From the IMG/VR virus record IMGVR_UViG_3300031787_000005: a DNA stretch of 64,000 nucleotides; one strand, 5' to 3'. The notes beneath the pieces are model-generated. The model searched no databases and had not been told where the DNA came from. It saw nothing but the letters and a program-made list of their open reading frames with translations. Shown piece after piece: positions 1 through 64,000 of the stretch; within the stretch, counting starts at the first letter, position 1, and every line of letters starts with the position of its first letter. The translations under genes and the position numbers were made by a program. The stretch comes from a virus.

Positions 1-1449
1 CTGTTCTTCCAAAGTCTTACCATTCACCTTACTAGTCAACAGGTTCATCATAGAGAACCATTCACCAACTTGAAGCAGACCATCTTTCTTCTTATAAGCA
101 AGTTCGCGGAGATTTGCTTTGCCTTGCTCATCATAAGTTACGAGAGGATATTCAGTCGTAAAAGCATAAACCTCAAAAGGAATAGAAACTTTCTTACAGA
201 ACCACACAAGGTTAAAGAGTTGTTTGACGGTATCCAGCATCACATCACACATCGAACCAGACCAGTCCAGAACAAACACCAGACCGTGATTCTTACCATC
301 GGCAAGAGTGGTCACCTTGCGGAACAGGTCTTCATTGTATTTGTAGGTATGAAGTTTAGAGCAGTCAAGAACACCAGTGCGAGCGGTAGAAGCACGAGAA
401 TAAGAGTCTGCTGCTTTACGGCACTCAAACTCTTTTACCAGATAATTAACTTCTTTCTGGGCAGAACGCTTGAACTGATTGAATTGAGCATCAGGAATCT
501 CAAAGATAAGTTCTTTCTGATATCCCATCCCTTCAATAAAGTTGCTCCACTCATCCCGACAACGATTGTGAATCTCAGCGTTAGGAACAACAATCTTTTT
601 CAGATCAAGTTGAGGCAGTTCCAGATACACATTCTCATAACCATCACGATTGACGAGTTCTTTCAGTGCTTCTTCCAGATTGTCCATCGTCTTGACTTCT
701 GGTTCTTCATCTTTCTCACCACCAACAGGAACATTAGGTCGTTTCTGTTGCTCAGCAGTTCCACCATAAGAATCAGTTTCGCCAGGTTGCTCCTGGTCAT
801 TCTCACCTTCCTGCTGGTCAGAGAAGTCGGAAGCGGGTTGATTAAAACCACTCTGCTGCGATTCCAGACTATCCAGTTGAATCTTGGTTTCTTCCTGTTG
901 TTTTTGCTTACAATACTTGTAGAGTGCCTCAGCAGCAATCAGAACCTCAGGGAAGGTTTCGGTATCAGCAATCTGATTGATAATCTCAGTCTCTTCTCCA
1001 CGCTCAATCAAAATATCGGTGAAATTACCAATCTTGAACCACAAGTTTACACGGTCGGCAAGGTTCATTTCATCAATCTTCTCATCAGCAATCTGGAAGA
1101 AATCGTCCTCAGCAAGCTCCTTGTAACCATTAAAGAAAGTCTTGGCAAGACCAGGATACCGACGCTTCATCAACTTTTCAATGCGAGCGTCTTCCACAAT
1201 ATTCACGAACTGCGGAGGAACCTTGACTTTCTCAATCCAATCTTCATCAGGCGTATAGAGGGCGTGTCCGACCTCGTGCCCCACCAGCAGATCATAGACA
1301 ATATTACTTGCTTTCTCCCACATCGGAAGAGTAAGCACACGGGTATGAACATTGAACTGGGCAGTCTCTACCTTTTTGTGCTCAACAATAAGGTCTTCGG
1401 TAGCAAGAAGTTTAGCAAGTTGGGACTTGATTTCGTGACGGACGGTCAT
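1..1449 (-). CDS. HExxH metallopeptidase-like N-terminal domain plus VWA domain protein (partial, runs off window start; usual partner of the cyanophage CobS/MoxR AAA ATPase)
   Basis: Hand translation from ATG at 1449: MTVRHEIKSQLAKLLATEDLIVEHKKVETAQFNVHTRVLTLPMW...LLVGHEVGHALYTP...NIVEDARIEK...LVFVLDWSGSM. Open to base 1, so absent from the ORF track. Confidence 0.8.
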   Translation of the reverse strand, partial: MTVRHEIKSQLAKLLATEDLIVEHKKVETAQFNVHTRVLTLPMWEKASNIVYDLLVGHEVGHALYTPDEDWIEKVKVPPQFVNIVEDARIEKLMKRRYPGLAKTFFNGYKELAEDDFFQIADEKIDEMNLADRVNLWFKIGNFTDILIERGEETEIINQIADTETFPEVLIAAEALYKYCKQKQQEETKIQLDSLESQQSGFNQPASDFSDQQEGENDQEQPGETDSYGGTAEQQKRPNVPVGGEKDEEPEVKTMDNLEEALKELVNRDGYENVYLELPQLDLKKIVVPNAEIHNRCRDEWSNFIEGMGYQKELIFEIPDAQFNQFKRSAQKEVNYLVKEFECRKAADSYSRASTARTGVLDCSKLHTYKYNEDLFRKVTTLADGKNHGLVFVLDWSGSMCDVMLDTVKQLFNLVWFCKKVSIPFEVYAFTTEYPLVTYDEQGKANLRELAYKKKDGLLQVGEWFSMMNLLTSKVNGKTLEEQ

Positions 1450-1619
1450 TTGACTTGAATCGTATGAACGTATAATACAGAAGAACCTCCCCTTTTGGGG
1501 GAGGTCATGTGACACTTCTTGAAGTGGGCAAGCCGTGCCTTTGCTTGTCGGAGTGCTTGCGGTTTCAGTTTCCGCTTCTGCTCCTTCTTGCTGTGATGTT
1601 GCCAGTTGGGAGTGGTCAT
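1446..1619 (-). CDS. Small basic hypothetical protein, 57 aa (MTTPNWQHHSKKEQKRKLKPQALRQAKARLAHFKK...)
   Basis: Hand-translated ORF overlapping the gp46 stop and the next ATG (ATGA-type overlaps at both ends). Confidence 0.55.
   Translation of the reverse strand: MTTPNWQHHSKKEQKRKLKPQALRQAKARLAHFKKCHMTSPKRGGSSVLYVHTIQVK
1472..1531 (-). promoter_or_regulatory. Palindrome-type promoter: 24-bp dyad (1508-1531) 30 nt upstream of a TATTAT -10 box
   Basis: + strand TGTGACACT-TCTTGA-AGTGGGCAA; -10 at 1472-1477; GC hairpin CTCCCC-TTTTG-GGGGAG between them; same geometry as the copies at 53.7-57.6 kb. Confidence 0.65.
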
Positions 1620-3346
1620 TTTCCTGCTGATTCTTGGGACATCATACGCGAAAATCCTTTGACTTTCTCGAACCTTATGACACTTTCGAATTTGTCATGA
1701 AGGTCTGCCTTATGAGAAATCACAAAGATATTAGCATCCTTAATGACATAACGAATAATCTTCAGGAACTCATCGGTGCCGAAACCATCAAGTGAGGAAT
1801 CAAATACCTCATCCATAATCAGCAGATTGGTATTGACGGAGTTTTTGACTCGGGCGACTTCTCTCCAAGTGAAGAGAAGGGCAAGGTCGATTCTCATTTT
1901 CTCACCCTCACTGAAGGAACTATAAGAAAAGTCTTCGTGAATGGGTGATTTTACCGTTTCGTTAAACTCTTCATCCAGATGAAAATTAATATAAAAATCC
2001 ATCATTTGAAGATAACGATTCACCTGCTGATTTATGAACGGAAGATACTTCTTAATGATCTTCGTTTTTACACCATCGTCCTTGAGTAAGGAGTAGGCAA
2101 AATCGTAATAAACGATTTCTTCTTTTTTCTTTGAAAGGTCTTCGAATGTTTTTTGGAGATTGGTTTGAAATTCTTCTAGCTTCTCATGCTCAGTATTTCG
2201 GTTTGCAAGGTTTTGGGTAATAGTTTGAATTTCAGATTCAAGGTCTCTGATCTGTCTCTGATTGAGGCTAATCCGAGTATTGTTTTGAGAAATCTCATGG
2301 TTGAGTTTCGTAATCTCCTTAGAAAGTGCAATGAATTGACGCTCTCTCTCCTGTTCTATTTTTATAGTCTCTTCCAGGTCTTGATAACCTTTCTGGAGTT
2401 CCTTTGCCTTATTTTGAGCGTCTGTAATTCTATTTAACCGAAATGACTCTTCAATTGTTTGAGTGCATGTAGGGCATACCGAATTCTCAGTAAAAAACTT
2501 ATGCTCTTTGGTAATTGCAGATACTTTCTGAGAAATTTTACCCTTTAAATTGTTAAGCTTTACTAACTTATCTCCAGCACCAACGACTTCATCTTGTTCT
2601 TTCGTAAACTTAAAAACATCCTCCTCAATCTTGGAAATCTCAGTCATGTAAACACCAACTTCACCATCTAACTTGGCAATCTTTTCTTGATTGGCATTTA
2701 TATTGGCATTACCACGATTCTCAAGTTCTTCAATAAAATTCTTTTGCATCTGCTCCTTTTCTTTAAGGTTTTGTTTTTTCAGATCTAAAGACTTTATCTG
2801 TTCTTTTTGAATTCGAATTTTATCTTTTATAATACTATTCATTGCAGAAAAGATACGAATATCCAAAAGATCTTCGATAACTTCACGACGATTTGCAGTC
2901 GTGAGTTGCATGAATGGCACAAAAGTGCTGCTACCAAGAATCACAATCTGTGTAAAAGACTTATAGTTTACCTTGAGAATATTTTCTTCCAATATCTTTT
3001 GATTAGAACGATCATCTGCTTCTTTATGCAGTGGACTACCATTTACCTCAATATCAAAAACATTGGGTTTAATTCCACGTCTCACAAAATAATCACGATT
3101 GTTTACAGAAAATTCAATTTCAACCAGACAATCTTTCTCATTTACAGTATTTGGAAGTTGTGGTTTATTAATTTTACGGAATGGTTTATTAAACAAAACA
3201 AATGTCAAAGCGTCTAGAATGGTTGACTTACCAGCACCATTTGTTCCGATGATAAGGTTTGTATGATGTTGTTGAAAATCAACTTCAGTAAATTGATTGC
3301 CTGTGCTCAGGAAATTTTTCCAACGAATTTTTTTAAAAGTGATCAT
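1616..3346 (-). CDS. gp46: Recombination endonuclease ATPase subunit (SbcC/Rad50-like)
   Basis: Walker A GTNGAGKST, CPTC zinc hook, signature SFSEGEK, Walker B LLIMDE; adjacent to gp47. Confidence 0.97.
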   Translation of the reverse strand: MITFKKIRWKNFLSTGNQFTEVDFQQHHTNLIIGTNGAGKSTILDALTFVLFNKPFRKINKPQLPNTVNEKDCLVEIEFSVNNRDYFVRRGIKPNVFDIEVNGSPLHKEADDRSNQKILEENILKVNYKSFTQIVILGSSTFVPFMQLTTANRREVIEDLLDIRIFSAMNSIIKDKIRIQKEQIKSLDLKKQNLKEKEQMQKNFIEELENRGNANINANQEKIAKLDGEVGVYMTEISKIEEDVFKFTKEQDEVVGAGDKLVKLNNLKGKISQKVSAITKEHKFFTENSVCPTCTQTIEESFRLNRITDAQNKAKELQKGYQDLEETIKIEQERERQFIALSKEITKLNHEISQNNTRISLNQRQIRDLESEIQTITQNLANRNTEHEKLEEFQTNLQKTFEDLSKKKEEIVYYDFAYSLLKDDGVKTKIIKKYLPFINQQVNRYLQMMDFYINFHLDEEFNETVKSPIHEDFSYSSFSEGEKMRIDLALLFTWREVARVKNSVNTNLLIMDEVFDSSLDGFGTDEFLKIIRYVIKDANIFVISHKADLHDKFESVIRFEKVKGFSRMMSQESAGK

Positions 3347-3606
3347 GATTTAGGAGGAATAACAATATCATTAGGAGTAATTACTGCGTACTTGTAATTA
3401 TGTGCTTTACAAGTTTTAATTGCAAGTTCATCGTCAACTTCTACAACTTCCATTTCAGTTTCATATTCTGGATGATCTTCTAGCATCAGGGCATAACGAG
3501 TAGCATCATCTTCTTCCTCAAACATAAACAAGACTTTTTCACCATGTTCATCATGCACTGCATATGCTCCTTCGTCCTTTTTACCTTTGAGTGTTAGAAG
3601 GTACAT
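3343..3606 (-). CDS. Conserved hypothetical protein between gp47 and gp46 (likely start MYLLTLKG at 3606)
   Basis: ORF track; TAATG stop/start overlap with gp47 supports the 3606 start. Confidence 0.75.
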   Translation of the reverse strand: MYLLTLKGKKDEGAYAVHDEHGEKVLFMFEEEDDATRYALMLEDHPEYETEMEVVEVDDELAIKTCKAHNYKYAVITPNDIVIPPKS

Positions 3607-4643
3607 TACTCTACTTCGCAAGCTTCTCTATAAATGTCTTGAAATATCCCTTTCACAATATTCTTGTCAATGCTAATCTCAGACTCTTCAATGTATCTAT
3701 TCAATATGGTTAGGGTGTTTTCATCTTCAGAGATCTCAAAATCTTCACTTTCTTGAATCTCAAAATTTTCAATAATTTTAAGATCTTGAATACCAGCAGT
3801 ATAAAGTTTATCAATAAACTTTTCAAAGTCTTTTGGTTTTGTCTTTTTACGAACAATCACTTTAACAACTTTGTTAGTATACTCCGTAGCATCAAACAAT
3901 TGATAAGGAGTATCCTCATAATAAATGTTATAGAACAATTTATAAGGATTATTGATTGGAGTATGCGTGAGGGTTTCCGTATCAAAAATATGGAATCCAC
4001 GATTATCATTTACATCCGTCCAAAACATCTCATAAGGATTTCCGAGATAGAAAACCTTTCCATTATCAGACCGAGTATGATAATGCCCAGAAAATACTTT
4101 TGAAAACTTATCAAAGATATCTGGTTTAAGACCATGATCTTCCATGATCAGATTCCTATTCACACGGAATCCTTGAAGTTCAAGATGACCCATGACAATC
4201 TTTGCTTTGGACTTTTTAATTTCTTTTAAAGTCTCATCATAATTTTCACTACAGATCCAAGGGAGAACCATAATGTCCAGTCCACCAACTTTAATAGTTT
4301 GTGGAGAACTATAAGTTTTAATGTTGGAATACGTCTGAAGAAGCAGACTCGGAGAGTTTACATTATTTGTGTTCTTATAATAGCAATCATGATTTCCAAC
4401 AATCATGTGAACATCGTACTTTCGCAGATGTTCAAATACAACTCTCTTTGCCCACTCTAGACTTTGATAGTCAATAGACTTGCGACTATCAAAAGCATCA
4501 CCCATATGAATGACTGCTTCTACCCCATGCTCCTCAAGAGCAGGGAAGAACACATTCTGATAGAAAAGTTCAAAGTAGTCATGTAGGAACTTGGATCCTT
4601 TCCTCGCCCCATAATGAGTGTCTGTAATGATCGCAATCTTCAT
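3606..4643 (-). CDS. gp47: Recombination endonuclease nuclease subunit (SbcD/Mre11-like)
   Basis: Metallophosphoesterase motifs DTHYG, GDAFD, GNHD, GHYH. Confidence 0.96.
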   Translation of the reverse strand: MKIAIITDTHYGARKGSKFLHDYFELFYQNVFFPALEEHGVEAVIHMGDAFDSRKSIDYQSLEWAKRVVFEHLRKYDVHMIVGNHDCYYKNTNNVNSPSLLLQTYSNIKTYSSPQTIKVGGLDIMVLPWICSENYDETLKEIKKSKAKIVMGHLELQGFRVNRNLIMEDHGLKPDIFDKFSKVFSGHYHTRSDNGKVFYLGNPYEMFWTDVNDNRGFHIFDTETLTHTPINNPYKLFYNIYYEDTPYQLFDATEYTNKVVKVIVRKKTKPKDFEKFIDKLYTAGIQDLKIIENFEIQESEDFEISEDENTLTILNRYIEESEISIDKNIVKGIFQDIYREACEVE

Positions 4644-5131
4644 CGATTGGTTTTGTACGTAATGTTGTCCTTGATCGTATTATAGTCCGAACTGCTGCCA
4701 GAAAGCAAGCTATCGTCAACCATCATTACCTCATCAAAACCTGTGCGTTCAATGATTTTGGTTTTGATATCCAACTGTTTTTTCTCCTTTTGAATACGGC
4801 GGAGAAAAGCATAATGAATGATTTGAGTAAAATATGCAAAAGGATTTGATGACTTTTCTGGATCAAAATTATGAATGTACTGAACACAATTTTCAACACC
4901 ATCCGAAATCATATCATCCCGAAACATATAGTTTACAAAATTCGGTTTGTATGACAGGTGTGTAGCGATCTTGAGAAAACACTCACCCAAGTAATTTGTA
5001 ATACGTGGTTTAGGAAGTCCTGCTTCCTTAGATCTAAAACAAGATTGTCTATAAATAACCAGAGCTTCTAAAAACTCTTTATTGTTAACGTAATGTTCTG
5101 ACTTTTTCTTTGGCATGACATTGGTATCCAC
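4640..5131 (-). CDS. gp55: Late-transcription sigma factor
   Basis: HYVNNKEF, YLGECFLKIATHLSYKPNF, NPFAYFTQI typical of T4 gp55; the start could be MPKKK at 5116. Confidence 0.95.
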   Translation of the reverse strand: MDTNVMPKKKSEHYVNNKEFLEALVIYRQSCFRSKEAGLPKPRITNYLGECFLKIATHLSYKPNFVNYMFRDDMISDGVENCVQYIHNFDPEKSSNPFAYFTQIIHYAFLRRIQKEKKQLDIKTKIIERTGFDEVMMVDDSLLSGSSSDYNTIKDNITYKTNR

Positions 5132-5148
5132 TATTATAAGATGTCTTT

Positions 5149-5176
5149 ATTATAACACAGTTACGGCACTTGACAA
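5149..5176 (-). promoter_or_regulatory. sigma70-like promoter for gp55 (TTGTCA-16-TATAAT)
   Basis: -35 at 5176-5171, -10 at 5154-5149 on the minus strand. Confidence 0.6.
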
Positions 5177-5198
5177 GATGTAAAAATGTGTGTAGACT
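5170..5198 (+). promoter_or_regulatory. Antisense sigma70-like promoter (TTGACA-17-TAGACT)
   Basis: Perfect -35 at 5170-5175, 17-nt spacer, TAGACT at 5193-5198; no sense ORF downstream. Confidence 0.55.
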
Positions 5199-5225
5199 AC
5201 CTTTGTCCCGGTTGAAAGATGGGGT

Positions 5226-5660
5226 TTAGCTTTCTTTATTATCTTTAAGGTCAGATTTAAAAATATTTTCCAAATAATTTCTAGCATCTTCTACTGAAGA
5301 AATATATCCCATTTTATCAGATATTTTCACTTCTCCAGTAGATTTCTTCATTTGAAGAAATTGATTATGATCATCGGTAGAGTCATTTATATATCGATGA
5401 TAAATTTTGATTAGGTTTTTATTTTTAGTTTCTGTTATAGTAAGCATCTTATCCAACTTTATCACAAAAATATCTTCATCTGGAAGTTCCATCCATGGTT
5501 TGACTTTTAAGTACATACCACTTCCATTTGAAATCTGTTTAATGATAATTGGATTTTGTAGTAAAACGACAGGATCTCCATCATTCTCATCCACAGAAAC
5601 CAATGAGAATATCTCCTCTCCTGATACTAGTTTAATAATTGCGTAAAACTCTTCTCCCAT
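5226..5660 (-). CDS. Conserved T4-like hypothetical protein downstream of uvsW
   Basis: ORF track, TAATG coupling to uvsW, IIKLVSGEEI N-terminus. Confidence 0.75.
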   Translation of the reverse strand: MGEEFYAIIKLVSGEEIFSLVSVDENDGDPVVLLQNPIIIKQISNGSGMYLKVKPWMELPDEDIFVIKLDKMLTITETKNKNLIKIYHRYINDSTDDHNQFLQMKKSTGEVKISDKMGYISSVEDARNYLENIFKSDLKDNKES

Positions 5661-7123
5661 TAGTTCTTAAGCGGTATGTTTACAATATCATAATTAAAAT
5701 TTTCTTCGTTATAGACTTTGATTCTTTCGATTAGATGATTGAGTGTATAATTTTTTCTTGACTTATAACTGATATCATCGGCAATATCATATAGAGTTGC
5801 TTTAGTCTTATTATCGCCCTTTCTTAAGACTCTACCAATTGATTGAAGATTTCTAATTCTTGACTTCGATGGTGAAGCAAAGATAACATTGTGTAAGTTT
5901 TTAATATTAATACCAGTAGAAAAAGTTCCGTAAGATGCAACAATAATTGCGTTATTTTCTTTTTCGGTGATTTCTCTGACTTTTTCTCGGTCTTCTGTAG
6001 CTACACCACCATGCACAAAGAACACATGACGATCTTCACTGACATTCTTATTTATCAGTTCATACAAAGGTTGTCCGTGACCTTCTACTCTTGAGAAGAG
6101 GATGAGAGTGTTACCTTTGAGGTCAAGGGCAAGATTACGGATAAACTTATTACGTCTTTCGTGATTGATAATATACTGAACCTCATCCTCAAAAGTCTCA
6201 AACTTATTTGGTGGGTGTTTCAATAGCAGTATATTAATATCTAATTTGGCAACGTGACCTTTCTGCATCAGTTCCTCTGTTCTGATGATCTTGTAAGAAG
6301 GACCAAATAAACCTTCTAGAACCCATTTGTGTGTTTGTGTTCCGTCAAGAGTTCCTGTAAATCCGTAACGAAATTTAGCATCTGAAAGTTTTGTCATTAT
6401 AGATACTAATGACTTTGATTTAAACTGGTGTGCTTCATCTCCTACGACCACATTAAATCTTGAAAAGTATTGACGGGGAAGTTTGTAGATGGATTGCCAG
6501 GTAGTGATAATCACCTGAGAGTCCGTTTCTCTTTCTTTCCCTGCGTATATCTTGTGGCAGTATGAACCGACATCCCACCCATAATCAGCAAAATCTTTAT
6601 ACATTTGTTCTACAAGGGAAGTCGTTGGAACAACTATCAGAGTATTTTGTCCTTTCTCAACGTAATATCTCACAATCGCATATATCATCAACGACTTTCC
6701 AGAAGCAGTTGGAGATATCAACAACTTTCTATTGTGTCTTAAAGCGTCGTATACTCCCTCAACTTGGTACTCACGGGGAGCGTACTTGCAAATAGAAATC
6801 ATATAATCCTTGACTCCTTCCTTTGAAATCATATCGTTGACTTCAAAGGGGAGACCATAGAACTTATTATTAGTAAACTCGTAGGTGTACTCGTGGTTTT
6901 CACAGAAACGGGTCAGTTTATCTAAAAGACCAACATAGATCTCGCCAGTTTGGGTATTAAATAAACGAATCTTTCCATCCCAGTGTCTGTTACGGAACTG
7001 GGGCATAAACTTGGCACCTGGTACGTCAAACGTAAACTGATCTGCAAGTTCATAGTAGACGTGCGGTTCTGCTTTTACCTGAAGATATACCTCATTCTTT
7101 TTCGATATAACCAAGTGTGACAT
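5660..7123 (-). CDS. uvsW: RNA-DNA/DNA-DNA helicase UvsW
   Basis: SF2 motifs SPTASGKS, DEAH, TGT, QSIGRVLR; syntenic with uvsY. Confidence 0.96.
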   Translation of the reverse strand: MSHLVISKKNEVYLQVKAEPHVYYELADQFTFDVPGAKFMPQFRNRHWDGKIRLFNTQTGEIYVGLLDKLTRFCENHEYTYEFTNNKFYGLPFEVNDMISKEGVKDYMISICKYAPREYQVEGVYDALRHNRKLLISPTASGKSLMIYAIVRYYVEKGQNTLIVVPTTSLVEQMYKDFADYGWDVGSYCHKIYAGKERETDSQVIITTWQSIYKLPRQYFSRFNVVVGDEAHQFKSKSLVSIMTKLSDAKFRYGFTGTLDGTQTHKWVLEGLFGPSYKIIRTEELMQKGHVAKLDINILLLKHPPNKFETFEDEVQYIINHERRNKFIRNLALDLKGNTLILFSRVEGHGQPLYELINKNVSEDRHVFFVHGGVATEDREKVREITEKENNAIIVASYGTFSTGINIKNLHNVIFASPSKSRIRNLQSIGRVLRKGDNKTKATLYDIADDISYKSRKNYTLNHLIERIKVYNEENFNYDIVNIPLKN

Positions 7124-7144
7124 AAGTTCATATCAATACAAAAA

Positions 7145-7150
7145 TATTTA
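7145..7150 (-). promoter_or_regulatory. T4-type late promoter TAAATA upstream of uvsW
   Basis: TATTTA on + strand 22 nt before the start. Confidence 0.6.
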
Positions 7151-7157
7151 TTGACAT

Positions 7158-7181
7158 AAAAAAGGGGGTCAATTGAACCCC
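7158..7181 (-). terminator. Rho-independent terminator after uvsY
   Basis: Minus strand GGGGTTCAATTGACCCCC followed by T6. Confidence 0.6.
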
Positions 7182-7600
7182 GCTTGGAACCGATGCCACT
7201 CAATAGCATTTTTTATTTGATAAGTTCTATTAGAAATTGTTCTGATAACTTCTTCAAGAAATTTAAGCATAATGTCATAATACCTGATCTTGAGATCAAT
7301 TTTATTCAACCTCTCATCGGCATCCATATGCCTCTGTAAGGCATCTTTATCCCTAACCTTGTATGGGAAAGGTTCTTCCTCATACACCTCTATAGGTGCC
7401 TTTCCTGTGTAGTAGTTATACCGATCAAGTTTTACCTTGCTATGTGTCTCTCTTGCCTTTTCACGTAACAAGGTGATTGTATTGTAAATTGTATAATACT
7501 TTGCGTGTAGTTGAGGAATTTTTAAAGATTCATCGTGTAGGTTATCAGGATCAATGACAGAATCTCTCTGCCACATCTCCTGAATTTCATCAAGATTCAT
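7169..7600 (-). CDS. uvsY: Recombination mediator UvsY
   Basis: ESLKIPQLHAKY, RTYQIKNAIEW..FQAG. Confidence 0.92.
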   Translation of the reverse strand: MNLDEIQEMWQRDSVIDPDNLHDESLKIPQLHAKYYTIYNTITLLREKARETHSKVKLDRYNYYTGKAPIEVYEEEPFPYKVRDKDALQRHMDADERLNKIDLKIRYYDIMLKFLEEVIRTISNRTYQIKNAIEWHRFQAGFN

Positions 7601-8142
7601 AAGGGATTTCCGTTCATATCAACAATATTATACACAGTATACTTGAAAGTGACTTCTGCTGTAAAGTACTGAATGTCTGTAACGCTGGCATCAAATTCCA
7701 AAGAAGTTAATGAAGTTGGATATAAATCTTGAAATTTTACGTTTGCAACAGGATTGTAGTTTGAATTTAGAATACTTAAGGATCCATCGCTATATTGCTC
7801 ATTCAAATCTCTAAGACCATCTCGATTTGTAACTTGCTCTTTAAATTGTGCTGGAGTTTCTGGAAATCCCAGTCCAGTTAACCAATTATGAATTGCCATA
7901 TAGTTTTCAAGATTTTCATCGACAAGAAATCTTAAACTAAAATCGCCATAAGTCAATTTTTCTCCAGGAATATCAATATTTTTTAAATATGTTGTTTGAA
8001 TTGCTGTCCCAAGAATAATCTCTGGTATTCTTGTTGAATTGCAAAAAAATGAAACCTTTGGATATTTCACCAAACTAAATTTAAATCCTACAGGAGATAG
8101 AAAATTTCTATTCTGTATTTGATTGCTAAATGCTGATGCCAT
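7597..8142 (-). CDS. gp3: Tail completion/tube terminator protein
   Basis: NFLSPVGFKF, IPGEKLTYGDFSLRFLVDENLENY, LFPTSL-like motif; position after gp23. Confidence 0.85.
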   Translation of the reverse strand: MASAFSNQIQNRNFLSPVGFKFSLVKYPKVSFFCNSTRIPEIILGTAIQTTYLKNIDIPGEKLTYGDFSLRFLVDENLENYMAIHNWLTGLGFPETPAQFKEQVTNRDGLRDLNEQYSDGSLSILNSNYNPVANVKFQDLYPTSLTSLEFDASVTDIQYFTAEVTFKYTVYNIVDMNGNPL

Positions 8143-8146
8143 TAGA

Positions 8147-8320
8147 TCACTTTAATTGTTGAACTGTCTGTAAACTAAACTTAATTGGTTGTAGTTTTTT
8201 GCCTTCTCCAGATCTAGCTGCGTTTAATGCTGCTTGAGATTTTTGATCTAAAGGTATTGTTTGTCTTGCATTTACTGGGCGATATTCTGCTTCTAAAATG
8301 AATTGCTTAAAAGTTTTCAT
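8147..8320 (-). CDS. Small late protein, 57 aa (MKTFKQFILEAEYRP...), candidate capsid-internal protein
   Basis: Real start is the ATG at 8320, 12 nt after a TAAATA late promoter (8332-8337); the upstream part of track ORF 8147..8770 overlaps gp23 and its terminator. Confidence 0.65.
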   Translation of the reverse strand: MKTFKQFILEAEYRPVNARQTIPLDQKSQAALNAARSGEGKKLQPIKFSLQTVQQLK

Positions 8321-8340
8321 TTTTTTATTTCTATTTAGAT

Positions 8341-8366
8341 AAAAAAAAGAGGGTCCGAAGACCCTC
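8341..8366 (-). terminator. gp23 terminator with C(UUCG)G loop
   Basis: Minus strand GAGGGTC-TTCG-GACCCTC followed by T8. Confidence 0.9.
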
Positions 8367-8390
8367 TGATATGGAATTGTAATCTCGTGA

Positions 8391-9782
8391 TCACATGAGG
8401 TTTGCAACCTTGACTCTTCTGTAGTAAACGTTTGAGTTTCTCTCCAGAACACCAGGATTGGTGAGGGTAGCACCTTTTGCGAATGGATTGGCAACAATTC
8501 CATAACGGGTCTTGAAGCCAATTTTTGGCTGGAAGGTGTTCTCGCCAACGGCACGTACCATCTGTAGAGGTACATATGGGCAGTAGAAGATACCAGCGTC
8601 ATAAGGTGAAGAACCCTTGTAACCAACAACGTAGTACTGGTTAGCTGAAACGTTAGCAGCGTATGGGTCGATGTATACGCGGAACTTACCAGCAAGAACA
8701 CCAGCGAAGGTGTTACCAGTGTCATCAACGTTGAGGTTAGCGTTGAGTGCAGGGGTGTAGTCAAGAACACCAGCCATGGTCAGTGCTGAAGCAACGTCTG
8801 CAGAGCACATGATCATGTTGCCCTTCCCTCTACGAGTTCTTTGTGCGATTGCGTTGGCATCGCGCTCGATTTGGAAGATTAGACCCTTGAACTTCTCAAC
8901 TGACCAACGACCATTGGAGTCAACGTCGAGGTCGAAGGTACCAGCGGTTGCGGTGTTAACGGTAGCACCCGTTTCTGCAACGTTATAGATGGTACGAATA
9001 ACTTCGCGGTTGATTTCAGCAAGAATCTCGCTTGAAAGAATGTTAGCGAGTTCTGCTTCTGCATTCAGACCATGAATTGCCTTCAGGTCTTGTGCAAGCT
9101 CAAGGCTGTACTCTGCCTTCAGAGCACGTGACTTAGCGGTAACGGTGACTTTCTCGATCGAGAATGCCATCTCGTTGAATGCACCACCAGCCTGAGTGCC
9201 GAGATCTTCTGCGTCATCGGTACGCATACCTTGACCTACGTTGTAGGTAGTACCGGTTGCGCTAGCGATTGGGTTGAGCAGACCAGGATTGGTTCCTTGC
9301 TGAGCAGTGGTACCAAGACCAACAGCAGAATCGGTGAATCCATCGGTAAGACCCAGAGCAGCATTCTGACCAGAGAATGCGGTATCTACTTCGTTGTAGA
9401 ATGCTTCGGATCCAGATTGGTTGGTGTAACGTGAACGCATCGCAAAGATGAGTCCAGTTGGTCCGTTCATTGGTTGAACACCTGCGAGGTCATAAGCGAC
9501 CAGGTTAGGCATTGAACGACGGATCAGGCTGATTAGAACAGGGTCAAAACCAGCTACAGGTGATGAAGCACCACCACTGAAACCAGGGGTTCCAGTTGTT
9601 TGAGTATTTACGGTTGGAGCTTCGTATAGAAACTCACGCTCTTCACGAAGAGCTCTTTCTTGGTTCTCCAGGAGAACGGCAGTTACCATTCTACGATGTG
9701 AATCTTTGATTGGATCAAGACCTTCGTAGTCTAGGAGTGGTGCCCACTTCTCCTGCAGATGTTCTTGGTTGAACATTTGCAT
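8391..9782 (-). CDS. gp23: Major capsid protein
   Basis: FDPVLISLIRRSMPNL, QPMNGPTGLIFAMR, KSRALKAEY, YCPYVPL, FQPKIGFKTRYG. Confidence 0.99.
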   Translation of the reverse strand: MQMFNQEHLQEKWAPLLDYEGLDPIKDSHRRMVTAVLLENQERALREEREFLYEAPTVNTQTTGTPGFSGGASSPVAGFDPVLISLIRRSMPNLVAYDLAGVQPMNGPTGLIFAMRSRYTNQSGSEAFYNEVDTAFSGQNAALGLTDGFTDSAVGLGTTAQQGTNPGLLNPIASATGTTYNVGQGMRTDDAEDLGTQAGGAFNEMAFSIEKVTVTAKSRALKAEYSLELAQDLKAIHGLNAEAELANILSSEILAEINREVIRTIYNVAETGATVNTATAGTFDLDVDSNGRWSVEKFKGLIFQIERDANAIAQRTRRGKGNMIMCSADVASALTMAGVLDYTPALNANLNVDDTGNTFAGVLAGKFRVYIDPYAANVSANQYYVVGYKGSSPYDAGIFYCPYVPLQMVRAVGENTFQPKIGFKTRYGIVANPFAKGATLTNPGVLERNSNVYYRRVKVANLM

Positions 9783-9829
9783 TGTTTTTACCTCTTTGGA
9801 AAATTTAGTTTGAACTTATAATCTAAAAA

Positions 9830-10996
9830 TCACTTTTTAGAAACTCTATTCAGAGTCTGAAGATATGACTCCATCAGACCAGAAACTGGAGCTGATTGAT
9901 CAGTTGTTCCTTCAGAGATGTTCTCTGAATGATCTCTTTGAGTACCAGTTTTTGATGGGAAATACGATTCCCTCAATGTTACTAGCTTCTCACGATAGTC
10001 TGCCTCACTTTCAAACTCAACATTTTCGGCAAGAGAAGCGAGTTTGTCCTTCTGAGAAAGTGCAAGACCCTCAGTGACTTCTGCAAAGATTACATCAGCA
10101 ACTGACTCGGCTAATCTCCTATTAAGAGCAACATTTCTTTGAATTTGCTCGTTGAGTTTTTCTTCCATTTCATCAAGTTTATCTACCATGCTCTCGATTA
10201 CATCATATCTATCTTCAGGGATTGTTACATAATGATCTTCAAAAAGACCCTTCATTCCTTGTAGGAATGATTCGGTCATTTCAGTCTTAAGACCGTGCTC
10301 AACTGCGAGTTCGTTCTCTTGAATCCACTCATCAGCAACATACTCAAGGTATGCATCAAGTCTACCGGTTAACTCTTCTCTAATTGATTGAACTTGCTCA
10401 ACTAGAGACTCTTCATATGAAGATTGAAGTTGCTCTTTGATTTCAGCAACTCTTGTTTTGATTGCTGCTTCAAAGATAGTGCGTGCTTTCTCTTGGAATT
10501 CTTCGGAAAGCTCTTCACCTTCGAGGAGAGCATTGACATCTTCTTCGATGTCAAACTCTTCCTTCATTTCATCCTCATCTTCTTCTTCTTCTTCTTTTTT
10601 GGCTTTTTTCTTGCCTTTCTCTTCTTCTTTTTCGTCTTCGTCGGCAGCCTCAGCGACTACTTCCTCATCTGCTTCTAGTTCTTCTTCATCAACTAGTTCT
10701 TCCTCTTCGTCAGTCTCTTCCTTGACTGCTCCACCGGCAAGTTTTGCCATAGGATCAGCAGCCTTTGCACCCTTGTTGACTACATTCTTGACTTGAGCAA
10801 GAGTTTTGCCAGGAGTGCCAAGTTTCGCTGAGTCATCAGTTGACTTGTAATTTTCTGGAGTAGGACCGCCCAGATCTTCCCAACTTCCAGTTTGACCATC
10901 AGGAATACCTGTGGTTAACTTGTGCATTGGTTCGGCAGCTGCAGCCCCTTTGGTTACTACGTTTTCCATTTCTTGTAAATTTCTACCAACGGACAT
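9830..10996 (-). CDS. gp22: Prohead core scaffolding protein
   Basis: Acidic coiled-coil, EELSEEFQEKARTIFEAA, YLEYVADEW; between gp21 and gp23; TAAATA at 11023-11028. Confidence 0.9.
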   Translation of the reverse strand: MSVGRNLQEMENVVTKGAAAAEPMHKLTTGIPDGQTGSWEDLGGPTPENYKSTDDSAKLGTPGKTLAQVKNVVNKGAKAADPMAKLAGGAVKEETDEEEELVDEEELEADEEVVAEAADEDEKEEEKGKKKAKKEEEEEDEDEMKEEFDIEEDVNALLEGEELSEEFQEKARTIFEAAIKTRVAEIKEQLQSSYEESLVEQVQSIREELTGRLDAYLEYVADEWIQENELAVEHGLKTEMTESFLQGMKGLFEDHYVTIPEDRYDVIESMVDKLDEMEEKLNEQIQRNVALNRRLAESVADVIFAEVTEGLALSQKDKLASLAENVEFESEADYREKLVTLRESYFPSKTGTQRDHSENISEGTTDQSAPVSGLMESYLQTLNRVSKK

Positions 10997-11036
10997 TTGT
11001 TTAGATATTTAGATATAATCTATATTTATTTATAAA

Positions 11037-11687
11037 TTATAGATTTGAAAGGAACTCATTAAATAAATTTAACTTATGCTCTTCAAGTCTTTTTTGGTCG
11101 ATAAGAGTATTAATTCTTCTTTGAGTTTTTTCTGCGAGTTGTTCACGAAGAATTCCTCCTTCCCAAACCCACTCTTTACCTTCCATAATTCCTGAAACAA
11201 AAGCATCAGGTGCAGAAGGATCGGCAACGATATCAGCAGCAGTTGCTAGCATGAAATCTTCGCCAACAATTTTATGACCCTCATTGGTCATCTTGAGTGA
11301 TCCAACACCACGAGAAGAAACACCTAAAGTTACACCCTCTTTAATCAGAGATTCTGCAATCTTACCCATTGGGGTCGATAAAATTTGTGCTTTGCCGATA
11401 AAGTTATTTCCCTCACAAGTGAGAGAAACAATTTTATGTGAAACACGATCGAGGTTGACTGTTGGACCATCTGGGTGTCCAAGTTCACCAAGAGCACGAC
11501 CTTTTTGAATAAAGCTTTCATCATATCTCTTCACCTCACGGGAAAGAGTGTCCATAGGATACATTCTTCCATTTCTGTTAGTAATGTTTCCCTGAAGGAA
11601 TACGCCTTCAATGTAGCACTTTTTAGCAGAACCTTTGCCTTCTACAATAAATTCTACTTTTTGAATTTCTTCTGTGATGAGTTTCAT
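11037..11687 (-). CDS. gp21: Prohead protease
   Basis: MKLITE, NRNGRMYP, ALGELGHP, GVSSRGVGS, DIVADPSAPDAFV. Confidence 0.97.
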   Translation of the reverse strand: MKLITEEIQKVEFIVEGKGSAKKCYIEGVFLQGNITNRNGRMYPMDTLSREVKRYDESFIQKGRALGELGHPDGPTVNLDRVSHKIVSLTCEGNNFIGKAQILSTPMGKIAESLIKEGVTLGVSSRGVGSLKMTNEGHKIVGEDFMLATAADIVADPSAPDAFVSGIMEGKEWVWEGGILREQLAEKTQRRINTLIDQKRLEEHKLNLFNEFLSNL

Positions 11688-11688
11688 T

Positions 11689-11955
11689 TTAGTTTGTGAA
11701 CGCTACTTTATTTGCTTTGATTGCAGATGTTGACCAAATAACGTCGGATGCTGATTTTGCTAAAAATTCAACAGATCCAGCTGGAATTTCAAAATAATTA
11801 GTTGATGCTGCTCCAACTAAGGTACTCACACCAACTGTTACAATTCCTGCAGTATTGTTATACAACCGAACGCAAGTTGCATCACTAATGCTAGTGGCTG
11901 CACCGGCAGTTGCTCCAGTATTTACTTGCGTCGCTACGATTTTCGTGATCATCAT
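11689..11955 (-). CDS. Small hypothetical late protein between gp20 and gp21
   Basis: ORF track; translationally coupled to its neighbours. Confidence 0.7.
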   Translation of the reverse strand: MMITKIVATQVNTGATAGAATSISDATCVRLYNNTAGIVTVGVSTLVGAASTNYFEIPAGSVEFLAKSASDVIWSTSAIKANKVAFTN

Positions 11956-12128
11956 TCTTCCTCGGATTCTTCTTCAGATGATTCATTTTCACCAAACATT
12001 GCTGATGCGACAACAGGACGGAGTGAATCAACTCTCTCCGCTGCTTTTGCAAATAGAACTTCTTTAATCCTGTCAGAAATATCTGAAGGTGAAGCATCCG
12101 TTGCAATCAAATCGATGACATCTTCCAT
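11952..12128 (-). CDS. Small acidic protein, 58 aa (MEDVIDLIATDASPSDISDRIKEVLFAKAAERV...), syntenic with T4 prohead core genes 67/68
   Basis: Hand-translated; late promoter TAAATA at 12154-12159; below the track length cutoff. Confidence 0.7.
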   Translation of the reverse strand: MEDVIDLIATDASPSDISDRIKEVLFAKAAERVDSLRPVVASAMFGENESSEEESEEE

Positions 12129-12156
12129 AAAAATTTTAATATAGTTATACGACTAT

Positions 12157-13833
12157 TTATATCTCAGCCTTTTTGGTATCTTTTTGTACCTGAGCATCAG
12201 TGATTCCAGCATCCTTATTTACATCTGGTTCTTGAGGAACATCACCCATTAAACCGGGGTCTCCTCCTGCTGGAATGGGTGCTCCAGTTATTGGATCAAC
12301 TGCATTTGGATCTGGAATGATGCCATCTTTAATTTCTTTCTTGATTCGCTCATCAATTTCGATGATTTCAGAATCAGTTTGACGTAGAACTTTTCTACGA
12401 ACATAGTCCACTGAGAAATATTTGCCAATATATGGTTCCATTGTTGCGAGAAGACCTAGGCGATCATTCATTAATTCGCTTTCTTTTAGTTCCGCAAACT
12501 GGTTATCATACAAGAAATCATATTGAATATGATCGCTAATAACTTCCCAATCCTCAGGAGTGACAATATTTTTGAGAATCAATTGCGTTCTCAACATGTC
12601 ATTAAAAAGATTAGCAAAACGCTTTCTTAAACGTCCAACAAATTTAGAGAATTTTAATTCATCGCGGAGAATCTCTGATGATCGTCCAAGATTAAAACCA
12701 CCATCATTAGCAATTCTAGACTCTGGAACGCCAAGTGCTCTATAAAGTTTTTTCTGAAAATATTCTACGTCAGATAATTCTCCAAGATTTTGTCCACCAG
12801 GAAGAGTTGTGATTTCAGTTCCTCTACCACCTTCTCTTCTAGGAAGCCAGAAGTCTTCAAGCATACTCATATATTTGCGATCATCTCTGACCTCACCAGT
12901 ACTTGCATCGTAAACTAATTTGTTACGATAGCGACTCATTACTTCACGAAGGTATTGCTCCGCTTTTACTTTAGGAAGATTACCCACATCAATGTAGAAA
13001 ATTCTTCTTTCTGGTGCTCTCGATAATCTGTAAATAACAAGAGAATCCTCAATCATTCTTAATTGATTGAGGGCTTTAATTGCTTTATGAAGGTATGAAA
13101 GTACAGTTCCTTTATTCCTATCAATTAATCCAGAACTGCAATATGTAACTGAATCTTTTGCAATTTTGACAGAACCTTTGGAGTTTGATCCACCAGCAAT
13201 CATACCCACTGGATATTGTGGTGTAGGTGTATACAGAAAATACTCTTCAAAATCTGGTTGATAAATTGATTTTGGATCTCTAGAAGAATCTAGAGCATTG
13301 CTGATTGGAATCTTATTTTGTTTTTTCTCTTGACGCACATACTTAATTTTCATGGGATCAATATACCTAACTTCTTTGATCCCATCCTGTGGTTTATTGA
13401 CATCAATAACTTTCAGATAAAAAAGTCTACCATCGACGTACCAGTTTCTGAACATCTCATGGCATTTTTTATCAAAGTCCAAAATTTCTTTGATATATTT
13501 AAATTCTTCTCTTATTTTTGATTTTAACTTATCACTTGCATTTACATTTGATAGTTCGATTTCAACTGGTGAATCATAAAGATCACTTACAATTGCTTCA
13601 TTAACAACATCTTCAATGGCATTATCACACTCTGGGTGTAATGCCATTTCTCTGTATCTTTTGATTAGATCGTGTTCTGTTCTATAGACTCCTTCAATGT
13701 CTACATATTGTCCATAAAAACCACTAGCAATATAATTATCAACCCCGTCCTCATTGGTTTGAGGAACGGGGGACATTACAGATTTAGGATTTTTTTGGGA
13801 GTCTTCAATAGAAAATCCAAAAAGTTTTGCCAT
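12157..13833 (-). CDS. gp20: Portal vertex protein
   Basis: MAKLFGFSI, IYRLSRAPERRIFYIDVGNLPK, EDFWLPRREGGRGTEITTLPGG; TAAATA at 13861-13866. Confidence 0.98.
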   Translation of the reverse strand: MAKLFGFSIEDSQKNPKSVMSPVPQTNEDGVDNYIASGFYGQYVDIEGVYRTEHDLIKRYREMALHPECDNAIEDVVNEAIVSDLYDSPVEIELSNVNASDKLKSKIREEFKYIKEILDFDKKCHEMFRNWYVDGRLFYLKVIDVNKPQDGIKEVRYIDPMKIKYVRQEKKQNKIPISNALDSSRDPKSIYQPDFEEYFLYTPTPQYPVGMIAGGSNSKGSVKIAKDSVTYCSSGLIDRNKGTVLSYLHKAIKALNQLRMIEDSLVIYRLSRAPERRIFYIDVGNLPKVKAEQYLREVMSRYRNKLVYDASTGEVRDDRKYMSMLEDFWLPRREGGRGTEITTLPGGQNLGELSDVEYFQKKLYRALGVPESRIANDGGFNLGRSSEILRDELKFSKFVGRLRKRFANLFNDMLRTQLILKNIVTPEDWEVISDHIQYDFLYDNQFAELKESELMNDRLGLLATMEPYIGKYFSVDYVRRKVLRQTDSEIIEIDERIKKEIKDGIIPDPNAVDPITGAPIPAGGDPGLMGDVPQEPDVNKDAGITDAQVQKDTKKAEI

Positions 13834-13866
13834 CTTATAAATTAGAACCGTTTATTCTACTATTTA

Positions 13867-14436
13867 TCAGTTAATATCTGTGCCACCTGCAGCAGGACTA
13901 TCTCCAACAAGTGCTTCCCACCACTGAACTTGGAATTCTACTGTAAATTCCTCAATGGTATCTGTGGTGTCATAAGACACATCAATTTGAGAAACATTGG
14001 TTGGGAAAATATCGTAGAACTTGTATCTTCTCAATACTGATCCGTCACGATCAAGTTGAGCAACTTCGGCTGGGGCAACATATGATGTTGGATCGGTTAA
14101 ACCTTCAGCAGTTTGAACATTATTAATTTGGTTCATCCAGTTCTCAAATGCACTTCTTAATTCAAAGTTAGTGTCATTCAGAACTGTAACTGTCCATGTA
14201 TCAAATGTTCTGTCACCAGCAACTTTAAGAGTTCTACCTCTAAAGTTTACATCGATTGGTGTAACGTTTGATGCTGGGAGAGCGGCAGACTTAACCAAAA
14301 AGTTTGTGATGTCATTGTTAGCACCTGATGGTCCACCTATTAGGGATGGAAATCCAATGTTAACTTCAAAGAGATTGCTTCTGGCACCACCGCCTCTTAG
14401 CCTAGCTTTAAAATCTGAAATTGTTCTTAATGCCAT
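13867..14436 (-). CDS. gp19: Tail tube protein
   Basis: GGARSNLFEV, FRGRTLKVAGDRTFDTWTVTVLND, IEEFTVEFQVQWW. Confidence 0.96.
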   Translation of the reverse strand: MALRTISDFKARLRGGGARSNLFEVNIGFPSLIGGPSGANNDITNFLVKSAALPASNVTPIDVNFRGRTLKVAGDRTFDTWTVTVLNDTNFELRSAFENWMNQINNVQTAEGLTDPTSYVAPAEVAQLDRDGSVLRRYKFYDIFPTNVSQIDVSYDTTDTIEEFTVEFQVQWWEALVGDSPAAGGTDIN

Positions 14437-14454
14437 TGTTAGATACCTCTAAAA

Positions 14455-16623
14455 TTAAACGGTTCCAATGATTTCTTCGAATGAGACACCAGATCTGGTG
14501 GCAATGAATGTTAGACCAATAAAGTTGATTGATCTTGCTGGTTTGATAAAGATATCAGCAACAAATTCATTGTTGTCGATCACAGCAGCAGTATTATTTG
14601 TTTCATCACAAATCAGTCTGTACTCTTGGATTCCTCTCTTCGCTTGAACATCACGTAGGAAAGGATCTACAATATTTACAAAGTTTGCTCTCGTAGTTGC
14701 ATCGTTAAATTCAAATAGTTGATCTTTTGCAGCAGCCGAGATTGCATCTTCGAGATAGATGAAGAGTCTGCGAACGTTGATTCTATCAAATGCAGATGAT
14801 TTTGCGAGTGCAGTCTTATCGCCAAATAGTACAATTCCAGCACCAGGTGAGAAGATTACTGAGTTAACTCTGTTTGAATAGAGTTTGTCTCTCTGAGACT
14901 TGCTTGGATTATATGCAAGTTTAACCGCATTTAAGATAGCACCTCTTGAAGTTCCTGCAGGTGAGAACCATGGGAAGTTATTTGCGTCATTTCTAGCGCA
15001 TAAACCAGCGATGTCTCCATTAATTGGTACATATCTGAAAGTATCTGCGAATTTATCGTACATGTACTTATATCCGCTATCAAACACTGCATATGATGAG
15101 GATGCTACTGGTGAATAGAAACTAATTACGTTTGTTGTGATTGTTTCTGGTGCGTTTACTGTTACGGTACCCACTGAAGTATCGTTTAAGAAACCTAATC
15201 TATATGGTGAGATGAATGCGATAGCATCCTTTCTTAATTCAGCAACCGAAATAAGTTTATTTGCGATTGCCTGGCAGGTTTCTTTGGCATAATTTGCAGA
15301 TCCCATTAGGAGATAATCAACATTATATTGCTCAGTATTTTCAAATAACTCATATCCAGTGACAATGTTTGCTAAAGTGGCAGTCATTGCTCCAGATGTG
15401 GAAATCGTAGATGCTCCGTTATAATCCTTGCCACCATCTAATGAATATGATGCATTACCAACACATGCAAAAGTAACATTTGTCGAAGCTTGATCCCAAC
15501 CACCATTCGCTAAAGGAGTTAGTGTATTTGCAGCAAATCCTGTGGTTGTTAATCCAGAAGGAGCTCCGCCAGCATAAATGTAATTTGATCCCGTTGCAAT
15601 ATACTTTCTCCAATAAGAAGAACTACCTACAGAGAATTCTGAATCTTTTGCTTTTGAAAGTCCAATATGCTTCTCTAAGATACTACCAGCATTTCCAGTG
15701 ATAGTGCCCTTATCATCAATTACAACAACATGAACTTCGTCAAATCTCGAATTTCTTTCTGTAGCGTACTCAGAAGTTGCTGGTCTATTTGCAAGATTAG
15801 TCCAGGATAGAGAAGATCCATTGGATAATGCAATTGTTTGTGCATCAAACCAATCAGCAGCTGAAGATGCAGTACGGCTTGTTACTAAACCTCCGGCTGT
15901 GCTAATTGCTACTGCAGTTCCTGAAGCAAATGTGTAAACACCAGATGGTTGATAATCAACTGGAGTTTCTGTTCCTGCAGTAGAAACATGGGCTAAAATC
16001 TTAACTGCAATTTGAGTTGTGCTTAATCCTGCAACAGCAGTTCCAACTCCCGTTATGATACCTTTTAAATGACCTGTTAAAGTTGTTGTGGTACCAGATC
16101 CTGGAACTACAGCAGATAATGCTTGGGTAATACCCATGCCAACTGTGATGTTTGCTGTGGTAACACCAAGAATTTGATCTGCAAATCCATCAATCAAGCA
16201 AACTTTAACTCCGTTTGCCCAAGATCCAGGATTACGTGATGCAAGAGTAACACCAGCAATTGTGCTATCTTCATAACCTAGATTGTAATACTCTTCAAGG
16301 TTACGAATCTTAATGCTGGATGCTGATCCTACAAAGGCATTCTTTAGATCTGTGCTATCTGCTCTAACAACTTGCAACGATCCACCATATGCAAGATATG
16401 ATGATGCAACCAACCAATGCTCATAATGCTTATCTGTTGACGCTGGTTCTCCGAAGTTGGCTAATAGATCGGACTCATTCTCTACTATTACTGGGAGATT
16501 GATTGGTCCTCTTGCAAATGGTGCAACGATTGCCCCAATACCATCTGCGGTTGGATCAATTCTACCAACAGTTAAATCAACCTCTCTTACTACAAGTCCA
16601 GGAGATGCTAAATTTAGCGGCAT
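14455..16623 (-). CDS. gp18: Tail sheath protein
   Basis: LASPGLVVREVD, WFSPAG, GDKT...SAFDRINVRRLF, IKPARSINFI; TAAATA at 16660-16665. Confidence 0.97.
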   Translation of the reverse strand: MPLNLASPGLVVREVDLTVGRIDPTADGIGAIVAPFARGPINLPVIVENESDLLANFGEPASTDKHYEHWLVASSYLAYGGSLQVVRADSTDLKNAFVGSASSIKIRNLEEYYNLGYEDSTIAGVTLASRNPGSWANGVKVCLIDGFADQILGVTTANITVGMGITQALSAVVPGSGTTTTLTGHLKGIITGVGTAVAGLSTTQIAVKILAHVSTAGTETPVDYQPSGVYTFASGTAVAISTAGGLVTSRTASSAADWFDAQTIALSNGSSLSWTNLANRPATSEYATERNSRFDEVHVVVIDDKGTITGNAGSILEKHIGLSKAKDSEFSVGSSSYWRKYIATGSNYIYAGGAPSGLTTTGFAANTLTPLANGGWDQASTNVTFACVGNASYSLDGGKDYNGASTISTSGAMTATLANIVTGYELFENTEQYNVDYLLMGSANYAKETCQAIANKLISVAELRKDAIAFISPYRLGFLNDTSVGTVTVNAPETITTNVISFYSPVASSSYAVFDSGYKYMYDKFADTFRYVPINGDIAGLCARNDANNFPWFSPAGTSRGAILNAVKLAYNPSKSQRDKLYSNRVNSVIFSPGAGIVLFGDKTALAKSSAFDRINVRRLFIYLEDAISAAAKDQLFEFNDATTRANFVNIVDPFLRDVQAKRGIQEYRLICDETNNTAAVIDNNEFVADIFIKPARSINFIGLTFIATRSGVSFEEIIGTV

Positions 16624-16706
16624 CTTTGTTCTCCGTCTAGTTCAGAATTATTCTAGAAATATTTATTAAAAAGGTTACTTTCATTGGGGAAATGATGCGT
16701 GAACAC

Positions 16707-16937
16707 TCACCAATCTGGATATTGATAGTCCAATGTATTTTCAACTTTATTTCTAGAACTTGTAATTCTTTCTATAGTGCAACTTTTGCACTCATATGAA
16801 TATGATGACGGAAGAGATCCTCTATCTTTTCTTGTTAGATAATAATCTTCAATCAAATTTTTTATTTTTCCACATACCCTACATTTCCTTTCAAAAAATA
16901 ATAAATGCTCTAATTCTAATTCTTTATCTAAATCCAT
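16707..16937 (-). CDS. Small C4 zinc-finger-like protein (CRVC...CKSC)
   Basis: Start at 16937 via TAATG overlap with the gp17 stop; two CxxC pairs. Confidence 0.65.
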   Translation of the reverse strand: MDLDKELELEHLLFFERKCRVCGKIKNLIEDYYLTRKDRGSLPSSYSYECKSCTIERITSSRNKVENTLDYQYPDW

Positions 16938-18583
16938 TAATGGTATTCCCACATGTATGATCTATCACCATATTCATCCGTATACCATCTATCACCAGAA
17001 TTATCTACAAAACTTTCCCCCCCATCAAGTCCATCAGCAATGAATCCAAATGGTGCCATGTCCTGTTCAATTTGATTTTTTTGTTCTTCATAAATTCTCT
17101 TACGAACATCATTGTCCGTCATTTCTTTAAAATAATCTTGAGCAACCAACCAAGAAAAGATAACAAGACACATTGCTAAGTCATCATTACATCCTTCTTC
17201 GGCTTCAAATGAATTATGCTTTTGTGCAAACGTAGTTAATTCTGCAATAATTTCGTAATCTACTGTAAGTAACTTATCATCTTCCAATAGAGTCTTTAAA
17301 TTCGAGCATCCCAACTTTTTAACTGCAGCAGTCATTCTGACTCCAAGTTGAGACTTTTTACCACTAAAACCTGAACCAACAATCTGACCTGCACGACCTC
17401 TCATTGCACACATCAGAACATTATCATACTCAAGATCAAAGTGAAGAATGCTTGCGACTTGATCTCCAATATCATTAACCTCAATTAATAACCAAGCATC
17501 ATTATATCCTTTTGCTACTTCATGAATTACACTTGGAAATAGCATCGGTTTAATTTCATTGTTTCTATACTTTGCTACAACTTTATATGGGAAGTTAGTA
17601 ATATCAAAAACAATAAATGCCGAATAGTCATTACCAAGTCCACGAGCAACGTCTACAGTGATTAGATAGTTATTTTCCTCTTTTGGGTGCTCATATACGT
17701 CTAATCCAGCATTTCGTTTAATTGGATCCTCATAAACTAAATTTCTGAGTTTTGATGGATTGATAAGAGTGTTAACTGATCCTAAAAATTCACACTCAAA
17801 CTCAACTTTGAACTGCTGTTCTGAGGTGTTAGCAATCGTCTGCTCCTTCCATGCAGTGTCCCTTCCGGGCACTTCTGACCAATGAACGTCTGTTGGTACA
17901 TATTCGTTCTTACCACGCTCTGAGTCGTGCCACATGCGGTAGAAGTGGTTCATACCCCGTGGCGTGGATACGATGATTACCTTCGTGCTTTGTCCAGAAG
18001 AAATAGTAGGATAAACAGAGGCAAAGAAGTCATCAGCAATGTGATTCGGGATGAAAGCGAACTCGTCAAGAAAGATGACATTATAGGATCCGCCTCGGAC
18101 AGCAGATGACGAAGTAGAGTTAGATGAAATTTTGGAGCCATTTTCTAATTCTAAAGATCCTTTGTTCCATGATATAATACCTTGTTGCATCCACTTAGGT
18201 AAATTTTCATAAGCAAGTTGTAATCTTTGAAGTAGATCTCTTGCCGTGGATGCTTTGTTTGCTAGAATAGCTATATTAACATTGTCGTTGAATACAGCAT
18301 AATGTAACAAATATGAAACACAAGTCGTAGATTTACCTGTCTGACGAGGCATCTTACAGATATTAAATCTATTCTCGTGGAAGTTCTTTACAAGTTTCTC
18401 TTGAAATGGATACATCTCAAAAGGAACCAGACCGTGATCCAGAGAAACGATCTTAATATAATTCTTTGCGAAATATACAGGGTCTTCTTTACATTTTAAG
18501 AACTCAATAATCTGTTCTTCTGTAAATTCAATTTGTGTATTTGCTTTTTTTAAATTCGGATTACCAAGATAAACTTCACTCAT
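16937..18583 (-). CDS. gp17: Terminase large subunit
   Basis: MPRQTGKST, IFLDEFAF, VSTPRG, TVDVARG, NDDLAM. Confidence 0.98.
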   Translation of the reverse strand: MSEVYLGNPNLKKANTQIEFTEEQIIEFLKCKEDPVYFAKNYIKIVSLDHGLVPFEMYPFQEKLVKNFHENRFNICKMPRQTGKSTTCVSYLLHYAVFNDNVNIAILANKASTARDLLQRLQLAYENLPKWMQQGIISWNKGSLELENGSKISSNSTSSSAVRGGSYNVIFLDEFAFIPNHIADDFFASVYPTISSGQSTKVIIVSTPRGMNHFYRMWHDSERGKNEYVPTDVHWSEVPGRDTAWKEQTIANTSEQQFKVEFECEFLGSVNTLINPSKLRNLVYEDPIKRNAGLDVYEHPKEENNYLITVDVARGLGNDYSAFIVFDITNFPYKVVAKYRNNEIKPMLFPSVIHEVAKGYNDAWLLIEVNDIGDQVASILHFDLEYDNVLMCAMRGRAGQIVGSGFSGKKSQLGVRMTAAVKKLGCSNLKTLLEDDKLLTVDYEIIAELTTFAQKHNSFEAEEGCNDDLAMCLVIFSWLVAQDYFKEMTDNDVRKRIYEEQKNQIEQDMAPFGFIADGLDGGESFVDNSGDRWYTDEYGDRSYMWEYH

Positions 18584-18588
18584 AAAAA

Positions 18589-19863
18589 TTACCTCTGTTC
18601 AATCCAGTTCAGAACCGCAAGTGCTGCTTTGTTAGTATTAGGACTTGCACAAACAAGAGTATAAGTATCACTGATTGTTCCAATACCACTTCTACCCAAC
18701 TGAAGTGCTGCTTTAACATCAAGATCAACTAATGACCCACCACCAGCAATCACAAAACCACTCAAAAGATCAGTTCCACCAGATACTGCTGTTTGAGTTA
18801 TATTATACTGCATAAAGGAGTTTGGATCTGGATGATCTACCCAAGTCCCCCCAGTCAGTGTTGCATTCTCAAGAAGTTTCCAATACACATTCGTATTATC
18901 ATTGGTTGCTGCCTGTAATGATCTCAAAAGCATCACACCAGTTAGGTTATTAGATTTGAGACGAAGACTTATAATTGGATAAAATGTATTTGCCGCTGCC
19001 ATCGTTGTCCCTGTGATGGGATTTGATATACTCAAAAGAGTTCCAAGTTTTTCTGGTTCTCCTTCCTGAATCAGAGAATTAGAACCCTGATACATGTAAT
19101 GAGTTCCTGCAACACCAGTTACATTTTCTATCTCAAGTCTGATTGGTAAGAATGGAGTAGAACACCACACTCCTGGATTTGTATTTGAGTTCTCAAAAGT
19201 ATGAGATACAACAGTCTCATTCTTCATCAACCAAGCAAATTGTACTATACCTGCACCATACCATTCATAATTGATGGAAATCATTTGTTGTTTTGTTGGA
19301 TCTGCGGTCACTCCAGTCCAACCATTTCCATCAAACTTCTCACCATTCCAATCATCTCTGTATACTCTGGTTTCTGTAGTAATTCCAGTTACACTACTGC
19401 GAATTACATAAGAATATGTTCCTCCATTATCCTCAAAGAATGCACCATTATAATCATCAAACAATCCAAATCTTCTGCGAATACCTACCTGTGGAGTATC
19501 AAGACGAATCGCAAATGCAAGAGTTGCACTTCTACCAGGAATGTATCTCATCACATTCTTGGTTTGACGAATAACTTTACTACCAGCAGTAGAACCAACT
19601 TGCATCACAATATTACTGGAATTTGCATTAAATGTTGCAGTTCCTACTCCAACTACTCTTTCATCCCATACATCAGTCTCTTTACCGTACTGAAAAGTGT
19701 TAAAGAATACTGTTTGATACGGAGCAACTTTGAGACGATTGTTGTTAGAAAACTGAGGTCTCCAGTCTGTCTGGTTTCCCCAATGATCTGCGATATTAAA
19801 AACCTCAAAGAGACTTCTCTCTTGATCTAAGAAGTCTTGTGTTTTCTTATTCCACTGTGCCAT
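18589..19863 (-). CDS. Hypothetical beta-rich, probably virion-associated protein, 424 aa
   Basis: ORF track; in the late operon between gp16 and gp17. Confidence 0.75.
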   Translation of the reverse strand: MAQWNKKTQDFLDQERSLFEVFNIADHWGNQTDWRPQFSNNNRLKVAPYQTVFFNTFQYGKETDVWDERVVGVGTATFNANSSNIVMQVGSTAGSKVIRQTKNVMRYIPGRSATLAFAIRLDTPQVGIRRRFGLFDDYNGAFFEDNGGTYSYVIRSSVTGITTETRVYRDDWNGEKFDGNGWTGVTADPTKQQMISINYEWYGAGIVQFAWLMKNETVVSHTFENSNTNPGVWCSTPFLPIRLEIENVTGVAGTHYMYQGSNSLIQEGEPEKLGTLLSISNPITGTTMAAANTFYPIISLRLKSNNLTGVMLLRSLQAATNDNTNVYWKLLENATLTGGTWVDHPDPNSFMQYNITQTAVSGGTDLLSGFVIAGGGSLVDLDVKAALQLGRSGIGTISDTYTLVCASPNTNKAALAVLNWIEQR

Positions 19864-19865
19864 AA

Positions 19866-20180
19866 TTAATCAGTCCAAGTTAGTCTTTCTGGTTGATATC
19901 TTTGTGAATTTTTGATTCTTAAAGAACTTTGAGCTTGTGATGGATAAATGTTATGGACGATTGCTCCAGGATATTCACCCTGAAGTTGTTCTGCAAGAGC
20001 ATTCTTATCCATCATAGAACCTTCTACTTCAATGCGATATAGTTTTCCTTCCCAAACTACATCAGCAAGGAAAGATTCTGTTGCTTGCTCTGGTTGAGAT
20101 CCACCATTCATATAGAGATTTCCATTGAAATCTCCGGCGATATTGATGCTTTCTGATAAGAATTGTTGAAAAGATTTCAT
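19866..20180 (-). CDS. Hypothetical protein with IP-like N-terminus (MKSFQQFLSES)
   Basis: ORF track; N-terminus resembles the T4 internal-protein capsid targeting sequence. Confidence 0.75.
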   Translation of the reverse strand: MKSFQQFLSESINIAGDFNGNLYMNGGSQPEQATESFLADVVWEGKLYRIEVEGSMMDKNALAEQLQGEYPGAIVHNIYPSQAQSSLRIKNSQRYQPERLTWTD

Positions 20181-20181
20181 T

Positions 20182-21675
20182 TTAGTTACAGTTCCAACGA
20201 CGAAGGGCTTTGTTGATGTTTGAATCTGAATCTCTTGCGGTTTCTGCAGAAGTAAGTTTCTCTTTCATTCCACTCATTCTACGGCAAAATGAAGCACGAC
20301 GTTTTGCTCTTTTACCTTTTGGTTTCTTTTCGGTTACTGCGGTCTGAAGTTTTGAACCTGGATTCTCGCGGCGGTATGCTTTTACAGCTTTCTGACTGAG
20401 ACCATCAGTTTTATCTTTACGATTAACTGATTGCCAATCTTCTGAAAGTTCTTCTCTCCAATTTGAGTATTCTTCTTTTACGCAATTTGGAACAATTTTT
20501 GGTCCTTTCTTTTTCATTCCAACTTGCTTGTATCCTTTCCAACAATCTTCGTCAACAACTGGTTGCATATGATTTGGTCCAACAATATCAATTACCTGTG
20601 CAAAAGTATTTCCGTTTGCATCTTCAATTGTTGTTGATTCATCAACTTTACCTTGTCCACTATCTAAGTAATCTGCGGCGGTATCAATATAATCTGCTGC
20701 TTTAGTGATCTTTGATTGTACCCATGCCTCAAGACTACCTTCACCTTTACCAACTTTTTTCTTCAATCTCTTTGCTGCTGAAATAATTGTTGAAAGTTCT
20801 GAACGAGCCATGGAATACTCATGGTCTTTTTCTTCATTAGCAGGATGAACCTGAGCAATACTAAATTTCATTTGGTTATCTGTTAAACCTTGTGCTGGTT
20901 GTGAATATGCTTCCCAGAACTTAGAACCATACTTGCATTCGGACTGCATCTCGTTCTTTTTACATCCTGGGCAATATCTAACCATCTCAACTGACTCTGA
21001 TTTATTGCCCCAATTTGCAGCGCCAACTTTACGACATTTGACAAGTGCTCCTGATGCATATGCACTTGGCCAAACACTATATCTCGACTTTACCTTGTTG
21101 TAGCAGGCATCTTTTTTTGCCTTCTTTTCTGCTTCTTGCAACTCAAGTTCTTCTTTCATTTTTTTCTTTGGTTTATCGGTCGAAACATAAGTTGGTTTTG
21201 CGGCACCAGATTTTTGTTGTTGACCTGGATCTGCTGATTTTTTTCTTCTTGCTGCCGAAAGTCTTTCTGCTTTTGACATGCTTGCTCTTTTTGCTGATGA
21301 AACGCATTTAGGAGTTCCTTCTTCCGGTTCATCACTTGCACATGTCCCACCAGTCACAACATTTACCCAACCTGGTTTTCCATCTTTTGATTTAGATTTG
21401 CCAAACCAATCACGAAGACCCTCCTCATTCATCTTTACATCTTTAAATTTTTTATGTTCTTTTTTTGCGGATGCTTCCATTTTTTTTAAACGAGTGTAAT
21501 AATCTGGAATTTCATCTAAATGTTGAAGGGCAATATCTTTTGCAAGTTCATGATCTTTAGTATGTTCGTGCTCAATTGGTTCTCCCATATCCAGTTGCTT
21601 TTGAATGAAAGAAACATCAAGACGATGCTTCTTTGCAATCTGCTCAACTGTTTTGTGAGACTTTAATTTATGCAC
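20182..21675 (-). CDS. Modular basic/acidic late protein, 497 aa (possible capsid-internal polyprotein)
   Basis: ORF track; distinct short modules separated by x-x-E linkers; TAAATA at 21700-21705. Confidence 0.75.
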   Translation of the reverse strand: MHKLKSHKTVEQIAKKHRLDVSFIQKQLDMGEPIEHEHTKDHELAKDIALQHLDEIPDYYTRLKKMEASAKKEHKKFKDVKMNEEGLRDWFGKSKSKDGKPGWVNVVTGGTCASDEPEEGTPKCVSSAKRASMSKAERLSAARRKKSADPGQQQKSGAAKPTYVSTDKPKKKMKEELELQEAEKKAKKDACYNKVKSRYSVWPSAYASGALVKCRKVGAANWGNKSESVEMVRYCPGCKKNEMQSECKYGSKFWEAYSQPAQGLTDNQMKFSIAQVHPANEEKDHEYSMARSELSTIISAAKRLKKKVGKGEGSLEAWVQSKITKAADYIDTAADYLDSGQGKVDESTTIEDANGNTFAQVIDIVGPNHMQPVVDEDCWKGYKQVGMKKKGPKIVPNCVKEEYSNWREELSEDWQSVNRKDKTDGLSQKAVKAYRRENPGSKLQTAVTEKKPKGKRAKRRASFCRRMSGMKEKLTSAETARDSDSNINKALRRWNCN

Positions 21676-21688
21676 AATATTAATCGAA

Positions 21689-22105
21689 TTACTCTTTATT
21701 ATTTAGAAAACCTTGTTTGAGTAGTTTTGATAACTCTGCAGTTGATCCAACAAACAATGCATTGTTAGTAACATTGTTGGTAGTCTTTGGAGAATCTTCT
21801 TCAACTTCCTTCAGTTTTTTCTGAAGATCAATCAATTTATCTGTAGTATCAGCGACATTTTTGATAAGTTGTCCCGCAACTTCATATGCTCTAGGACTAC
21901 CACCCTCACCAGCAAGTTCCATTATACCATTGATAGCTTCTTGACCTTTTTCGATCAAAGAATATAAATTGGCACGAGTATACTCATAATCTTTTTGTAT
22001 ATCATTATTAGTGTGGGATACATTTGCAATACTAGTATCCTCTGCTTTTACAATCTCAGTTTCTACATTCAGGGATTGACTGATTTTATCAAAAGTGTCA
22101 CTCAT
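21689..22105 (-). CDS. gp16: Terminase small subunit
   Basis: DYEYTRANLYSLIEKGQEAI, PRAYEVAGQLIK, NALFVGSTAEL. Confidence 0.9.
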   Translation of the reverse strand: MSDTFDKISQSLNVETEIVKAEDTSIANVSHTNNDIQKDYEYTRANLYSLIEKGQEAINGIMELAGEGGSPRAYEVAGQLIKNVADTTDKLIDLQKKLKEVEEDSPKTTNNVTNNALFVGSTAELSKLLKQGFLNNKE

Positions 22106-22114
22106 AACAATTCC

Positions 22115-22957
22115 TTAAATATCCGTCTGCAATGTTGGGCTATAAGTCTTCGAATCTGTAAAATCTTGCCATTCTTCATTAAATCCAAAATCATCATCTG
22201 GTTCTACAAATGGGTCATCTGCTGGAGTAATTTGCCCATCATTATTATAATCTTTAAGTGCTTTTGGTGTTGCTGTATATCTTACTTCTCTCTTTGCACT
22301 TGCAATATTTGTACTCGTTGCCATATCGACTTGGACTTTTTTGATAAGTCCTTCCGCAGTTTCTGCAATAGCTCCAAACAAATATGTTTTTGCGGTAAAT
22401 TGTAATGTATAAATTATTGCTCTTCTAGTCGAAAAATCTCCTTCATAATCATCTTGGAAACTAATGCTATCTAAGATAATAGGAATATCTCTTTTTTCTC
22501 CAATAGCATCGACAAGATCTATTGTAATTGTAAATGATGGTTGAAAGTATGGTAGTATCTGCTCAATTATTTGTAAAACATCATCATTTAATTTTGCTAG
22601 AATATTTAATTCAAATCCAATATTGTATGGCACGGGCATAAAAACTTTTTTAAGAGTTTGCCCATCAACAGCTTTAAATGTTTGAGTTACAGAAGTTTTT
22701 CTAGTTGCATCATATGTAATACTATTGTGCTCAAATGACATTCTTGGTAATGTTATTTGATATGGTCTATTTAAATCTTTTTGTTCTGTAATTCTTGCTA
22801 AGAACTTTTGGGCTGGACCATAATTCAATGGAACTCTAAGTTCACTTAAAACATTTGAATTTTCATCTTTATGCTTGATATGAATATCGTTAAACAGCGT
22901 ACCGAATCCAATTATAGTTTTTCTAATGATTTCGTGATAAAAATAATTCCCTAACAT
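22115..22957 (-). CDS. gp15: Tail sheath stabiliser/terminator
   Basis: YFYHEIIRKTIIGFGTLFN, LPRMSFE, VPYN, QILPYFQP. Confidence 0.93.
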   Translation of the reverse strand: MLGNYFYHEIIRKTIIGFGTLFNDIHIKHKDENSNVLSELRVPLNYGPAQKFLARITEQKDLNRPYQITLPRMSFEHNSITYDATRKTSVTQTFKAVDGQTLKKVFMPVPYNIGFELNILAKLNDDVLQIIEQILPYFQPSFTITIDLVDAIGEKRDIPIILDSISFQDDYEGDFSTRRAIIYTLQFTAKTYLFGAIAETAEGLIKKVQVDMATSTNIASAKREVRYTATPKALKDYNNDGQITPADDPFVEPDDDFGFNEEWQDFTDSKTYSPTLQTDI

Positions 22958-24447
22958 TAATAAACTCCAAATGGATTATCTTGAGTAAAATCAATAATAT
23001 CTATACCTTCATTTTCAATTTCATCATTTTGTGCGTAAGGATCTTCAGTGATAAAATCATCATATTTTCTAACAACCCAAGATGCGCTGGATGCAGATCC
23101 TACAATTGATTCTCCTCTAATAAATTCTCCAGATACAATTGATACTAATAATTGTTTACTATTTATGTCCCAATCTCTAACTCTTGCCTGAGCACCAGAT
23201 GTTGCACCAATAATAATTTCATTATACTGATAAGTTCCAACGCCAGCATTATTTGTAATTGCTGATGGTGGTGATATTGTAATCGTTGGTGAAATTAATC
23301 TCCCAAGATCATCATATTCTGGATTGTATCCATATCCAGCATCTCTTATGCCTAATGTGACTATTCCAACATTGGTCGTAGTTGAAACTCCTAATACATT
23401 GATAAGATTTGCTGCAATCACTGCATTTGTAGATCCTATTCCAGATAAAGTTGGTGATATAGTAACTGATGGTATTGTAAAATAACCTTTTCCAGAATTA
23501 GTAAGATATGCACTTGATATTCCGATTAAACCACTATCATTAACAATACATGTTGCTATGGCGCCAGATCCTTTTCCAGCGGCGCTCACAAATGTTAAAG
23601 TTGGTGGTTCGGTATATCCATATCCAGTGTTAGTAATTAAAACTTCATATATTGAATATGCGTCTCCAATAGAAGTCGTTATTGCAACTGCTTTTGCATT
23701 TGCTGCTGGAACTCCAACTGGGGAAGTTGAAATAGAAACCAATGGTGGTTCTATATATCCGTTTCCATCATTCAGTAGTACAATTTTTTGAACATATCCA
23801 GATCCAAAAGTTGTCACGCCAACCTTTCCAACCGCAGTTTGGGCATAATCATCGTCAATAAGATACAATGTTGTGGTAACATCTTTGATCAATTCATCAA
23901 CTTCTGCTACAGAGGTATCCATAATTTCATCTTCATATTCAAAGAGTTCGCATATTACTTCATAAACGTATGTTTTACCAAGTTGATAAAATGGTTTTTC
24001 ATGCTCAACAAACTTAACTTCGAACAATCTTTGTCCGAGTGGAAAATATATTAAATCACCTTCTCTAGGTCTTACTACCAATTCTTCATCTTCGTCATTG
24101 TATAATAAATTTGGATTATATATTGATGCCATAATGGGACCAATAAATTCTTCAAATCTTTCTTTCGAGATAGTTAAAGTAACCTCATCTCTCAAAGAAA
24201 CTCCAAATTTAGTCATGATATCTCCAGCACCAGCATATCCTTCATAATTATTGACATATGCTTCAATAATGAAGTTATCATCAAACTTCGATGATTGAAC
24301 TTCTCTTAGAACTTTATCAGTTCTAATCATTTTTCTTGGGATATACATCACATCAATACCATAGATCTTCAACTGCTCGTTTATTAGATCTTGGACAAGA
24401 TTTTGTTCAGAAGATAATCCTTGACTAAAAAATGGATTTAATGCCAT
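22957..24447 (-). CDS. gp14: Neck protein (extended form)
   Basis: MALNPFF, EQNLVQDLINEQLKIYG, PREGDLIYFP, C-terminal NPFG; internal repeat insertion. Confidence 0.9.
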   Translation of the reverse strand: MALNPFFSQGLSSEQNLVQDLINEQLKIYGIDVMYIPRKMIRTDKVLREVQSSKFDDNFIIEAYVNNYEGYAGAGDIMTKFGVSLRDEVTLTISKERFEEFIGPIMASIYNPNLLYNDEDEELVVRPREGDLIYFPLGQRLFEVKFVEHEKPFYQLGKTYVYEVICELFEYEDEIMDTSVAEVDELIKDVTTTLYLIDDDYAQTAVGKVGVTTFGSGYVQKIVLLNDGNGYIEPPLVSISTSPVGVPAANAKAVAITTSIGDAYSIYEVLITNTGYGYTEPPTLTFVSAAGKGSGAIATCIVNDSGLIGISSAYLTNSGKGYFTIPSVTISPTLSGIGSTNAVIAANLINVLGVSTTTNVGIVTLGIRDAGYGYNPEYDDLGRLISPTITISPPSAITNNAGVGTYQYNEIIIGATSGAQARVRDWDINSKQLLVSIVSGEFIRGESIVGSASSASWVVRKYDDFITEDPYAQNDEIENEGIDIIDFTQDNPFGVY

Positions 24448-24451
24448 AATA

Positions 24452-25288
24452 TCATCCTATCATATCTAGAGGTGGTAATTCGTACTCTAGCGCCATTCTT
24501 TGCTTCAAGTCTAAAAGTTCTCTCTCAGCATCATCATAGAGTTCTCTCCCATTTAGTTCTATACCACCAGGAAGTTTAACTCCCCTAAATTTAATTAGAT
24601 TTTGTCCCCATTGCTTTTTAATTAAAGCTGTTAGATATTTTTTTAAGAAACTATCATTATAAACTTTAGTGAAGTTATTTGGATCTAATATTCTATAGCA
24701 CTCAAGAACAATCCAAGTATCTTTGGATTTTGCACCCCAATCGATGTCTAAGTACAATCTATTTTGCCTTTTATTAAATCTTATTTGCTTGTCTGTACTT
24801 AGCAGAAAATCAATATCTTCAAGATAACTCTTTACCATTGCATACTGCAATAATTCAACAGAATTGAAGTAGTAAAGATCGTTTAAGAATAGTTGATATT
24901 TAATACTAAACATTCCAGCAGAAATTGAACTCGTATCAAATTTAAAAACTTTTTCAACTCCAATAACTGAGTCTGGAACTTGAATATAATTTGATGACTC
25001 ATAAAAATTAAAAGATGTACTCGCCACACCAACAGAAGTTCCAGATGTTGTCACAACACCAACTCCATCTGGCGCCTTTGCTCTTCCCCTATCTAAATCT
25101 GCTTGAGTTATTTTGTACTTCAAATACATTTTCTCCACACCATCAAAGTGGCGCTCATGGAAATACTGCAAAGCATCATCAACTAAATCATCTATTTGTT
25201 CATCAGCAACGTTGATTTCTAAAACTGGTGCTCCAAGTTGCCTTAGGCAATAATCAATTAATCCTTGTCTTGTAGATGCTTGTGCCAT
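24452..25288 (-). CDS. gp13: Neck protein
   Basis: YCLRQLGAPVLEINV, KKQWGQNLIKF, LPGGIELNG. Confidence 0.94.
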   Translation of the reverse strand: MAQASTRQGLIDYCLRQLGAPVLEINVADEQIDDLVDDALQYFHERHFDGVEKMYLKYKITQADLDRGRAKAPDGVGVVTTSGTSVGVASTSFNFYESSNYIQVPDSVIGVEKVFKFDTSSISAGMFSIKYQLFLNDLYYFNSVELLQYAMVKSYLEDIDFLLSTDKQIRFNKRQNRLYLDIDWGAKSKDTWIVLECYRILDPNNFTKVYNDSFLKKYLTALIKKQWGQNLIKFRGVKLPGGIELNGRELYDDAERELLDLKQRMALEYELPPLDMIG

Positions 25289-25878
25289 CAGTAAAATCCT
25301 CCATCTATACTATCAGTCCAAACTGGAATGTTACTTTCATTGGTTGTTAATAGTAAATTAGTTGTTTGGATACCAACAGAAGGAGTTGCAGTTGCTACTA
25401 TTTCTGCGTTTGGTCCAAAGTATGCAATTCCATAAGTATTTCCAACACCTGCTTGTACAGTTGTAATGCCAGTTAGTGCTAGATTATCAACATGTAATGA
25501 TTTCCATCTTTGAGATGGTGATCCCAAATCATATGTATTATCTAAGTTTGGAACAATATTAGAGTTAACTTCTCCAGTAAATACAATGTTATCTGTATTT
25601 GTATTACCAAGTCCTAAAACGCCACCATAAAAAATAGTATTACCAATAAATCTAGATGTTCCTTCTACTTGAAAATCATTTTGAACATAAACATCATCCC
25701 AAAACGTTGTTATTCCCAGAAAATCAGCAGGACCATCAACAGTTAAATCTGTAGTGGTTACAATACCACCAGTGACATTTGTTGCATTAATTGCAAGAAT
25801 AGGTAAATCAGGAGCACCAAAAGCTGTGATAACTTTTATTCTATTTTCTTGTCCTATCCGTACCGGTATTCTAGGCAT
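25288..25878 (-). CDS. Hypothetical virion structural protein (fibre-like)
   Basis: ORF track; Thr/Gly-rich beta-strand composition; late operon. Confidence 0.65.
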   Translation of the reverse strand: MPRIPVRIGQENRIKVITAFGAPDLPILAINATNVTGGIVTTTDLTVDGPADFLGITTFWDDVYVQNDFQVEGTSRFIGNTIFYGGVLGLGNTNTDNIVFTGEVNSNIVPNLDNTYDLGSPSQRWKSLHVDNLALTGITTVQAGVGNTYGIAYFGPNAEIVATATPSVGIQTTNLLLTTNESNIPVWTDSIDGGFY

Positions 25879-26216
25879 CAGTAAGTAACTCCTTTTCTTA
25901 CAAATACCATTCCTTCAACGACCTTAGTTTTTTTTGTTCCATCGTTTAAAACTACATCATATACATATCTACCTTCTTTCAATGTAGCAGTTTGATTTGC
26001 AGTTAAACTTATGGAAATAACACCCTCACTAACGACTACAAAACTTACCGCAAAACCAATTTTATTAGTGCTATAAGGATGTTTTCCTAATTTAGCTTCA
26101 CCGGTAAAACCACTAAGGTTTAGAGCACTATTACCAGAACTACTAGCCAAGGTAAAGATTTGTTCAAAGTCTGTTCCTGTATTAATTACTAAATTGTTAA
26201 CATAAACAGCAGACAT
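25878..26216 (-). CDS. Hypothetical virion structural protein (Ig/BppU-like)
   Basis: NLVINTGTDF, EGRYVYDVVL pattern; TAAATA at 26230 and 26239. Confidence 0.65.
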   Translation of the reverse strand: MSAVYVNNLVINTGTDFEQIFTLASSSGNSALNLSGFTGEAKLGKHPYSTNKIGFAVSFVVVSEGVISISLTANQTATLKEGRYVYDVVLNDGTKKTKVVEGMVFVRKGVTY

Positions 26217-26241
26217 TTGAATACTTAAGTATTTAAACTAT

Positions 26242-26421
26242 TTATGATGGATCTAGATTTAGATCAAGCAACACTTCTTGTTGCTTCATGTACAATTTTA
26301 TATACGATTTTGTCATATTTTTAAGTAATTCTACATCATCACATTCATCGATTTCTCGACTAATCCTTTCATATTCAAAAAGTTTGTTGACATTACTTAA
26401 AGTAATTTTATTTGGATCCAT
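26242..26421 (-). CDS. 59-aa helical protein, NblA-like (MDPNKITLSNVNKLFEYERISREIDECDDVELLKNMTKSYIKLYMKQQEVLLDLNLDPS)
   Basis: Hand-translated, below the track cutoff; size and two-helix pattern resemble NblA; not verified by HMM. Confidence 0.55.
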   Translation of the reverse strand: MDPNKITLSNVNKLFEYERISREIDECDDVELLKNMTKSYIKLYMKQQEVLLDLNLDPS

Positions 26422-26608
26422 TGATCAACTCCTGTAACAATGATTTAATTTCAGAAAGTTCTGATTTGAGATTTTCTATCTCATCTTTTTCACTCCTCTT
26501 TTTATTTTTTATAGTAAGATATTTTGCATATTCTGCAGTATCACAATTTACAATTGCCCCCGTTTCGGGGTCACGATATAAATTTTTATGTCCTTCAACT
26601 CTTAACAT
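26408..26608 (-). CDS. Small hypothetical protein (VEGHKNLYRDPETGAIVN)
   Basis: ORF track; coupled to the VrlC-like gene. Confidence 0.7.
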   Translation of the reverse strand: MLRVEGHKNLYRDPETGAIVNCDTAEYAKYLTIKNKKRSEKDEIENLKSELSEIKSLLQELINGSK

Positions 26609-26618
26609 AATTTAAATC

Positions 26619-29600
26619 CTACGCGAGTGCAATTGCTCTAAGATCTTTGAATTTTGGTGGATTTGCTTCATCTGTGCTACTCATAACAATTTTAATAATA
26701 AATCCAGTGAATGGGTCAACGTCATTAATTGAGAATTGGTATTCAGAATATTGACCAACTGGGTTTGCCGCGACAAACGCATCTGCTCTTCCACTATTCA
26801 ATGATGGATCTATGATCGTATCACCAAATCCATCACCATCACTATCTCTTAGGTTATCATAACCTGGGAATAATTCATAAGATTGTGTAATTTCACTAGA
26901 ATCTGGTCTGAATAATCTGTATAGAACTCTAAAGTCAGCAGTCGATGGGCGATATGCGCCTATTAAAACTTTAAGAGATGATGCGGGTTGTTTTAGGGAT
27001 ATTTTCTTGGATATGTAAGCTGCTGTATGTGGATCATTAGTTAATTGATTAGATCTTCCATCTGAGACATAATTTTTAATTGGATTATTAATCCTTGTTC
27101 TTTGTAGGATGAGAGTTGTATTTTCTAAGTCCAGAACAGGAGATAGATTCTTATCATTTGAAGATAAAGTAACCGCGAGAGTTAATGATTTATTTCTTGG
27201 TAAAGCAGCTAATCTAGCTGCCTCATTTATTGATGAACATACTAATCTTGGGGTGTTAAAACTATTTGGTTGATTTAGCTCAAGACTCTCATATCCTTGA
27301 TCTTCAAATGATGTCTCTACACCACCAGCACTAGTTCCGCTTACGGTTCTAATTTCAGATTTTACTCTTGTTCCTTCACCTGGAGTTATGACATTTAATT
27401 GAGGTAGAATAGTATTAAATTGTAAATTCTGTGATGCTCTGACAGAAGATCCACCTAAAGATTTTTGATCATTGAAACTCAATTGAGTATCTCCACTTCC
27501 TCTGTCTGCTCTTGTAAATTGTAGGTAATACTTATCAGTATCTTTTAGACTAGTTAATGTAGCATTTGAAACCATATTATGTGATTTATTCAATCTGTGT
27601 AATGATACTCCATTTAATTCATACTTATATGCGATGTCTCCTACAGAATGATCTCTTGCCTGAGTTCCATTTGTACCTCTTGTTCCAATACCTAATGTAT
27701 TGTTTGCATTAACACTATTATAGAAAATAACTTCATTATTGACTTTAATGTATCCAGTCGATGAAGATTGACCTTCAAAAGTAGCAAATCCTGCAGTGCT
27801 AGCAAGAGAAACTGTAGTAGAGTTTAGTGTAATTACAGCAGTTAATGTTATTGGAGTAGTATTAGGTGTAATATTTGAAATTGAAACTTTATTAGAGTCT
27901 TGAGTCATTCCATGATTTGGGTGACTTACTTCAAAAGTTGTACCGGTATACAAGTCAGATAATACTGAAGAACTTCTTATTGTTGTATTTGCCATTGAAG
28001 TTCTCACATTATTATCAAAGTAAACTAATGCTGAACCCGATGTAAATTCTTCACCAGCAACATTTGAGAGATACAATGTATCAATATTTGATAAACCAGC
28101 AACTGTTATCGTCGCCTTTCCACCTTTTGGAGTAGTTAGAGTGCTAGTTGTTATTCCAAGAACATCACCAACAACATATCCATTTCCAGATTGACCTGCT
28201 CCAACATTTATTGATACTGCAGAGACAACGTTGTTTGCAACTGTAACTACTCCTGTAGCACCAGATCCATTACCATTAATGTTATAAAAATTTACATTGG
28301 AATAAGTTCCATTTGCAAATCCAGTACCTACTCCAGTTAAAGTTAAACCAGAAACTGAACCTCCAACTTGTTCAATATATCCAATTGGTCCTGGAGCATT
28401 ACCTTCACTTACTTTTCTTCCAGTATTAAGGATGCCTTGCATCGTGGCATAATTTGCCTGTGATGATAATACAGAAGTAATACCCACTCTAAGTTTTCTT
28501 GGAAGTGTTTTAATTGGATTCAAATTCAAGTCAGGTGTGATGTAAGTTGTATCACTGATAGTTGGATTATAGAAATAAACTGTTCCAGTCTTATTAACAA
28601 AATTTGCTTTATATAATTTAAATTTCATATCTTCAAACTGATTAGCAGTCCATATTGTTCCATTCTGTGATTTAAACAAACTTCCACCAATGTATTGTTT
28701 TGTTACAAGAACACTTTCTGCGTTTGGTAATGATTGAGTGTTAACTGTCTTTTCACCCATTCTCGCAATCCAACATTCATAATTATTTGAAGTTGGTGCT
28801 AAAACAACAATCGCGTATTCTCTATTTGGTTCCAGATAAATTGGGGATTGGAACTTTACATTAGTTGCAACTTCTGCATTTGATGAAACATTAACCTGTG
28901 TTGGTTCTAATGGAACTCTGCAGAAATCTTGGACCATCGTATTTGTTGGGGTTCCTAGTTCAACTGTTCTAAGCTCAACAAATACTTTCTCACTATCATC
29001 TTTGCTGGCAAAGAATAGATCTACTGAAGTTAAGAAAGCTCCAGTTTCATCTACTGTGAATGATTGTGCGAGAGGGTCCTTACCTCCTCTACGTGGTGGT
29101 GGTGGAGGTGGGGGTGGTTTTCTAACGGTAACTAAAGTTTGAGTATATACGTCTACAACTCCACTTGCGCTATAAGTAGTTTCTGCCGCACTAATTAGCA
29201 AACTACCAGTAACGTTTTGAGAATTACTTGAACTAGAAGTTAACTTAAATGCTCTGGTTCCTACTTGGAAACGAACTGATGGTGGTGGTGTTGTAAGAGG
29301 GTTTCTAAAGAATAATGCCCCTCCAACATCACCCCAGGTATCTGTGATCAAGCGAATGTCAGTAACTCTTGCTTGAGCACCGCTACTTTCACCAACTAAT
29401 ATGCAGTCTCTTGCAATTCTACCAAAAAATCTACCTTGAACTTCTTGTACTAAAGATCTAATATCAACGTTTAGAACTGTTGAAGATGAAGTGTAGTTTG
29501 ATGGTAAAGTTAATGACTTATTATATGGGTTTAATGTGAATACAGTTTGCCAGGAATTTGGATTATTAATATCACCTAATTTATGGTTGGGTGCTGCTAG

Positions 29601-32600
29601 TCTAAAAGTGACTATAGTATCAGATCCCAAATAACCTTTAACTACTTCTCCACTGCTGAATACACCAGAAATCATAGAGATTTCTATTAATTTGGGAACA
29701 ATATCAACTCCACTAGATCCATCAAAGAATGGATAGTATCTTGTTAATGGTTTTAGTCCACCTGCTGCGAATCCAACATTTCTAGATCTTAAATGGGTAT
29801 CTGGATAACTACTAGTCTTAATTGTCTCAATATATGTTCCATCATAAGAACCAGTAATTGTTCTGGTACCACCATCAACAAAAACATCTCTAACCCAGTT
29901 ATCTGTTGGTGGATGCAAGGTAATTCCACCATTGAATTCAATCATATTGAATGGATTTACATTCTCTACCCTAGAAGCAAGTGGCTGTTCAATCCATCCA
30001 ACTTCAGTGTAATTTAAAGTGATAATATCTCCAGTTTTCTTAACAGTTGATTCTAAAAGATTTAAATCTGCATTAAAATCTGCTGTACTATAGTCAGTTC
30101 CAGTTGCAAGTGCTAATTCTGGTGTAATTGAAAAATTCTGTATTGCTGGAACTAACTCTTGATTAACTGTATCAATTACTGCTTCTGCATCTGGATCACT
30201 TAACTCAATGAATGAATTGTCTTTAAAATCATCGACAAAAAATCCAGTTTTAAATCTACTTAAACCATCAGCATCTTGGATTTGTAAAGATTTTGTATTT
30301 AACTCCAGTAAACTTAATGATGTTGTTATTTCTAGATTTTTAATTCTATCTTCCAGTTTACCAATATCTCTCATTGTGTAACGTCTATTATCAACGAGAA
30401 TAATACTCGCATCTGAAGTGTTATACAGATATGGTGGTAATTCTATAGTTGCTATATCCATAGCTCCTTCAACATTTGTAGGAAGTTTTGGATCTAACGC
30501 TGGAACCCCCTGCACAACTGAAAATTGACCAAGACTATTTAAAACAAGTAGATCTTTTCTACCCAAATAATAATTGTAAGATATTAATGAACTTTCTCCA
30601 GGAGCAACGATGATTGCTGAGTTAGTTCCTGAAGTAGCAAAATTTCTACTTGCAAAAGCAAATGGTGATTGAGTTGTAGAGGTATTTACAGAAACCATTG
30701 GTCTAAAATCCAATGTATCTGTTGCCCTTGTTCCATCTGGTAAATATGGAACATCTTTAGTGAATCTTTCTGCTGGATAAGATGAAACTACAAATACATC
30801 TCCAGAATCACCTGACGGAACTTGATAATAATCAAATACAACTAGCAATTGTCTTGATGGAATAGAGTCAGTTTTTCTAACAATTTTTGAATAATCATAA
30901 TATTGATCTTTTTGACCTTTATCCAATGTAAAGTTATTTGTCACATCTAGGTACGAACCTTGAGTAATATTTTGTAGATTGGTTATAATCCCCGATTCTT
31001 CAAATGTAGATGTTTCACCAATAACAAACTTTTCTGTCGTTAGATAAACAATATTAACTTCGGACGATGATGGTATTTCTACAATTTGTGCTACTGCTCC
31101 ACTGGAAGATCCAATGATTCTTTCTCCAACAATGGCAGATATTGTAAGATTTAGTCCAGAAATAAAAGTTAACTTATCAAAAACTGGTTTTATGTTGTTT
31201 AGTGATTCAAATACTTTGGTAACCTTAACTACATCTGGTCTATTCAGAGATATTTCTTTATCCTCTACTCTTAGTCCATAAAATGAATTCTTAGTCAATC
31301 CATTGTTATCAGTTGAAATGCCGGTCTGAGAGTTATTTACAATAAGTTGACCCGATCTTATGTAACTCTTTTGTTTGGCCAACATTGAGTTTTTCACAAG
31401 AGTAACGTTTATAGTTACATTATTAGATTGTGACGTTCTAAGACCATTAACAGTTAATTGGGTACCATCACCAGAAATAGTAAATTGATCACCAGATAAA
31501 TCTTCAATTGCACCATCAGAATAGTGAACAGAATATCTGTCAGCATCAAAGGATTGGAAAAATGCACTTGTGATACCAACTGATGATGTTGTTAATGTTA
31601 ACGTTCCACTAGCATTGGTAGATTGTCCTGTAATTTGTCTTCTAAGTTGAATATTTGATGATGATAGATTTACTGATCCAACATTTTTATTACTTAACTT
31701 TGCGTATAGACCTTGATTTTCTTTGTTTAAAATTGTTGGAACACCTAGTGTTGCAGTAACTCCACTCACTGTTGAACCTGGCAGTGCTCCACTGCAAACA
31801 TCTGTTACGTCAGTAACTGCAACTAAAGTAATCGTTTTTAAATCTGCTGAAATTGAAGAGACTCTATTAAAAGTTTCTGTTGCAACACCAGCAATTTGAT
31901 ATCTAATAATAGAACCAACCTTAACTAATCCGAAAGTTTTTCCTGGGCAAGTCATTGCACCAGCAGTGGTAATTTGGAACTTATCACTTAGAATAAATCC
32001 AGGAATATTTGATCTTTGGAGAATAACATCTCCACCAAAATCTGTTTGGAATCCCGAAAATGTTGGATTAGAATCTTGCCATACTGATTTAATATCTTCT
32101 GTAGAATAAGCAGTTACGGAAGAAACACTTCTGGGAAATTCTTGAGTTTCATTAATTATAAGTGCTTCCCCTACAATAAAGGTTCCAGAGGTCTGTATGA
32201 GGTTTATTGTTGTGCCTGCAGCAGCAGTTACCACATATCCTGATGCTCCGCTACTCACACCCCTTACAAGAGATGTAGCGGGGCACTGAGTCGAGTTAAG
32301 TGCTTGATTTAATGTTAGAGTTATATATGTCTGTAAGTCAAATAAGAACAAGTCCCAGGAAGTTGCACCAGTTCTATAAATGTCATCCGTTAATCCAAAT
32401 GAATAAACTCTTGCTTCGCCAATTTCAGTTCCATTTCCAGCGGTTGTTGAGTTTCTTCTTTGATTATAAAGTTTTACTTTGTTACTGTTATTGTTTATTC
32501 CAAAAAATGGAGTACCAAAAACGTTATTTAATCTTAATAATGTACCAAATTCAAAAGGAATGAGTGCTCTTGGAACCAATGCCGTTGTTCTTGGTTTTTC

Positions 32601-33728
32601 TACATCAACAATAGTATCTGTTTGTTTTTCTATATCAAAACCTTTAACGTATGCTCTACCTGGAGAAATTTTTACAGACATTAGATTGTCTGATGGGGTT
32701 AGTCCGTTTTGTGTTGTTTCTCCAGGTAAATAAGTACCTTCATTTGAAAGTCTATCATTTAAAGATTCTGTGACATTGACTATAAACTTATCTACTGCAT
32801 AATTTCCCGACTCTTCAAATGTCCTCTTTGCAAAATAATCTTTAACGATTGAATATGTCGATTTATTCTGTAATTTTTTAATTAATCCACCATTTAATCT
32901 TAATAACTCTACGAAATTCTTATCATCAATATCCGTTAGTGGTTTTTTAGTTAACGTCGTTGAAATTTTTAATCTGTCTGCACCTGGTGCAGCAAAGTTA
33001 GAAAATCCTCTTGCATTATCATAAAGATTTGGATCTTCTTTGATTGTGGTTATTTCTTCCGAAATATTTAATCCTACTCTATACGATGGTTCATTTGTAT
33101 ATGGATCTAAAACAATTTTATCTGCTGAAACATTAACAAAAGATCCTCTGATGAAATATACACCATTTGCAACAGCTGCAGCACAACCAATAGCACAAGC
33201 ACCAGTTGCTATTAAAGTTGCTACAGTATCATCTTCATTTAATGTCGTATTTCCATATGTAAATGCTGTTTCAGTTATTAACTCTTCTCCATCATCTAAA
33301 AACTTAATCGTGTTATCATCGCCAGCATTTAGATATTGGACGAATAATGTCAAATCAGTAATTTCGCTTGAATCCTCTGGGGTTAAATATGAGTCTACTA
33401 CTACGGAAATACCAGTAATTGATCCTGTGAGTTTTTTGCCAATTAATTGATCGGCATATAAAATAACAGGAATTCCAAGATGCTCTGTGTTTATTTTTAT
33501 CGAATGATAATCCGAAATATAAGTAATGCCACCAGGAATAACCATGGAGCCATCTTTAAACATATGGCTTCCAAAAGACTCAATTTGATCTTGAAGGATA
33601 GATTGTAAAGTTGTTAATTCTCTTGCCTGAATTGGAAATCCAGGTTTGAATAAAACTCTATAATAGTTATTCTCTTTATCAAAATCATCATAATATGGAT
33701 TAAGATTTAGATTAGTCTTTTGTGGCAT
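26619..33728 (-). CDS. Large virion structural protein, VrlC/DUF4815-like, 2369 aa
   Basis: MPQKTNLNLNPYYDDFD...RVLFKPGFPIQARELTTLQS, DPLAQSF, GSLFKSQNG..W, EDMKF; follows gp8. Confidence 0.88.
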   Translation of the reverse strand: MPQKTNLNLNPYYDDFDKENNYYRVLFKPGFPIQARELTTLQSILQDQIESFGSHMFKDGSMVIPGGITYISDYHSIKINTEHLGIPVILYADQLIGKKLTGSITGISVVVDSYLTPEDSSEITDLTLFVQYLNAGDDNTIKFLDDGEELITETAFTYGNTTLNEDDTVATLIATGACAIGCAAAVANGVYFIRGSFVNVSADKIVLDPYTNEPSYRVGLNISEEITTIKEDPNLYDNARGFSNFAAPGADRLKISTTLTKKPLTDIDDKNFVELLRLNGGLIKKLQNKSTYSIVKDYFAKRTFEESGNYAVDKFIVNVTESLNDRLSNEGTYLPGETTQNGLTPSDNLMSVKISPGRAYVKGFDIEKQTDTIVDVEKPRTTALVPRALIPFEFGTLLRLNNVFGTPFFGINNNSNKVKLYNQRRNSTTAGNGTEIGEARVYSFGLTDDIYRTGATSWDLFLFDLQTYITLTLNQALNSTQCPATSLVRGVSSGASGYVVTAAAGTTINLIQTSGTFIVGEALIINETQEFPRSVSSVTAYSTEDIKSVWQDSNPTFSGFQTDFGGDVILQRSNIPGFILSDKFQITTAGAMTCPGKTFGLVKVGSIIRYQIAGVATETFNRVSSISADLKTITLVAVTDVTDVCSGALPGSTVSGVTATLGVPTILNKENQGLYAKLSNKNVGSVNLSSSNIQLRRQITGQSTNASGTLTLTTSSVGITSAFFQSFDADRYSVHYSDGAIEDLSGDQFTISGDGTQLTVNGLRTSQSNNVTINVTLVKNSMLAKQKSYIRSGQLIVNNSQTGISTDNNGLTKNSFYGLRVEDKEISLNRPDVVKVTKVFESLNNIKPVFDKLTFISGLNLTISAIVGERIIGSSSGAVAQIVEIPSSSEVNIVYLTTEKFVIGETSTFEESGIITNLQNITQGSYLDVTNNFTLDKGQKDQYYDYSKIVRKTDSIPSRQLLVVFDYYQVPSGDSGDVFVVSSYPAERFTKDVPYLPDGTRATDTLDFRPMVSVNTSTTQSPFAFASRNFATSGTNSAIIVAPGESSLISYNYYLGRKDLLVLNSLGQFSVVQGVPALDPKLPTNVEGAMDIATIELPPYLYNTSDASIILVDNRRYTMRDIGKLEDRIKNLEITTSLSLLELNTKSLQIQDADGLSRFKTGFFVDDFKDNSFIELSDPDAEAVIDTVNQELVPAIQNFSITPELALATGTDYSTADFNADLNLLESTVKKTGDIITLNYTEVGWIEQPLASRVENVNPFNMIEFNGGITLHPPTDNWVRDVFVDGGTRTITGSYDGTYIETIKTSSYPDTHLRSRNVGFAAGGLKPLTRYYPFFDGSSGVDIVPKLIEISMISGVFSSGEVVKGYLGSDTIVTFRLAAPNHKLGDINNPNSWQTVFTLNPYNKSLTLPSNYTSSSTVLNVDIRSLVQEVQGRFFGRIARDCILVGESSGAQARVTDIRLITDTWGDVGGALFFRNPLTTPPPSVRFQVGTRAFKLTSSSSNSQNVTGSLLISAAETTYSASGVVDVYTQTLVTVRKPPPPPPPPRRGGKDPLAQSFTVDETGAFLTSVDLFFASKDDSEKVFVELRTVELGTPTNTMVQDFCRVPLEPTQVNVSSNAEVATNVKFQSPIYLEPNREYAIVVLAPTSNNYECWIARMGEKTVNTQSLPNAESVLVTKQYIGGSLFKSQNGTIWTANQFEDMKFKLYKANFVNKTGTVYFYNPTISDTTYITPDLNLNPIKTLPRKLRVGITSVLSSQANYATMQGILNTGRKVSEGNAPGPIGYIEQVGGSVSGLTLTGVGTGFANGTYSNVNFYNINGNGSGATGVVTVANNVVSAVSINVGAGQSGNGYVVGDVLGITTSTLTTPKGGKATITVAGLSNIDTLYLSNVAGEEFTSGSALVYFDNNVRTSMANTTIRSSSVLSDLYTGTTFEVSHPNHGMTQDSNKVSISNITPNTTPITLTAVITLNSTTVSLASTAGFATFEGQSSSTGYIKVNNEVIFYNSVNANNTLGIGTRGTNGTQARDHSVGDIAYKYELNGVSLHRLNKSHNMVSNATLTSLKDTDKYYLQFTRADRGSGDTQLSFNDQKSLGGSSVRASQNLQFNTILPQLNVITPGEGTRVKSEIRTVSGTSAGGVETSFEDQGYESLELNQPNSFNTPRLVCSSINEAARLAALPRNKSLTLAVTLSSNDKNLSPVLDLENTTLILQRTRINNPIKNYVSDGRSNQLTNDPHTAAYISKKISLKQPASSLKVLIGAYRPSTADFRVLYRLFRPDSSEITQSYELFPGYDNLRDSDGDGFGDTIIDPSLNSGRADAFVAANPVGQYSEYQFSINDVDPFTGFIIKIVMSSTDEANPPKFKDLRAIALA

Positions 33729-33730
33729 TT

Positions 33731-35281
33731 TTAAAATTCCAGAATGATTTTAACGTCTTCTTTTTGTCGAGAATTTCTACTAATTGCGGGTCTATTGTCA
33801 ATATAAAGAACATCCCCCGATCCTTTATTTATCTCAGGAGAAGCAAGACCATTAGTAAATCTAGATCCTAAACTAATAATTTTAGTACCTGTTGGATTTG
33901 TTGTAATTCCAGTAAATGAAATATCAATTGATCCAACAAATCCACCATTTGTTGTTAATGGAGTTGCAGTTGATTGAAAATCTAAAACTTTAGATGCTGT
34001 TCCAACTCCAATATAATCTGTTTGATCCAAATAAGTTTGGTTAAAATATAATGATCTATCTCTAAAATATTTTAGAACCTTTGTTTCTTCATCATATGAG
34101 GCAACATATCCTTTAGCGATTCCACCAGTTACATTTTGAGATACAATATCTCCAATATTAATCGATCCACTAGTTGAAATAAATTTCACTGCATATAATG
34201 AAGAAAATTCACTATCTGTATATGTTGACGTTGATCCAATGGAAGTTGGATTTTTTAGAACTGCTATTTGAGCAAATTTTGTATCTACAGGAAAATCTTT
34301 TGTAGAATCGTCAAATCTTGCATAGATTAAAACTCTGTCAGCACCTAGTTCTTTATATAAATCATATCCATGTCCTTTTGATGGTGGAATTATTGGAATT
34401 AACTTTGCAAAATTTGCAGATGCATTGGAGTTAATCGTTGCTAAATTTACAATTCCAAAAGTATAACCTTTTCCACCAGCAGAAACTGTAGCATTTGTGA
34501 TTTCACCACCAACCACATCAAGAATTACTTTTCCGCCAGTTCCATCACCTAGAATATCAACTTCCTGTCCCAGTCCCCCAGAATATCCAGATCCTCGATT
34601 TGCAATATAAACTTTTTTAATTTGATTATTATTTACACTAGAATCTCCATTAGATCTAACAGCATCTATTTGAGTATCAGTTGATGTACTCCAATTATTT
34701 GGTAATGAAATATACTCTGTAGAATCAAATTTAATAATATCATTAGGTGCTACTGTAAACAAATACTTCCAAAGATATCCATCTCCACTTTCACCTGCTC
34801 TAGAAGGTTCCAGAGTTGTGAAAAGTGGTTGATCTTGAGAAGCATTACCAGTGGTGTTTATTCCCGAAGATCCATTATCAATGCAAACATAAACACCATA
34901 ATTTTCATTCATTACATAATAATTTGCATCATACAATCTTGTTGATTGTGTTACTGGAGATGGTGCTTCAACACCATAATCATGTCTGTACATCTCATAT
35001 CTTGTACCTTTGCTCCAATCAATTCTTCTTATAAGTCTTCTTACGTTCAAACTGGTTACTTTTTTTCCAAATAAAATGGTATCTCCAATATGATTAACAT
35101 TATTAATGTTATCAAGAGGACTTGGTACATTTGTATTCCAAGAAGGAGTGCCACCAAAACCAACTCTTGTTGGGTTTGCCAAACCTAAAACAACATAATA
35201 TGAATTGTTGACATTATCAACAGTATCTACAAAATTATTTGCATTTAAAATTCTAAATTGATCCGTTACAATAGCAGCCAT
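33731..35281 (-). CDS. gp8: Baseplate wedge subunit
   Basis: RRIDWSKGTRYEMYRHDY, VYVCIDNG, DGYLWKYLFTV, GHGYD...ELGA; TAAATA at 35303-35308. Confidence 0.88.
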   Translation of the reverse strand: MAAIVTDQFRILNANNFVDTVDNVNNSYYVVLGLANPTRVGFGGTPSWNTNVPSPLDNINNVNHIGDTILFGKKVTSLNVRRLIRRIDWSKGTRYEMYRHDYGVEAPSPVTQSTRLYDANYYVMNENYGVYVCIDNGSSGINTTGNASQDQPLFTTLEPSRAGESGDGYLWKYLFTVAPNDIIKFDSTEYISLPNNWSTSTDTQIDAVRSNGDSSVNNNQIKKVYIANRGSGYSGGLGQEVDILGDGTGGKVILDVVGGEITNATVSAGGKGYTFGIVNLATINSNASANFAKLIPIIPPSKGHGYDLYKELGADRVLIYARFDDSTKDFPVDTKFAQIAVLKNPTSIGSTSTYTDSEFSSLYAVKFISTSGSINIGDIVSQNVTGGIAKGYVASYDEETKVLKYFRDRSLYFNQTYLDQTDYIGVGTASKVLDFQSTATPLTTNGGFVGSIDISFTGITTNPTGTKIISLGSRFTNGLASPEINKGSGDVLYIDNRPAISRNSRQKEDVKIILEF

Positions 35282-35316
35282 TATACACTTAGCTTTTTTC
35301 TATATTTATATTAGGT

Positions 35317-38300
35317 TTAATCGAGAAGTTTTCTGAGTGATCCAGTACTTCTTAATCCATAATCTCTTCTTTCTATTGATGGGAAAGTTGATAAACCTGA
35401 ATCAACTCTTAAACCACTTACCGTAACCCCAATCGCAACAGATCCTCTTATTATAGGACTTAATTTACCCCAAGAGAATCTACCTACAAAAGATCCAGAT
35501 GTTGTCAATCCAGTAATATTACTATTTGATCCAATATTTGTAATTATCTCCGCATTAGTTGCTGCTCTGGTAATACTATGAACATAATAAATGTTATTCA
35601 AGAAAGTAGTTCCAACTCCAACTGGAGAAGCATCTCCCGAATCTACAGAAGTAACACCTCTGCCAACATTAGTGTCTGTGACGCAAATTGGATATCCAAC
35701 TTGTAAACTACTAAAATCTCCGCTGGAAATCTTAAGATTTAATTTAAGTGCTAGTGAATGTCCACCCGTTCCAGTTGTGGTTGATATGCCCGTAATAATT
35801 CCAGCAAAACCTTCAATTACACTAATATTTCTAACTCTTTCTTTCAAAGGAGCAGGCGTTGGTACTAAAACTTTAGGTGCAACTGTATATCCTAGTCCAG
35901 GATTGGTTATGGTAATTGGGGTAGTTAATCTACCATTAGTGATTGTTACTGTTGCCGTAGCAGTAGTTCCTATCCCAACTCCAAGATTTCTTGGTCGAGT
36001 AATTGAAACTGTTGTTGTATTTCCAACATATCCAGATCCAGCATTTACAATAGTAAGTCCAGTTACTCTTGTATTAGTAACATTAATTGATGCGGTCATT
36101 GATCCAGTTGAATATCCAGTATCATATACGATCAATCCACCAACAGATTCTATGATTGTTGCGGAAGCATCTTCTTCGTAGTTAAAGAATCTTGCATCAT
36201 CAACAAAAAGTTCAGTAGATGCAGGTGTAAAATCTTTTATAATTCTTGCAACTGGATAAATCTGAGACTCTAAAGAATCTCTAGTTTTATATATTGTTTC
36301 ACCATTAATTACTTTATCAATTTTTTGTTTTTTCCATGCAAGTTCTCTAAAATTATCATCATCTATACCCAATCCAGTATAAAGATTAGTTTCTATACTA
36401 TCAGATGCAGCAATTAATGTAATTGTTCTATCTTTCTGTTCTTTGGAAGATGCAATTCCAGTAAATGCTGATAGTTTAACACTATCACCAGATTTTAATG
36501 TTTCTGGTACATCTATGGTAATGCTATCAGACTCTTTTGTACCATTATAGAAGAATATTGAAATACTATCTTCAAATTCTGGTGCCTGAGTAAATGTAAA
36601 TGATGTGCCCCCTGTAAATTCATAAGATTCACCAGGAACTTGAAGAACATTATTGATAAAGATCAAAAGTAAATTCTCCAGTTTTATCAATGATGATTCT
36701 GCATCTTGATCATTAGTTTCAAAACTCAATAACTTACCAGCAAATGCAAGTGGGAATCTCTTTCTCACTCCATTTTGTAGCGGTTTAATGGAATCAATAT
36801 AATCAAATTCTCCAAGTTCCCATGATGCTAATTGGTCACTATAAGTCTGTAATACCGTAATGCTAAAATCACTTATTGGACTTGCTAGTCTAGCATCTGT
36901 GACTAGACCAACTGGTTTAAATACATCACCAACTCTAAATGCATATCCAGGTCTAGAAATATCAAACTCAGTTACTTGGAATAGTGATCCAGGTGCAACT
37001 GTTTTTGATGCTGGAATTATACCAGTTGCGATTGTGGTTGTAATGATCCCAACAAAAGATCCTATTGCTGAAGCAACGTTAGCACAATCAGATGGTGAAT
37101 AGACCCCAGGCACTCCAGAAATATCACCAATTACTGTAAAGTCAAATATTTGTATCTCATTTGTATAACCACCTCTGTTTATAGCCTCATTTCGCATGGC
37201 TTGAATAGCCATATCTCTAGCTTGATTGAATGCATATATTGATTGTTGCTCTTCTCCATATAGGAGTGCTGGATTTGTTTTATATAAATTAGCTGCGTCC
37301 CAAACTTTATCATTTCCACCAAATCTTAAATTGTGTGTAATTGTTTGTAAAACGGATTTAATGTCATCGACACACTCTGCATTGCCATTAGGAACTGAGA
37401 ATCCAGGGTAGAATGCTAACATTCTTCCTACAGCAACTTCCGCAATTAGTTGTATGTTGCTTTCAATTAAATTAGCAGCATCATAAAATACACCATCATA
37501 TGCAATATTATCATTTGAACCAACTTTGAGTGTTAATAGTGTATTTAATCCACTATCTGTTGTTGATCCAAGACCAACTCTGGATACTCCAACAATTGGT
37601 AGATTTTCATAAGATGGTTCTCTAATATTGATATTTGTGGTTGTAGCAGCATATCCAGTTCCAGCATTAGCGATTGAGAATATAAGTGTTCCACCAGCTC
37701 CTACAACAGCATTAATAACGCCAGAATTTCCGGTTGGTGATGTAATTGCAATGGAAACGGGTCCACCATAATATCCAGAACCATAATTATAATCTTTCCA
37801 TTCAATTCCTACAGAACATGATCCAAGACCAGTATAAGTATGTGCAATTGTTGAAATTCCACCATTAACTACAATTGTACTGCCACCTGTTCCAACTAAA
37901 GATCTGAAAATACCGCCTTCTGGACCTGCTCCTGGATATGGGAAAATATTTGTTGTTACCCCAACTGTTGCAGTTCCTCCAGATACATATACATGATTTA
38001 CCGTTGAAACTCCAACATTTAGAACAATAGTGGTTCCAGCTGTCCCAGCAATGACTCTATAAACATCATAAGTACCTTCAAGAGTATTCTTACTACTTTG
38101 TGGGTATGCATTACCTAGAGTTCCAATACCTGCGGGATATGGGAATCTAGTTGTTGAATATCCTATTGGATTGCCAGGGCATGAAAGAATTATATTTGCC
38201 AATCTTACATATTTTCCTGCTCTTAAATTATGATTTCCATTAACTGTGATTGTTGCAATCCCAGCAGTTCTATTATAAACTAATCCAGTTACATTAAATG

Positions 38301-41300
38301 TTGAAATTCCAGTCCAGGAATTACATGAGAATCTTAGACCAGAAAGACCAAGTGGATCTCCAACTCTGAGATTATGTGCCCCATTTAATATAAATGTTGC
38401 AATACCAGTAGTATTGTCATAAGATCCAGTGACAATACCAAGAACTTTTGTTGGTGCAGAGTATGTGCCAATAGCAACTATAGTTGATATTCCACCAGAA
38501 GCATTTGTAACAATTCCAATTTGAGCTGGATAAAGAGGTGCAAATCCAAGTCCTTGTGTAGATCCAAATGAAATTATGACTCCACCTCTGGGAAGTTGAT
38601 TTTGATTTACATCATCTGTTGAAATAATATTTTGACCATTTGAAGATGTAATGCCAGAGAAAATAATACTACTTATTCCAACTGTTCCAACAATATAGGA
38701 TGATTGTGCGTATCCAACTGCATATTGGCTATAGTCTTGAACTATATTATCATATGGAAGTAATTCTGGATTTGGAATGTTTGATACTGGCAAATCAAAT
38801 TGTTTAAATGTGTATACATTATCTGGATTATTAGCTGTTGTTGGAGTCTGGAATATTCCATTCAGGAATAAGAATGCACTTCCGGTTTGAATTCCAGTTG
38901 TATTAAGTCCAGAAACAGTTGCTGTATAAGTTCTGCCTACACCACTCAAAGATGTTGAAATATCATCAAATATTCTATTATTGGAATAATCTTTCCTTAA
39001 ATAAACTCTTCCACCAAATACAGCTCTTGGATATGGAACATTATTCGAATTTTTTTCAAGTGTTCCCTTTCCTGTAGGTGCAGATGTAAAGTAAATAATA
39101 CTTCCAGAATCTATATTGTAAGTCCCACTATAAACTCTAACAGTACTTCCGATTCCATGAGAAGTTCCAATTGATCCAAGATACCCCCTTGTTACTTCTA
39201 TATTTGTAAAAGTACCAAAACCAGTAATTTGAGCACCAGAAGTAGTTGCAAATCCTACGTTGATGATTCTCATAATCTCATCATCAACTTTTATTGTCGC
39301 ATCTGGAATAAAATCTCTGATAGTTCCAAGAGAAAGTACAGAGGTTGACTCTCCAATTCCAGCTTGTAGTGGAGTATTTACTGGAGTATATGCTAATGGA
39401 TATTGAACAACACCATCAATTGTTATAAGAGTTTTTTCAAGTTTTGTGCTCATTTGAAGTTCATGAGCATTTCCAGATCCAAGACTTGTAAAAGTCACAT
39501 AAATTCCGGCCAGTGCATCGGACTTTCTTGTTGATAATCTGAATCTATCCTCATCAATTCTAATCGCATATACTTCAGATGGTAAAATGTCAGTGCTAAA
39601 TCCAGCTTGAGTTATTGACGTATTAATGCCAACCGCAGTTGATCCAATTCCTATGAATGTAGAACCTGGAGTATAAATTAATTTTTCTCCAGTATTGAAG
39701 AAATGTTTTTCAATTGTAAATACTCCAGTTACTGGATTTAAGAATATTGAGCTAGATGGTGAAAACTTTTTACTGAAGATAGGTACACCATCAGATGTTA
39801 ATTTAAATGATGTCTTATTTGATCTCGAACCATTAACTGCATTATAAGAAAGCAGTTCCATAGTTTCTCTCAATTTACCATATTCTATAGGTGGATAATT
39901 ATTTGAAAAATCACTTTCGGTGTAAATTACTTCATTAAAAGAGCTTATTTGTAATGATGCGGTAATGCCAGGATCTCTATAGAATCTTAATTGAGCAGGT
40001 GATGTTGAATAATCAATACCAAAAGTTCCAATGCCAGAAGTAGAACCAATAGAGACAAATGGATATTGAGTTATTACAGCATTTCCATTGTTATTTGCTA
40101 CTAATACCTGATGTAGGGCACTAGTATTTCCATAGGATACTCTTACCAAAGATTTTATTGTTGATACTTCTGTCTTATCAAATTTAAATATTGAGGTACT
40201 TGCCGCAGATACTTTTACATAATCAGATTCAAATTTGAATGATCTTTCAGTTCCTTCAATTTGACCATTTAGAATAGATCTATAAGTTCCAACACCTACT
40301 GCTGTAGTTCCAAATCCAACTACTCTGCTTCTTACAACAACTTCACCATTATAAGACGCATTTTGATAATTTAATGCAAAAATTCCTCCACTTAAAGATG
40401 CTGTAAATGTTCCAATTGGAGTGTATGAATTATTGTCTATTGCAATAGTGTCAAAGAAATAATCTGATTGATATGTATTTGTTCCATCATGAGTTATATA
40501 AAGTTCGACAATATTTTTAATTTGCTGATTGTTTTTATCATAAACTTCAGCAGTTACGTACATCGATTCTAGTTTATTTGATTGTGTAGATATTATTTGT
40601 GTTGTTATTCCAATGGTAGCAACATCAACAGATCCTGCTAGATCAATAAACCCAACATTAATTGTTCCAATACCAGCAGTATCTGCATTAAAATAAGTTT
40701 TTAGAATTTTGATATCATAATCAATATCTGTTGTGTTCGCTGGATAGAATCTAAGAGTTTTGTCCCCATATTCGTTTACATTACCTTCAATATCAACTGG
40801 TTGATTAGTTGTTGTAAATATTGATGATTTTTCAAATGTTACTAAATCAGATGGACGCCCCCCAACAACTATTACTTCTGTTGCTTGAATATCGGTAGTT
40901 GCTGGATCAATAATTTGAATCAAAAATCTGGCGAAAGAGTCTTCAAAGATAGTTTCTACATAAGGATTTAATGATGATCTTGAATTTGAAAATAGTGAAC
41001 TTATATCATCAATTTTTAAAACATTATTTGTCCTACATTCGATATAACCAGATAATTTTCTATTTCTAAGTTTTATATCCTTTGACCTTGATTGTACAAC
41101 ATTGTTATCAACAGCCAAATCAAATCCATAAATTGTATCAACGCGATCTTCATTAATGAAGTCAAAAGTAGTAATAGATTCAACTGGTGTTACAGTAACT
41201 CCAGCACCAGAAACAGACTTTACTTCAGTATCTGAGAAATTTTTCAATCCAACTGTGTGTAATAGTGAATTAACTGGATTAATTAATTTTTCAAATTCTA

Positions 41301-44300
41301 TTGGACTCTTAATTGTATATGATAAAGACTGATAATAATCATTATCCGGTAAAACCTGATAATCTTCATTTAATTTGCCGACATTATCTAACCACCCAAG
41401 ATCTTGCCTTGCAGAATAATTAATTTCAAATCTAGCGTTGTTATTGATAAAACTATCAACTTTTGCCCTTGTTCCACTAAATGATCCAATAATTAGATCG
41501 CCAATTTCTAATTCATATCTTCCAACAGCTTTAATAAATGTAGTTCTATCTTCTGTGATCACCAAATCAGTTTCAATATATTCGTTATTAACAAATACAA
41601 GTATCTTTTCACCAATACTAAATTTTGTTGCTCCAGTAACAACATCAAATCTAGGATAATCTTCGTATCTAACGAAAGAAGCAAAAGTAGGAGTTGTTAC
41701 GGCTATTCCAGCATTTGTTGTAATTCCAGTTAAATTAAATTCTAATTCTGCTGGGTTTGTATTTCTATATGCTGTAATATCATAGAATTTAAATTTATTG
41801 TCAATAGCATTAAAACCATTACCACTAGTCTCATATTTCTCAACACCCTCTACAAAAATTTTATCACCAACATTTACAACATTTTGAGCATATCCTGCAA
41901 TTGGTGTTTGAATAGTACAAGTTACTATTCCAGTTGGTCTATCATAAACTACTTTACTGATAGTAAAACTATTAGTATTATTAGTAGCAAAAAGAGTATG
42001 CTTTGAAGAATTTAAACCATTTGGCGCTTCAATGATATTAATTTTTCCTATGCCAGATCCACCTATAGTTGGTGTAATAATTCCATTATCTATCGCAATA
42101 CCATCAGAATTTGCTAATACAAGATCTGGTGCTGATTGGTAATATCTACCTCCATATGTTATGTCTATTGATTTTACAATATTTGTATCAAGTACAAAGA
42201 ATGTTGAGGGTACAAGTGCTTGAGGGCGTAAAGTTACATCAGATGGATATTCAAATCCAGGATCAATAACTCTTACTTGATCAATTTTTCCTATGGTATT
42301 TGACGCCGTATATATTTGAGCTCCAGTTCCATTTACTGAATTAAATCCATTGATAACTGGCAGTTTTTTATAACTAACTCCACTAGAAGTTAAAGATAGT
42401 CTTGCAATCGGACCATTGGCGGTTTTAGAGAAAGTTGTATAAGTGCAACTTTCACATTGGGTACTAGTATATGAAGTTGATTCTGGAATTTTTGTTAACG
42501 ATATTTTAAAATTATTTCCCGCAACATCAAATACAGAATATCTTCCATTATACAAACTATCGATATAATTTATTTTAGACGCATTGGTAACATCTAAATC
42601 AGATGTTGATATAAATCCAGATTTTTCTAAAGCATAGAAAAATACCTGAGGCATCCCAGTGTCATATCTTAAAGTTATTTTTGCATCGCCACTAACCCCT
42701 ACAGTTCCAACACCAGAAACCACAAAATTAGCAGTATTTCCAACGGATATAAATTCATTCTTAAATGCTGAATCATAATAGAATTTTAATCCATATCCAT
42801 CCAGAGTCGAATCTGAAACATCAAATACAATGTCATTATTTCTTACAATATTTAATTGTGGATTTACTAATGCTATAGTATGTGATGCTCCACCAACAGA
42901 ATTTATATTTACGATAGATGGTGGATATATTTTATTATCATATAAAGTTTCTGTAAAATTAAAAGTATTTTCATCTAAAACATAAATGTAGTAATCTCCA
43001 GTTTGCAATCCAGATGCTACCGTAGTAACAGGTCGATAATATACTTTATCACCATTCGTAAATCCATGACGATTGATTGTAATAGTATCTTTTATTGTAT
43101 TGATTCCAGAAGAACTAAACGTAATTCGATTTACAAGAATCCTTTGACCTATGGTATCATATCTAAGTCTAACTGAAGTTGATGTTCCAACACCAACTGC
43201 TTGATTTGATTTAACATCAAGATTGATAATGTCTCCATTCGTTAATCCATGGCTAGTTGAAAGAGAAACTAACGTTGTAACACGATTTACATCAGACGTT
43301 ACTTGAGTAAAATCTGATCTAACTGCATATCCAAAACTATTTGTTCCAAAATTAGCAAAAAATAGTCCTTTTGTTGTTGTAGTCAATCCAACTTGCGTTA
43401 CAATACCAATATGATCATCAGATTGTTTTACAACATAGAATGGTTCCCAATCTCCAGAACTTAGGATTGGTGTTGGACTATCATTAGGAGTTTTTTGTAC
43501 AAATAAAGATCCCTCTCCTGGTGGTTTTTTAATTAAAACTTTTTGATTTGTCTGGAACGGATGATTTGGGAGTCTAATACTCTGAATTGGAATTGATGTA
43601 GTTCCAGTTAGTTCACCAATTCCAATAGTATACGTAACAGATGTGCTGAATCCAACAGAAGTGCCAACACCTACAGATTCAACTGGATTAAAATAAACAA
43701 TATCATTTACTTTTGATTCAAATTTTGGAGTCGATATCGGTAATGAGAAATAAGTTGGAACAAGTTCAACTTTTGCTGATAATGTATGTGCAAATCCAGA
43801 ATTATTTCTAGTAACCCTTAATATTTTACGATCATCAAATCTATTAAGGATCGTCATAGTCTCGGTTCCACTGACTTTTACCACATCACCAACATTCATG
43901 TTTTCTGGAATACTGGAGACATAAATGTCTGTAATAACTCCAACAATAGAAGTTGATGGAATTGCTTTATATAAAAATGTTTGTGATGTTGTAATTCCTA
44001 CTTTGTAATTTTTACCGAGAACATTTTTTAATGATGTACTTATCCCACTCAAATAAACATTATCAGATTGGTTGAAAGTATGTGTTGTTGAAATATAACC
44101 TTGAACTTCATTTTCACTTTTCCAAATAAGAATGACATTTTGATATTTTAATGTATTAGTTGTTATATTGGTTATTTCCTTTCCTTTTATTAGGGAAACC
44201 TGTGCTGAAGCTCCAGATCCACTAGTATCTTCATTATTAAAAATTGCAGAGTCCCCAATTTTGTAATTATCACCTGCAGAGATAATATCTAACCTATCAA

Positions 44301-47300
44301 CAGAACCTCTTAAAACAGACTCTACAACTGATGTTTGGTTAATAATTTCGTTTGATTCAACTATAAAATCACTACCAGAATATTGATTGGATGTATTGTA
44401 CGGTAGAGTATTTCTGATTATTTCAGTTCCTTTAAAATTGTAATCTTGATTGATAATATAAGTTTCATCTAGCAAATTCGATCTAAAAGAATCCCCAAGA
44501 AAATAAGGAAATACCGGTTCAATTGTATTTGTTGTTTGATTTACTTTTAAAGTTGTAAAATATGCATATGTTCCTAATGGAAATTCTGGTGTCTTACAAA
44601 ATCTTCCATTTGATTCGTCTAAATCCCCAGATTCATTATAGACATAATCTTCAATAAAGAATCCTGCAGAGAATCCAGAAGGTCTATTAGTTATTGAATT
44701 AGTATTTAATACATAACTAGAATTTAATAATCTAACGGAAGAATCATTAACTTGAGGGTTATCATATCCATATGGTCCGTAAATTGGATTTCCATCTAAT
44801 GCCCAACCAATTATAGGTGAGTGATTGGATCCAGTATCACCAAAATATTGAGATCCTATATTTGTAGAGTATCCAACTATACAATATTTCAAATTAGTTA
44901 TTGATCTTTTTAAAATATCAGATCCATATCTAGAAAAAGTATTAACTCTTAAACTTCTAACATTTGGATCTAAAGAAACTTCAGATCCAGCTGATTTTAC
45001 TGTTATGCTAGTTGTATCTTGAAGATAATTTACACCAGGATTTATTACTCTGACTTCAGTAATTGCATTATTGACAATTATTGCTCTTAATTTTGCTCCC
45101 GTTCCTTCGCCACTAACAACAAGATCTGGTGTAGAATAATATTCTCTGCCACCACTTAAAACCTGTACGGAATCTATTTTTCCATTTTTAATATAAGGTT
45201 TTAACTGAGCATCTTTTCCAGTCTTTATTGTAATTAGTGGTTTTTTATGTAAATTTAAAATATTGGACCCATAATTAGTTCCTTTTTCATATAGATATAT
45301 GTCATTTATGACTCCACGAATAATGGGTGTTGCAGTTATGATGCCAGATATACCATCACGATATTTTACATTAACACTAATACTGATCGGTGGATATTGG
45401 AAAACTTGATATCCAGTTCCTTTTGATTGAAATTTAATATAATTCTTCCTTTCGTAATTTGAAGTTATTGTTCCACCAATTCCAGCATCTGCAAGTCTAA
45501 ATTTATTATCAGATAGTTTGATAACCTGATATTGTTTTGCTGTGGATAATCCAGAAATGATTGTTGGGAGAGTTGAACCAAGTCCAACATTTGTAGAATA
45601 TACTATTGTCTCACCATCATTAAATCCATGATTTACGAAATTAATCGTATTGTCACTAGTAGAAATACCAGATGGGAAAACTCTTAATTTTCTATTGGAA
45701 TATCCTTCTCCAGAAGATAATACATCAATACGAGTTACATTATTTGCAGACTCCAATAATCTAAATTTTTGGAACCCAATATTACTTGCAGTTGTAAATC
45801 CAATTGTGTTAATTCCAGAATTAAAATCTTTTTCTGTTCTATAAAGTCTTACAGTTTTTGGACCAGTTACTTGTGCAAAATATACTGAACCATTTTCTAG
45901 ATATTCAGTCTTGATACCAGTAGTATCATTTGATCCAGCAAATGTTCCGATGCTTACTGGTGGGCTTCCATTTTTATCATAAACTAATGCTTGTCCATTT
46001 TTAATATTGTGGTCTTTTATAAAACTTAAATCATCCAATATAACATCTAATCCACCACCCTGAGATGATGGCAAAGCACTAAAATCTAATTCTCTATATC
46101 TTTTTGATGTTATTGGTTTCAATATACATCCAGATCCATTTCCACCAGTAATGGTTACTGATACTGCATCGTCAATATCAAAATCTTGTGGATCCACAAA
46201 TACTTCTTTTACTGATCCAGTAACGACAGGTTGAATAAGTGCGGTAGTTCCAATTCCTGGAGATGAAACTTCAATAAGTGGTGGATTAATTACATCATAA
46301 TTTAAACCAGTATTTAATATGTTTATAGACTCTAAAGGTCCAAAATAAATTCGGTCGTTCGACTTATATGAATTTATTTCTACGCCATTTATCATTATGC
46401 CGACTGTTTCAGCTTCCGTTTTTGTCCTATTAGAACGTTGAATGTCTGGGAATAATGGGAATTTTTTAAGACTCTTTTGTGGTCCTATTTTTAGATTATT
46501 TTGGAAAGATAGTGTAAAAGTATGATTTCCTGTTCCTGGATCTAAAGTTCCAAATTCAATATAATCATCTGATGGAATGAAAGACCTTGAGGTATAAAGT
46601 TTAATCTTATTTGATTCTGTTAAAACTCTAACGTAATAAAGACCTTCATCCAATCCAGGAATAGATTGATTTTCTGGTTTATAGTATACTTCATCACCAG
46701 TTATGAATGGAACACTAGACTGGAATGATAATACAGAATATTTTAGTGATGATGGATCATATTCTTGGATTCTATTACCATTTGCTTCACCTAGAGAAAT
46801 TGATGATAAATTAGTTGTAATTGGATATGATGGTAGAGAATTTGAAGCAACATACATGTATTCATCATTTTCATTATAAACATTTTGAACATCGGATGTG
46901 ATTACATTATTTCCATATTCAATTTGTGCTCCAGAACTTGTTGCTTTATTTAAATTTCTACGGATGTCATACTCTTTAAGTGGATCAACATTAAATCCAG
47001 ATAGATTATTTAAAAGAATTTCTTTCGTTGATTTATTAATGTTAGATACAATTGCTCCAGCATATTCAACGATTTGTGTATTTCTTCTTAGAATTTCAAT
47101 TGTATCTCCAACTTTGAGAGAAGATTTATCTATATCCGAATAGAGTAAAAATGTGCTACCAGATATTCCTTTTACTTGATATCTAACGGAAGTATTGTAT
47201 ATCCAGGTATTAGAAAAAATTTGTTTCTTAGTTTTAAATTGATCGGGATTTTTTATTATTTCTCCCAGGTTTTTGACGTATATTATTTCTCCTTCATCAG

Positions 47301-48528
47301 TAAATGAGATATCGGATACTGGAACAAATTTTGATAAAACGCCAGTAATTCTTACTTCTACTTTTTTTGTTAGATCGCCATCTTCATATCCATACATAAC
47401 CTCATCAAATCTAATATCTGATGCTGGTGATATTGCAGAAGTTATCCCACTACATCCCAAAAATTGATTAATTGTTTTATCAGTGTAGGTTATCGTATTT
47501 CCAGAACAGAATACTGTTCCTGATTTTGGAAACTCAACAGTTGAATCCACACTAATAACTTTTGCCCCTGCAGTAATATTTCCAATTACTTTAGTTTTTC
47601 CTGGAACATTAAATGTTCCTTCAATAAGAGCATTTTCACTAAATCCTACAAATAATGAAAGTTTATAATATACTAGATTATTTTTTGATATAATTTCAAC
47701 TTCAGAGACAGATGCTTTTGTTGCTGAATCAGTTGACTTTCTGATGGTTTGACCAACTAGTTTTAGTGGATCTCCAGAAATTCTTTGCACAAGAAGAGTT
47801 TCTCTTCTAATGTACTCTGCAGATGATGGTTTGATTAAATATTTTTCTAAGTCTACAATTCTTGGAGTTACTCCATATAAAATATTAAAAAGTATTCTAA
47901 ACGACTCTTTTGTACCTTTAGACGCATAGAAAGATCTAGCTTCTTTTATGAAGTTACTTACGTCTAGATTTTGGACAAATGTTAATTCTTCTAATCCAGG
48001 AGTAAGAGAATATTTTACCTTTTTATAAAATTCTTGTAAGAATAAAGCACTGAGATTTTTTACACTAGATCCATCTTCATGAGAAGCAGCTTCTGAAGTG
48101 GAAAAAACTAAGTCATTTCTTTCTAGTTCTTCATAATATGTTGTGATACCACTAAAACCACGAACACAACCAGTGAATGTATTTGTTGTAATTCCAGAAT
48201 ATGTGATAATTTCATCATCAATTTTTAATAGACCCCAATTTAACGGAAATCCTTTTGTACTTTCTACCGAAATTACATCAGATTCGCTTGTTATATCAGA
48301 TTCTAGTGTAGTTTCACCACTAACTACTTCTGGAGTTAAGTTATCAAGTTTTAAATATTGATCTAAATTCTCGACAATATCAATTGAACCTCCAGGAATT
48401 TCCTGAGAAATATAATATTGCTTTAAAAAATCAGCAGCTTTTGGAGATTCTGAAAGAATAAATTCTGGAAGTTGATTTTCTACAATTTGGTGAATTTTTA
48501 CTCTCGTTTCAAATCCCGTTTTTATCAT
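35317..48528 (-). CDS. gp7: Giant baseplate wedge initiator, 4403 aa
   Basis: QLPEF..FLKQYY, FYASKGT, HSPIIGWALDGNPIYGPYG, YYQSLSYTIKS..HTVG; between gp6 and gp8. Confidence 0.85.
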   Translation of the reverse strand: MIKTGFETRVKIHQIVENQLPEFILSESPKAADFLKQYYISQEIPGGSIDIVENLDQYLKLDNLTPEVVSGETTLESDITSESDVISVESTKGFPLNWGLLKIDDEIITYSGITTNTFTGCVRGFSGITTYYEELERNDLVFSTSEAASHEDGSSVKNLSALFLQEFYKKVKYSLTPGLEELTFVQNLDVSNFIKEARSFYASKGTKESFRILFNILYGVTPRIVDLEKYLIKPSSAEYIRRETLLVQRISGDPLKLVGQTIRKSTDSATKASVSEVEIISKNNLVYYKLSLFVGFSENALIEGTFNVPGKTKVIGNITAGAKVISVDSTVEFPKSGTVFCSGNTITYTDKTINQFLGCSGITSAISPASDIRFDEVMYGYEDGDLTKKVEVRITGVLSKFVPVSDISFTDEGEIIYVKNLGEIIKNPDQFKTKKQIFSNTWIYNTSVRYQVKGISGSTFLLYSDIDKSSLKVGDTIEILRRNTQIVEYAGAIVSNINKSTKEILLNNLSGFNVDPLKEYDIRRNLNKATSSGAQIEYGNNVITSDVQNVYNENDEYMYVASNSLPSYPITTNLSSISLGEANGNRIQEYDPSSLKYSVLSFQSSVPFITGDEVYYKPENQSIPGLDEGLYYVRVLTESNKIKLYTSRSFIPSDDYIEFGTLDPGTGNHTFTLSFQNNLKIGPQKSLKKFPLFPDIQRSNRTKTEAETVGIMINGVEINSYKSNDRIYFGPLESINILNTGLNYDVINPPLIEVSSPGIGTTALIQPVVTGSVKEVFVDPQDFDIDDAVSVTITGGNGSGCILKPITSKRYRELDFSALPSSQGGGLDVILDDLSFIKDHNIKNGQALVYDKNGSPPVSIGTFAGSNDTTGIKTEYLENGSVYFAQVTGPKTVRLYRTEKDFNSGINTIGFTTASNIGFQKFRLLESANNVTRIDVLSSGEGYSNRKLRVFPSGISTSDNTINFVNHGFNDGETIVYSTNVGLGSTLPTIISGLSTAKQYQVIKLSDNKFRLADAGIGGTITSNYERKNYIKFQSKGTGYQVFQYPPISISVNVKYRDGISGIITATPIIRGVINDIYLYEKGTNYGSNILNLHKKPLITIKTGKDAQLKPYIKNGKIDSVQVLSGGREYYSTPDLVVSGEGTGAKLRAIIVNNAITEVRVINPGVNYLQDTTSITVKSAGSEVSLDPNVRSLRVNTFSRYGSDILKRSITNLKYCIVGYSTNIGSQYFGDTGSNHSPIIGWALDGNPIYGPYGYDNPQVNDSSVRLLNSSYVLNTNSITNRPSGFSAGFFIEDYVYNESGDLDESNGRFCKTPEFPLGTYAYFTTLKVNQTTNTIEPVFPYFLGDSFRSNLLDETYIINQDYNFKGTEIIRNTLPYNTSNQYSGSDFIVESNEIINQTSVVESVLRGSVDRLDIISAGDNYKIGDSAIFNNEDTSGSGASAQVSLIKGKEITNITTNTLKYQNVILIWKSENEVQGYISTTHTFNQSDNVYLSGISTSLKNVLGKNYKVGITTSQTFLYKAIPSTSIVGVITDIYVSSIPENMNVGDVVKVSGTETMTILNRFDDRKILRVTRNNSGFAHTLSAKVELVPTYFSLPISTPKFESKVNDIVYFNPVESVGVGTSVGFSTSVTYTIGIGELTGTTSIPIQSIRLPNHPFQTNQKVLIKKPPGEGSLFVQKTPNDSPTPILSSGDWEPFYVVKQSDDHIGIVTQVGLTTTTKGLFFANFGTNSFGYAVRSDFTQVTSDVNRVTTLVSLSTSHGLTNGDIINLDVKSNQAVGVGTSTSVRLRYDTIGQRILVNRITFSSSGINTIKDTITINRHGFTNGDKVYYRPVTTVASGLQTGDYYIYVLDENTFNFTETLYDNKIYPPSIVNINSVGGASHTIALVNPQLNIVRNNDIVFDVSDSTLDGYGLKFYYDSAFKNEFISVGNTANFVVSGVGTVGVSGDAKITLRYDTGMPQVFFYALEKSGFISTSDLDVTNASKINYIDSLYNGRYSVFDVAGNNFKISLTKIPESTSYTSTQCESCTYTTFSKTANGPIARLSLTSSGVSYKKLPVINGFNSVNGTGAQIYTASNTIGKIDQVRVIDPGFEYPSDVTLRPQALVPSTFFVLDTNIVKSIDITYGGRYYQSAPDLVLANSDGIAIDNGIITPTIGGSGIGKINIIEAPNGLNSSKHTLFATNNTNSFTISKVVYDRPTGIVTCTIQTPIAGYAQNVVNVGDKIFVEGVEKYETSGNGFNAIDNKFKFYDITAYRNTNPAELEFNLTGITTNAGIAVTTPTFASFVRYEDYPRFDVVTGATKFSIGEKILVFVNNEYIETDLVITEDRTTFIKAVGRYELEIGDLIIGSFSGTRAKVDSFINNNARFEINYSARQDLGWLDNVGKLNEDYQVLPDNDYYQSLSYTIKSPIEFEKLINPVNSLLHTVGLKNFSDTEVKSVSGAGVTVTPVESITTFDFINEDRVDTIYGFDLAVDNNVVQSRSKDIKLRNRKLSGYIECRTNNVLKIDDISSLFSNSRSSLNPYVETIFEDSFARFLIQIIDPATTDIQATEVIVVGGRPSDLVTFEKSSIFTTTNQPVDIEGNVNEYGDKTLRFYPANTTDIDYDIKILKTYFNADTAGIGTINVGFIDLAGSVDVATIGITTQIISTQSNKLESMYVTAEVYDKNNQQIKNIVELYITHDGTNTYQSDYFFDTIAIDNNSYTPIGTFTASLSGGIFALNYQNASYNGEVVVRSRVVGFGTTAVGVGTYRSILNGQIEGTERSFKFESDYVKVSAASTSIFKFDKTEVSTIKSLVRVSYGNTSALHQVLVANNNGNAVITQYPFVSIGSTSGIGTFGIDYSTSPAQLRFYRDPGITASLQISSFNEVIYTESDFSNNYPPIEYGKLRETMELLSYNAVNGSRSNKTSFKLTSDGVPIFSKKFSPSSSIFLNPVTGVFTIEKHFFNTGEKLIYTPGSTFIGIGSTAVGINTSITQAGFSTDILPSEVYAIRIDEDRFRLSTRKSDALAGIYVTFTSLGSGNAHELQMSTKLEKTLITIDGVVQYPLAYTPVNTPLQAGIGESTSVLSLGTIRDFIPDATIKVDDEIMRIINVGFATTSGAQITGFGTFTNIEVTRGYLGSIGTSHGIGSTVRVYSGTYNIDSGSIIYFTSAPTGKGTLEKNSNNVPYPRAVFGGRVYLRKDYSNNRIFDDISTSLSGVGRTYTATVSGLNTTGIQTGSAFLFLNGIFQTPTTANNPDNVYTFKQFDLPVSNIPNPELLPYDNIVQDYSQYAVGYAQSSYIVGTVGISSIIFSGITSSNGQNIISTDDVNQNQLPRGGVIISFGSTQGLGFAPLYPAQIGIVTNASGGISTIVAIGTYSAPTKVLGIVTGSYDNTTGIATFILNGAHNLRVGDPLGLSGLRFSCNSWTGISTFNVTGLVYNRTAGIATITVNGNHNLRAGKYVRLANIILSCPGNPIGYSTTRFPYPAGIGTLGNAYPQSSKNTLEGTYDVYRVIAGTAGTTIVLNVGVSTVNHVYVSGGTATVGVTTNIFPYPGAGPEGGIFRSLVGTGGSTIVVNGGISTIAHTYTGLGSCSVGIEWKDYNYGSGYYGGPVSIAITSPTGNSGVINAVVGAGGTLIFSIANAGTGYAATTTNINIREPSYENLPIVGVSRVGLGSTTDSGLNTLLTLKVGSNDNIAYDGVFYDAANLIESNIQLIAEVAVGRMLAFYPGFSVPNGNAECVDDIKSVLQTITHNLRFGGNDKVWDAANLYKTNPALLYGEEQQSIYAFNQARDMAIQAMRNEAINRGGYTNEIQIFDFTVIGDISGVPGVYSPSDCANVASAIGSFVGIITTTIATGIIPASKTVAPGSLFQVTEFDISRPGYAFRVGDVFKPVGLVTDARLASPISDFSITVLQTYSDQLASWELGEFDYIDSIKPLQNGVRKRFPLAFAGKLLSFETNDQDAESSLIKLENLLLIFINNVLQVPGESYEFTGGTSFTFTQAPEFEDSISIFFYNGTKESDSITIDVPETLKSGDSVKLSAFTGIASSKEQKDRTITLIAASDSIETNLYTGLGIDDDNFRELAWKKQKIDKVINGETIYKTRDSLESQIYPVARIIKDFTPASTELFVDDARFFNYEEDASATIIESVGGLIVYDTGYSTGSMTASINVTNTRVTGLTIVNAGSGYVGNTTTVSITRPRNLGVGIGTTATATVTITNGRLTTPITITNPGLGYTVAPKVLVPTPAPLKERVRNISVIEGFAGIITGISTTTGTGGHSLALKLNLKISSGDFSSLQVGYPICVTDTNVGRGVTSVDSGDASPVGVGTTFLNNIYYVHSITRAATNAEIITNIGSNSNITGLTTSGSFVGRFSWGKLSPIIRGSVAIGVTVSGLRVDSGLSTFPSIERRDYGLRSTGSLRKLLD

Positions 48529-48529
48529 T

Positions 48530-50437
48530 TTATCCCCTCTTTAGATCTCCGTTTGAATAGCTTGATGTTACCTTAAATCCAACACCAGATATTTGTTCAC
48601 CAGATGTGATTGTATCCTTAACCATATTTATGGTGGAATTATCGATGTTAAAACTCAGATATAGGTCTTTCAATCCAATAACATCATTAGACTCTGGATA
48701 CGCCTGAACTTCGACTATATTATTTGCTTCAATTGTAGAAGAAATATTCAACGTGTTTAATAGAATTTCTCCTTTTATGTAATCAACAGATCCTGCAGAT
48801 TTTACTACAACTACAGGTGATCCAACATCATCAGATTCTTTAACGATCGAAATAACTCCCTTTCCACTGCCATCTAAATTACCAGTTGCATCTTTATTGG
48901 GAATATCGGTAAGGTAAACAATATCTGAAGATCCTATGATTGTAAATCCAGTGCTTTTAATATTGTATCCTTTTGGATCAATATGGAATTGATTGCCGAA
49001 ACATAATTCATATTGAGCATACTGATTAACGGATGCTCTCAAGTTTCTTCTCATTTTGACTTTTGTAATGTTTGAAGTTATTGCTTCATCTACAGTGTCA
49101 ATGAGTTTTACGACTTTACTATATCTGAATCTACCACCAAACTTATTCACATCAGATGATTGTGAATAAAGAGTAATCGAATTTAGAATATTTGACTTTA
49201 AATTATCAATACTCGATACTTTTGATGGATTATAATAAACATAAGAATCAATCTCAACAAAGAGTACCTGGAGATCTACAATAGATTGATTGATTCCAGA
49301 CAAACTATAGTTCTTTAACTTCGAAAGAATCTGCCTCTTATCAAAGTCGGAGATAAAGTCTCCATTTTTTGGTTTAATACTAATAATTACATTTCCATAT
49401 TGGGGTGGATCTAACTCCTCTCCACCAACAATAGAAACTGATTCTGTGTTTGGATATATTTCACGAACAATCGATTCATAATCTCTAGCAGTTACGGCAC
49501 GATAATTTGAAGAGTATAGTCTAGGTGCAAAATATTTAATAGAGTCTACACTCTCAATATCACCACCATTAATCGAAGGTTGTGTGGTTGTAACATTTAT
49601 TGAAGCAGATGGCAAAATCACTTCATTTGATGATCCAAGAAGTCTTCCAGAAAAATCAAAACTTCTGGCACCATTACCATCTGCACCATCTGTAACAATA
49701 TATGATGCGCTAATTACGGCATTGTTTTCTGGTTTTTTGCCGAAGATACCATCTCCAAACAATAGTTGATATCTTTCGTCCTTAATCTCTTGAATTAGAT
49801 AAGTCTCAGATGTTGAATTGATATTTAAGATACTTGATGTTAAAGAATATTCTCTACCTTTTCCTAAATCCGCAACAGATTTTACATAAACTGTAATTGT
49901 TGATGTGTCAATATATGCATTATCTAATACAAATTTTTGATCCAAAGATCCATCTACAAGGAATTGATTGACTAAGTATGATCCTTGATAGATTGTGATG
50001 TCTTGGAAAGTCGCAACTCCATTGTTAATGGTCGTTGTTATTGATTCTGGAATCGAAAATAGATACGTCGTATCATTGATGCTTCCTACACACACCAAGC
50101 CCGCCTCTAAGGTGCATGTCGGGGATGTGCTACTAGTTTGTACCTGAAATGAAACAATTGCCTTAGAAGCAGTCCTGGAGCGAGGTACGTACCCAATGTT
50201 TCTCGCAAGCGCAACCACATTCTCTCTGAGAGTTGCAGAATCCAAGAAGGATTCATTCACAATCATATTAGAATTAAAAGCAGTTACGTATGTGTTATAC
50301 GCAAGAATATCAATCAGTACAGAAAGATTAGATCCATCAAAATCAAAATCAGTGAAATTTGAATTTGCCCTAATATAATCTTTAATGGATCTCTTTATGT
50401 CCTCATAATCTAGATTGGTGAATTGTGTAAAAGGCAT
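48530..50437 (-). CDS. gp6: Baseplate wedge subunit
   Basis: LDYEDIK, FDFDGSNLSVLIDILAYNT, FLDSATLRENVV, RAVTARDYE. Confidence 0.95.
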   Translation of the reverse strand: MPFTQFTNLDYEDIKRSIKDYIRANSNFTDFDFDGSNLSVLIDILAYNTYVTAFNSNMIVNESFLDSATLRENVVALARNIGYVPRSRTASKAIVSFQVQTSSTSPTCTLEAGLVCVGSINDTTYLFSIPESITTTINNGVATFQDITIYQGSYLVNQFLVDGSLDQKFVLDNAYIDTSTITVYVKSVADLGKGREYSLTSSILNINSTSETYLIQEIKDERYQLLFGDGIFGKKPENNAVISASYIVTDGADGNGARSFDFSGRLLGSSNEVILPSASINVTTTQPSINGGDIESVDSIKYFAPRLYSSNYRAVTARDYESIVREIYPNTESVSIVGGEELDPPQYGNVIISIKPKNGDFISDFDKRQILSKLKNYSLSGINQSIVDLQVLFVEIDSYVYYNPSKVSSIDNLKSNILNSITLYSQSSDVNKFGGRFRYSKVVKLIDTVDEAITSNITKVKMRRNLRASVNQYAQYELCFGNQFHIDPKGYNIKSTGFTIIGSSDIVYLTDIPNKDATGNLDGSGKGVISIVKESDDVGSPVVVVKSAGSVDYIKGEILLNTLNISSTIEANNIVEVQAYPESNDVIGLKDLYLSFNIDNSTINMVKDTITSGEQISGVGFKVTSSYSNGDLKRG

Positions 50438-50438
50438 T

Positions 50439-50840
50439 TTACCTTGTGCTTTCTAAGATGAATCTAAATTGTTGCTGTGGAAAATCTTGCCCAATAATAT
50501 CGTATTGAATTGCTATTTCAAAAGTATTTTCATTAGGTGAAGGAGTCACATATACTTTTACATTCTCAATTCTTTCCTCATATGTTTTCAATGCCGTCTT
50601 AATTTCTTCTTCAATTAGCAATGCAGAACCAACGTCAACAAAATCAAAAAGCAATTCGTTGACTCTTGAACCAAAATTTGGATTAAAGAACTTTTCGGAA
50701 GGTATTGTTTCAATAATATTTCTCACAGAACGCTTTATTGCAGATTCATTCTTCAAGATCTGTAAATCTTTGGTGACAGGATGAGGCTCAAAGGATAAAC
50801 TAATATCCTTAAATGTTCTCGATATTCTCTCTACTGCCAT
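50439..50840 (-). CDS. gp25: Baseplate wedge gp25-family protein
   Basis: FKDISLSF, AIKRSVRNII..EKFFNPNFGS, YEERI; TAAATA at 50864-50869. Confidence 0.92.
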   Translation of the reverse strand: MAVERISRTFKDISLSFEPHPVTKDLQILKNESAIKRSVRNIIETIPSEKFFNPNFGSRVNELLFDFVDVGSALLIEEEIKTALKTYEERIENVKVYVTPSPNENTFEIAIQYDIIGQDFPQQQFRFILESTR

Positions 50841-50872
50841 CGGAGACTAAGATTTTCTTCATTTATTTAGGA

Positions 50873-51115
50873 TCATTTCCATGGAGATCCGTATGTTGGT
50901 TCTGTTCCATAGGTCCAATCATCATAGTCTTCATCATTACGAATTTTTTCATGCAGATCAGTTTGTTTCTTTAAATCATGCTTTGGTGCAGAATCGTGCA
51001 TGACTTCCTGAATGATTCTTTTTGGTGGTGCCGAATCATAATCAGTGATCAATTTTGTGGTTCCCCACATCTCTCTCATGTAATTTGAATCTCTATCTAT
51101 AGGTAGATTTGACAT
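50873..51115 (-). CDS. Small hypothetical late protein
   Basis: ORF track; GGAG RBS and TAAATA at 51178-51183. Confidence 0.75.
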   Translation of the reverse strand: MSNLPIDRDSNYMREMWGTTKLITDYDSAPPKRIIQEVMHDSAPKHDLKKQTDLHEKIRNDEDYDDWTYGTEPTYGSPWK

Positions 51116-51184
51116 TTTAGCTCCTGTTTTAATGAATAAAACAGAACTTTTATGAAGGAGGTTGCTATCTCCTTAAGTATTTAA

Positions 51185-51526
51185 CTACCGATCAACTTCT
51201 CTAAGACGATAGTTATCAGAATTGAGATATTTTAGCATTTCTAAGGCAATGAGTCGAGGGTTTCCTTCCCCACAAGTATATACATCGATTGCCAAACACC
51301 CATTTTCTGGCCAAGTATGACAAGAAACATGACTTTCCGAGAGTGCAATAACAACTGTGCACCCCTGTGGAACAAAACAATGGGCAAAAATGTTAAGAAT
51401 TGTCATCTTTGCACGTTTAATACCACTCTCCATCGCTGCCTGGAGTGATATCGCATCGTTTAAAAGTGCAAAATCCACATCATACACCTCTAAGAGCAGG
51501 TGTTTGCCCATTGAAAAATGTTCCAA
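51185..51526 (-). CDS. speD: S-adenosylmethionine decarboxylase proenzyme (pyruvoyl-dependent)
   Basis: MGKHLLLEVY, PQGCTVVIALSESHVSCHTWPE, DVYTCG. Confidence 0.9.
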   Translation of the reverse strand: MEHFSMGKHLLLEVYDVDFALLNDAISLQAAMESGIKRAKMTILNIFAHCFVPQGCTVVIALSESHVSCHTWPENGCLAIDVYTCGEGNPRLIALEMLKYLNSDNYRLREVDR

Positions 51527-51547
51527 CTCAGTTTTTAATTAAAAAAT

Positions 51548-52003
51548 CTATTTATTTCTTATCTTTTGCACCAGTTCATAGTCTTTTTCTAAAATTTTCT
51601 TCAAATATTCATCATCCCACAGGTCATAATAACTAGTCTTTGCCAAAATTAGTCTCATTTTGGTTAAAAATTGAGAATTTTGGTACAAAACTAAGTTATA
51701 CTTGGCATTATTCGTCTGAACGCCACTGATAAAACTATCCTCATCACGAAAATCATCAAAAAATTTGTATTTTGCATACTTTTGATTTAATTCTTCAATC
51801 TTTTGATACCCATAATCAATATCTAAGTCATCTTCAACCACAAAAATAACGACACCAAACTCTTCATCGAGAGGTTTGATGTCGTCTATCGAGCAACTTA
51901 CGATTTTATAAGTATTTGCCTTTGCGAATGGACAAATTGAATGACCTTTTAGATCTGGATGTGACGTTTGAATGTGTTTAATCCAATCTTCAAGGTCTTT
52001 CAT
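51548..52003 (-). CDS. Hypothetical protein (CPFA motif)
   Basis: ORF track. Confidence 0.65.
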   Translation of the reverse strand: MKDLEDWIKHIQTSHPDLKGHSICPFAKANTYKIVSCSIDDIKPLDEEFGVVIFVVEDDLDIDYGYQKIEELNQKYAKYKFFDDFRDEDSFISGVQTNNAKYNLVLYQNSQFLTKMRLILAKTSYYDLWDDEYLKKILEKDYELVQKIRNK

Positions 52004-52006
52004 AAA

Positions 52007-52153
52007 TTATTTTCCTTGCCCTCTATATTTCTTACGAGCCGAGTTACGCGAGGTAGCGGCATATTTTGTACCACCTCCGTCTCCTTGTCGAGACTTTTTC
52101 GGCGGACCAGGAATATAAGAACTTTTATTCAGACCAACCTTTGACTTTGCCAT
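52007..52153 (-). CDS. Small very basic protein, 48 aa (MAKSKVGLNKSSYIPGPPKKSRQGDGGGTKYAATSRNSARKKYRGQGK)
   Basis: Hand-translated; fills the gap between neighbouring genes exactly. Confidence 0.65.
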   Translation of the reverse strand: MAKSKVGLNKSSYIPGPPKKSRQGDGGGTKYAATSRNSARKKYRGQGK

Positions 52154-52346
52154 TGTTTATAAGACTCCAGTGTTTTCCAATAATTTCAGTTTCAATTTCT
52201 CCAGGACTTGGAGAACCTGTCTGATAATACTGAATCGACAGATCCTCCATAATATCGAAGTATTCTTCCTCTGTGAGATGGGAATAAATCTTACGCCCAT
52301 TACAGAGTATGTTGTATCTTGTATCAGATGATTCTTGTTTTTTCAT
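52125..52346 (-). CDS. Small hypothetical protein (YNILCNGRKIYSHLTEEEYFDIMEDL); start uncertain
   Basis: 3' part of track ORF 52125..52475; the only plausible ATG (52346) lies inside the upstream gene. Confidence 0.45.
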   Translation of the reverse strand: MKKQESSDTRYNILCNGRKIYSHLTEEEYFDIMEDLSIQYYQTGSPSPGEIETEIIGKHWSLINNGKVKGWSE

Positions 52347-53076
52347 GTCCAACACGAATGCGAGGATCGCACCAGATTTCGAAACCTGCTTCTTTTGCAT
52401 CAAGGCAGAATGAAACATCTTCGCCACACATATCTTGAACTTCGCCACTCTCAAAGACTTGCATCTTTGGTGCAAACCAAGGATACTTCATTTCGGAATG
52501 CTCGAAGACACCTTTCTTGATTAGAAGCCAACCAAATCCAGTGTAGTCTACAGTAAATGGTTTACGACGCTTGGAAATACTTTCAGTAGTTTCGTGATTC
52601 ATTACACCACCATTGCTACGGAAATCATCCTCTTCTAACCAGTGAGCAACAGATGTGGTCACTCCATCTTCCGTTGCATACCATCCAGCAGCAATATCTT
52701 TTTCCATCAGGACAAGTTGCCAGAACTTATCAGTATTGAAAACAATATCACTATCAATCCAAAGTTGCCAATCATAAGGCAGTTTTCCATCCCAGGGCAC
52801 TTGATCAGGTCCACGGAGCACGTTAGCACCAAGACACTTACAACGTGCAAAATTAACCATCGAGGAATAATCTTGCGAAATTTGGATGCTAGCACCAGCT
52901 TGCACCAGATCAAAGCACATCTGTACGAAGCTCTTTAAGTAGGTGTAAGAAACTCCACGTCCAGGGAGACAGAACACAATGGTTTTACCTCTCACTAACT
53001 CTCTGGCTTTATCGTAGTCCCACTCTTGTTCAGTCGTCTGCGGGGCTTTTGCTTTTACAGTAAATCCTTTAGCCAT
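52324..53076 (-). CDS. GT-A fold glycosyltransferase-like protein
   Basis: LWIDSDIVF (DxD motif), GFGWLLIKKGVF, GEDVSFC, RVGHEK. Confidence 0.75.
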   Translation of the reverse strand: MAKGFTVKAKAPQTTEQEWDYDKARELVRGKTIVFCLPGRGVSYTYLKSFVQMCFDLVQAGASIQISQDYSSMVNFARCKCLGANVLRGPDQVPWDGKLPYDWQLWIDSDIVFNTDKFWQLVLMEKDIAAGWYATEDGVTTSVAHWLEEDDFRSNGGVMNHETTESISKRRKPFTVDYTGFGWLLIKKGVFEHSEMKYPWFAPKMQVFESGEVQDMCGEDVSFCLDAKEAGFEIWCDPRIRVGHEKTRII

Positions 53077-53098
53077 AATAGAATGCGTTTACTTCAGT

Positions 53099-53127
53099 AT
53101 CATACCTTATTATGTATGAGATGTCAA
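53099..53127 (-). promoter_or_regulatory. Consensus sigma70 promoter TTGACA-17-TATGAT for the glycosyltransferase-like gene
   Basis: -35 at 53127-53122, -10 at 53104-53099. Confidence 0.8.
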
Positions 53128-53297
53128 TTCGTTCGTTCTGTGATGATTACCTCATTCCCATCTAGGGCAATCCGTACTTCCGTATCTTCATACCATTCGA
53201 GTTCATTGATCATCTCTTCAGGTATCGTTATAAAGTACTCCCCCGTAATTGGATCAACCTGTACGGGCACAAATTTATCTCCGGAATTTTTTCTCAT
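53124..53297 (-). CDS. AbrB/MazE-like swapped-hairpin DNA-binding protein, 57 aa
   Basis: YFITIPEEMINELEWYEDTEVRI pattern; start MRKN at 53297. Confidence 0.6.
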   Translation of the reverse strand: MRKNSGDKFVPVQVDPITGEYFITIPEEMINELEWYEDTEVRIALDGNEVIITERTN

Positions 53298-53410
53298 ACT
53301 ATGAAACTTATTTTTAATCTTATATATGGGAAAAAAATTTTTAAGTTGGGCGGAACATTTAGATCGCTTTCGTAACACTTTGTAGGTTACAGGGACCCAT
53401 CGTTTTTATA

Positions 53411-53452
53411 CGGCGGCGCCCCGCCCGAACGGGGGCGGCGGGGGCGCTGCTG
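53411..53452. other. Long GC-rich hairpin at the early/late boundary
   Basis: CGGCGGCGCCC-CGCCC-GAACGG-GGGCG-...-GGGCGCTGCTG inverted repeat; no terminator-oriented U-tract. Confidence 0.6.
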
Positions 53453-53473
53453 CTGCACGAACGCATGAGGGCG

Positions 53474-53671
53474 TCACCCCTGCTGTGTGACCCACCCGCT
53501 GACGGGGCACGGGGTCACATCGGCACGGAAGGTATCCTCAAACTGGGCAGACCACACGGCGGCGGGGTGACCCATGGGAGGGGTTAGGCGGTTAAAGTTG
53601 GTGCCGTCGTTGCGGTAGGCGACCCATTCGGTCTGGCGGTCGGCAAGGCGGGTGGCGGGGGAGAGGCGCAT
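53474..53671 (-). CDS. Early hypothetical protein, 65 aa
   Basis: ORF track; follows the palindrome promoter at 53694-53754. Confidence 0.6.
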   Translation of the reverse strand: MRLSPATRLADRQTEWVAYRNDGTNFNRLTPPMGHPAAVWSAQFEDTFRADVTPCPVSGWVTQQG

Positions 53672-53693
53672 CGGGTGGGTTGCTGTTGAGAGA

Positions 53694-53754
53694 ATTCTAC
53701 AGGGTCAGGAAGGGGGCAGGGTGCCCCCTGTGTGACAGCGCCTCAATCGGCATA
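53694..53754 (-). promoter_or_regulatory. Palindrome-type promoter (dyad 53731-53754, -10 TAGAAT)
   Basis: GCTGTCACA right half, degenerate left half, 31 nt to the -10 box. Confidence 0.6.
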
Positions 53755-53925
53755 GGAGAGCAGGAAGTCCTCCAGAAATTCCCGGGCATCGTCCCCGCTC
53801 ATCTGGGAGATCATTTCACGGGCGATCGTCTCCCAGGAGAACACGTCTGCCAGGTCGGTGATGGCAGCACGGGCATCACGGGCGCTCATGGTACGGCGAT
53901 CGAGCATGGCGTAGGTCAGAGGCAT
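53743..53925 (-). CDS. Early hypothetical protein, 60 aa (MPLTYAMLDRR...)
   Basis: Start chosen downstream of the -10 at 53952-53957; stop inside the next palindrome. Confidence 0.65.
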   Translation of the reverse strand: MPLTYAMLDRRTMSARDARAAITDLADVFSWETIAREMISQMSGDDAREFLEDFLLSYAD

Positions 53926-53951
53926 GGGGTCAGGTCGTTTGATCTGAAAGA

Positions 53952-54011
53952 ATTCTACAGGCAACCCCCCGCCGAATCGGTGAGGGGTGTGCCACCTGTC
54001 AGAGTGTCACC
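53952..54011 (-). promoter_or_regulatory. Palindrome-type promoter (dyad 53988-54011, -10 TAGAAT)
   Basis: TGTGCCACC-TGTCAG-AGTGTCACC; 30 nt to the -10 box. Confidence 0.7.
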
Positions 54012-54144
54012 AGATGATGGGGTTCCCCTGCAGATCGGTTACAGTGCCCGCCTGTTCATCTTGGGCAATTGATTCAAGAATCCGCAGGATTTGCTCTCCA
54101 TTGTTACCTTTCTTCAGGAGAGAGATTGCCAGGGATTGAGTCAT
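54007..54144 (-). CDS. Early hypothetical protein, 45 aa (MTQSLAISLLKKGNNGEQILRILES...)
   Basis: 3' part of a track ORF; stop inside the palindrome. Confidence 0.6.
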   Translation of the reverse strand: MTQSLAISLLKKGNNGEQILRILESIAQDEQAGTVTDLQGNPIIW

Positions 54145-54312
54145 GATAAAAAAGGAAAGTGTACGGGTGGCAGTCTTTAAAGGCGCTGCCATTCCTGGGG
54201 GATTAAAACTTAGGGGTCAGAACCTTAAAGATAACGACCTTACGATTGAAGGGGTGGAGAGTGTAGTTTAGGAGGCGGAGCATTTGTGAAAAGAAAGGGG
54301 TGGACAGAAAGT

Positions 54313-54630
54313 TCAGTTCAGACGCATTCCAGAAAAGAAAGGAATTGTGCCGAACTGAGAGGAAGAAAAGAACCAATCAAAGTTCTTTTGAAATACACGT
54401 TCGTCACCAATTCCGTGTGCAGAAAGAATAGCATTCAGACGGGATTTGGTGGTGTTGGTTTGATGTCCACCATCGAAAAGTTCAATCCAAGTCTCACCAA
54501 TTCGGGCGATCAGATTGCCGTGCAGAAAGACATCAGTAACGTTAGAACATGAGATGACTTCAGTGTTTGCCAGTTTGAAATCTTTGCCAGCGGTGATAGC
54601 GGCATTCATCAGACGTTCGATCTTACGCAT
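54313..54630 (-). CDS. Early hypothetical protein, 105 aa (MRKIERLMNAAI...)
   Basis: ORF track; downstream of the promoter at 54660-54719. Confidence 0.75.
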   Translation of the reverse strand: MRKIERLMNAAITAGKDFKLANTEVISCSNVTDVFLHGNLIARIGETWIELFDGGHQTNTTKSRLNAILSAHGIGDERVFQKNFDWFFSSSQFGTIPFFSGMRLN

Positions 54631-54659
54631 GGTTGGGGTCGGTTGGTTGACTTGAGAGA

Positions 54660-54719
54660 ATAGTAGAACGGATGGGGGGTGGAATCAACTCCCCATGTGA
54701 CACTTCGGGGACTGTCACA
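54660..54719 (-). promoter_or_regulatory. Palindrome-type promoter (dyad 54696-54719, -10 TACTAT)
   Basis: TGTGACACT-TCGGGG-ACTGTCACA; 30 nt to the -10 box. Confidence 0.75.
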
Positions 54720-54876
54720 TCCCGTCAGTGTAGTCTCCGATGATCATGCCATTCTGGCGGACCTGGGCGTACCCGTACTCTTCAGAGAGGGAGAGGCACA
54801 GATCCCAGGCACGATCCTCATCGGTGGTGGTGTTCTCCCAGGGAGCGGAGGGGCAGATCACGTCCAGGCGTTGCAT
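54715..54876 (-). CDS. Early hypothetical protein, 53 aa (MQRLDVICPSAPWENTTTDEDRAWDLCLSLSEEYGYAQVRQNG...)
   Basis: Hand-translated; stop inside the palindrome. Confidence 0.65.
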   Translation of the reverse strand: MQRLDVICPSAPWENTTTDEDRAWDLCLSLSEEYGYAQVRQNGMIIGDYTDGM

Positions 54877-54900
54877 CGTTTCGGTTCGGTTGATGGAATC

Positions 54901-54960
54901 AGTCTACAGGGTCAGTCCCTGATGATGTCGGCGGTGAGTGCCAGTGCGTCAGCTGTCACA
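54901..54960 (-). promoter_or_regulatory. Palindrome-type promoter (dyad 54937-54960, -10 TAGACT)
   Basis: AGTGCCAGT-GCGTCA-GCTGTCACA; 30 nt to the -10 box. Confidence 0.7.
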
Positions 54961-55030
54961 TGGCGGAGCGGTTGCAGGGGGTGCCAGAATATTGTCACCA
55001 GGGCAACCGCTAAGATTGCTTTCCCCAAGG

Positions 55031-55219
55031 TCACAGAATGACGGGGGCAAAAGGTTTGTGAAGGATGCCATAATCTTCGATGGATTGATCTAAGATAGCA
55101 TCGATTGCTTCGTTGATACGCTTCCAGGAATTGATCGGAGCGACAACATCCTGGCAGGTTTTTTTCCAGGATCCGTTAACTTTAACCACAACAGACTTAG
55201 TGAGAGTTTGTTTGATCAT
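55031..55219 (-). CDS. Early hypothetical protein, 62 aa (MIKQTLTKSVVVKVNG...)
   Basis: 3' part of track ORF 55031..55276. Confidence 0.6.
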   Translation of the reverse strand: MIKQTLTKSVVVKVNGSWKKTCQDVVAPINSWKRINEAIDAILDQSIEDYGILHKPFAPVIL

Positions 55220-55259
55220 GGTTTGAAGGCGGTGGGGGGCGTCTCTCCCCCCGATGAAC

Positions 55260-55321
55260 ATAGTATGGCACCCCACAGGGGTCAGATCAATAGGGTGTGT
55301 GCCAGTTCCTCAACTGGCACA
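55260..55321 (-). promoter_or_regulatory. Palindrome-type promoter (dyad 55298-55321, -10 TACTAT)
   Basis: TGTGCCAGT-TCCTCA-ACTGGCACA (perfect arms); 32 nt to the -10 box. Confidence 0.75.
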
Positions 55322-56206
55322 CTGAAAGCGTCCGTTGTTGAAGTTAGCGTTAGAAAAGACCTCACGATTGACCAACTTAAACATACCGAACTGGTTGGTC
55401 ATCACATAACCCTCAGCATCGATTCTGTTGCCGTAGAGGTATGCTGCAGGACCACCATTGCGGCAGAGATAGAGGCAGTCATCTTTGATCGACTTCACCA
55501 ATGCCCACAGACGCAGCAGGTTAGCATCACAATCGAAGTCGTCGGGGTTGATCCCATCACCAGCACGAATGCAGGCGTTGATCTGCTGTTTGATCTTTGC
55601 CGCTTCCTTATCAGTTACAAACTCACAGGCAGTTGACATTTGACGGGCAAAGTCACAAACTTCCTTTACATCAGCAAACGATTCTTGATTGTAAAGAATG
55701 TACGTGTTGGGTTTCACAAACAGGCACGAATCGGTGCTGATCAGATCACCCTCAAGCGGGTGAGCGATAGCATCACGCAGATCAGAATCTGCAGTGTAGA
55801 AGGTATGCGGAGCGATGATGATTTGCTCCTGAATCACCTCAGGGAATTGGTAAGTGATTGTATTAGGAGTGTACTCACAATCACCACCGAAACCAATAAA
55901 ATCGCCTTGAAAGATACCATCTGCACGAGGCAACCAATCAAGACAAGCGTGCAGAATGTTTGCAACCTGCCCTGCATGATTCTGATCGATTTCATCATGA
56001 GAATGATTGATCTTGATTTTAACTTTGTTGAACACAGATTTGGTGCCAACGAAGAACTTACCATTGGCGGGATTGATACCCCAAACGATGGCAGGTGCGC
56101 CGTCAATCTTAACACTCATGGTGCCAGGATTCACGAACCAATCCAGAACAGAAAGATCACCCGTCAGGATGGTATCTTCGGGGTGTTCGAGGTGTGTGTT
56201 TTTCAT
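55310..56206 (-). CDS. Early protein with ATP-dependent ligase/nucleotidyltransferase-like motifs, 298 aa
   Basis: Start MKNTHLEHPED at 56206; SVKIDGAP (KxDG), FQGDF, EGYVM, MFKLV. Confidence 0.6.
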   Translation of the reverse strand: MKNTHLEHPEDTILTGDLSVLDWFVNPGTMSVKIDGAPAIVWGINPANGKFFVGTKSVFNKVKIKINHSHDEIDQNHAGQVANILHACLDWLPRADGIFQGDFIGFGGDCEYTPNTITYQFPEVIQEQIIIAPHTFYTADSDLRDAIAHPLEGDLISTDSCLFVKPNTYILYNQESFADVKEVCDFARQMSTACEFVTDKEAAKIKQQINACIRAGDGINPDDFDCDANLLRLWALVKSIKDDCLYLCRNGGPAAYLYGNRIDAEGYVMTNQFGMFKLVNREVFSNANFNNGRFQCAS

Positions 56207-56210
56207 GCTG

Positions 56211-56272
56211 TTAGTATGGCACGGAATCAGAGGGATCACAAGGGGTCTTGTGCCAGTTCCTCAACTGTCACT
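56211..56272 (-). promoter_or_regulatory. Palindrome-type promoter (dyad 56249-56272, -10 TACTAA)
   Basis: TGTGCCAGT-TCCTCA-ACTGTCACT; 32 nt to the -10 box. Confidence 0.7.
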
Positions 56273-56441
56273 CCTCCAGCAGTTCAGGATAGTATTCTTC
56301 AACCTCTGCAATCAGTTCCTCATCACTATACCCAGAAAGATTTTCTTCGATCTGGTCACCAACAATACGCATCAAATCTTTGGTGGACATGTTATCAAGG
56401 ATGCGGTCAATGTACGCATCCAGAAGTTCTTGGCGGTTCAT
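56268..56441 (-). CDS. Early acidic hypothetical protein, 57 aa (MNRQELLDAYIDRILD...)
   Basis: ATGA overlap with the upstream gene; stop in the palindrome. Confidence 0.7.
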   Translation of the reverse strand: MNRQELLDAYIDRILDNMSTKDLMRIVGDQIEENLSGYSDEELIAEVEEYYPELLEE

Positions 56442-56641
56442 TTCAGAATGTGGCGATAGTTTAGACTTTTGATGCACCAACCATAAGCGGTGGTGATTTC
56501 TTCCACGAGGTCATCTTCATCATCTGCCTCCCAGATTTGACCATAGACTTCACATACAATTTCGTATGCTTCATCTACACTTAATGCTTCATCATCATAA
56601 TCATCAAAATCAAACTCAATGTCGGTGATTTGGAATTGCAT
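56438..56641 (-). CDS. Early acidic hypothetical protein, 67 aa
   Basis: ORF track. Confidence 0.7.
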   Translation of the reverse strand: MQFQITDIEFDFDDYDDEALSVDEAYEIVCEVYGQIWEADDEDDLVEEITTAYGWCIKSLNYRHILK

Positions 56642-56790
56642 CAGTAGGTCACAAGTGCAGCAACTTTATCATACAACTGGGCAACATTTACACCCACGAT
56701 TTCACTCACTTCATCCCAATCTTCATGGAACTCAATGAGATCCAGAAGGGCACGAATCTCGTCTTGAGTGAGAGAAAGAACTTCAGACAT
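56641..56790 (-). CDS. Early acidic hypothetical protein, 49 aa (MSEVLSLTQDEIRALLDLIEFHEDW...)
   Basis: Hand-translated; TGATG coupling. Confidence 0.6.
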   Translation of the reverse strand: MSEVLSLTQDEIRALLDLIEFHEDWDEVSEIVGVNVAQLYDKVAALVTY

Positions 56791-56792
56791 GT

Positions 56793-56921
56793 TCAGTAAT
56801 CGTAGTTAGCGTTCAGGTACTCATTGACATCGAACTTCTCAGTATCACGAAGTTCGGGAATGTCGAGGTCAAAAATCTCACCAGGCATGTCTTGGATTTC
56901 GGACCAGAGTTCATCAAACAT
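56793..56921 (-). CDS. Early acidic hypothetical protein, 42 aa (MFDELWSEIQDMPGEIFDLDIPE...)
   Basis: 3' part of a track ORF, just after the -10 at 56944-56949. Confidence 0.6.
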   Translation of the reverse strand: MFDELWSEIQDMPGEIFDLDIPELRDTEKFDVNEYLNANYDY

Positions 56922-56943
56922 TGTGTGTCTCTCAGGAACAAAC

Positions 56944-57005
56944 GTAGTATGGCACGAATCGGGGGGTCTCACAACCCCCCTTGTGCCACTTCTCAAAGTG
57001 ACCCA
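56944..57005 (-). promoter_or_regulatory. Palindrome-type promoter (dyad 56982-57005, -10 TACTAC)
   Basis: TGTGCCACT-TCTCAA-AGTGACCCA; 32 nt to the -10 box. Confidence 0.65.
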
Positions 57006-57178
57006 TTCTCGTCCAGAATGCCCCAATTAATAGAATTACCGTAGAACCCAATGTATACACGACCAATTGAGAATCCGATGATTTCTTCACACTCATCGTT
57101 CAACTTGGTCATCATATCACGAAAGTCAATGTTGAAGTAGAAGTAATCAGAAATCGCAACAGGAGTGGTGAATTTCAT
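56993..57178 (-). CDS. Early hypothetical protein, 61 aa (MKFTTPVAISDYFYFNIDF...)
   Basis: 3' part of a track ORF; stop in the palindrome spacer. Confidence 0.6.
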   Translation of the reverse strand: MKFTTPVAISDYFYFNIDFRDMMTKLNDECEEIIGFSIGRVYIGFYGNSINWGILDENGSL

Positions 57179-57201
57179 GAGTGTTTCAGGTGAACGAATG
57201 T

Positions 57202-57261
57202 AATGTAGAACGGATCGGGGAGAATGTCTAGGGGGTTTGTGCCAGTTCCCCGACTGGCACA
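57202..57261 (-). promoter_or_regulatory. Palindrome-type promoter (dyad 57238-57261, -10 TACATT)
   Basis: TGTGCCAGT-TCCCCG-ACTGGCACA; 30 nt to the -10 box. Confidence 0.75.
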
Positions 57262-57269
57262 CGAGTTAA

Positions 57270-57404
57270 CTATACAAACTCCGCAAGGTAATAGTCTAAC
57301 GGCAGCTCAAGTTCTGCTGCTTTCTGTTCCCAAGAATCCCATTCTTGCTGGGAAGCATCATTCAGGAAATCTTCCCGAGTATACTCAAATGCAGGACCAC
57401 ACAT
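57270..57404 (-). CDS. Early acidic hypothetical protein, 44 aa (...KAAELELPLDYYLAEFV)
   Basis: 3' part of a track ORF. Confidence 0.6.
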   Translation of the reverse strand: MCGPAFEYTREDFLNDASQQEWDSWEQKAAELELPLDYYLAEFV

Positions 57405-57406
57405 AA

Positions 57407-57565
57407 TCAGATCACCGAAACGTTGACTTCTTTGATGTTCAAACCACAGAGTTGATTGTATACTCGCTTGCTGATAATGTCGCAAGCATTCTTGAGTTTT
57501 GAACGCTCATACCAAATAGTACACAAACCATCGTAAGTTTCAACGCGGATCCTGATGTCTTTCAA
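57407..57565 (-). CDS. Early hypothetical protein, 52 aa (TTG start, KDIRIRVETYDG...)
   Basis: 3' part of a track ORF, downstream of the -10 at 57589-57594. Confidence 0.55.
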   Translation of the reverse strand: MKDIRIRVETYDGLCTIWYERSKLKNACDIISKRVYNQLCGLNIKEVNVSVI

Positions 57566-57588
57566 GGTGAATTCCCGACGACGAATGT

Positions 57589-57648
57589 AGAATATCCCAC
57601 GACGTGGGCAATTGCAACTAGTCTTGTGACAGTTCAAAAAGTGGCACA
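57589..57648 (-). promoter_or_regulatory. Palindrome-type promoter (dyad 57625-57648, -10 TATTCT)
   Basis: TGTGACAGT-TCAAAA-AGTGGCACA; 30 nt to the -10 box. Confidence 0.7.
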
Positions 57649-57695
57649 AGATCGATTGAATTCCGACGATCCACGTGCTAACAGGGAATTATACC

Positions 57696-57749
57696 ATTCT
57701 CAATAAGCGAGACCTTATTGAGAATCAATAATATTATATTATTGAGAAT
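57696..57749. repeat. ATTCTCAATAA inverted-repeat cluster (left)
   Basis: ATTCTCAATAA at 57696, TTATTGAGAAT at 57715 and 57739. Confidence 0.8.
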
Positions 57750-57773
57750 AAGACCAATCTTTAAACTGGCACA

Positions 57774-57932
57774 TCAGAAGATATCGCTGTAATCTTTGAT
57801 GCTAACATTCACATCTTCATCACCTTCTAGGTGTAGGATCTCACGCCAATTGATATCTTCTAGTTCTAGATCATCATAACACATGAGGTCTAGCGTGATA
57901 CGTACCACGCGCTTTGTATGTGTGTTAGGCAT
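57774..57932 (-). CDS. First early gene, 52 aa acidic (MPNTHTKRVVRITLDLMCYDDLELEDINW...)
   Basis: Hand-translated; preceded by a consensus sigma70 promoter. Confidence 0.65.
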   Translation of the reverse strand: MPNTHTKRVVRITLDLMCYDDLELEDINWREILHLEGDEDVNVSIKDYSDIF

Positions 57933-57956
57933 AAGAATCTCGTGCGTGTTTACTTG

Positions 57957-57985
57957 ATTATATCATGCATAATGACGATATGCAA
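57957..57985 (-). promoter_or_regulatory. sigma70 promoter TTGCAT-17-TATAAT (leftward)
   Basis: -35 at 57985-57980, -10 at 57962-57957. Confidence 0.7.
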
Positions 57986-58019
57986 GCGTTTCGTAATCTT
58001 GCCCATCTCGTGCATAATC

Positions 58020-58269
58020 CTCGTCGAGATCTGCATCTTGTGCATAATACTCGTCGAGATCGTATGTGTAATCTGATGCGTATGTATAGTCGAGATCGTA
58101 GTCGTCGTACATAATGCTCGTCGAGATTTGTATGATGCTTATGAATTATAGCATAAAGCTCGACGAGATTGCAAGCCCTTATGATGCACACGTCTCGTCG
58201 AGATTCATAAGAGTATATATGCATTCTCGTCGAGATTTGTTAAGAAATGCTTATAAGTCTCGTCGAGAT
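58020..58269 (+). repeat. Array of CTCG(T/A)CGAGAT direct repeats
   Basis: Copies at 58020, 58050, 58117, 58159 (A variant), 58194, 58226, 58259; partial copy at 58089. Confidence 0.9.
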
Positions 58270-58306
58270 TTGTGTGGGTCTCCTGGCATTTTTGCGGCGG
58301 TGGCAC

Positions 58307-58335
58307 TTGACAAACTGCGCGTCTTATGATACGCT
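58307..58335 (+). promoter_or_regulatory. sigma70 promoter TTGACA-17-TACGCT with extended TG (rightward)
   Basis: -35 at 58307-58312, TG at 58327-58328, -10 at 58330-58335; no ORF downstream. Confidence 0.55.
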
Positions 58336-58429
58336 CGCTTAGCTCACAAGACCCAGAGGCATTTATGAGACTTTATAAGCATTTAGAGAGCATAAAGATC
58401 GACCATTTATGAAACCTTTAGAACACCTT

Positions 58430-58482
58430 ATTCTCAACTATATTCTCAATTGATTCTCATTAATTATCACCTTATTGAGAAT
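58430..58482. repeat. ATTCTCAA repeat cluster (right), followed by an AT-rich tract
   Basis: ATTCTCAA at 58430 and 58442, ATTCTCAT at 58453, TTATTGAGAAT at 58472. Confidence 0.75.
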
Positions 58483-58536
58483 GTTATAAAACACTAACAT
58501 ATATTTTTTAATACCTTTTTTAATTAAATTTACATT

Positions 58537-58557
58537 AAAAAACCCCTAAAATGGGGT
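58537..58557 (-). terminator. Rho-independent terminator after the Cys-cluster gene
   Basis: Minus strand ACCCC-ATTTTA-GGGGT followed by a T-run. Confidence 0.6.
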
Positions 58558-58564
58558 AATTTGG

Positions 58565-59383
58565 TTAATTTTCGGTATTTTCACTCTTTCTCGGTCTACC
58601 TCTCCGTTTTGGAATAGGATGCTCTTCTTCCACCTCTTCATGGACATTCTCAAGAGTATTCAATGCAATCTCATCAATAATAGAATCAATCAATTGTGCT
58701 GTCTCTGTATCCTCTTCAGTCTGTGATGATTCTTCTTCCTCTAATGTGTCTGGGTCAATACCTTGTGCAATTAGACGTTCTCTTTCCATTTTTCTCCACA
58801 TTACTAATTCGGGAGAATCATCCTGTAGAGCAACATGATCAACAAAACCTACACGTTGCATTTCCTGTTCTGCAACCATTTGACGATGTGCTAATACCTC
58901 TTCCTCAGTATAATTTGGTTCTTCAGGTGTTGGATCAAACTCCCACATTGAACCATTCCAATACCAATACAATGTACGACTATCAGGTTCTGGCATTGTC
59001 CAACTATACTTTGTTCCTAATTCCTTTTGATGTGGGAATCGGGGACGATCAATTTCTGGATCTGGATTCAGGACCTTTTCCTTAACTTGTTCAAATCCAG
59101 ATTCTAACCAATCCTGTTCACTAATTGTCCATTTCTCAATTGGGCATGATTCTAATGAGAACCTTACCTTATAAGCAAGGAAACATCCACAATGACGGCA
59201 ACGTCCTTGTTTACCATCAAAGTAAGGACATTCTCTACAAATATCTAAACGTTGATTTTGAATCTCCTGACTTACAAACAACTTCTCATGTCCATTGGCA
59301 AATGCTTCTTTAATCACTTCAAATGTGAACTTTGCCAGATTCTTACCTTGTTCTCCTAATGAAGGATATTCCTGTTCAGCCAT
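58565..59383 (-). CDS. Hypothetical protein with Cys cluster (CRECPYF..GRCRHCGCFL..K.....SCPIEKW) and acidic tail
   Basis: ORF track; six conserved-looking Cys residues. Confidence 0.75.
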   Translation of the reverse strand: MAEQEYPSLGEQGKNLAKFTFEVIKEAFANGHEKLFVSQEIQNQRLDICRECPYFDGKQGRCRHCGCFLAYKVRFSLESCPIEKWTISEQDWLESGFEQVKEKVLNPDPEIDRPRFPHQKELGTKYSWTMPEPDSRTLYWYWNGSMWEFDPTPEEPNYTEEEVLAHRQMVAEQEMQRVGFVDHVALQDDSPELVMWRKMERERLIAQGIDPDTLEEEESSQTEEDTETAQLIDSIIDEIALNTLENVHEEVEEEHPIPKRRGRPRKSENTEN

Positions 59384-59425
59384 GTTTTTTGAATAAAAAA
59401 TGCACGTATACTAATTATAACACAA

Positions 59426-60550
59426 TTATTGATAAAGTCCTCTGATATTCGTCGTTGATCCACTGACGGTGTAATTAGCACCAGTAATTGCTCTTCCTGC
59501 AGTTCCACCATTGAATGCATCAGTACCAGCAGAATTAGTACCCCAATCGGCACCATTGGATCCTCTTTGTCCATCAAATCCATTTCCACCATAAGTTGGG
59601 CAACCACCTGGGGATCCTGAATTTGGTCCTTCTGATTGTCCTAATGTCGCAGAATCAGTCCTTGTTAAAGTATAACCCTGACCATTTCCTCCTCCACCTC
59701 CAGCACCACCAGGGGCACCAGGAACTGAGAATACTTGTGGATATGTGCATTGACGATAATAGTAGTAATAAGTCGGTCCTTTGAAATACTGGGCACAAAT
59801 ACCATTATTAATACAACCATTATCGGAAGAGGCACCAGCAGAACATCCAGGGCAATTGTTACAATCTTGTCCAGTGTTCTGATTATAATATGTCGTACAT
59901 TGTCCAGATGATCCTGTTGCTCCTACGGCACCTCTGGATCCACCAGCTCCACCACCCCAGATTCTGGCAGTTCCTCCTACAATGATCTCAACAGGTCCAC
60001 CAGATGGTGAATTCACAAATAGGGCAGGTCCACCATTATTACCTTGTCCACTTCCACTGCTCTTTAATGCACCAGTTCCACCCTGCCCATAGATATTTCC
60101 ATTGACCAGAATCTGTAAATTAAATGCCGTCGCATTGAATGATGCTCCATAGGCACCAGTCGAAACATTACCACAGGTTCCTTCAATGAAGATTCTCTTT
60201 TTAATGTTCTTTGCCAGATTATTATTCCAGTATACCGATGCATCTAAATTAATACCATTCGCAGATGGTGTTCCTGCCGTGTTTTGATCCGTATTTGATT
60301 GAATAATATCATAACGCTTAATCGAATAACGGAATTGCTGTGTCTTCCAGTTTGTTTGTGTCGTTGTAATTGCATCGTTTTCGGTGCAGTTCGGTACGAT
60401 AGGATTGGTATTATTGGTCGGAAGAATTCTCAATAGTTCTGATGCAGAAATCTTCCCAGGATTCGCTGGTTCCTGAAAATTAGTTCTTAATGATGAAAAT
60501 GTAATCGGACCAGATGAATATAATGGTGTTGTTGATATGGCAACTGACAT
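59426..60550 (-). CDS. Glycine-rich gp38-type adhesin/tail-fibre tip-like protein
   Basis: NIYGQGGTG, GGPALFVN, RIWGGGAGG, GGGGGNG, GGTAGRAITG motifs; own late promoter TAAATA at 60576-60581. Confidence 0.6.
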   Translation of the reverse strand: MSVAISTTPLYSSGPITFSSLRTNFQEPANPGKISASELLRILPTNNTNPIVPNCTENDAITTTQTNWKTQQFRYSIKRYDIIQSNTDQNTAGTPSANGINLDASVYWNNNLAKNIKKRIFIEGTCGNVSTGAYGASFNATAFNLQILVNGNIYGQGGTGALKSSGSGQGNNGGPALFVNSPSGGPVEIIVGGTARIWGGGAGGSRGAVGATGSSGQCTTYYNQNTGQDCNNCPGCSAGASSDNGCINNGICAQYFKGPTYYYYYRQCTYPQVFSVPGAPGGAGGGGGNGQGYTLTRTDSATLGQSEGPNSGSPGGCPTYGGNGFDGQRGSNGADWGTNSAGTDAFNGGTAGRAITGANYTVSGSTTNIRGLYQ

Positions 60551-60574
60551 CGAAATTGAACGCTATTCTTTCTC

Positions 60575-60850
60575 CTATTTAGAATTACTCTTTGTATTTT
60601 CGGTGTAAGGTACCCGTCCGGTCTCCTGATACATTACCATGTCATACTTGAACTTACATTCCATTGGTTTCTGATTACACAACTTAAGAGTCGAATTGAT
60701 CGTTGATTGTGTATAGGCATTCGATCCCAGTGCAAAACTGATCATACCTGTCAGAATGAGTGCAGGATAATACACCAGTTTACTTTTCACTGAAACACTG
60801 GTACGATTTCCGAGTTCAGGTATCCGTTCTTCTGTACGTGTTGTTCCCAT
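60575..60850 (-). CDS. Hypothetical membrane/secreted protein
   Basis: ORF track; hydrophobic stretch LVYYPALILTGMISFALG. Confidence 0.65.
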   Translation of the reverse strand: MGTTRTEERIPELGNRTSVSVKSKLVYYPALILTGMISFALGSNAYTQSTINSTLKLCNQKPMECKFKYDMVMYQETGRVPYTENTKSNSK

Positions 60851-60862
60851 AATGATGCATCC

Positions 60863-61114
60863 TCAATGTTGTAAAATACTGCTGTTTGTTTTGTTTGTTT
60901 GTCCTTTTTCTGTTTGTAGTAGATAACTTGGTACTTCATAATGATCATTCCAATGTCTTATGACCCCTGCGATAATAAAACAATTAGTAAGAAGATAAGA
61001 AAGGAATATAAAAGTCCGTACACCAGCAATGTAGTCTGCTTCTCTGTCATTTTTCGTCGCCTTCTCCCCTAATGCTTTCGCCCACCATCTCCACATAGAC
61101 TTTCTCTTCTTCAT
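60863..61114 (-). CDS. Small membrane protein (MWRWWAKALGEKA)
   Basis: ORF track; one TM segment. Confidence 0.7.
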   Translation of the reverse strand: MKKRKSMWRWWAKALGEKATKNDREADYIAGVRTFIFLSYLLTNCFIIAGVIRHWNDHYEVPSYLLQTEKGQTNKTNSSILQH

Positions 61115-61337
61115 AGACAGATTCCCTTGACTTCACATACGTTAATTCATCCCATTGAGTATGATAGCACAGAACTAATAAACGATTGTTCTTATGAATA
61201 CTACAGGCATTATAGTTCTCTTGTGTTTTAGGTCTTACCCAAGATTCAATCGTGATGTATTGTTGATCTTTAAAATACACCCATCCTTCAATATGATCTT
61301 TCCATAGTACATAATCGTTCACCTGTGGTTCATACAT
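61047..61337 (-). CDS. Hypothetical protein (MYEPQVNDYVLW)
   Basis: ORF track. Confidence 0.7.
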   Translation of the reverse strand: MYEPQVNDYVLWKDHIEGWVYFKDQQYITIESWVRPKTQENYNACSIHKNNRLLVLCYHTQWDELTYVKSRESVYEEEKVYVEMVGESIRGEGDEK

Positions 61338-61617
61338 ACGCTGCCTCCAGTGGTGTTTGCTTTGGGACCATTGCAGAATATGGACTGGTCCGTTCTATAC
61401 TAACAACGTTTCCGATCGTGTTGGAATTAACTGGGGCATGATAGGTTCGGGTTTTGGTGTTGTAGAATCCCCAGATAGATCGTACAGGAGTGCCCCCGTT
61501 ATAATCAAACCGAGTGCCATTCCAAATCCAAATAGAAATGACATTTCGTTTGAAGTCTTCATACTCATAACGATAACCTTCGGGTGCCTTGTGTGGGAAT
61601 TCAATAGTCATCACCAT
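61330..61617 (-). CDS. Hypothetical protein (IEFPHKAPEGYRY)
   Basis: ORF track. Confidence 0.7.
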   Translation of the reverse strand: MVMTIEFPHKAPEGYRYEYEDFKRNVISIWIWNGTRFDYNGGTPVRSIWGFYNTKTRTYHAPVNSNTIGNVVSIERTSPYSAMVPKQTPLEAAYV

Positions 61618-61903
61618 ATTCTAATCCAGATTCGGCATTCATCAATTCAACAGTTGTCTGATACCCCTTGGCAATCGTTAGTTCATGAGTCTTTCCGATG
61701 TCCTGTAAGGTTTCAACATCGAACTCTGGTGCAGTGATCCAACTAAAACCTTTGCCAAATGTGTTATCAGGATTAACCACATACCAATGACAAGAAGTGT
61801 CAGGGACGAATACAGAACATTTCTTCCAATCATTGTCCCATTGAGGTACTTGAACAAATGATAGTGCGGCAAACAGAATTGCAAACAGACTTGAGAACAT
61901 CAT
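61601..61903 (-). CDS. Hypothetical secreted protein
   Basis: ORF track; N-terminal signal-like sequence. Confidence 0.65.
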   Translation of the reverse strand: MMFSSLFAILFAALSFVQVPQWDNDWKKCSVFVPDTSCHWYVVNPDNTFGKGFSWITAPEFDVETLQDIGKTHELTIAKGYQTTVELMNAESGLEYGDDY

Positions 61904-62058
61904 TCACAAAGATAAACTTTTAGATACTCTGGATTGATACCACCAGAGAGTAGTGTATTTAGAACTTCATCACATTGCTCTTTGGTTAGATTGTCGGCAA
62001 CTGCTTCCCATCCACCAGTGTAGTTTTGAAGAATTTTGTAACGTTTGTCTTCGGTCAT
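61900..62058 (-). CDS. Small hypothetical protein, 52 aa (MTEDKRYKILQNYTGGW...)
   Basis: Hand-translated; fills the gap with an ATGA overlap. Confidence 0.6.
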   Translation of the reverse strand: MTEDKRYKILQNYTGGWEAVADNLTKEQCDEVLNTLLSGGINPEYLKVYLCE

Positions 62059-62060
62059 GA

Positions 62061-62306
62061 TCAGGTCAGGAAGATGTCAATAACTCTGGACTCTTCATCA
62101 TCGACAAGTGCAAATTTTGGTGCCTTGACGATGTTAGGCATGACGCGATCTTCATATTGTGGATCAAATGGATTGGTTTCACCTTCATCAAAATTGGTGA
62201 GAAGATCAAAGCATTCTTGATCATCTTCGGCAATCACACTGATCATGCCACCATACTCAGAAGAGGGGAACGGAACCCAATAATCAACAAGATAAATGTA
62301 CTTCAT
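62061..62306 (-). CDS. Hypothetical protein (YLVDYWVPFPSSEYGG)
   Basis: ORF track. Confidence 0.7.
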   Translation of the reverse strand: MKYIYLVDYWVPFPSSEYGGMISVIAEDDQECFDLLTNFDEGETNPFDPQYEDRVMPNIVKAPKFALVDDEESRVIDIFLT

Positions 62307-62319
62307 TTGTTTTTCTAAA

Positions 62320-62490
62320 TTACTCCTTAATTTTAGATGAATGATTCAGATTTGTCAACTGACGTTGGAGTTCAACTTGTGCAGGAATGAGATGAGAATA
62401 TAGAAAATGTTGATACTCATTACCTTCAAGCAGTGATGTCAGATTATCAATCTGCATGAGAGCAAAGATCAGTTTCGTCTGTTCGTTCAT
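62320..62490 (-). CDS. Small hypothetical protein, 56 aa (MNEQTKLIFALMQIDNL...)
   Basis: Hand-translated. Confidence 0.6.
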   Translation of the reverse strand: MNEQTKLIFALMQIDNLTSLLEGNEYQHFLYSHLIPAQVELQRQLTNLNHSSKIKE

Positions 62491-62669
62491 ACAAACTCAG
62501 AAATGTAATAATCAACAGACACATTCATCTCTGCTGCTTGACGTTCAAAGTAACTCTTTGTATATTTTCGTGCTGCTTCACGTCTCACATAGTTTTGGAC
62601 TTCGACATCAGCATGTTTCATAAAGTCTTCAAAAGCAGTCATAAACTGCTTGATGTCTTCATCGTTCAT
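62487..62669 (-). CDS. Small hypothetical protein, 60 aa (MNDEDIKQF...AAEMNVSVDYYISEFV)
   Basis: 3' part of track ORF 62487..62720. Confidence 0.6.
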   Translation of the reverse strand: MNDEDIKQFMTAFEDFMKHADVEVQNYVRREAARKYTKSYFERQAAEMNVSVDYYISEFV

Positions 62670-62796
62670 TTGCACATCCAATGGTTTGACAATAATAGGA
62701 CTCGAACATGCGATTGTCACGTTGAATTAACCAATAGTTGTAACTCAACATGCCAATCGCAATCAATACACCATAGAACACATACTTCCGTGTCAT
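62659..62796 (-). CDS. Small membrane protein, 45 aa (MTRKYVFYGVLIAIGMLSYNYWLIQRD...)
   Basis: Hand-translated; TGATG coupling. Confidence 0.55.
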   Translation of the reverse strand: MTRKYVFYGVLIAIGMLSYNYWLIQRDNRMFESYYCQTIGCANER

Positions 62797-63059
62797 CAGC
62801 AGGCACCATAGAAAGGATTACCAGTTTGGGGCAGGTTTTGATTGTCACCCGTCACCACATAATCATATGCCAGGCGCTCACGAATGGCAACTGCCTTCTC
62901 CACACGATTCAGATACTTCTTGGAAACCTGATCCACACCTTTCCAGGAGAGAATTTGCATACACCATTCGGTGCTGATGTCACCGAAAGGAGTTTGGACA
63001 GGATAGAAACCGACCAGCATCGTGCCATCCTTAGACTGGAGAGTGGGGAAGTCGATCAT
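62796..63059 (-). CDS. Hypothetical protein, 87 aa
   Basis: ORF track; -10 TATAAT at 63085-63090. Confidence 0.7.
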   Translation of the reverse strand: MIDFPTLQSKDGTMLVGFYPVQTPFGDISTEWCMQILSWKGVDQVSKKYLNRVEKAVAIRERLAYDYVVTGDNQNLPQTGNPFYGAC

Positions 63060-63084
63060 GGGGGCGTCCCTCGATTACCTTAGT

Positions 63085-63143
63085 ATTATAGGTCAGAAGG
63101 ACGGCACCACGTCGTTCCGTAGACCAGTTTGGGAACTGTCCAT
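63085..63143 (-). promoter_or_regulatory. Variant palindrome-type promoter (dyad 63120-63143, -10 TATAAT)
   Basis: TAGACCAGT-TTGGGA-ACTGTCCAT; 29 nt to the -10 box. Confidence 0.5.
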
Positions 63144-63296
63144 CCGCTCCCAGACGCTGTAGAGTTTGTTATAAAGTGCAGGCACACTTCCATATTCCCG
63201 TGCAATTCTATTTTCCTCACGGAGATTCAATTCCTGCAGTGCAGATAGAATAATGCCCATTTCATGGACATTTAGTTGTACGTTCGTTTCGATCAT
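63093..63296 (-). CDS. Hypothetical protein (MIETNVQLNVHEMGIILSAL)
   Basis: ORF track; downstream start chosen. Confidence 0.65.
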   Translation of the reverse strand: MIETNVQLNVHEMGIILSALQELNLREENRIAREYGSVPALYNKLYSVWERMDSSQTGLRNDVVPSF

Positions 63297-63301
63297 TGTT
63301 T

Positions 63302-63712
63302 TCAATCCCAACTAACATTTTGCAAAAGAAATCCTGGCATCACATAAGTCCAGGCACCATCATTATCTTGACCACCAACTTTATACTCCCACTTATATTC
63401 ACGCTTGTTGTAATTATCCCACGTCATGTATCCTTTCTGTTTGTCAAATCGTCCTTTGATGGTGAGACGGAAACGATTCGAAAAAATATTACGAGTGCGA
63501 AGTGCTCCACCAACCTCACGGGTTTCTACAATTTTACAGGTATCATAATGTGGATTGCCATTATTCTCCAACATGCAGGGAGTTTCGTATGCGAATGGAC
63601 GTGGCAACCTAGGTGCAACTGGAGCAGAATTGTATTTACTTTCAGTTGCAGATGGTGTCGCAAATGCTGGTGATGCCAATAGCAACGATGCGATTAGAAA
63701 AAACTTTTTCAT
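63302..63712 (-). CDS. Secreted hypothetical protein (MKKFFLIASLLLASPAFA signal peptide)
   Basis: ORF track; canonical signal peptide from the ATG at 63712. Confidence 0.7.
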   Translation of the reverse strand: MKKFFLIASLLLASPAFATPSATESKYNSAPVAPRLPRPFAYETPCMLENNGNPHYDTCKIVETREVGGALRTRNIFSNRFRLTIKGRFDKQKGYMTWDNYNKREYKWEYKVGGQDNDGAWTYVMPGFLLQNVSWD

Positions 63713-64000
63713 CCAACTACCCTCCAACATACGGTTGCGTTTCCTTGTTTTGTAGAAGCAATGTGAGCAAATGCAGCATAACTTAAATCAAGGTCAGCAT
63801 GAGAATAAGGACCGCGATCATTGACTCTTACGATTACCTGTTTGAGATTGTCTTGGTTTGTAACTCTAATTTTAGTTCCCATAGGTAAGTAAGGGTGAGC
63901 AGCAGTCCAACGATAAGTATCAAATCGTTCTCCATTTGCAGTAGTTTGTCCGTGAAATCCGTCACCAATTCCATAGAATGTGGCAACTCCACAAGTAAGA
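63709..64000 (-). CDS. rlpA: RlpA-family (double-psi beta-barrel) lytic transglycosylase-like protein, partial
   Basis: Hand translation: GVATFYG..DGFHGQTTANGERFDTYRWTAAHPYLPMGTKIRVTN...VIVRVNDRGPY...LDLSYAAF; start is outside the window. Confidence 0.85.
   Translation of the reverse strand, partial: LTCGVATFYGIGDGFHGQTTANGERFDTYRWTAAHPYLPMGTKIRVTNQDNLKQVIVRVNDRGPYSHADLDLSYAAFAHIASTKQGNATVCWRVVG

Follow-up and report, generated by a model that had tools for sequence, protein, structure and literature searches.

Nine copies of a 24-bp palindrome lie between the small genes of one short segment of a T4-like cyanophage genome, and the question raised by this locus is what such a repeated element does there. 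The segment is part of IMG/VR virus record IMGVR_UViG_3300031787_000005; the window is the whole stretch analysed, 64,000 nucleotides (64 kb) in length, and its phage is a new relative of the freshwater phage S-SRM01, with 76% identity over part of the region. We propose that the nine units each combine a host-type promoter with a box for a regulator, likely a host factor, with PlmA as the best candidate. Taken as a whole, this explanation appears to us reasonably probable.

The dyads follow the consensus TGTGMCAGT-N6-ACTGKCACA, which spans 24 bp and is two-fold symmetric. A search of the 64-kb window with TGTGMCANNNNNNNNNNTGKCACA, allowing up to 2 mismatches, recovered nine sites (53731, 53988, 54696, 54937, 55298, 56249, 56982, 57238 and 57625), all where a preliminary description had placed them; the mean chance expectation is 0.84 sites, and 0 of 100 shuffles reached nine. 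A stricter 18-base pattern with up to 3 mismatches gave 6 sites in the window compared to 0.07 expected. The region at 53.7–57.6 kb holds every dyad of the window. Half-sites (up to 1 mismatch) number 31 compared to about 20 in shuffles; the array accounts for 16 of the 31, and beyond it half-sites occur only at chance level in this comparison. Within the window, the promoter-proximal half of the dyad is the better conserved one. In six cases the preceding gene has its stop codon inside the dyad, in agreement with the earlier description (ORF ends 53743, 54007, 54715, 55310, 56268 and 56993), the stop being either the TGA within TGTGACA (dyad positions 3–5) or a TGA in the spacer. The cassettes and the genes they serve are listed below.

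53694–53754, minus strand: cassette 1, dyad 53731–53754 (the weakest copy, TATGCCGAT..GCTGTCACA), G/C hairpin, -10 TAGAAT at 53694–53699, without a -35; heads ORF 53474–53671, and the spacer contains the stop of ORF 53743–53925.
53952–54011, minus strand: cassette 2, dyad 53988–54011, G/C hairpin, -10 TAGAAT at 53952–53957, without a -35; heads ORF 53743–53925, and the distal arm contains the stop of ORF 54007–54192.
54660–54719, minus strand: cassette 3, dyad 54696–54719, -35-like TTGATT, 17-nt spacer, -10 TACTAT; heads the Kyano_Gp96 gene 54313–54630, and the dyad contains the stop of ORF 54715–54876.
54901–54960, minus strand: cassette 4, dyad 54937–54960, -10 TAGACT, without a -35; heads ORF 54715–54876 (phrog_17176).
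55262–55321, minus strand: cassette 5, perfect dyad 55298–55321, -35-like TTGATC, -10 CATACT at 55262–55267; heads ORF 55031–55261, and the spacer contains the TGA of the DUF6267 gene (protein end ..CAS-stop).
56213–56272, minus strand: cassette 6, dyad 56249–56272, -35-like TTGTGA, -10 CATACT; heads the DUF6267 gene 55310–56206, and the distal arm contains the stop of the DUF7326 gene.
56946–57005, minus strand: cassette 7, dyad 56982–57005, G6..C6 hairpin around a -35-like TTGTGA, -10 CATACT; heads four genes (56793–56921, 56641–56790, 56438–56641 and 56268–56441), and the spacer contains the stop of ORF 56993–57178.
57202–57261, minus strand: cassette 8, perfect dyad 57238–57261, -35-like TAGACA (5 of 6), -10 TACATT; heads ORF 56993–57178.
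57589–57648, minus strand: cassette 9, dyad 57625–57648, -35-like TTGCAA, -10 TATTCT at 57589–57594; heads ORFs 57407–57570 and 57270–57404.
53474–57649, minus strand: the run of about 15 small genes served by the cassettes.

The gene run lies upstream of the baseplate wedge genes gp25 and gp6 (48530–50840), and its families include Kyano_Gp96, DUF6267, DUF7326 and several PHROG families without assigned function. In cassette 6, the ATG follows the -10 hexamer by just 6 nt, so that a leaderless transcript is likely.

The geometry of the cassettes fits promoters. On the minus strand, the distance from the dyad end to a -10-like hexamer (TAGAAT, TAGACT, TACTAT, CATACT, TACATT or TATTCT) is 30 nt in eight of the nine cassettes and 31 nt in the other, in line with the 30 to 32 nt first claimed. 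The claim that none has a -35 did not hold: in six of the nine, a TTG-type -35-like hexamer (TTGTGA, TTGATC, TTGATT, TAGACA or TTGCAA, with 4–5 of 6 matches to TTGACA) stands exactly 7 nt past the dyad and is separated from the -10 by 17 nt, and only the cassettes at 53731, 53988 and 54937 are without one. A generic sigma-70 scan flags cassette 8 alone among the nine. The same arrangement emerges from a set of 112 unique dyads among the IMG/VR matches listed, a test that is free of orientation bias. In these, TATAAT-like hexamers (at least 5 of 6) give 86 hits at offsets 28–31 past the dyad compared to a background of about 2 hits per offset elsewhere, and the dyad-to--10 distance is constant within 1–2 nt; a TTG occurs at offset 7 in 54 of the 112, and a TTGACA-like hexamer in 29. 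With a transcription start about 7 nt past the -10, the box would span about -66 to -43, with its centre near -54.5. The dyad behaves like a protein site upstream of a core promoter, and the earlier reading of the units as activator-dependent promoters is borne out to the extent that factor-dependent transcription fits, especially for the three cassettes that lack a -35.

The unit is not peculiar to this phage. Among the matches listed, more than 120 IMG/VR contigs carry the exact dyad at this spacing from the promoter, and the unit is present in S-SRM01, Syn9 and other records too, which does not support the proposal of a new regulon of this phage; the succession of dyad, promoter, ORF and dyad is a general feature of related phages too. 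In long or complete cyanophage records, 15, 10, 10 and 7 dyad copies were found with up to 2 mismatches, and a fifth record, 73% complete, has 1 copy; a reversed control pattern gave 0 matches in the same five records. The copies are clustered, and those of S-SRM01 include the syntenic small-gene region. In Syn9 just 5 matches appear when up to 3 mismatches are allowed, one of them between gp72 and gp73.

The same box also stands before host genes. Exact dyad matches number 68 in 185,579 species genomes, 14 of them cyanobacterial, and at 5 of 13 cyanobacterial loci the Cyano-1 RNA (RF01701) starts exactly 40 nt past the dyad end. A dyad with up to 6 mismatches occupies a fixed position at 22 of 33 Cyano-1 loci compared to 2 of 164 control windows. 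The full phage-type dyad before Cyano-1/Yfr2 genes is found outside the picocyanobacteria. In the sampled host family (that of G093), presumably the Cyanobiaceae, the half-site (A/G)GTG(A/C)CAGT(T/C) lies at -61/-62 of the sRNA start in most loci of 20 Synechococcus-size genomes, and the distal half-site of the yfr2 promoters is the better conserved one, opposite to the window. Phage-type dyads in 121 genomes of this family amount to 21 sites in 16 genomes compared to 9 control sites; at least 2 of the 21 are coding-sequence coincidences, and none lies beside Cyano-1. The abutting host pair ACTGKCAC(A)(T)GTGMCAGT fits the verbal description of CGRE1 (21–22 nt, GTTG/GTTA flanks 13–14 nt apart), which in marine picocyanobacteria is where the GntR regulator PMM1637/PlmA acts at yfr2 promoters (PMC6191309). 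In that study, pull-down and gel-shift assays showed PMM1637 binding to the promoter of yfr2 (Lambrecht et al. 2018, PMC6191309). None of the papers searched links CGRE1 to phages.

A palindrome at gene ends could also act in RNA, as a hairpin by which the preceding gene's transcript is terminated, processed or stabilised at its 3′ end, with the constant distance to the next promoter reflecting only tight packing. The stop of the upstream gene does lie inside the dyad in 38 of 88 cases and within 26 nt upstream in 31 more, perfect copies fold as 9–11-bp stems, and cyanobacteria are not known to have Rho, so that hairpins matter for termination. However, the arms keep sequence rather than pairing. 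Of 100 oriented dyads, 51 have complementary bases at M and K (52.8 expected under independence) and 49 do not, so that roughly one copy in two has a mismatch in the middle. This lack of covariation fits a double-stranded DNA protein site instead of a hairpin. Furthermore, no T-run was found after the dyad stems, the fold z-scores given below are inconsistent, a terminator does not need spacing constant within 1–2 nt, and in hosts the box also stands before sRNA genes, at places without a gene end. We regard the RNA reading as very unlikely. The G/C-run stems described in the gap between dyad and promoter are present in some cassettes but not all (3–4 of the nine, and 21 of 100 metagenomic copies), with fold z-scores of -2.2 to -3.0 in four cassettes and -0.4 to -1.3 in five. 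Equally improbable is a primarily recombinational role, in which the repeats would be PeSL-like or attC-like sites for module excision and insertion. The comparison of cassette order called for in the preliminary description showed that module order does vary among relatives: the Kyano_Gp96 gene precedes DUF6267 in nine contigs and follows it here and in three others, and the 42-aa gene E and the B/C pair also change place. Dyads often mark an edge of a homology block (e.g., 55298–56271), and PeSLs of coliphages RB49/phi1 form mini-circles (PMC2839356). Shuffling of modules in the manner of PeSLs is partly supported; recombination at the dyads themselves may occur, but the closest relatives found are only 70–90% identical, too distant for junctions to be placed, and block ends at gene borders are expected in any case. 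No integrase or site-specific recombinase appeared in a general scan of the ORFs, and the annotation of the S-SRM01 region holds an HNH endonuclease only. The likeness to integron cassettes was not sustained, as attC features are absent, the cassettes carry promoters of their own, and what the arms conserve is sequence, not structure. The close association of the dyad with promoter hexamers, and with the promoters of host sRNAs, indicates a transcriptional role.

As a rival to a host factor's site, the box may be the operator of a phage-encoded or virion-delivered regulator, for example a repressor closing early cassettes once middle transcription begins, with the likeness to yfr2 sites due to convergence or old capture. 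Phage copies of the dyad keep much closer to the consensus than those of the host family, in which this arrangement is rare; the copies are restricted to phage hyperplastic regions; and the array adjoins a small ORF (53124–53378) with a weak AbrB/MazE-type DNA-binding domain (Pfam E 6.7e-4, below the curated cut-off), whose S-SRM01 homologue is annotated as a DNA-binding domain protein. Nevertheless, no candidate is established as co-occurring with the dyad, activation of first-firing promoters would require a pre-made protein, and the identical box and spacing before sRNA genes in phage-free cyanobacterial loci are difficult to account for without a host factor. A domain search found no GntR-type domain encoded in five dyad-bearing phage genomes, so the factor, if a GntR protein, would be the host's. 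We consider a phage regulator unlikely, and the half-site common to the phage box and cyanobacterial Yfr2 promoters suggests a host one. PlmA is the best candidate because cyanobacteria put the same box or half-sites, equally far from the start, before Yfr2/Cyano-1 and PMM1637 binds the yfr2 site. The host arrangement differs, however, and dyads are barely enriched in the host family, so that binding of PlmA to the phage form is not guaranteed; the exact dyad is present in Acidobacteriota too, which implies that other proteins are able to use such a site. The identification with host PlmA itself (PMM1637 in Prochlorococcus) is tentative, a serious possibility somewhat short of probable.

In the host-regulator explanation that we prefer, the cassettes would belong to a class found ahead of small accessory genes in the hyperplastic regions of T4-like cyanophages (Kyanoviridae). 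That each is a promoter plus a protein site is highly probable. The core promoter appears to be host-type (SigA/sigma-70-like), with a -10 always and a TTG-type -35 in part, and the 24-bp box would be bound as double-stranded DNA by a dimeric or higher-order regulator deciding whether and when host RNA polymerase fires these promoters, which may be active early in this phage. This regulator is more probably a host protein than not, the cyanobacteria-specific GntR-family PlmA being the leading candidate. Because they are repeats of about 60 bp at gene borders, the cassettes probably also serve as homology patches for module shuffling, a role that would be a by-product. Of the initial interpretation, the promoter cassettes, their fit to factor-dependent transcription and the variable module order are supported, but the new regulon and the CRP and integron/attC analogies are not.

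Several known systems resemble the array. A conserved novel regulatory element, which we take to be the dyad cassette, reportedly controls early genes of T4-like cyanophages (Syn9, P-TIM40) in the work of Doron et al. in 2016 and is said to be abundant in genomes and metagenomes. The present cassettes have a conserved upstream box and a -10 before small hyperplastic-region genes, and such units occur in Syn9 itself, although the five looser matches there suggest that the Syn9 version may be less strict. CGRE1 has in common with the phage box a half-site of 9–10 nt, (T)GTGMCAGTT plus its complement, and a distal half-site at nearly the phage distance from the -10 and RNA start. As reconstructed, however, CGRE1 is an everted abutting pair, AACTGKCAC[A]TGTGMCAGTT, of 21–22 nt with its near edge at about -55 to -57, whereas the phage box is an inverted pair with a 6-nt spacer that reaches about -43, the half-site order being opposite.

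In the CRP family, the CRP site is TGTGA-N6-TCACA, and cyanobacterial NtcA recognises GTA-N8-TAC at -41.5. The outer TGTG...CACA letters and an upstream box able to replace the -35 are similar, but the analogy drawn from the CRP-like arms fails on spacing (TGTG and CACA blocks 16 nt apart, not 8) and on position (centre near -54.5, not -41.5 or -61.5), and the conserved inner CAGTT..AACTG has no CRP counterpart. The promoter-early stem-loops (PeSLs) of RB49/phi1, T4/PST and KVP40/nt-1 (Arbiol et al. 2010, PMC2839356; Comeau et al. 2014, PMC4122927) are likewise repeated intergenic units, with a sigma-70-type early promoter and a G-run/C-run stem-loop between or over the promoter boxes, concentrated in hyperplastic regions beside ORFans and with module order varying among relatives. 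They differ in having an AT-rich upstream region, the conserved 24-bp dyad being found only here, where the G/C stem is limited to the minority of copies counted above. Finally, T4 middle promoters follow the same logic, pairing a -10 with an upstream box for a specific factor. There the MotA box TGCTT, at -30, takes the place of the -35 and depends on the phage proteins MotA and AsiA, which are absent in cyanomyoviruses (PMC2984593), whereas the box described here lies upstream of a retained -35 position.

The long ORFs of the window all lie on the minus strand and include the following features.

35317-48528, minus strand, giant ORF
26619-33728, minus strand, giant ORF
48530-50437, minus strand, baseplate wedge gene gp6
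50439-50840, minus strand, baseplate wedge gene gp25

The best nucleotide match was S-SRM01, a freshwater Synechococcus phage of the Kyanoviridae, with 76% identity over 26% of the 50-60 kb region, and the nucleotide search returned no database record that covers this region. Judged by sequence, the window is therefore a new, S-SRM01-like member of the T4-like cyanophages. The dyad array is located in a hyperplastic stretch of small genes that immediately precedes the baseplate genes in transcriptional order, and S-SRM01 has a small-gene region in synteny with it. Its ORFs match cyanophage families of unknown function only (Kyano_Gp96, DUF6267, DUF7326 and several PHROGs). Rfam gave no RNA family within the window; therefore, no copy of the cyanobacterial sRNA Yfr2 is carried by the phage here. 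The cassette array (53200-57600) also forms a G+C-rich island, with 45-62% G+C in 400-bp windows compared to 30-37% in the structural region. Contigs sharing array modules have an overall G+C of 41-51%, and the array block may come from a higher-G+C cyanophage lineage.

A relaxed pattern for the 24-bp palindrome TGTGMCAGT-N6-ACTGKCACA recovered exactly the nine dyads of the preliminary description (53731, 53988, 54696, 54937, 55298, 56249, 56982, 57238 and 57625) and none other in 64 kb, against 0.84 expected; a strict pattern found six, against 0.07 expected. Each dyad heads a minus-strand cassette, numbered 1 to 9 by rising coordinate, and all nine carry a -10-like hexamer downstream on the coding (minus) strand, at a gap of 30 nt (31 in one cassette), as had been proposed. 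The accompanying claim that no -35 is present did not hold. Six of the nine cassettes have a -35-like hexamer (TTGTGA twice, TTGATC, TTGATT, TAGACA and TTGCAA) exactly 7 nt past the dyad, with a 17-nt spacer to the -10, and nothing -35-like was found at that position for dyads 53731, 53988 and 54937. One cassette of nine passes a 9-of-12 consensus sigma-70 scan, and the promoter hexamers of metagenomic copies are nearer to consensus than those of the window. G/C stems, described as often filling the gap between dyad and -10, form strong hairpins in cassettes 1, 2 and 7, and the remaining cassettes lack them; a strong G/C hairpin also follows the -10 of cassette 5. The six stop codons noted within dyads are indeed there, with the TGA either built into TGTGACA or placed in the spacer.

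The exact 24-bp dyad occurs in more than 120 IMG/VR contigs, which is a lower bound. Both flanks of the 112 unique dyads among the matches listed were pooled without choosing an orientation. TATAAT-like hexamers peaked sharply at offsets 28-31 (86 matches, over a background of about 2 per offset), and at offset 7 after the dyad TTG was present in 54 of these 112 dyads and a TTGACA-like hexamer in 29. The unit can therefore be written as dyad, 7 nt, -35, 16-17 nt and -10, a spacing that places the dyad at about -66 to -43. Genome-wide counts were taken from relatives. At up to 2 mismatches the counts were 15, 10, 10 and 7 in phage records that are long or complete and 1 in a fifth, 73%-complete record, the copies being clustered in limited regions; a reversed control pattern gave 0 matches in the five phage records scanned. 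In S-SRM01, four of seven dyads fall in the region syntenic with the array of the window, and Syn9 has five dyads when 3 mismatches are allowed, including one in the gp72-gp73 interval. Furthermore, the stop codon of the upstream ORF begins inside the dyad in 38 of 88 oriented metagenomic copies among the matches listed, at dyad position 3 (16 cases) or 10-14 (22 cases), so that the proposed unit of dyad, -10, ORF and dyad is a trait of the family. Since the same cassette type is found in these IMG/VR contigs, S-SRM01 and Syn9, the suggestion of a possible new regulon has to be given up. Collectively, these results confirm the array and assign it to a cassette type that is widespread in cyanophages, with a host-type promoter behind a conserved, predicted protein-binding dyad. 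The earlier reading of these promoters as activator-dependent is reasonable.

A palindrome of this kind could also act as an RNA hairpin or an intrinsic terminator. The sole terminator-like match within a cassette is the G/C stem downstream in cassette 2 (53957-53972), where the -10 box itself makes up the "tail". None of the nine dyads in the window is followed by a T-run, and fold z-scores of the nine cassettes were inconsistent, ranging from -0.4 to -3.0. The arms have two degenerate positions, and the search pattern admitted every one of the four base combinations there; the two positions were complementary in 51 and non-complementary in 49 of 100 oriented copies among the matches listed, where 52.8 complementary copies would be expected if the positions were independent. 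Selection acts on the sequence of the arms and not on their pairing. The hairpin and terminator readings were rejected on these grounds, and the lack of covariation and T-runs together with the inconsistent folding fits a predicted protein that reads the dyad half-site by half-site in duplex DNA.

Several other elements adjoin the cassettes. A lone perfect half-site, ACTGGCACA, stands at 57765-57773 (minus strand) directly after the stop codon of the ORF at 57774-57932. Past it comes an AT-rich stretch in which TTCTCAATAA is present three times, twice in direct and once in inverted orientation, together with an extended -10, TGGTATAAT, whose hexamer is at 57686-57691 (minus strand). This stretch (within 57650-57775), conserved in two contigs (L113 and L020), looks like a different type of promoter or operator reading into cassette 9. 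A compressed dyad variant, GGTGCCAGAATATTGTCACC, with half-sites about 4 nt closer, is found at 54980-54999, 20 nt upstream (minus strand) of the dyad at 54937-54960, in the gap after the ORF at 55031-55261. The 84-aa ORF at 53124-53378 (minus strand), which adjoins the array, could encode a phage regulator: it matches an AbrB/MazE-type (SpoVT) DNA-binding domain weakly (E 6.7e-4, short of the Pfam cut-off), and a DNA-binding domain is also named in the annotation of its counterpart in S-SRM01. The DUF6267 protein (55310-56206, minus strand, 298 aa) contains VKIDGAP, a string that resembles motif I (KxDG) of ligases and other nucleotidyl transferases. Its mRNA is probably leaderless, because the ATG lies 6 nt past the -10 hexamer; the same layout is seen in relatives.

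Outside phages, the exact dyad had 68 occurrences in 185,579 species genomes, 14 of them cyanobacterial and about 17 in Acidobacteriota. The Acidobacteriota matches (loci L122-L177; Pyrinomonadaceae, Acidobacteriaceae and Bryobacteraceae) are nearly all symmetric, TGTGACAGT-N6-ACTGTCACA, and mostly intergenic, and may represent an unrelated regulon with the same box. At 5 of 13 cyanobacterial loci, the Cyano-1 (Yfr2) RNA (RF01701, Rfam) begins exactly 40 nt past the dyad, the same spacing as in the phage cassettes. A set of 150 cyanobacterial genomes supplied 33 Cyano-1 loci; 22 of these had a dyad with up to 6 mismatches at a fixed position, compared to 2 of 164 control windows. Genomes of Prochlorococcus size have TGTGACAGTT in a constant position, frequently abutted upstream by ACTGKCACA. 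In most of 20 loci from genomes of Synechococcus/Cyanobium size, the best inverted match starts between -60 and -63 relative to the RNA start; its first half-site, (A/G)GTG(A/C)CAGT(T/C), can be recognised, and the partner is degenerate or, in some loci, abuts upstream. The half-sites (T)GTGMCAGTT and AACTGKCAC(A) are common to the phage dyad and to Cyano-1 upstream regions in genomes of both size classes.

CGRE1, the site of the GntR regulator PMM1637/PlmA in yfr2 promoters, was described as a 21-22 nt element with inverted GTTG/GTTA flanks 13-14 nt apart and its near edge 55-57 nt upstream (PMC6191309). When CGRE1 was re-derived from regions upstream of Cyano-1 in the host family (taken as Cyanobiaceae; 40 regions), it came out as an everted pair of the same half-sites, and the abutting pair at host-family loci fits the verbal description of CGRE1. 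This everted form was seen in host loci only, and the phage box has the opposite half order and a 6-nt spacer. The distal half-site lies at -61/-62 in the host family and at -64 in phages and other cyanobacteria; the near edge of the published CGRE1 is at -55 to -57, and that of the phage box is closer to the start, at about -43. By comparison of these sites, the half-site is shared between phage and host family and its distal copy has a similar position, with the arrangement everted in the latter. In 121 host-family genomes, 21 phage-type dyads were counted against 9 sites for the control pattern, which is hardly an enrichment. No Cyano-1 gene adjoins any of the 21 in these genomes, and two are coding sequence of a LysR-type protein. 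One host-family MAG, G163, has four phage-type dyads on the small contigs C28, C51 and C70, which are probably cyanophage contigs binned with the host. In some Synechococcus-size marine genomes (loci L206, L268 and L273, the last from G164a), the core promoter of Cyano-1 is overlain by a perfect everted pair, ACTGGCAC-N-GTGMCAGT, which lies at -32/-33 relative to the RNA start; L206 and L268 have a weaker inverted dyad at -60 as well, an arrangement that could provide repression and activation geometry at one sRNA gene.

T4-like cyanophages launch their programme without Alt, Mod, MotA and AsiA of T4 (PMC2984593). Host PlmA is a testable candidate for the binder of the phage dyad. A phage-encoded GntR regulator was rejected, as no GntR domain is encoded in five dyad-bearing phage genomes. 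Binding of PMM1637 has been published only for the MED4 yfr2 and yfr4 promoters (PMC6191309), and our literature search found no link of CGRE1 to phages. PlmA is a GntR regulator tied to the PII-PipX nitrogen/carbon sensor; nitrogen starvation and high light are the conditions in which it induces Yfr2. As a caveat to this candidate, the phages have retained the inverted arrangement, which corresponds to the Yfr2 promoters of cyanobacteria at large (Cyano-1 genes outside picocyanobacteria) and not to the CGRE1 form of their own host family. A tentative reading, which we consider rather doubtful although far from negligible, is that T4-like cyanophages wire their first genes to the host PlmA-Yfr2 stress circuit. 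The dyad would then be a near-consensus PlmA "super-site" gating early transcription by the metabolic state of the host, and PlmA could also be titrated off its targets by the 7-15 copies of the site that each genome carries, a number that replication would raise further. Involvement of a host factor would link early phage expression to the nitrogen/carbon and light status of the phototrophs that are most abundant in marine and fresh water. With a conserved box and a named cyanobacteria-specific candidate binder, the onset of the T4-like cyanophage programme becomes testable. Taken by itself, the window adds one more ordinary case of a widespread cassette type, and its dyad cassettes aid the annotation of promoters and gene starts in a new S-SRM01-like phage.

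Compared to CRP and NtcA sites (TGTGA-N6-TCACA or GTA-N8-TAC, centred at -41.5 or -61.5), the phage box differs in spacing and is centred at about -54.5, so that the CRP analogy drawn from the outer arms was rejected on spacing. A sigma-54-like reading (TGGCAC) was likewise rejected on spacing and because cyanobacteria are not known to have sigma-54. The abstract of Doron et al. 2016 reportedly describes a novel element that regulates early genes and is conserved among T4-like cyanophages, where it is abundant. The dyad is likewise conserved and abundant, in IMG/VR contigs, Syn9 and S-SRM01, and the cassette unit of the window is probably this early-gene element. A literature search with half-site strings returned primers only, the papers found to cite Doron et al. 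2016 do not describe the motif, and the comparison of 16 genomes by Sullivan et al. 2010 makes no mention of the dyad.

The repeats had also been suggested to mediate gene shuffling, in analogy to integron cassettes and to the promoter-early stem-loop (PeSL) cassettes of T4-type phages. When 18 window genes were mapped onto 24 related contigs, the part concerning gene order stood: Kyano_Gp96 precedes DUF6267 in nine contigs and follows it in the window and three others, and a 42-aa gene (E) at 56793-56921 and a gene pair (B/C) at 57270-57570 also shift place across the 24 contigs. Homology blocks often span dyad to dyad, e.g., 55298-56271, and the relatives are only 70-90% identical. Alignment end-points were set aside as evidence of recombination at dyads, since gene borders explain the block ends equally well. 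Nothing supports an integron-like mechanism. Integrons have an integrase with attI, promoterless cassettes, and attC sites with conserved pairing and extrahelical bases, whereas each unit of the window has its own promoter, its arms are conserved in sequence without covariation, and general annotation found no recombinase among the ORFs scanned. PeSL cassettes (PMC2839356, PMC4122927) combine a sigma-70-like early promoter with a stable G/C stem-loop that acts as a terminator; for the dyad units, a G/C stem is present in some cassettes of the window and in 21 of 100 metagenomic copies among the matches listed, and no T-runs follow. The PeSL analogy holds for architecture and genomic setting, as both are found in hyperplastic locations with flanking modules that differ in presence and order among relatives, and recombination at the dyads is plausible.
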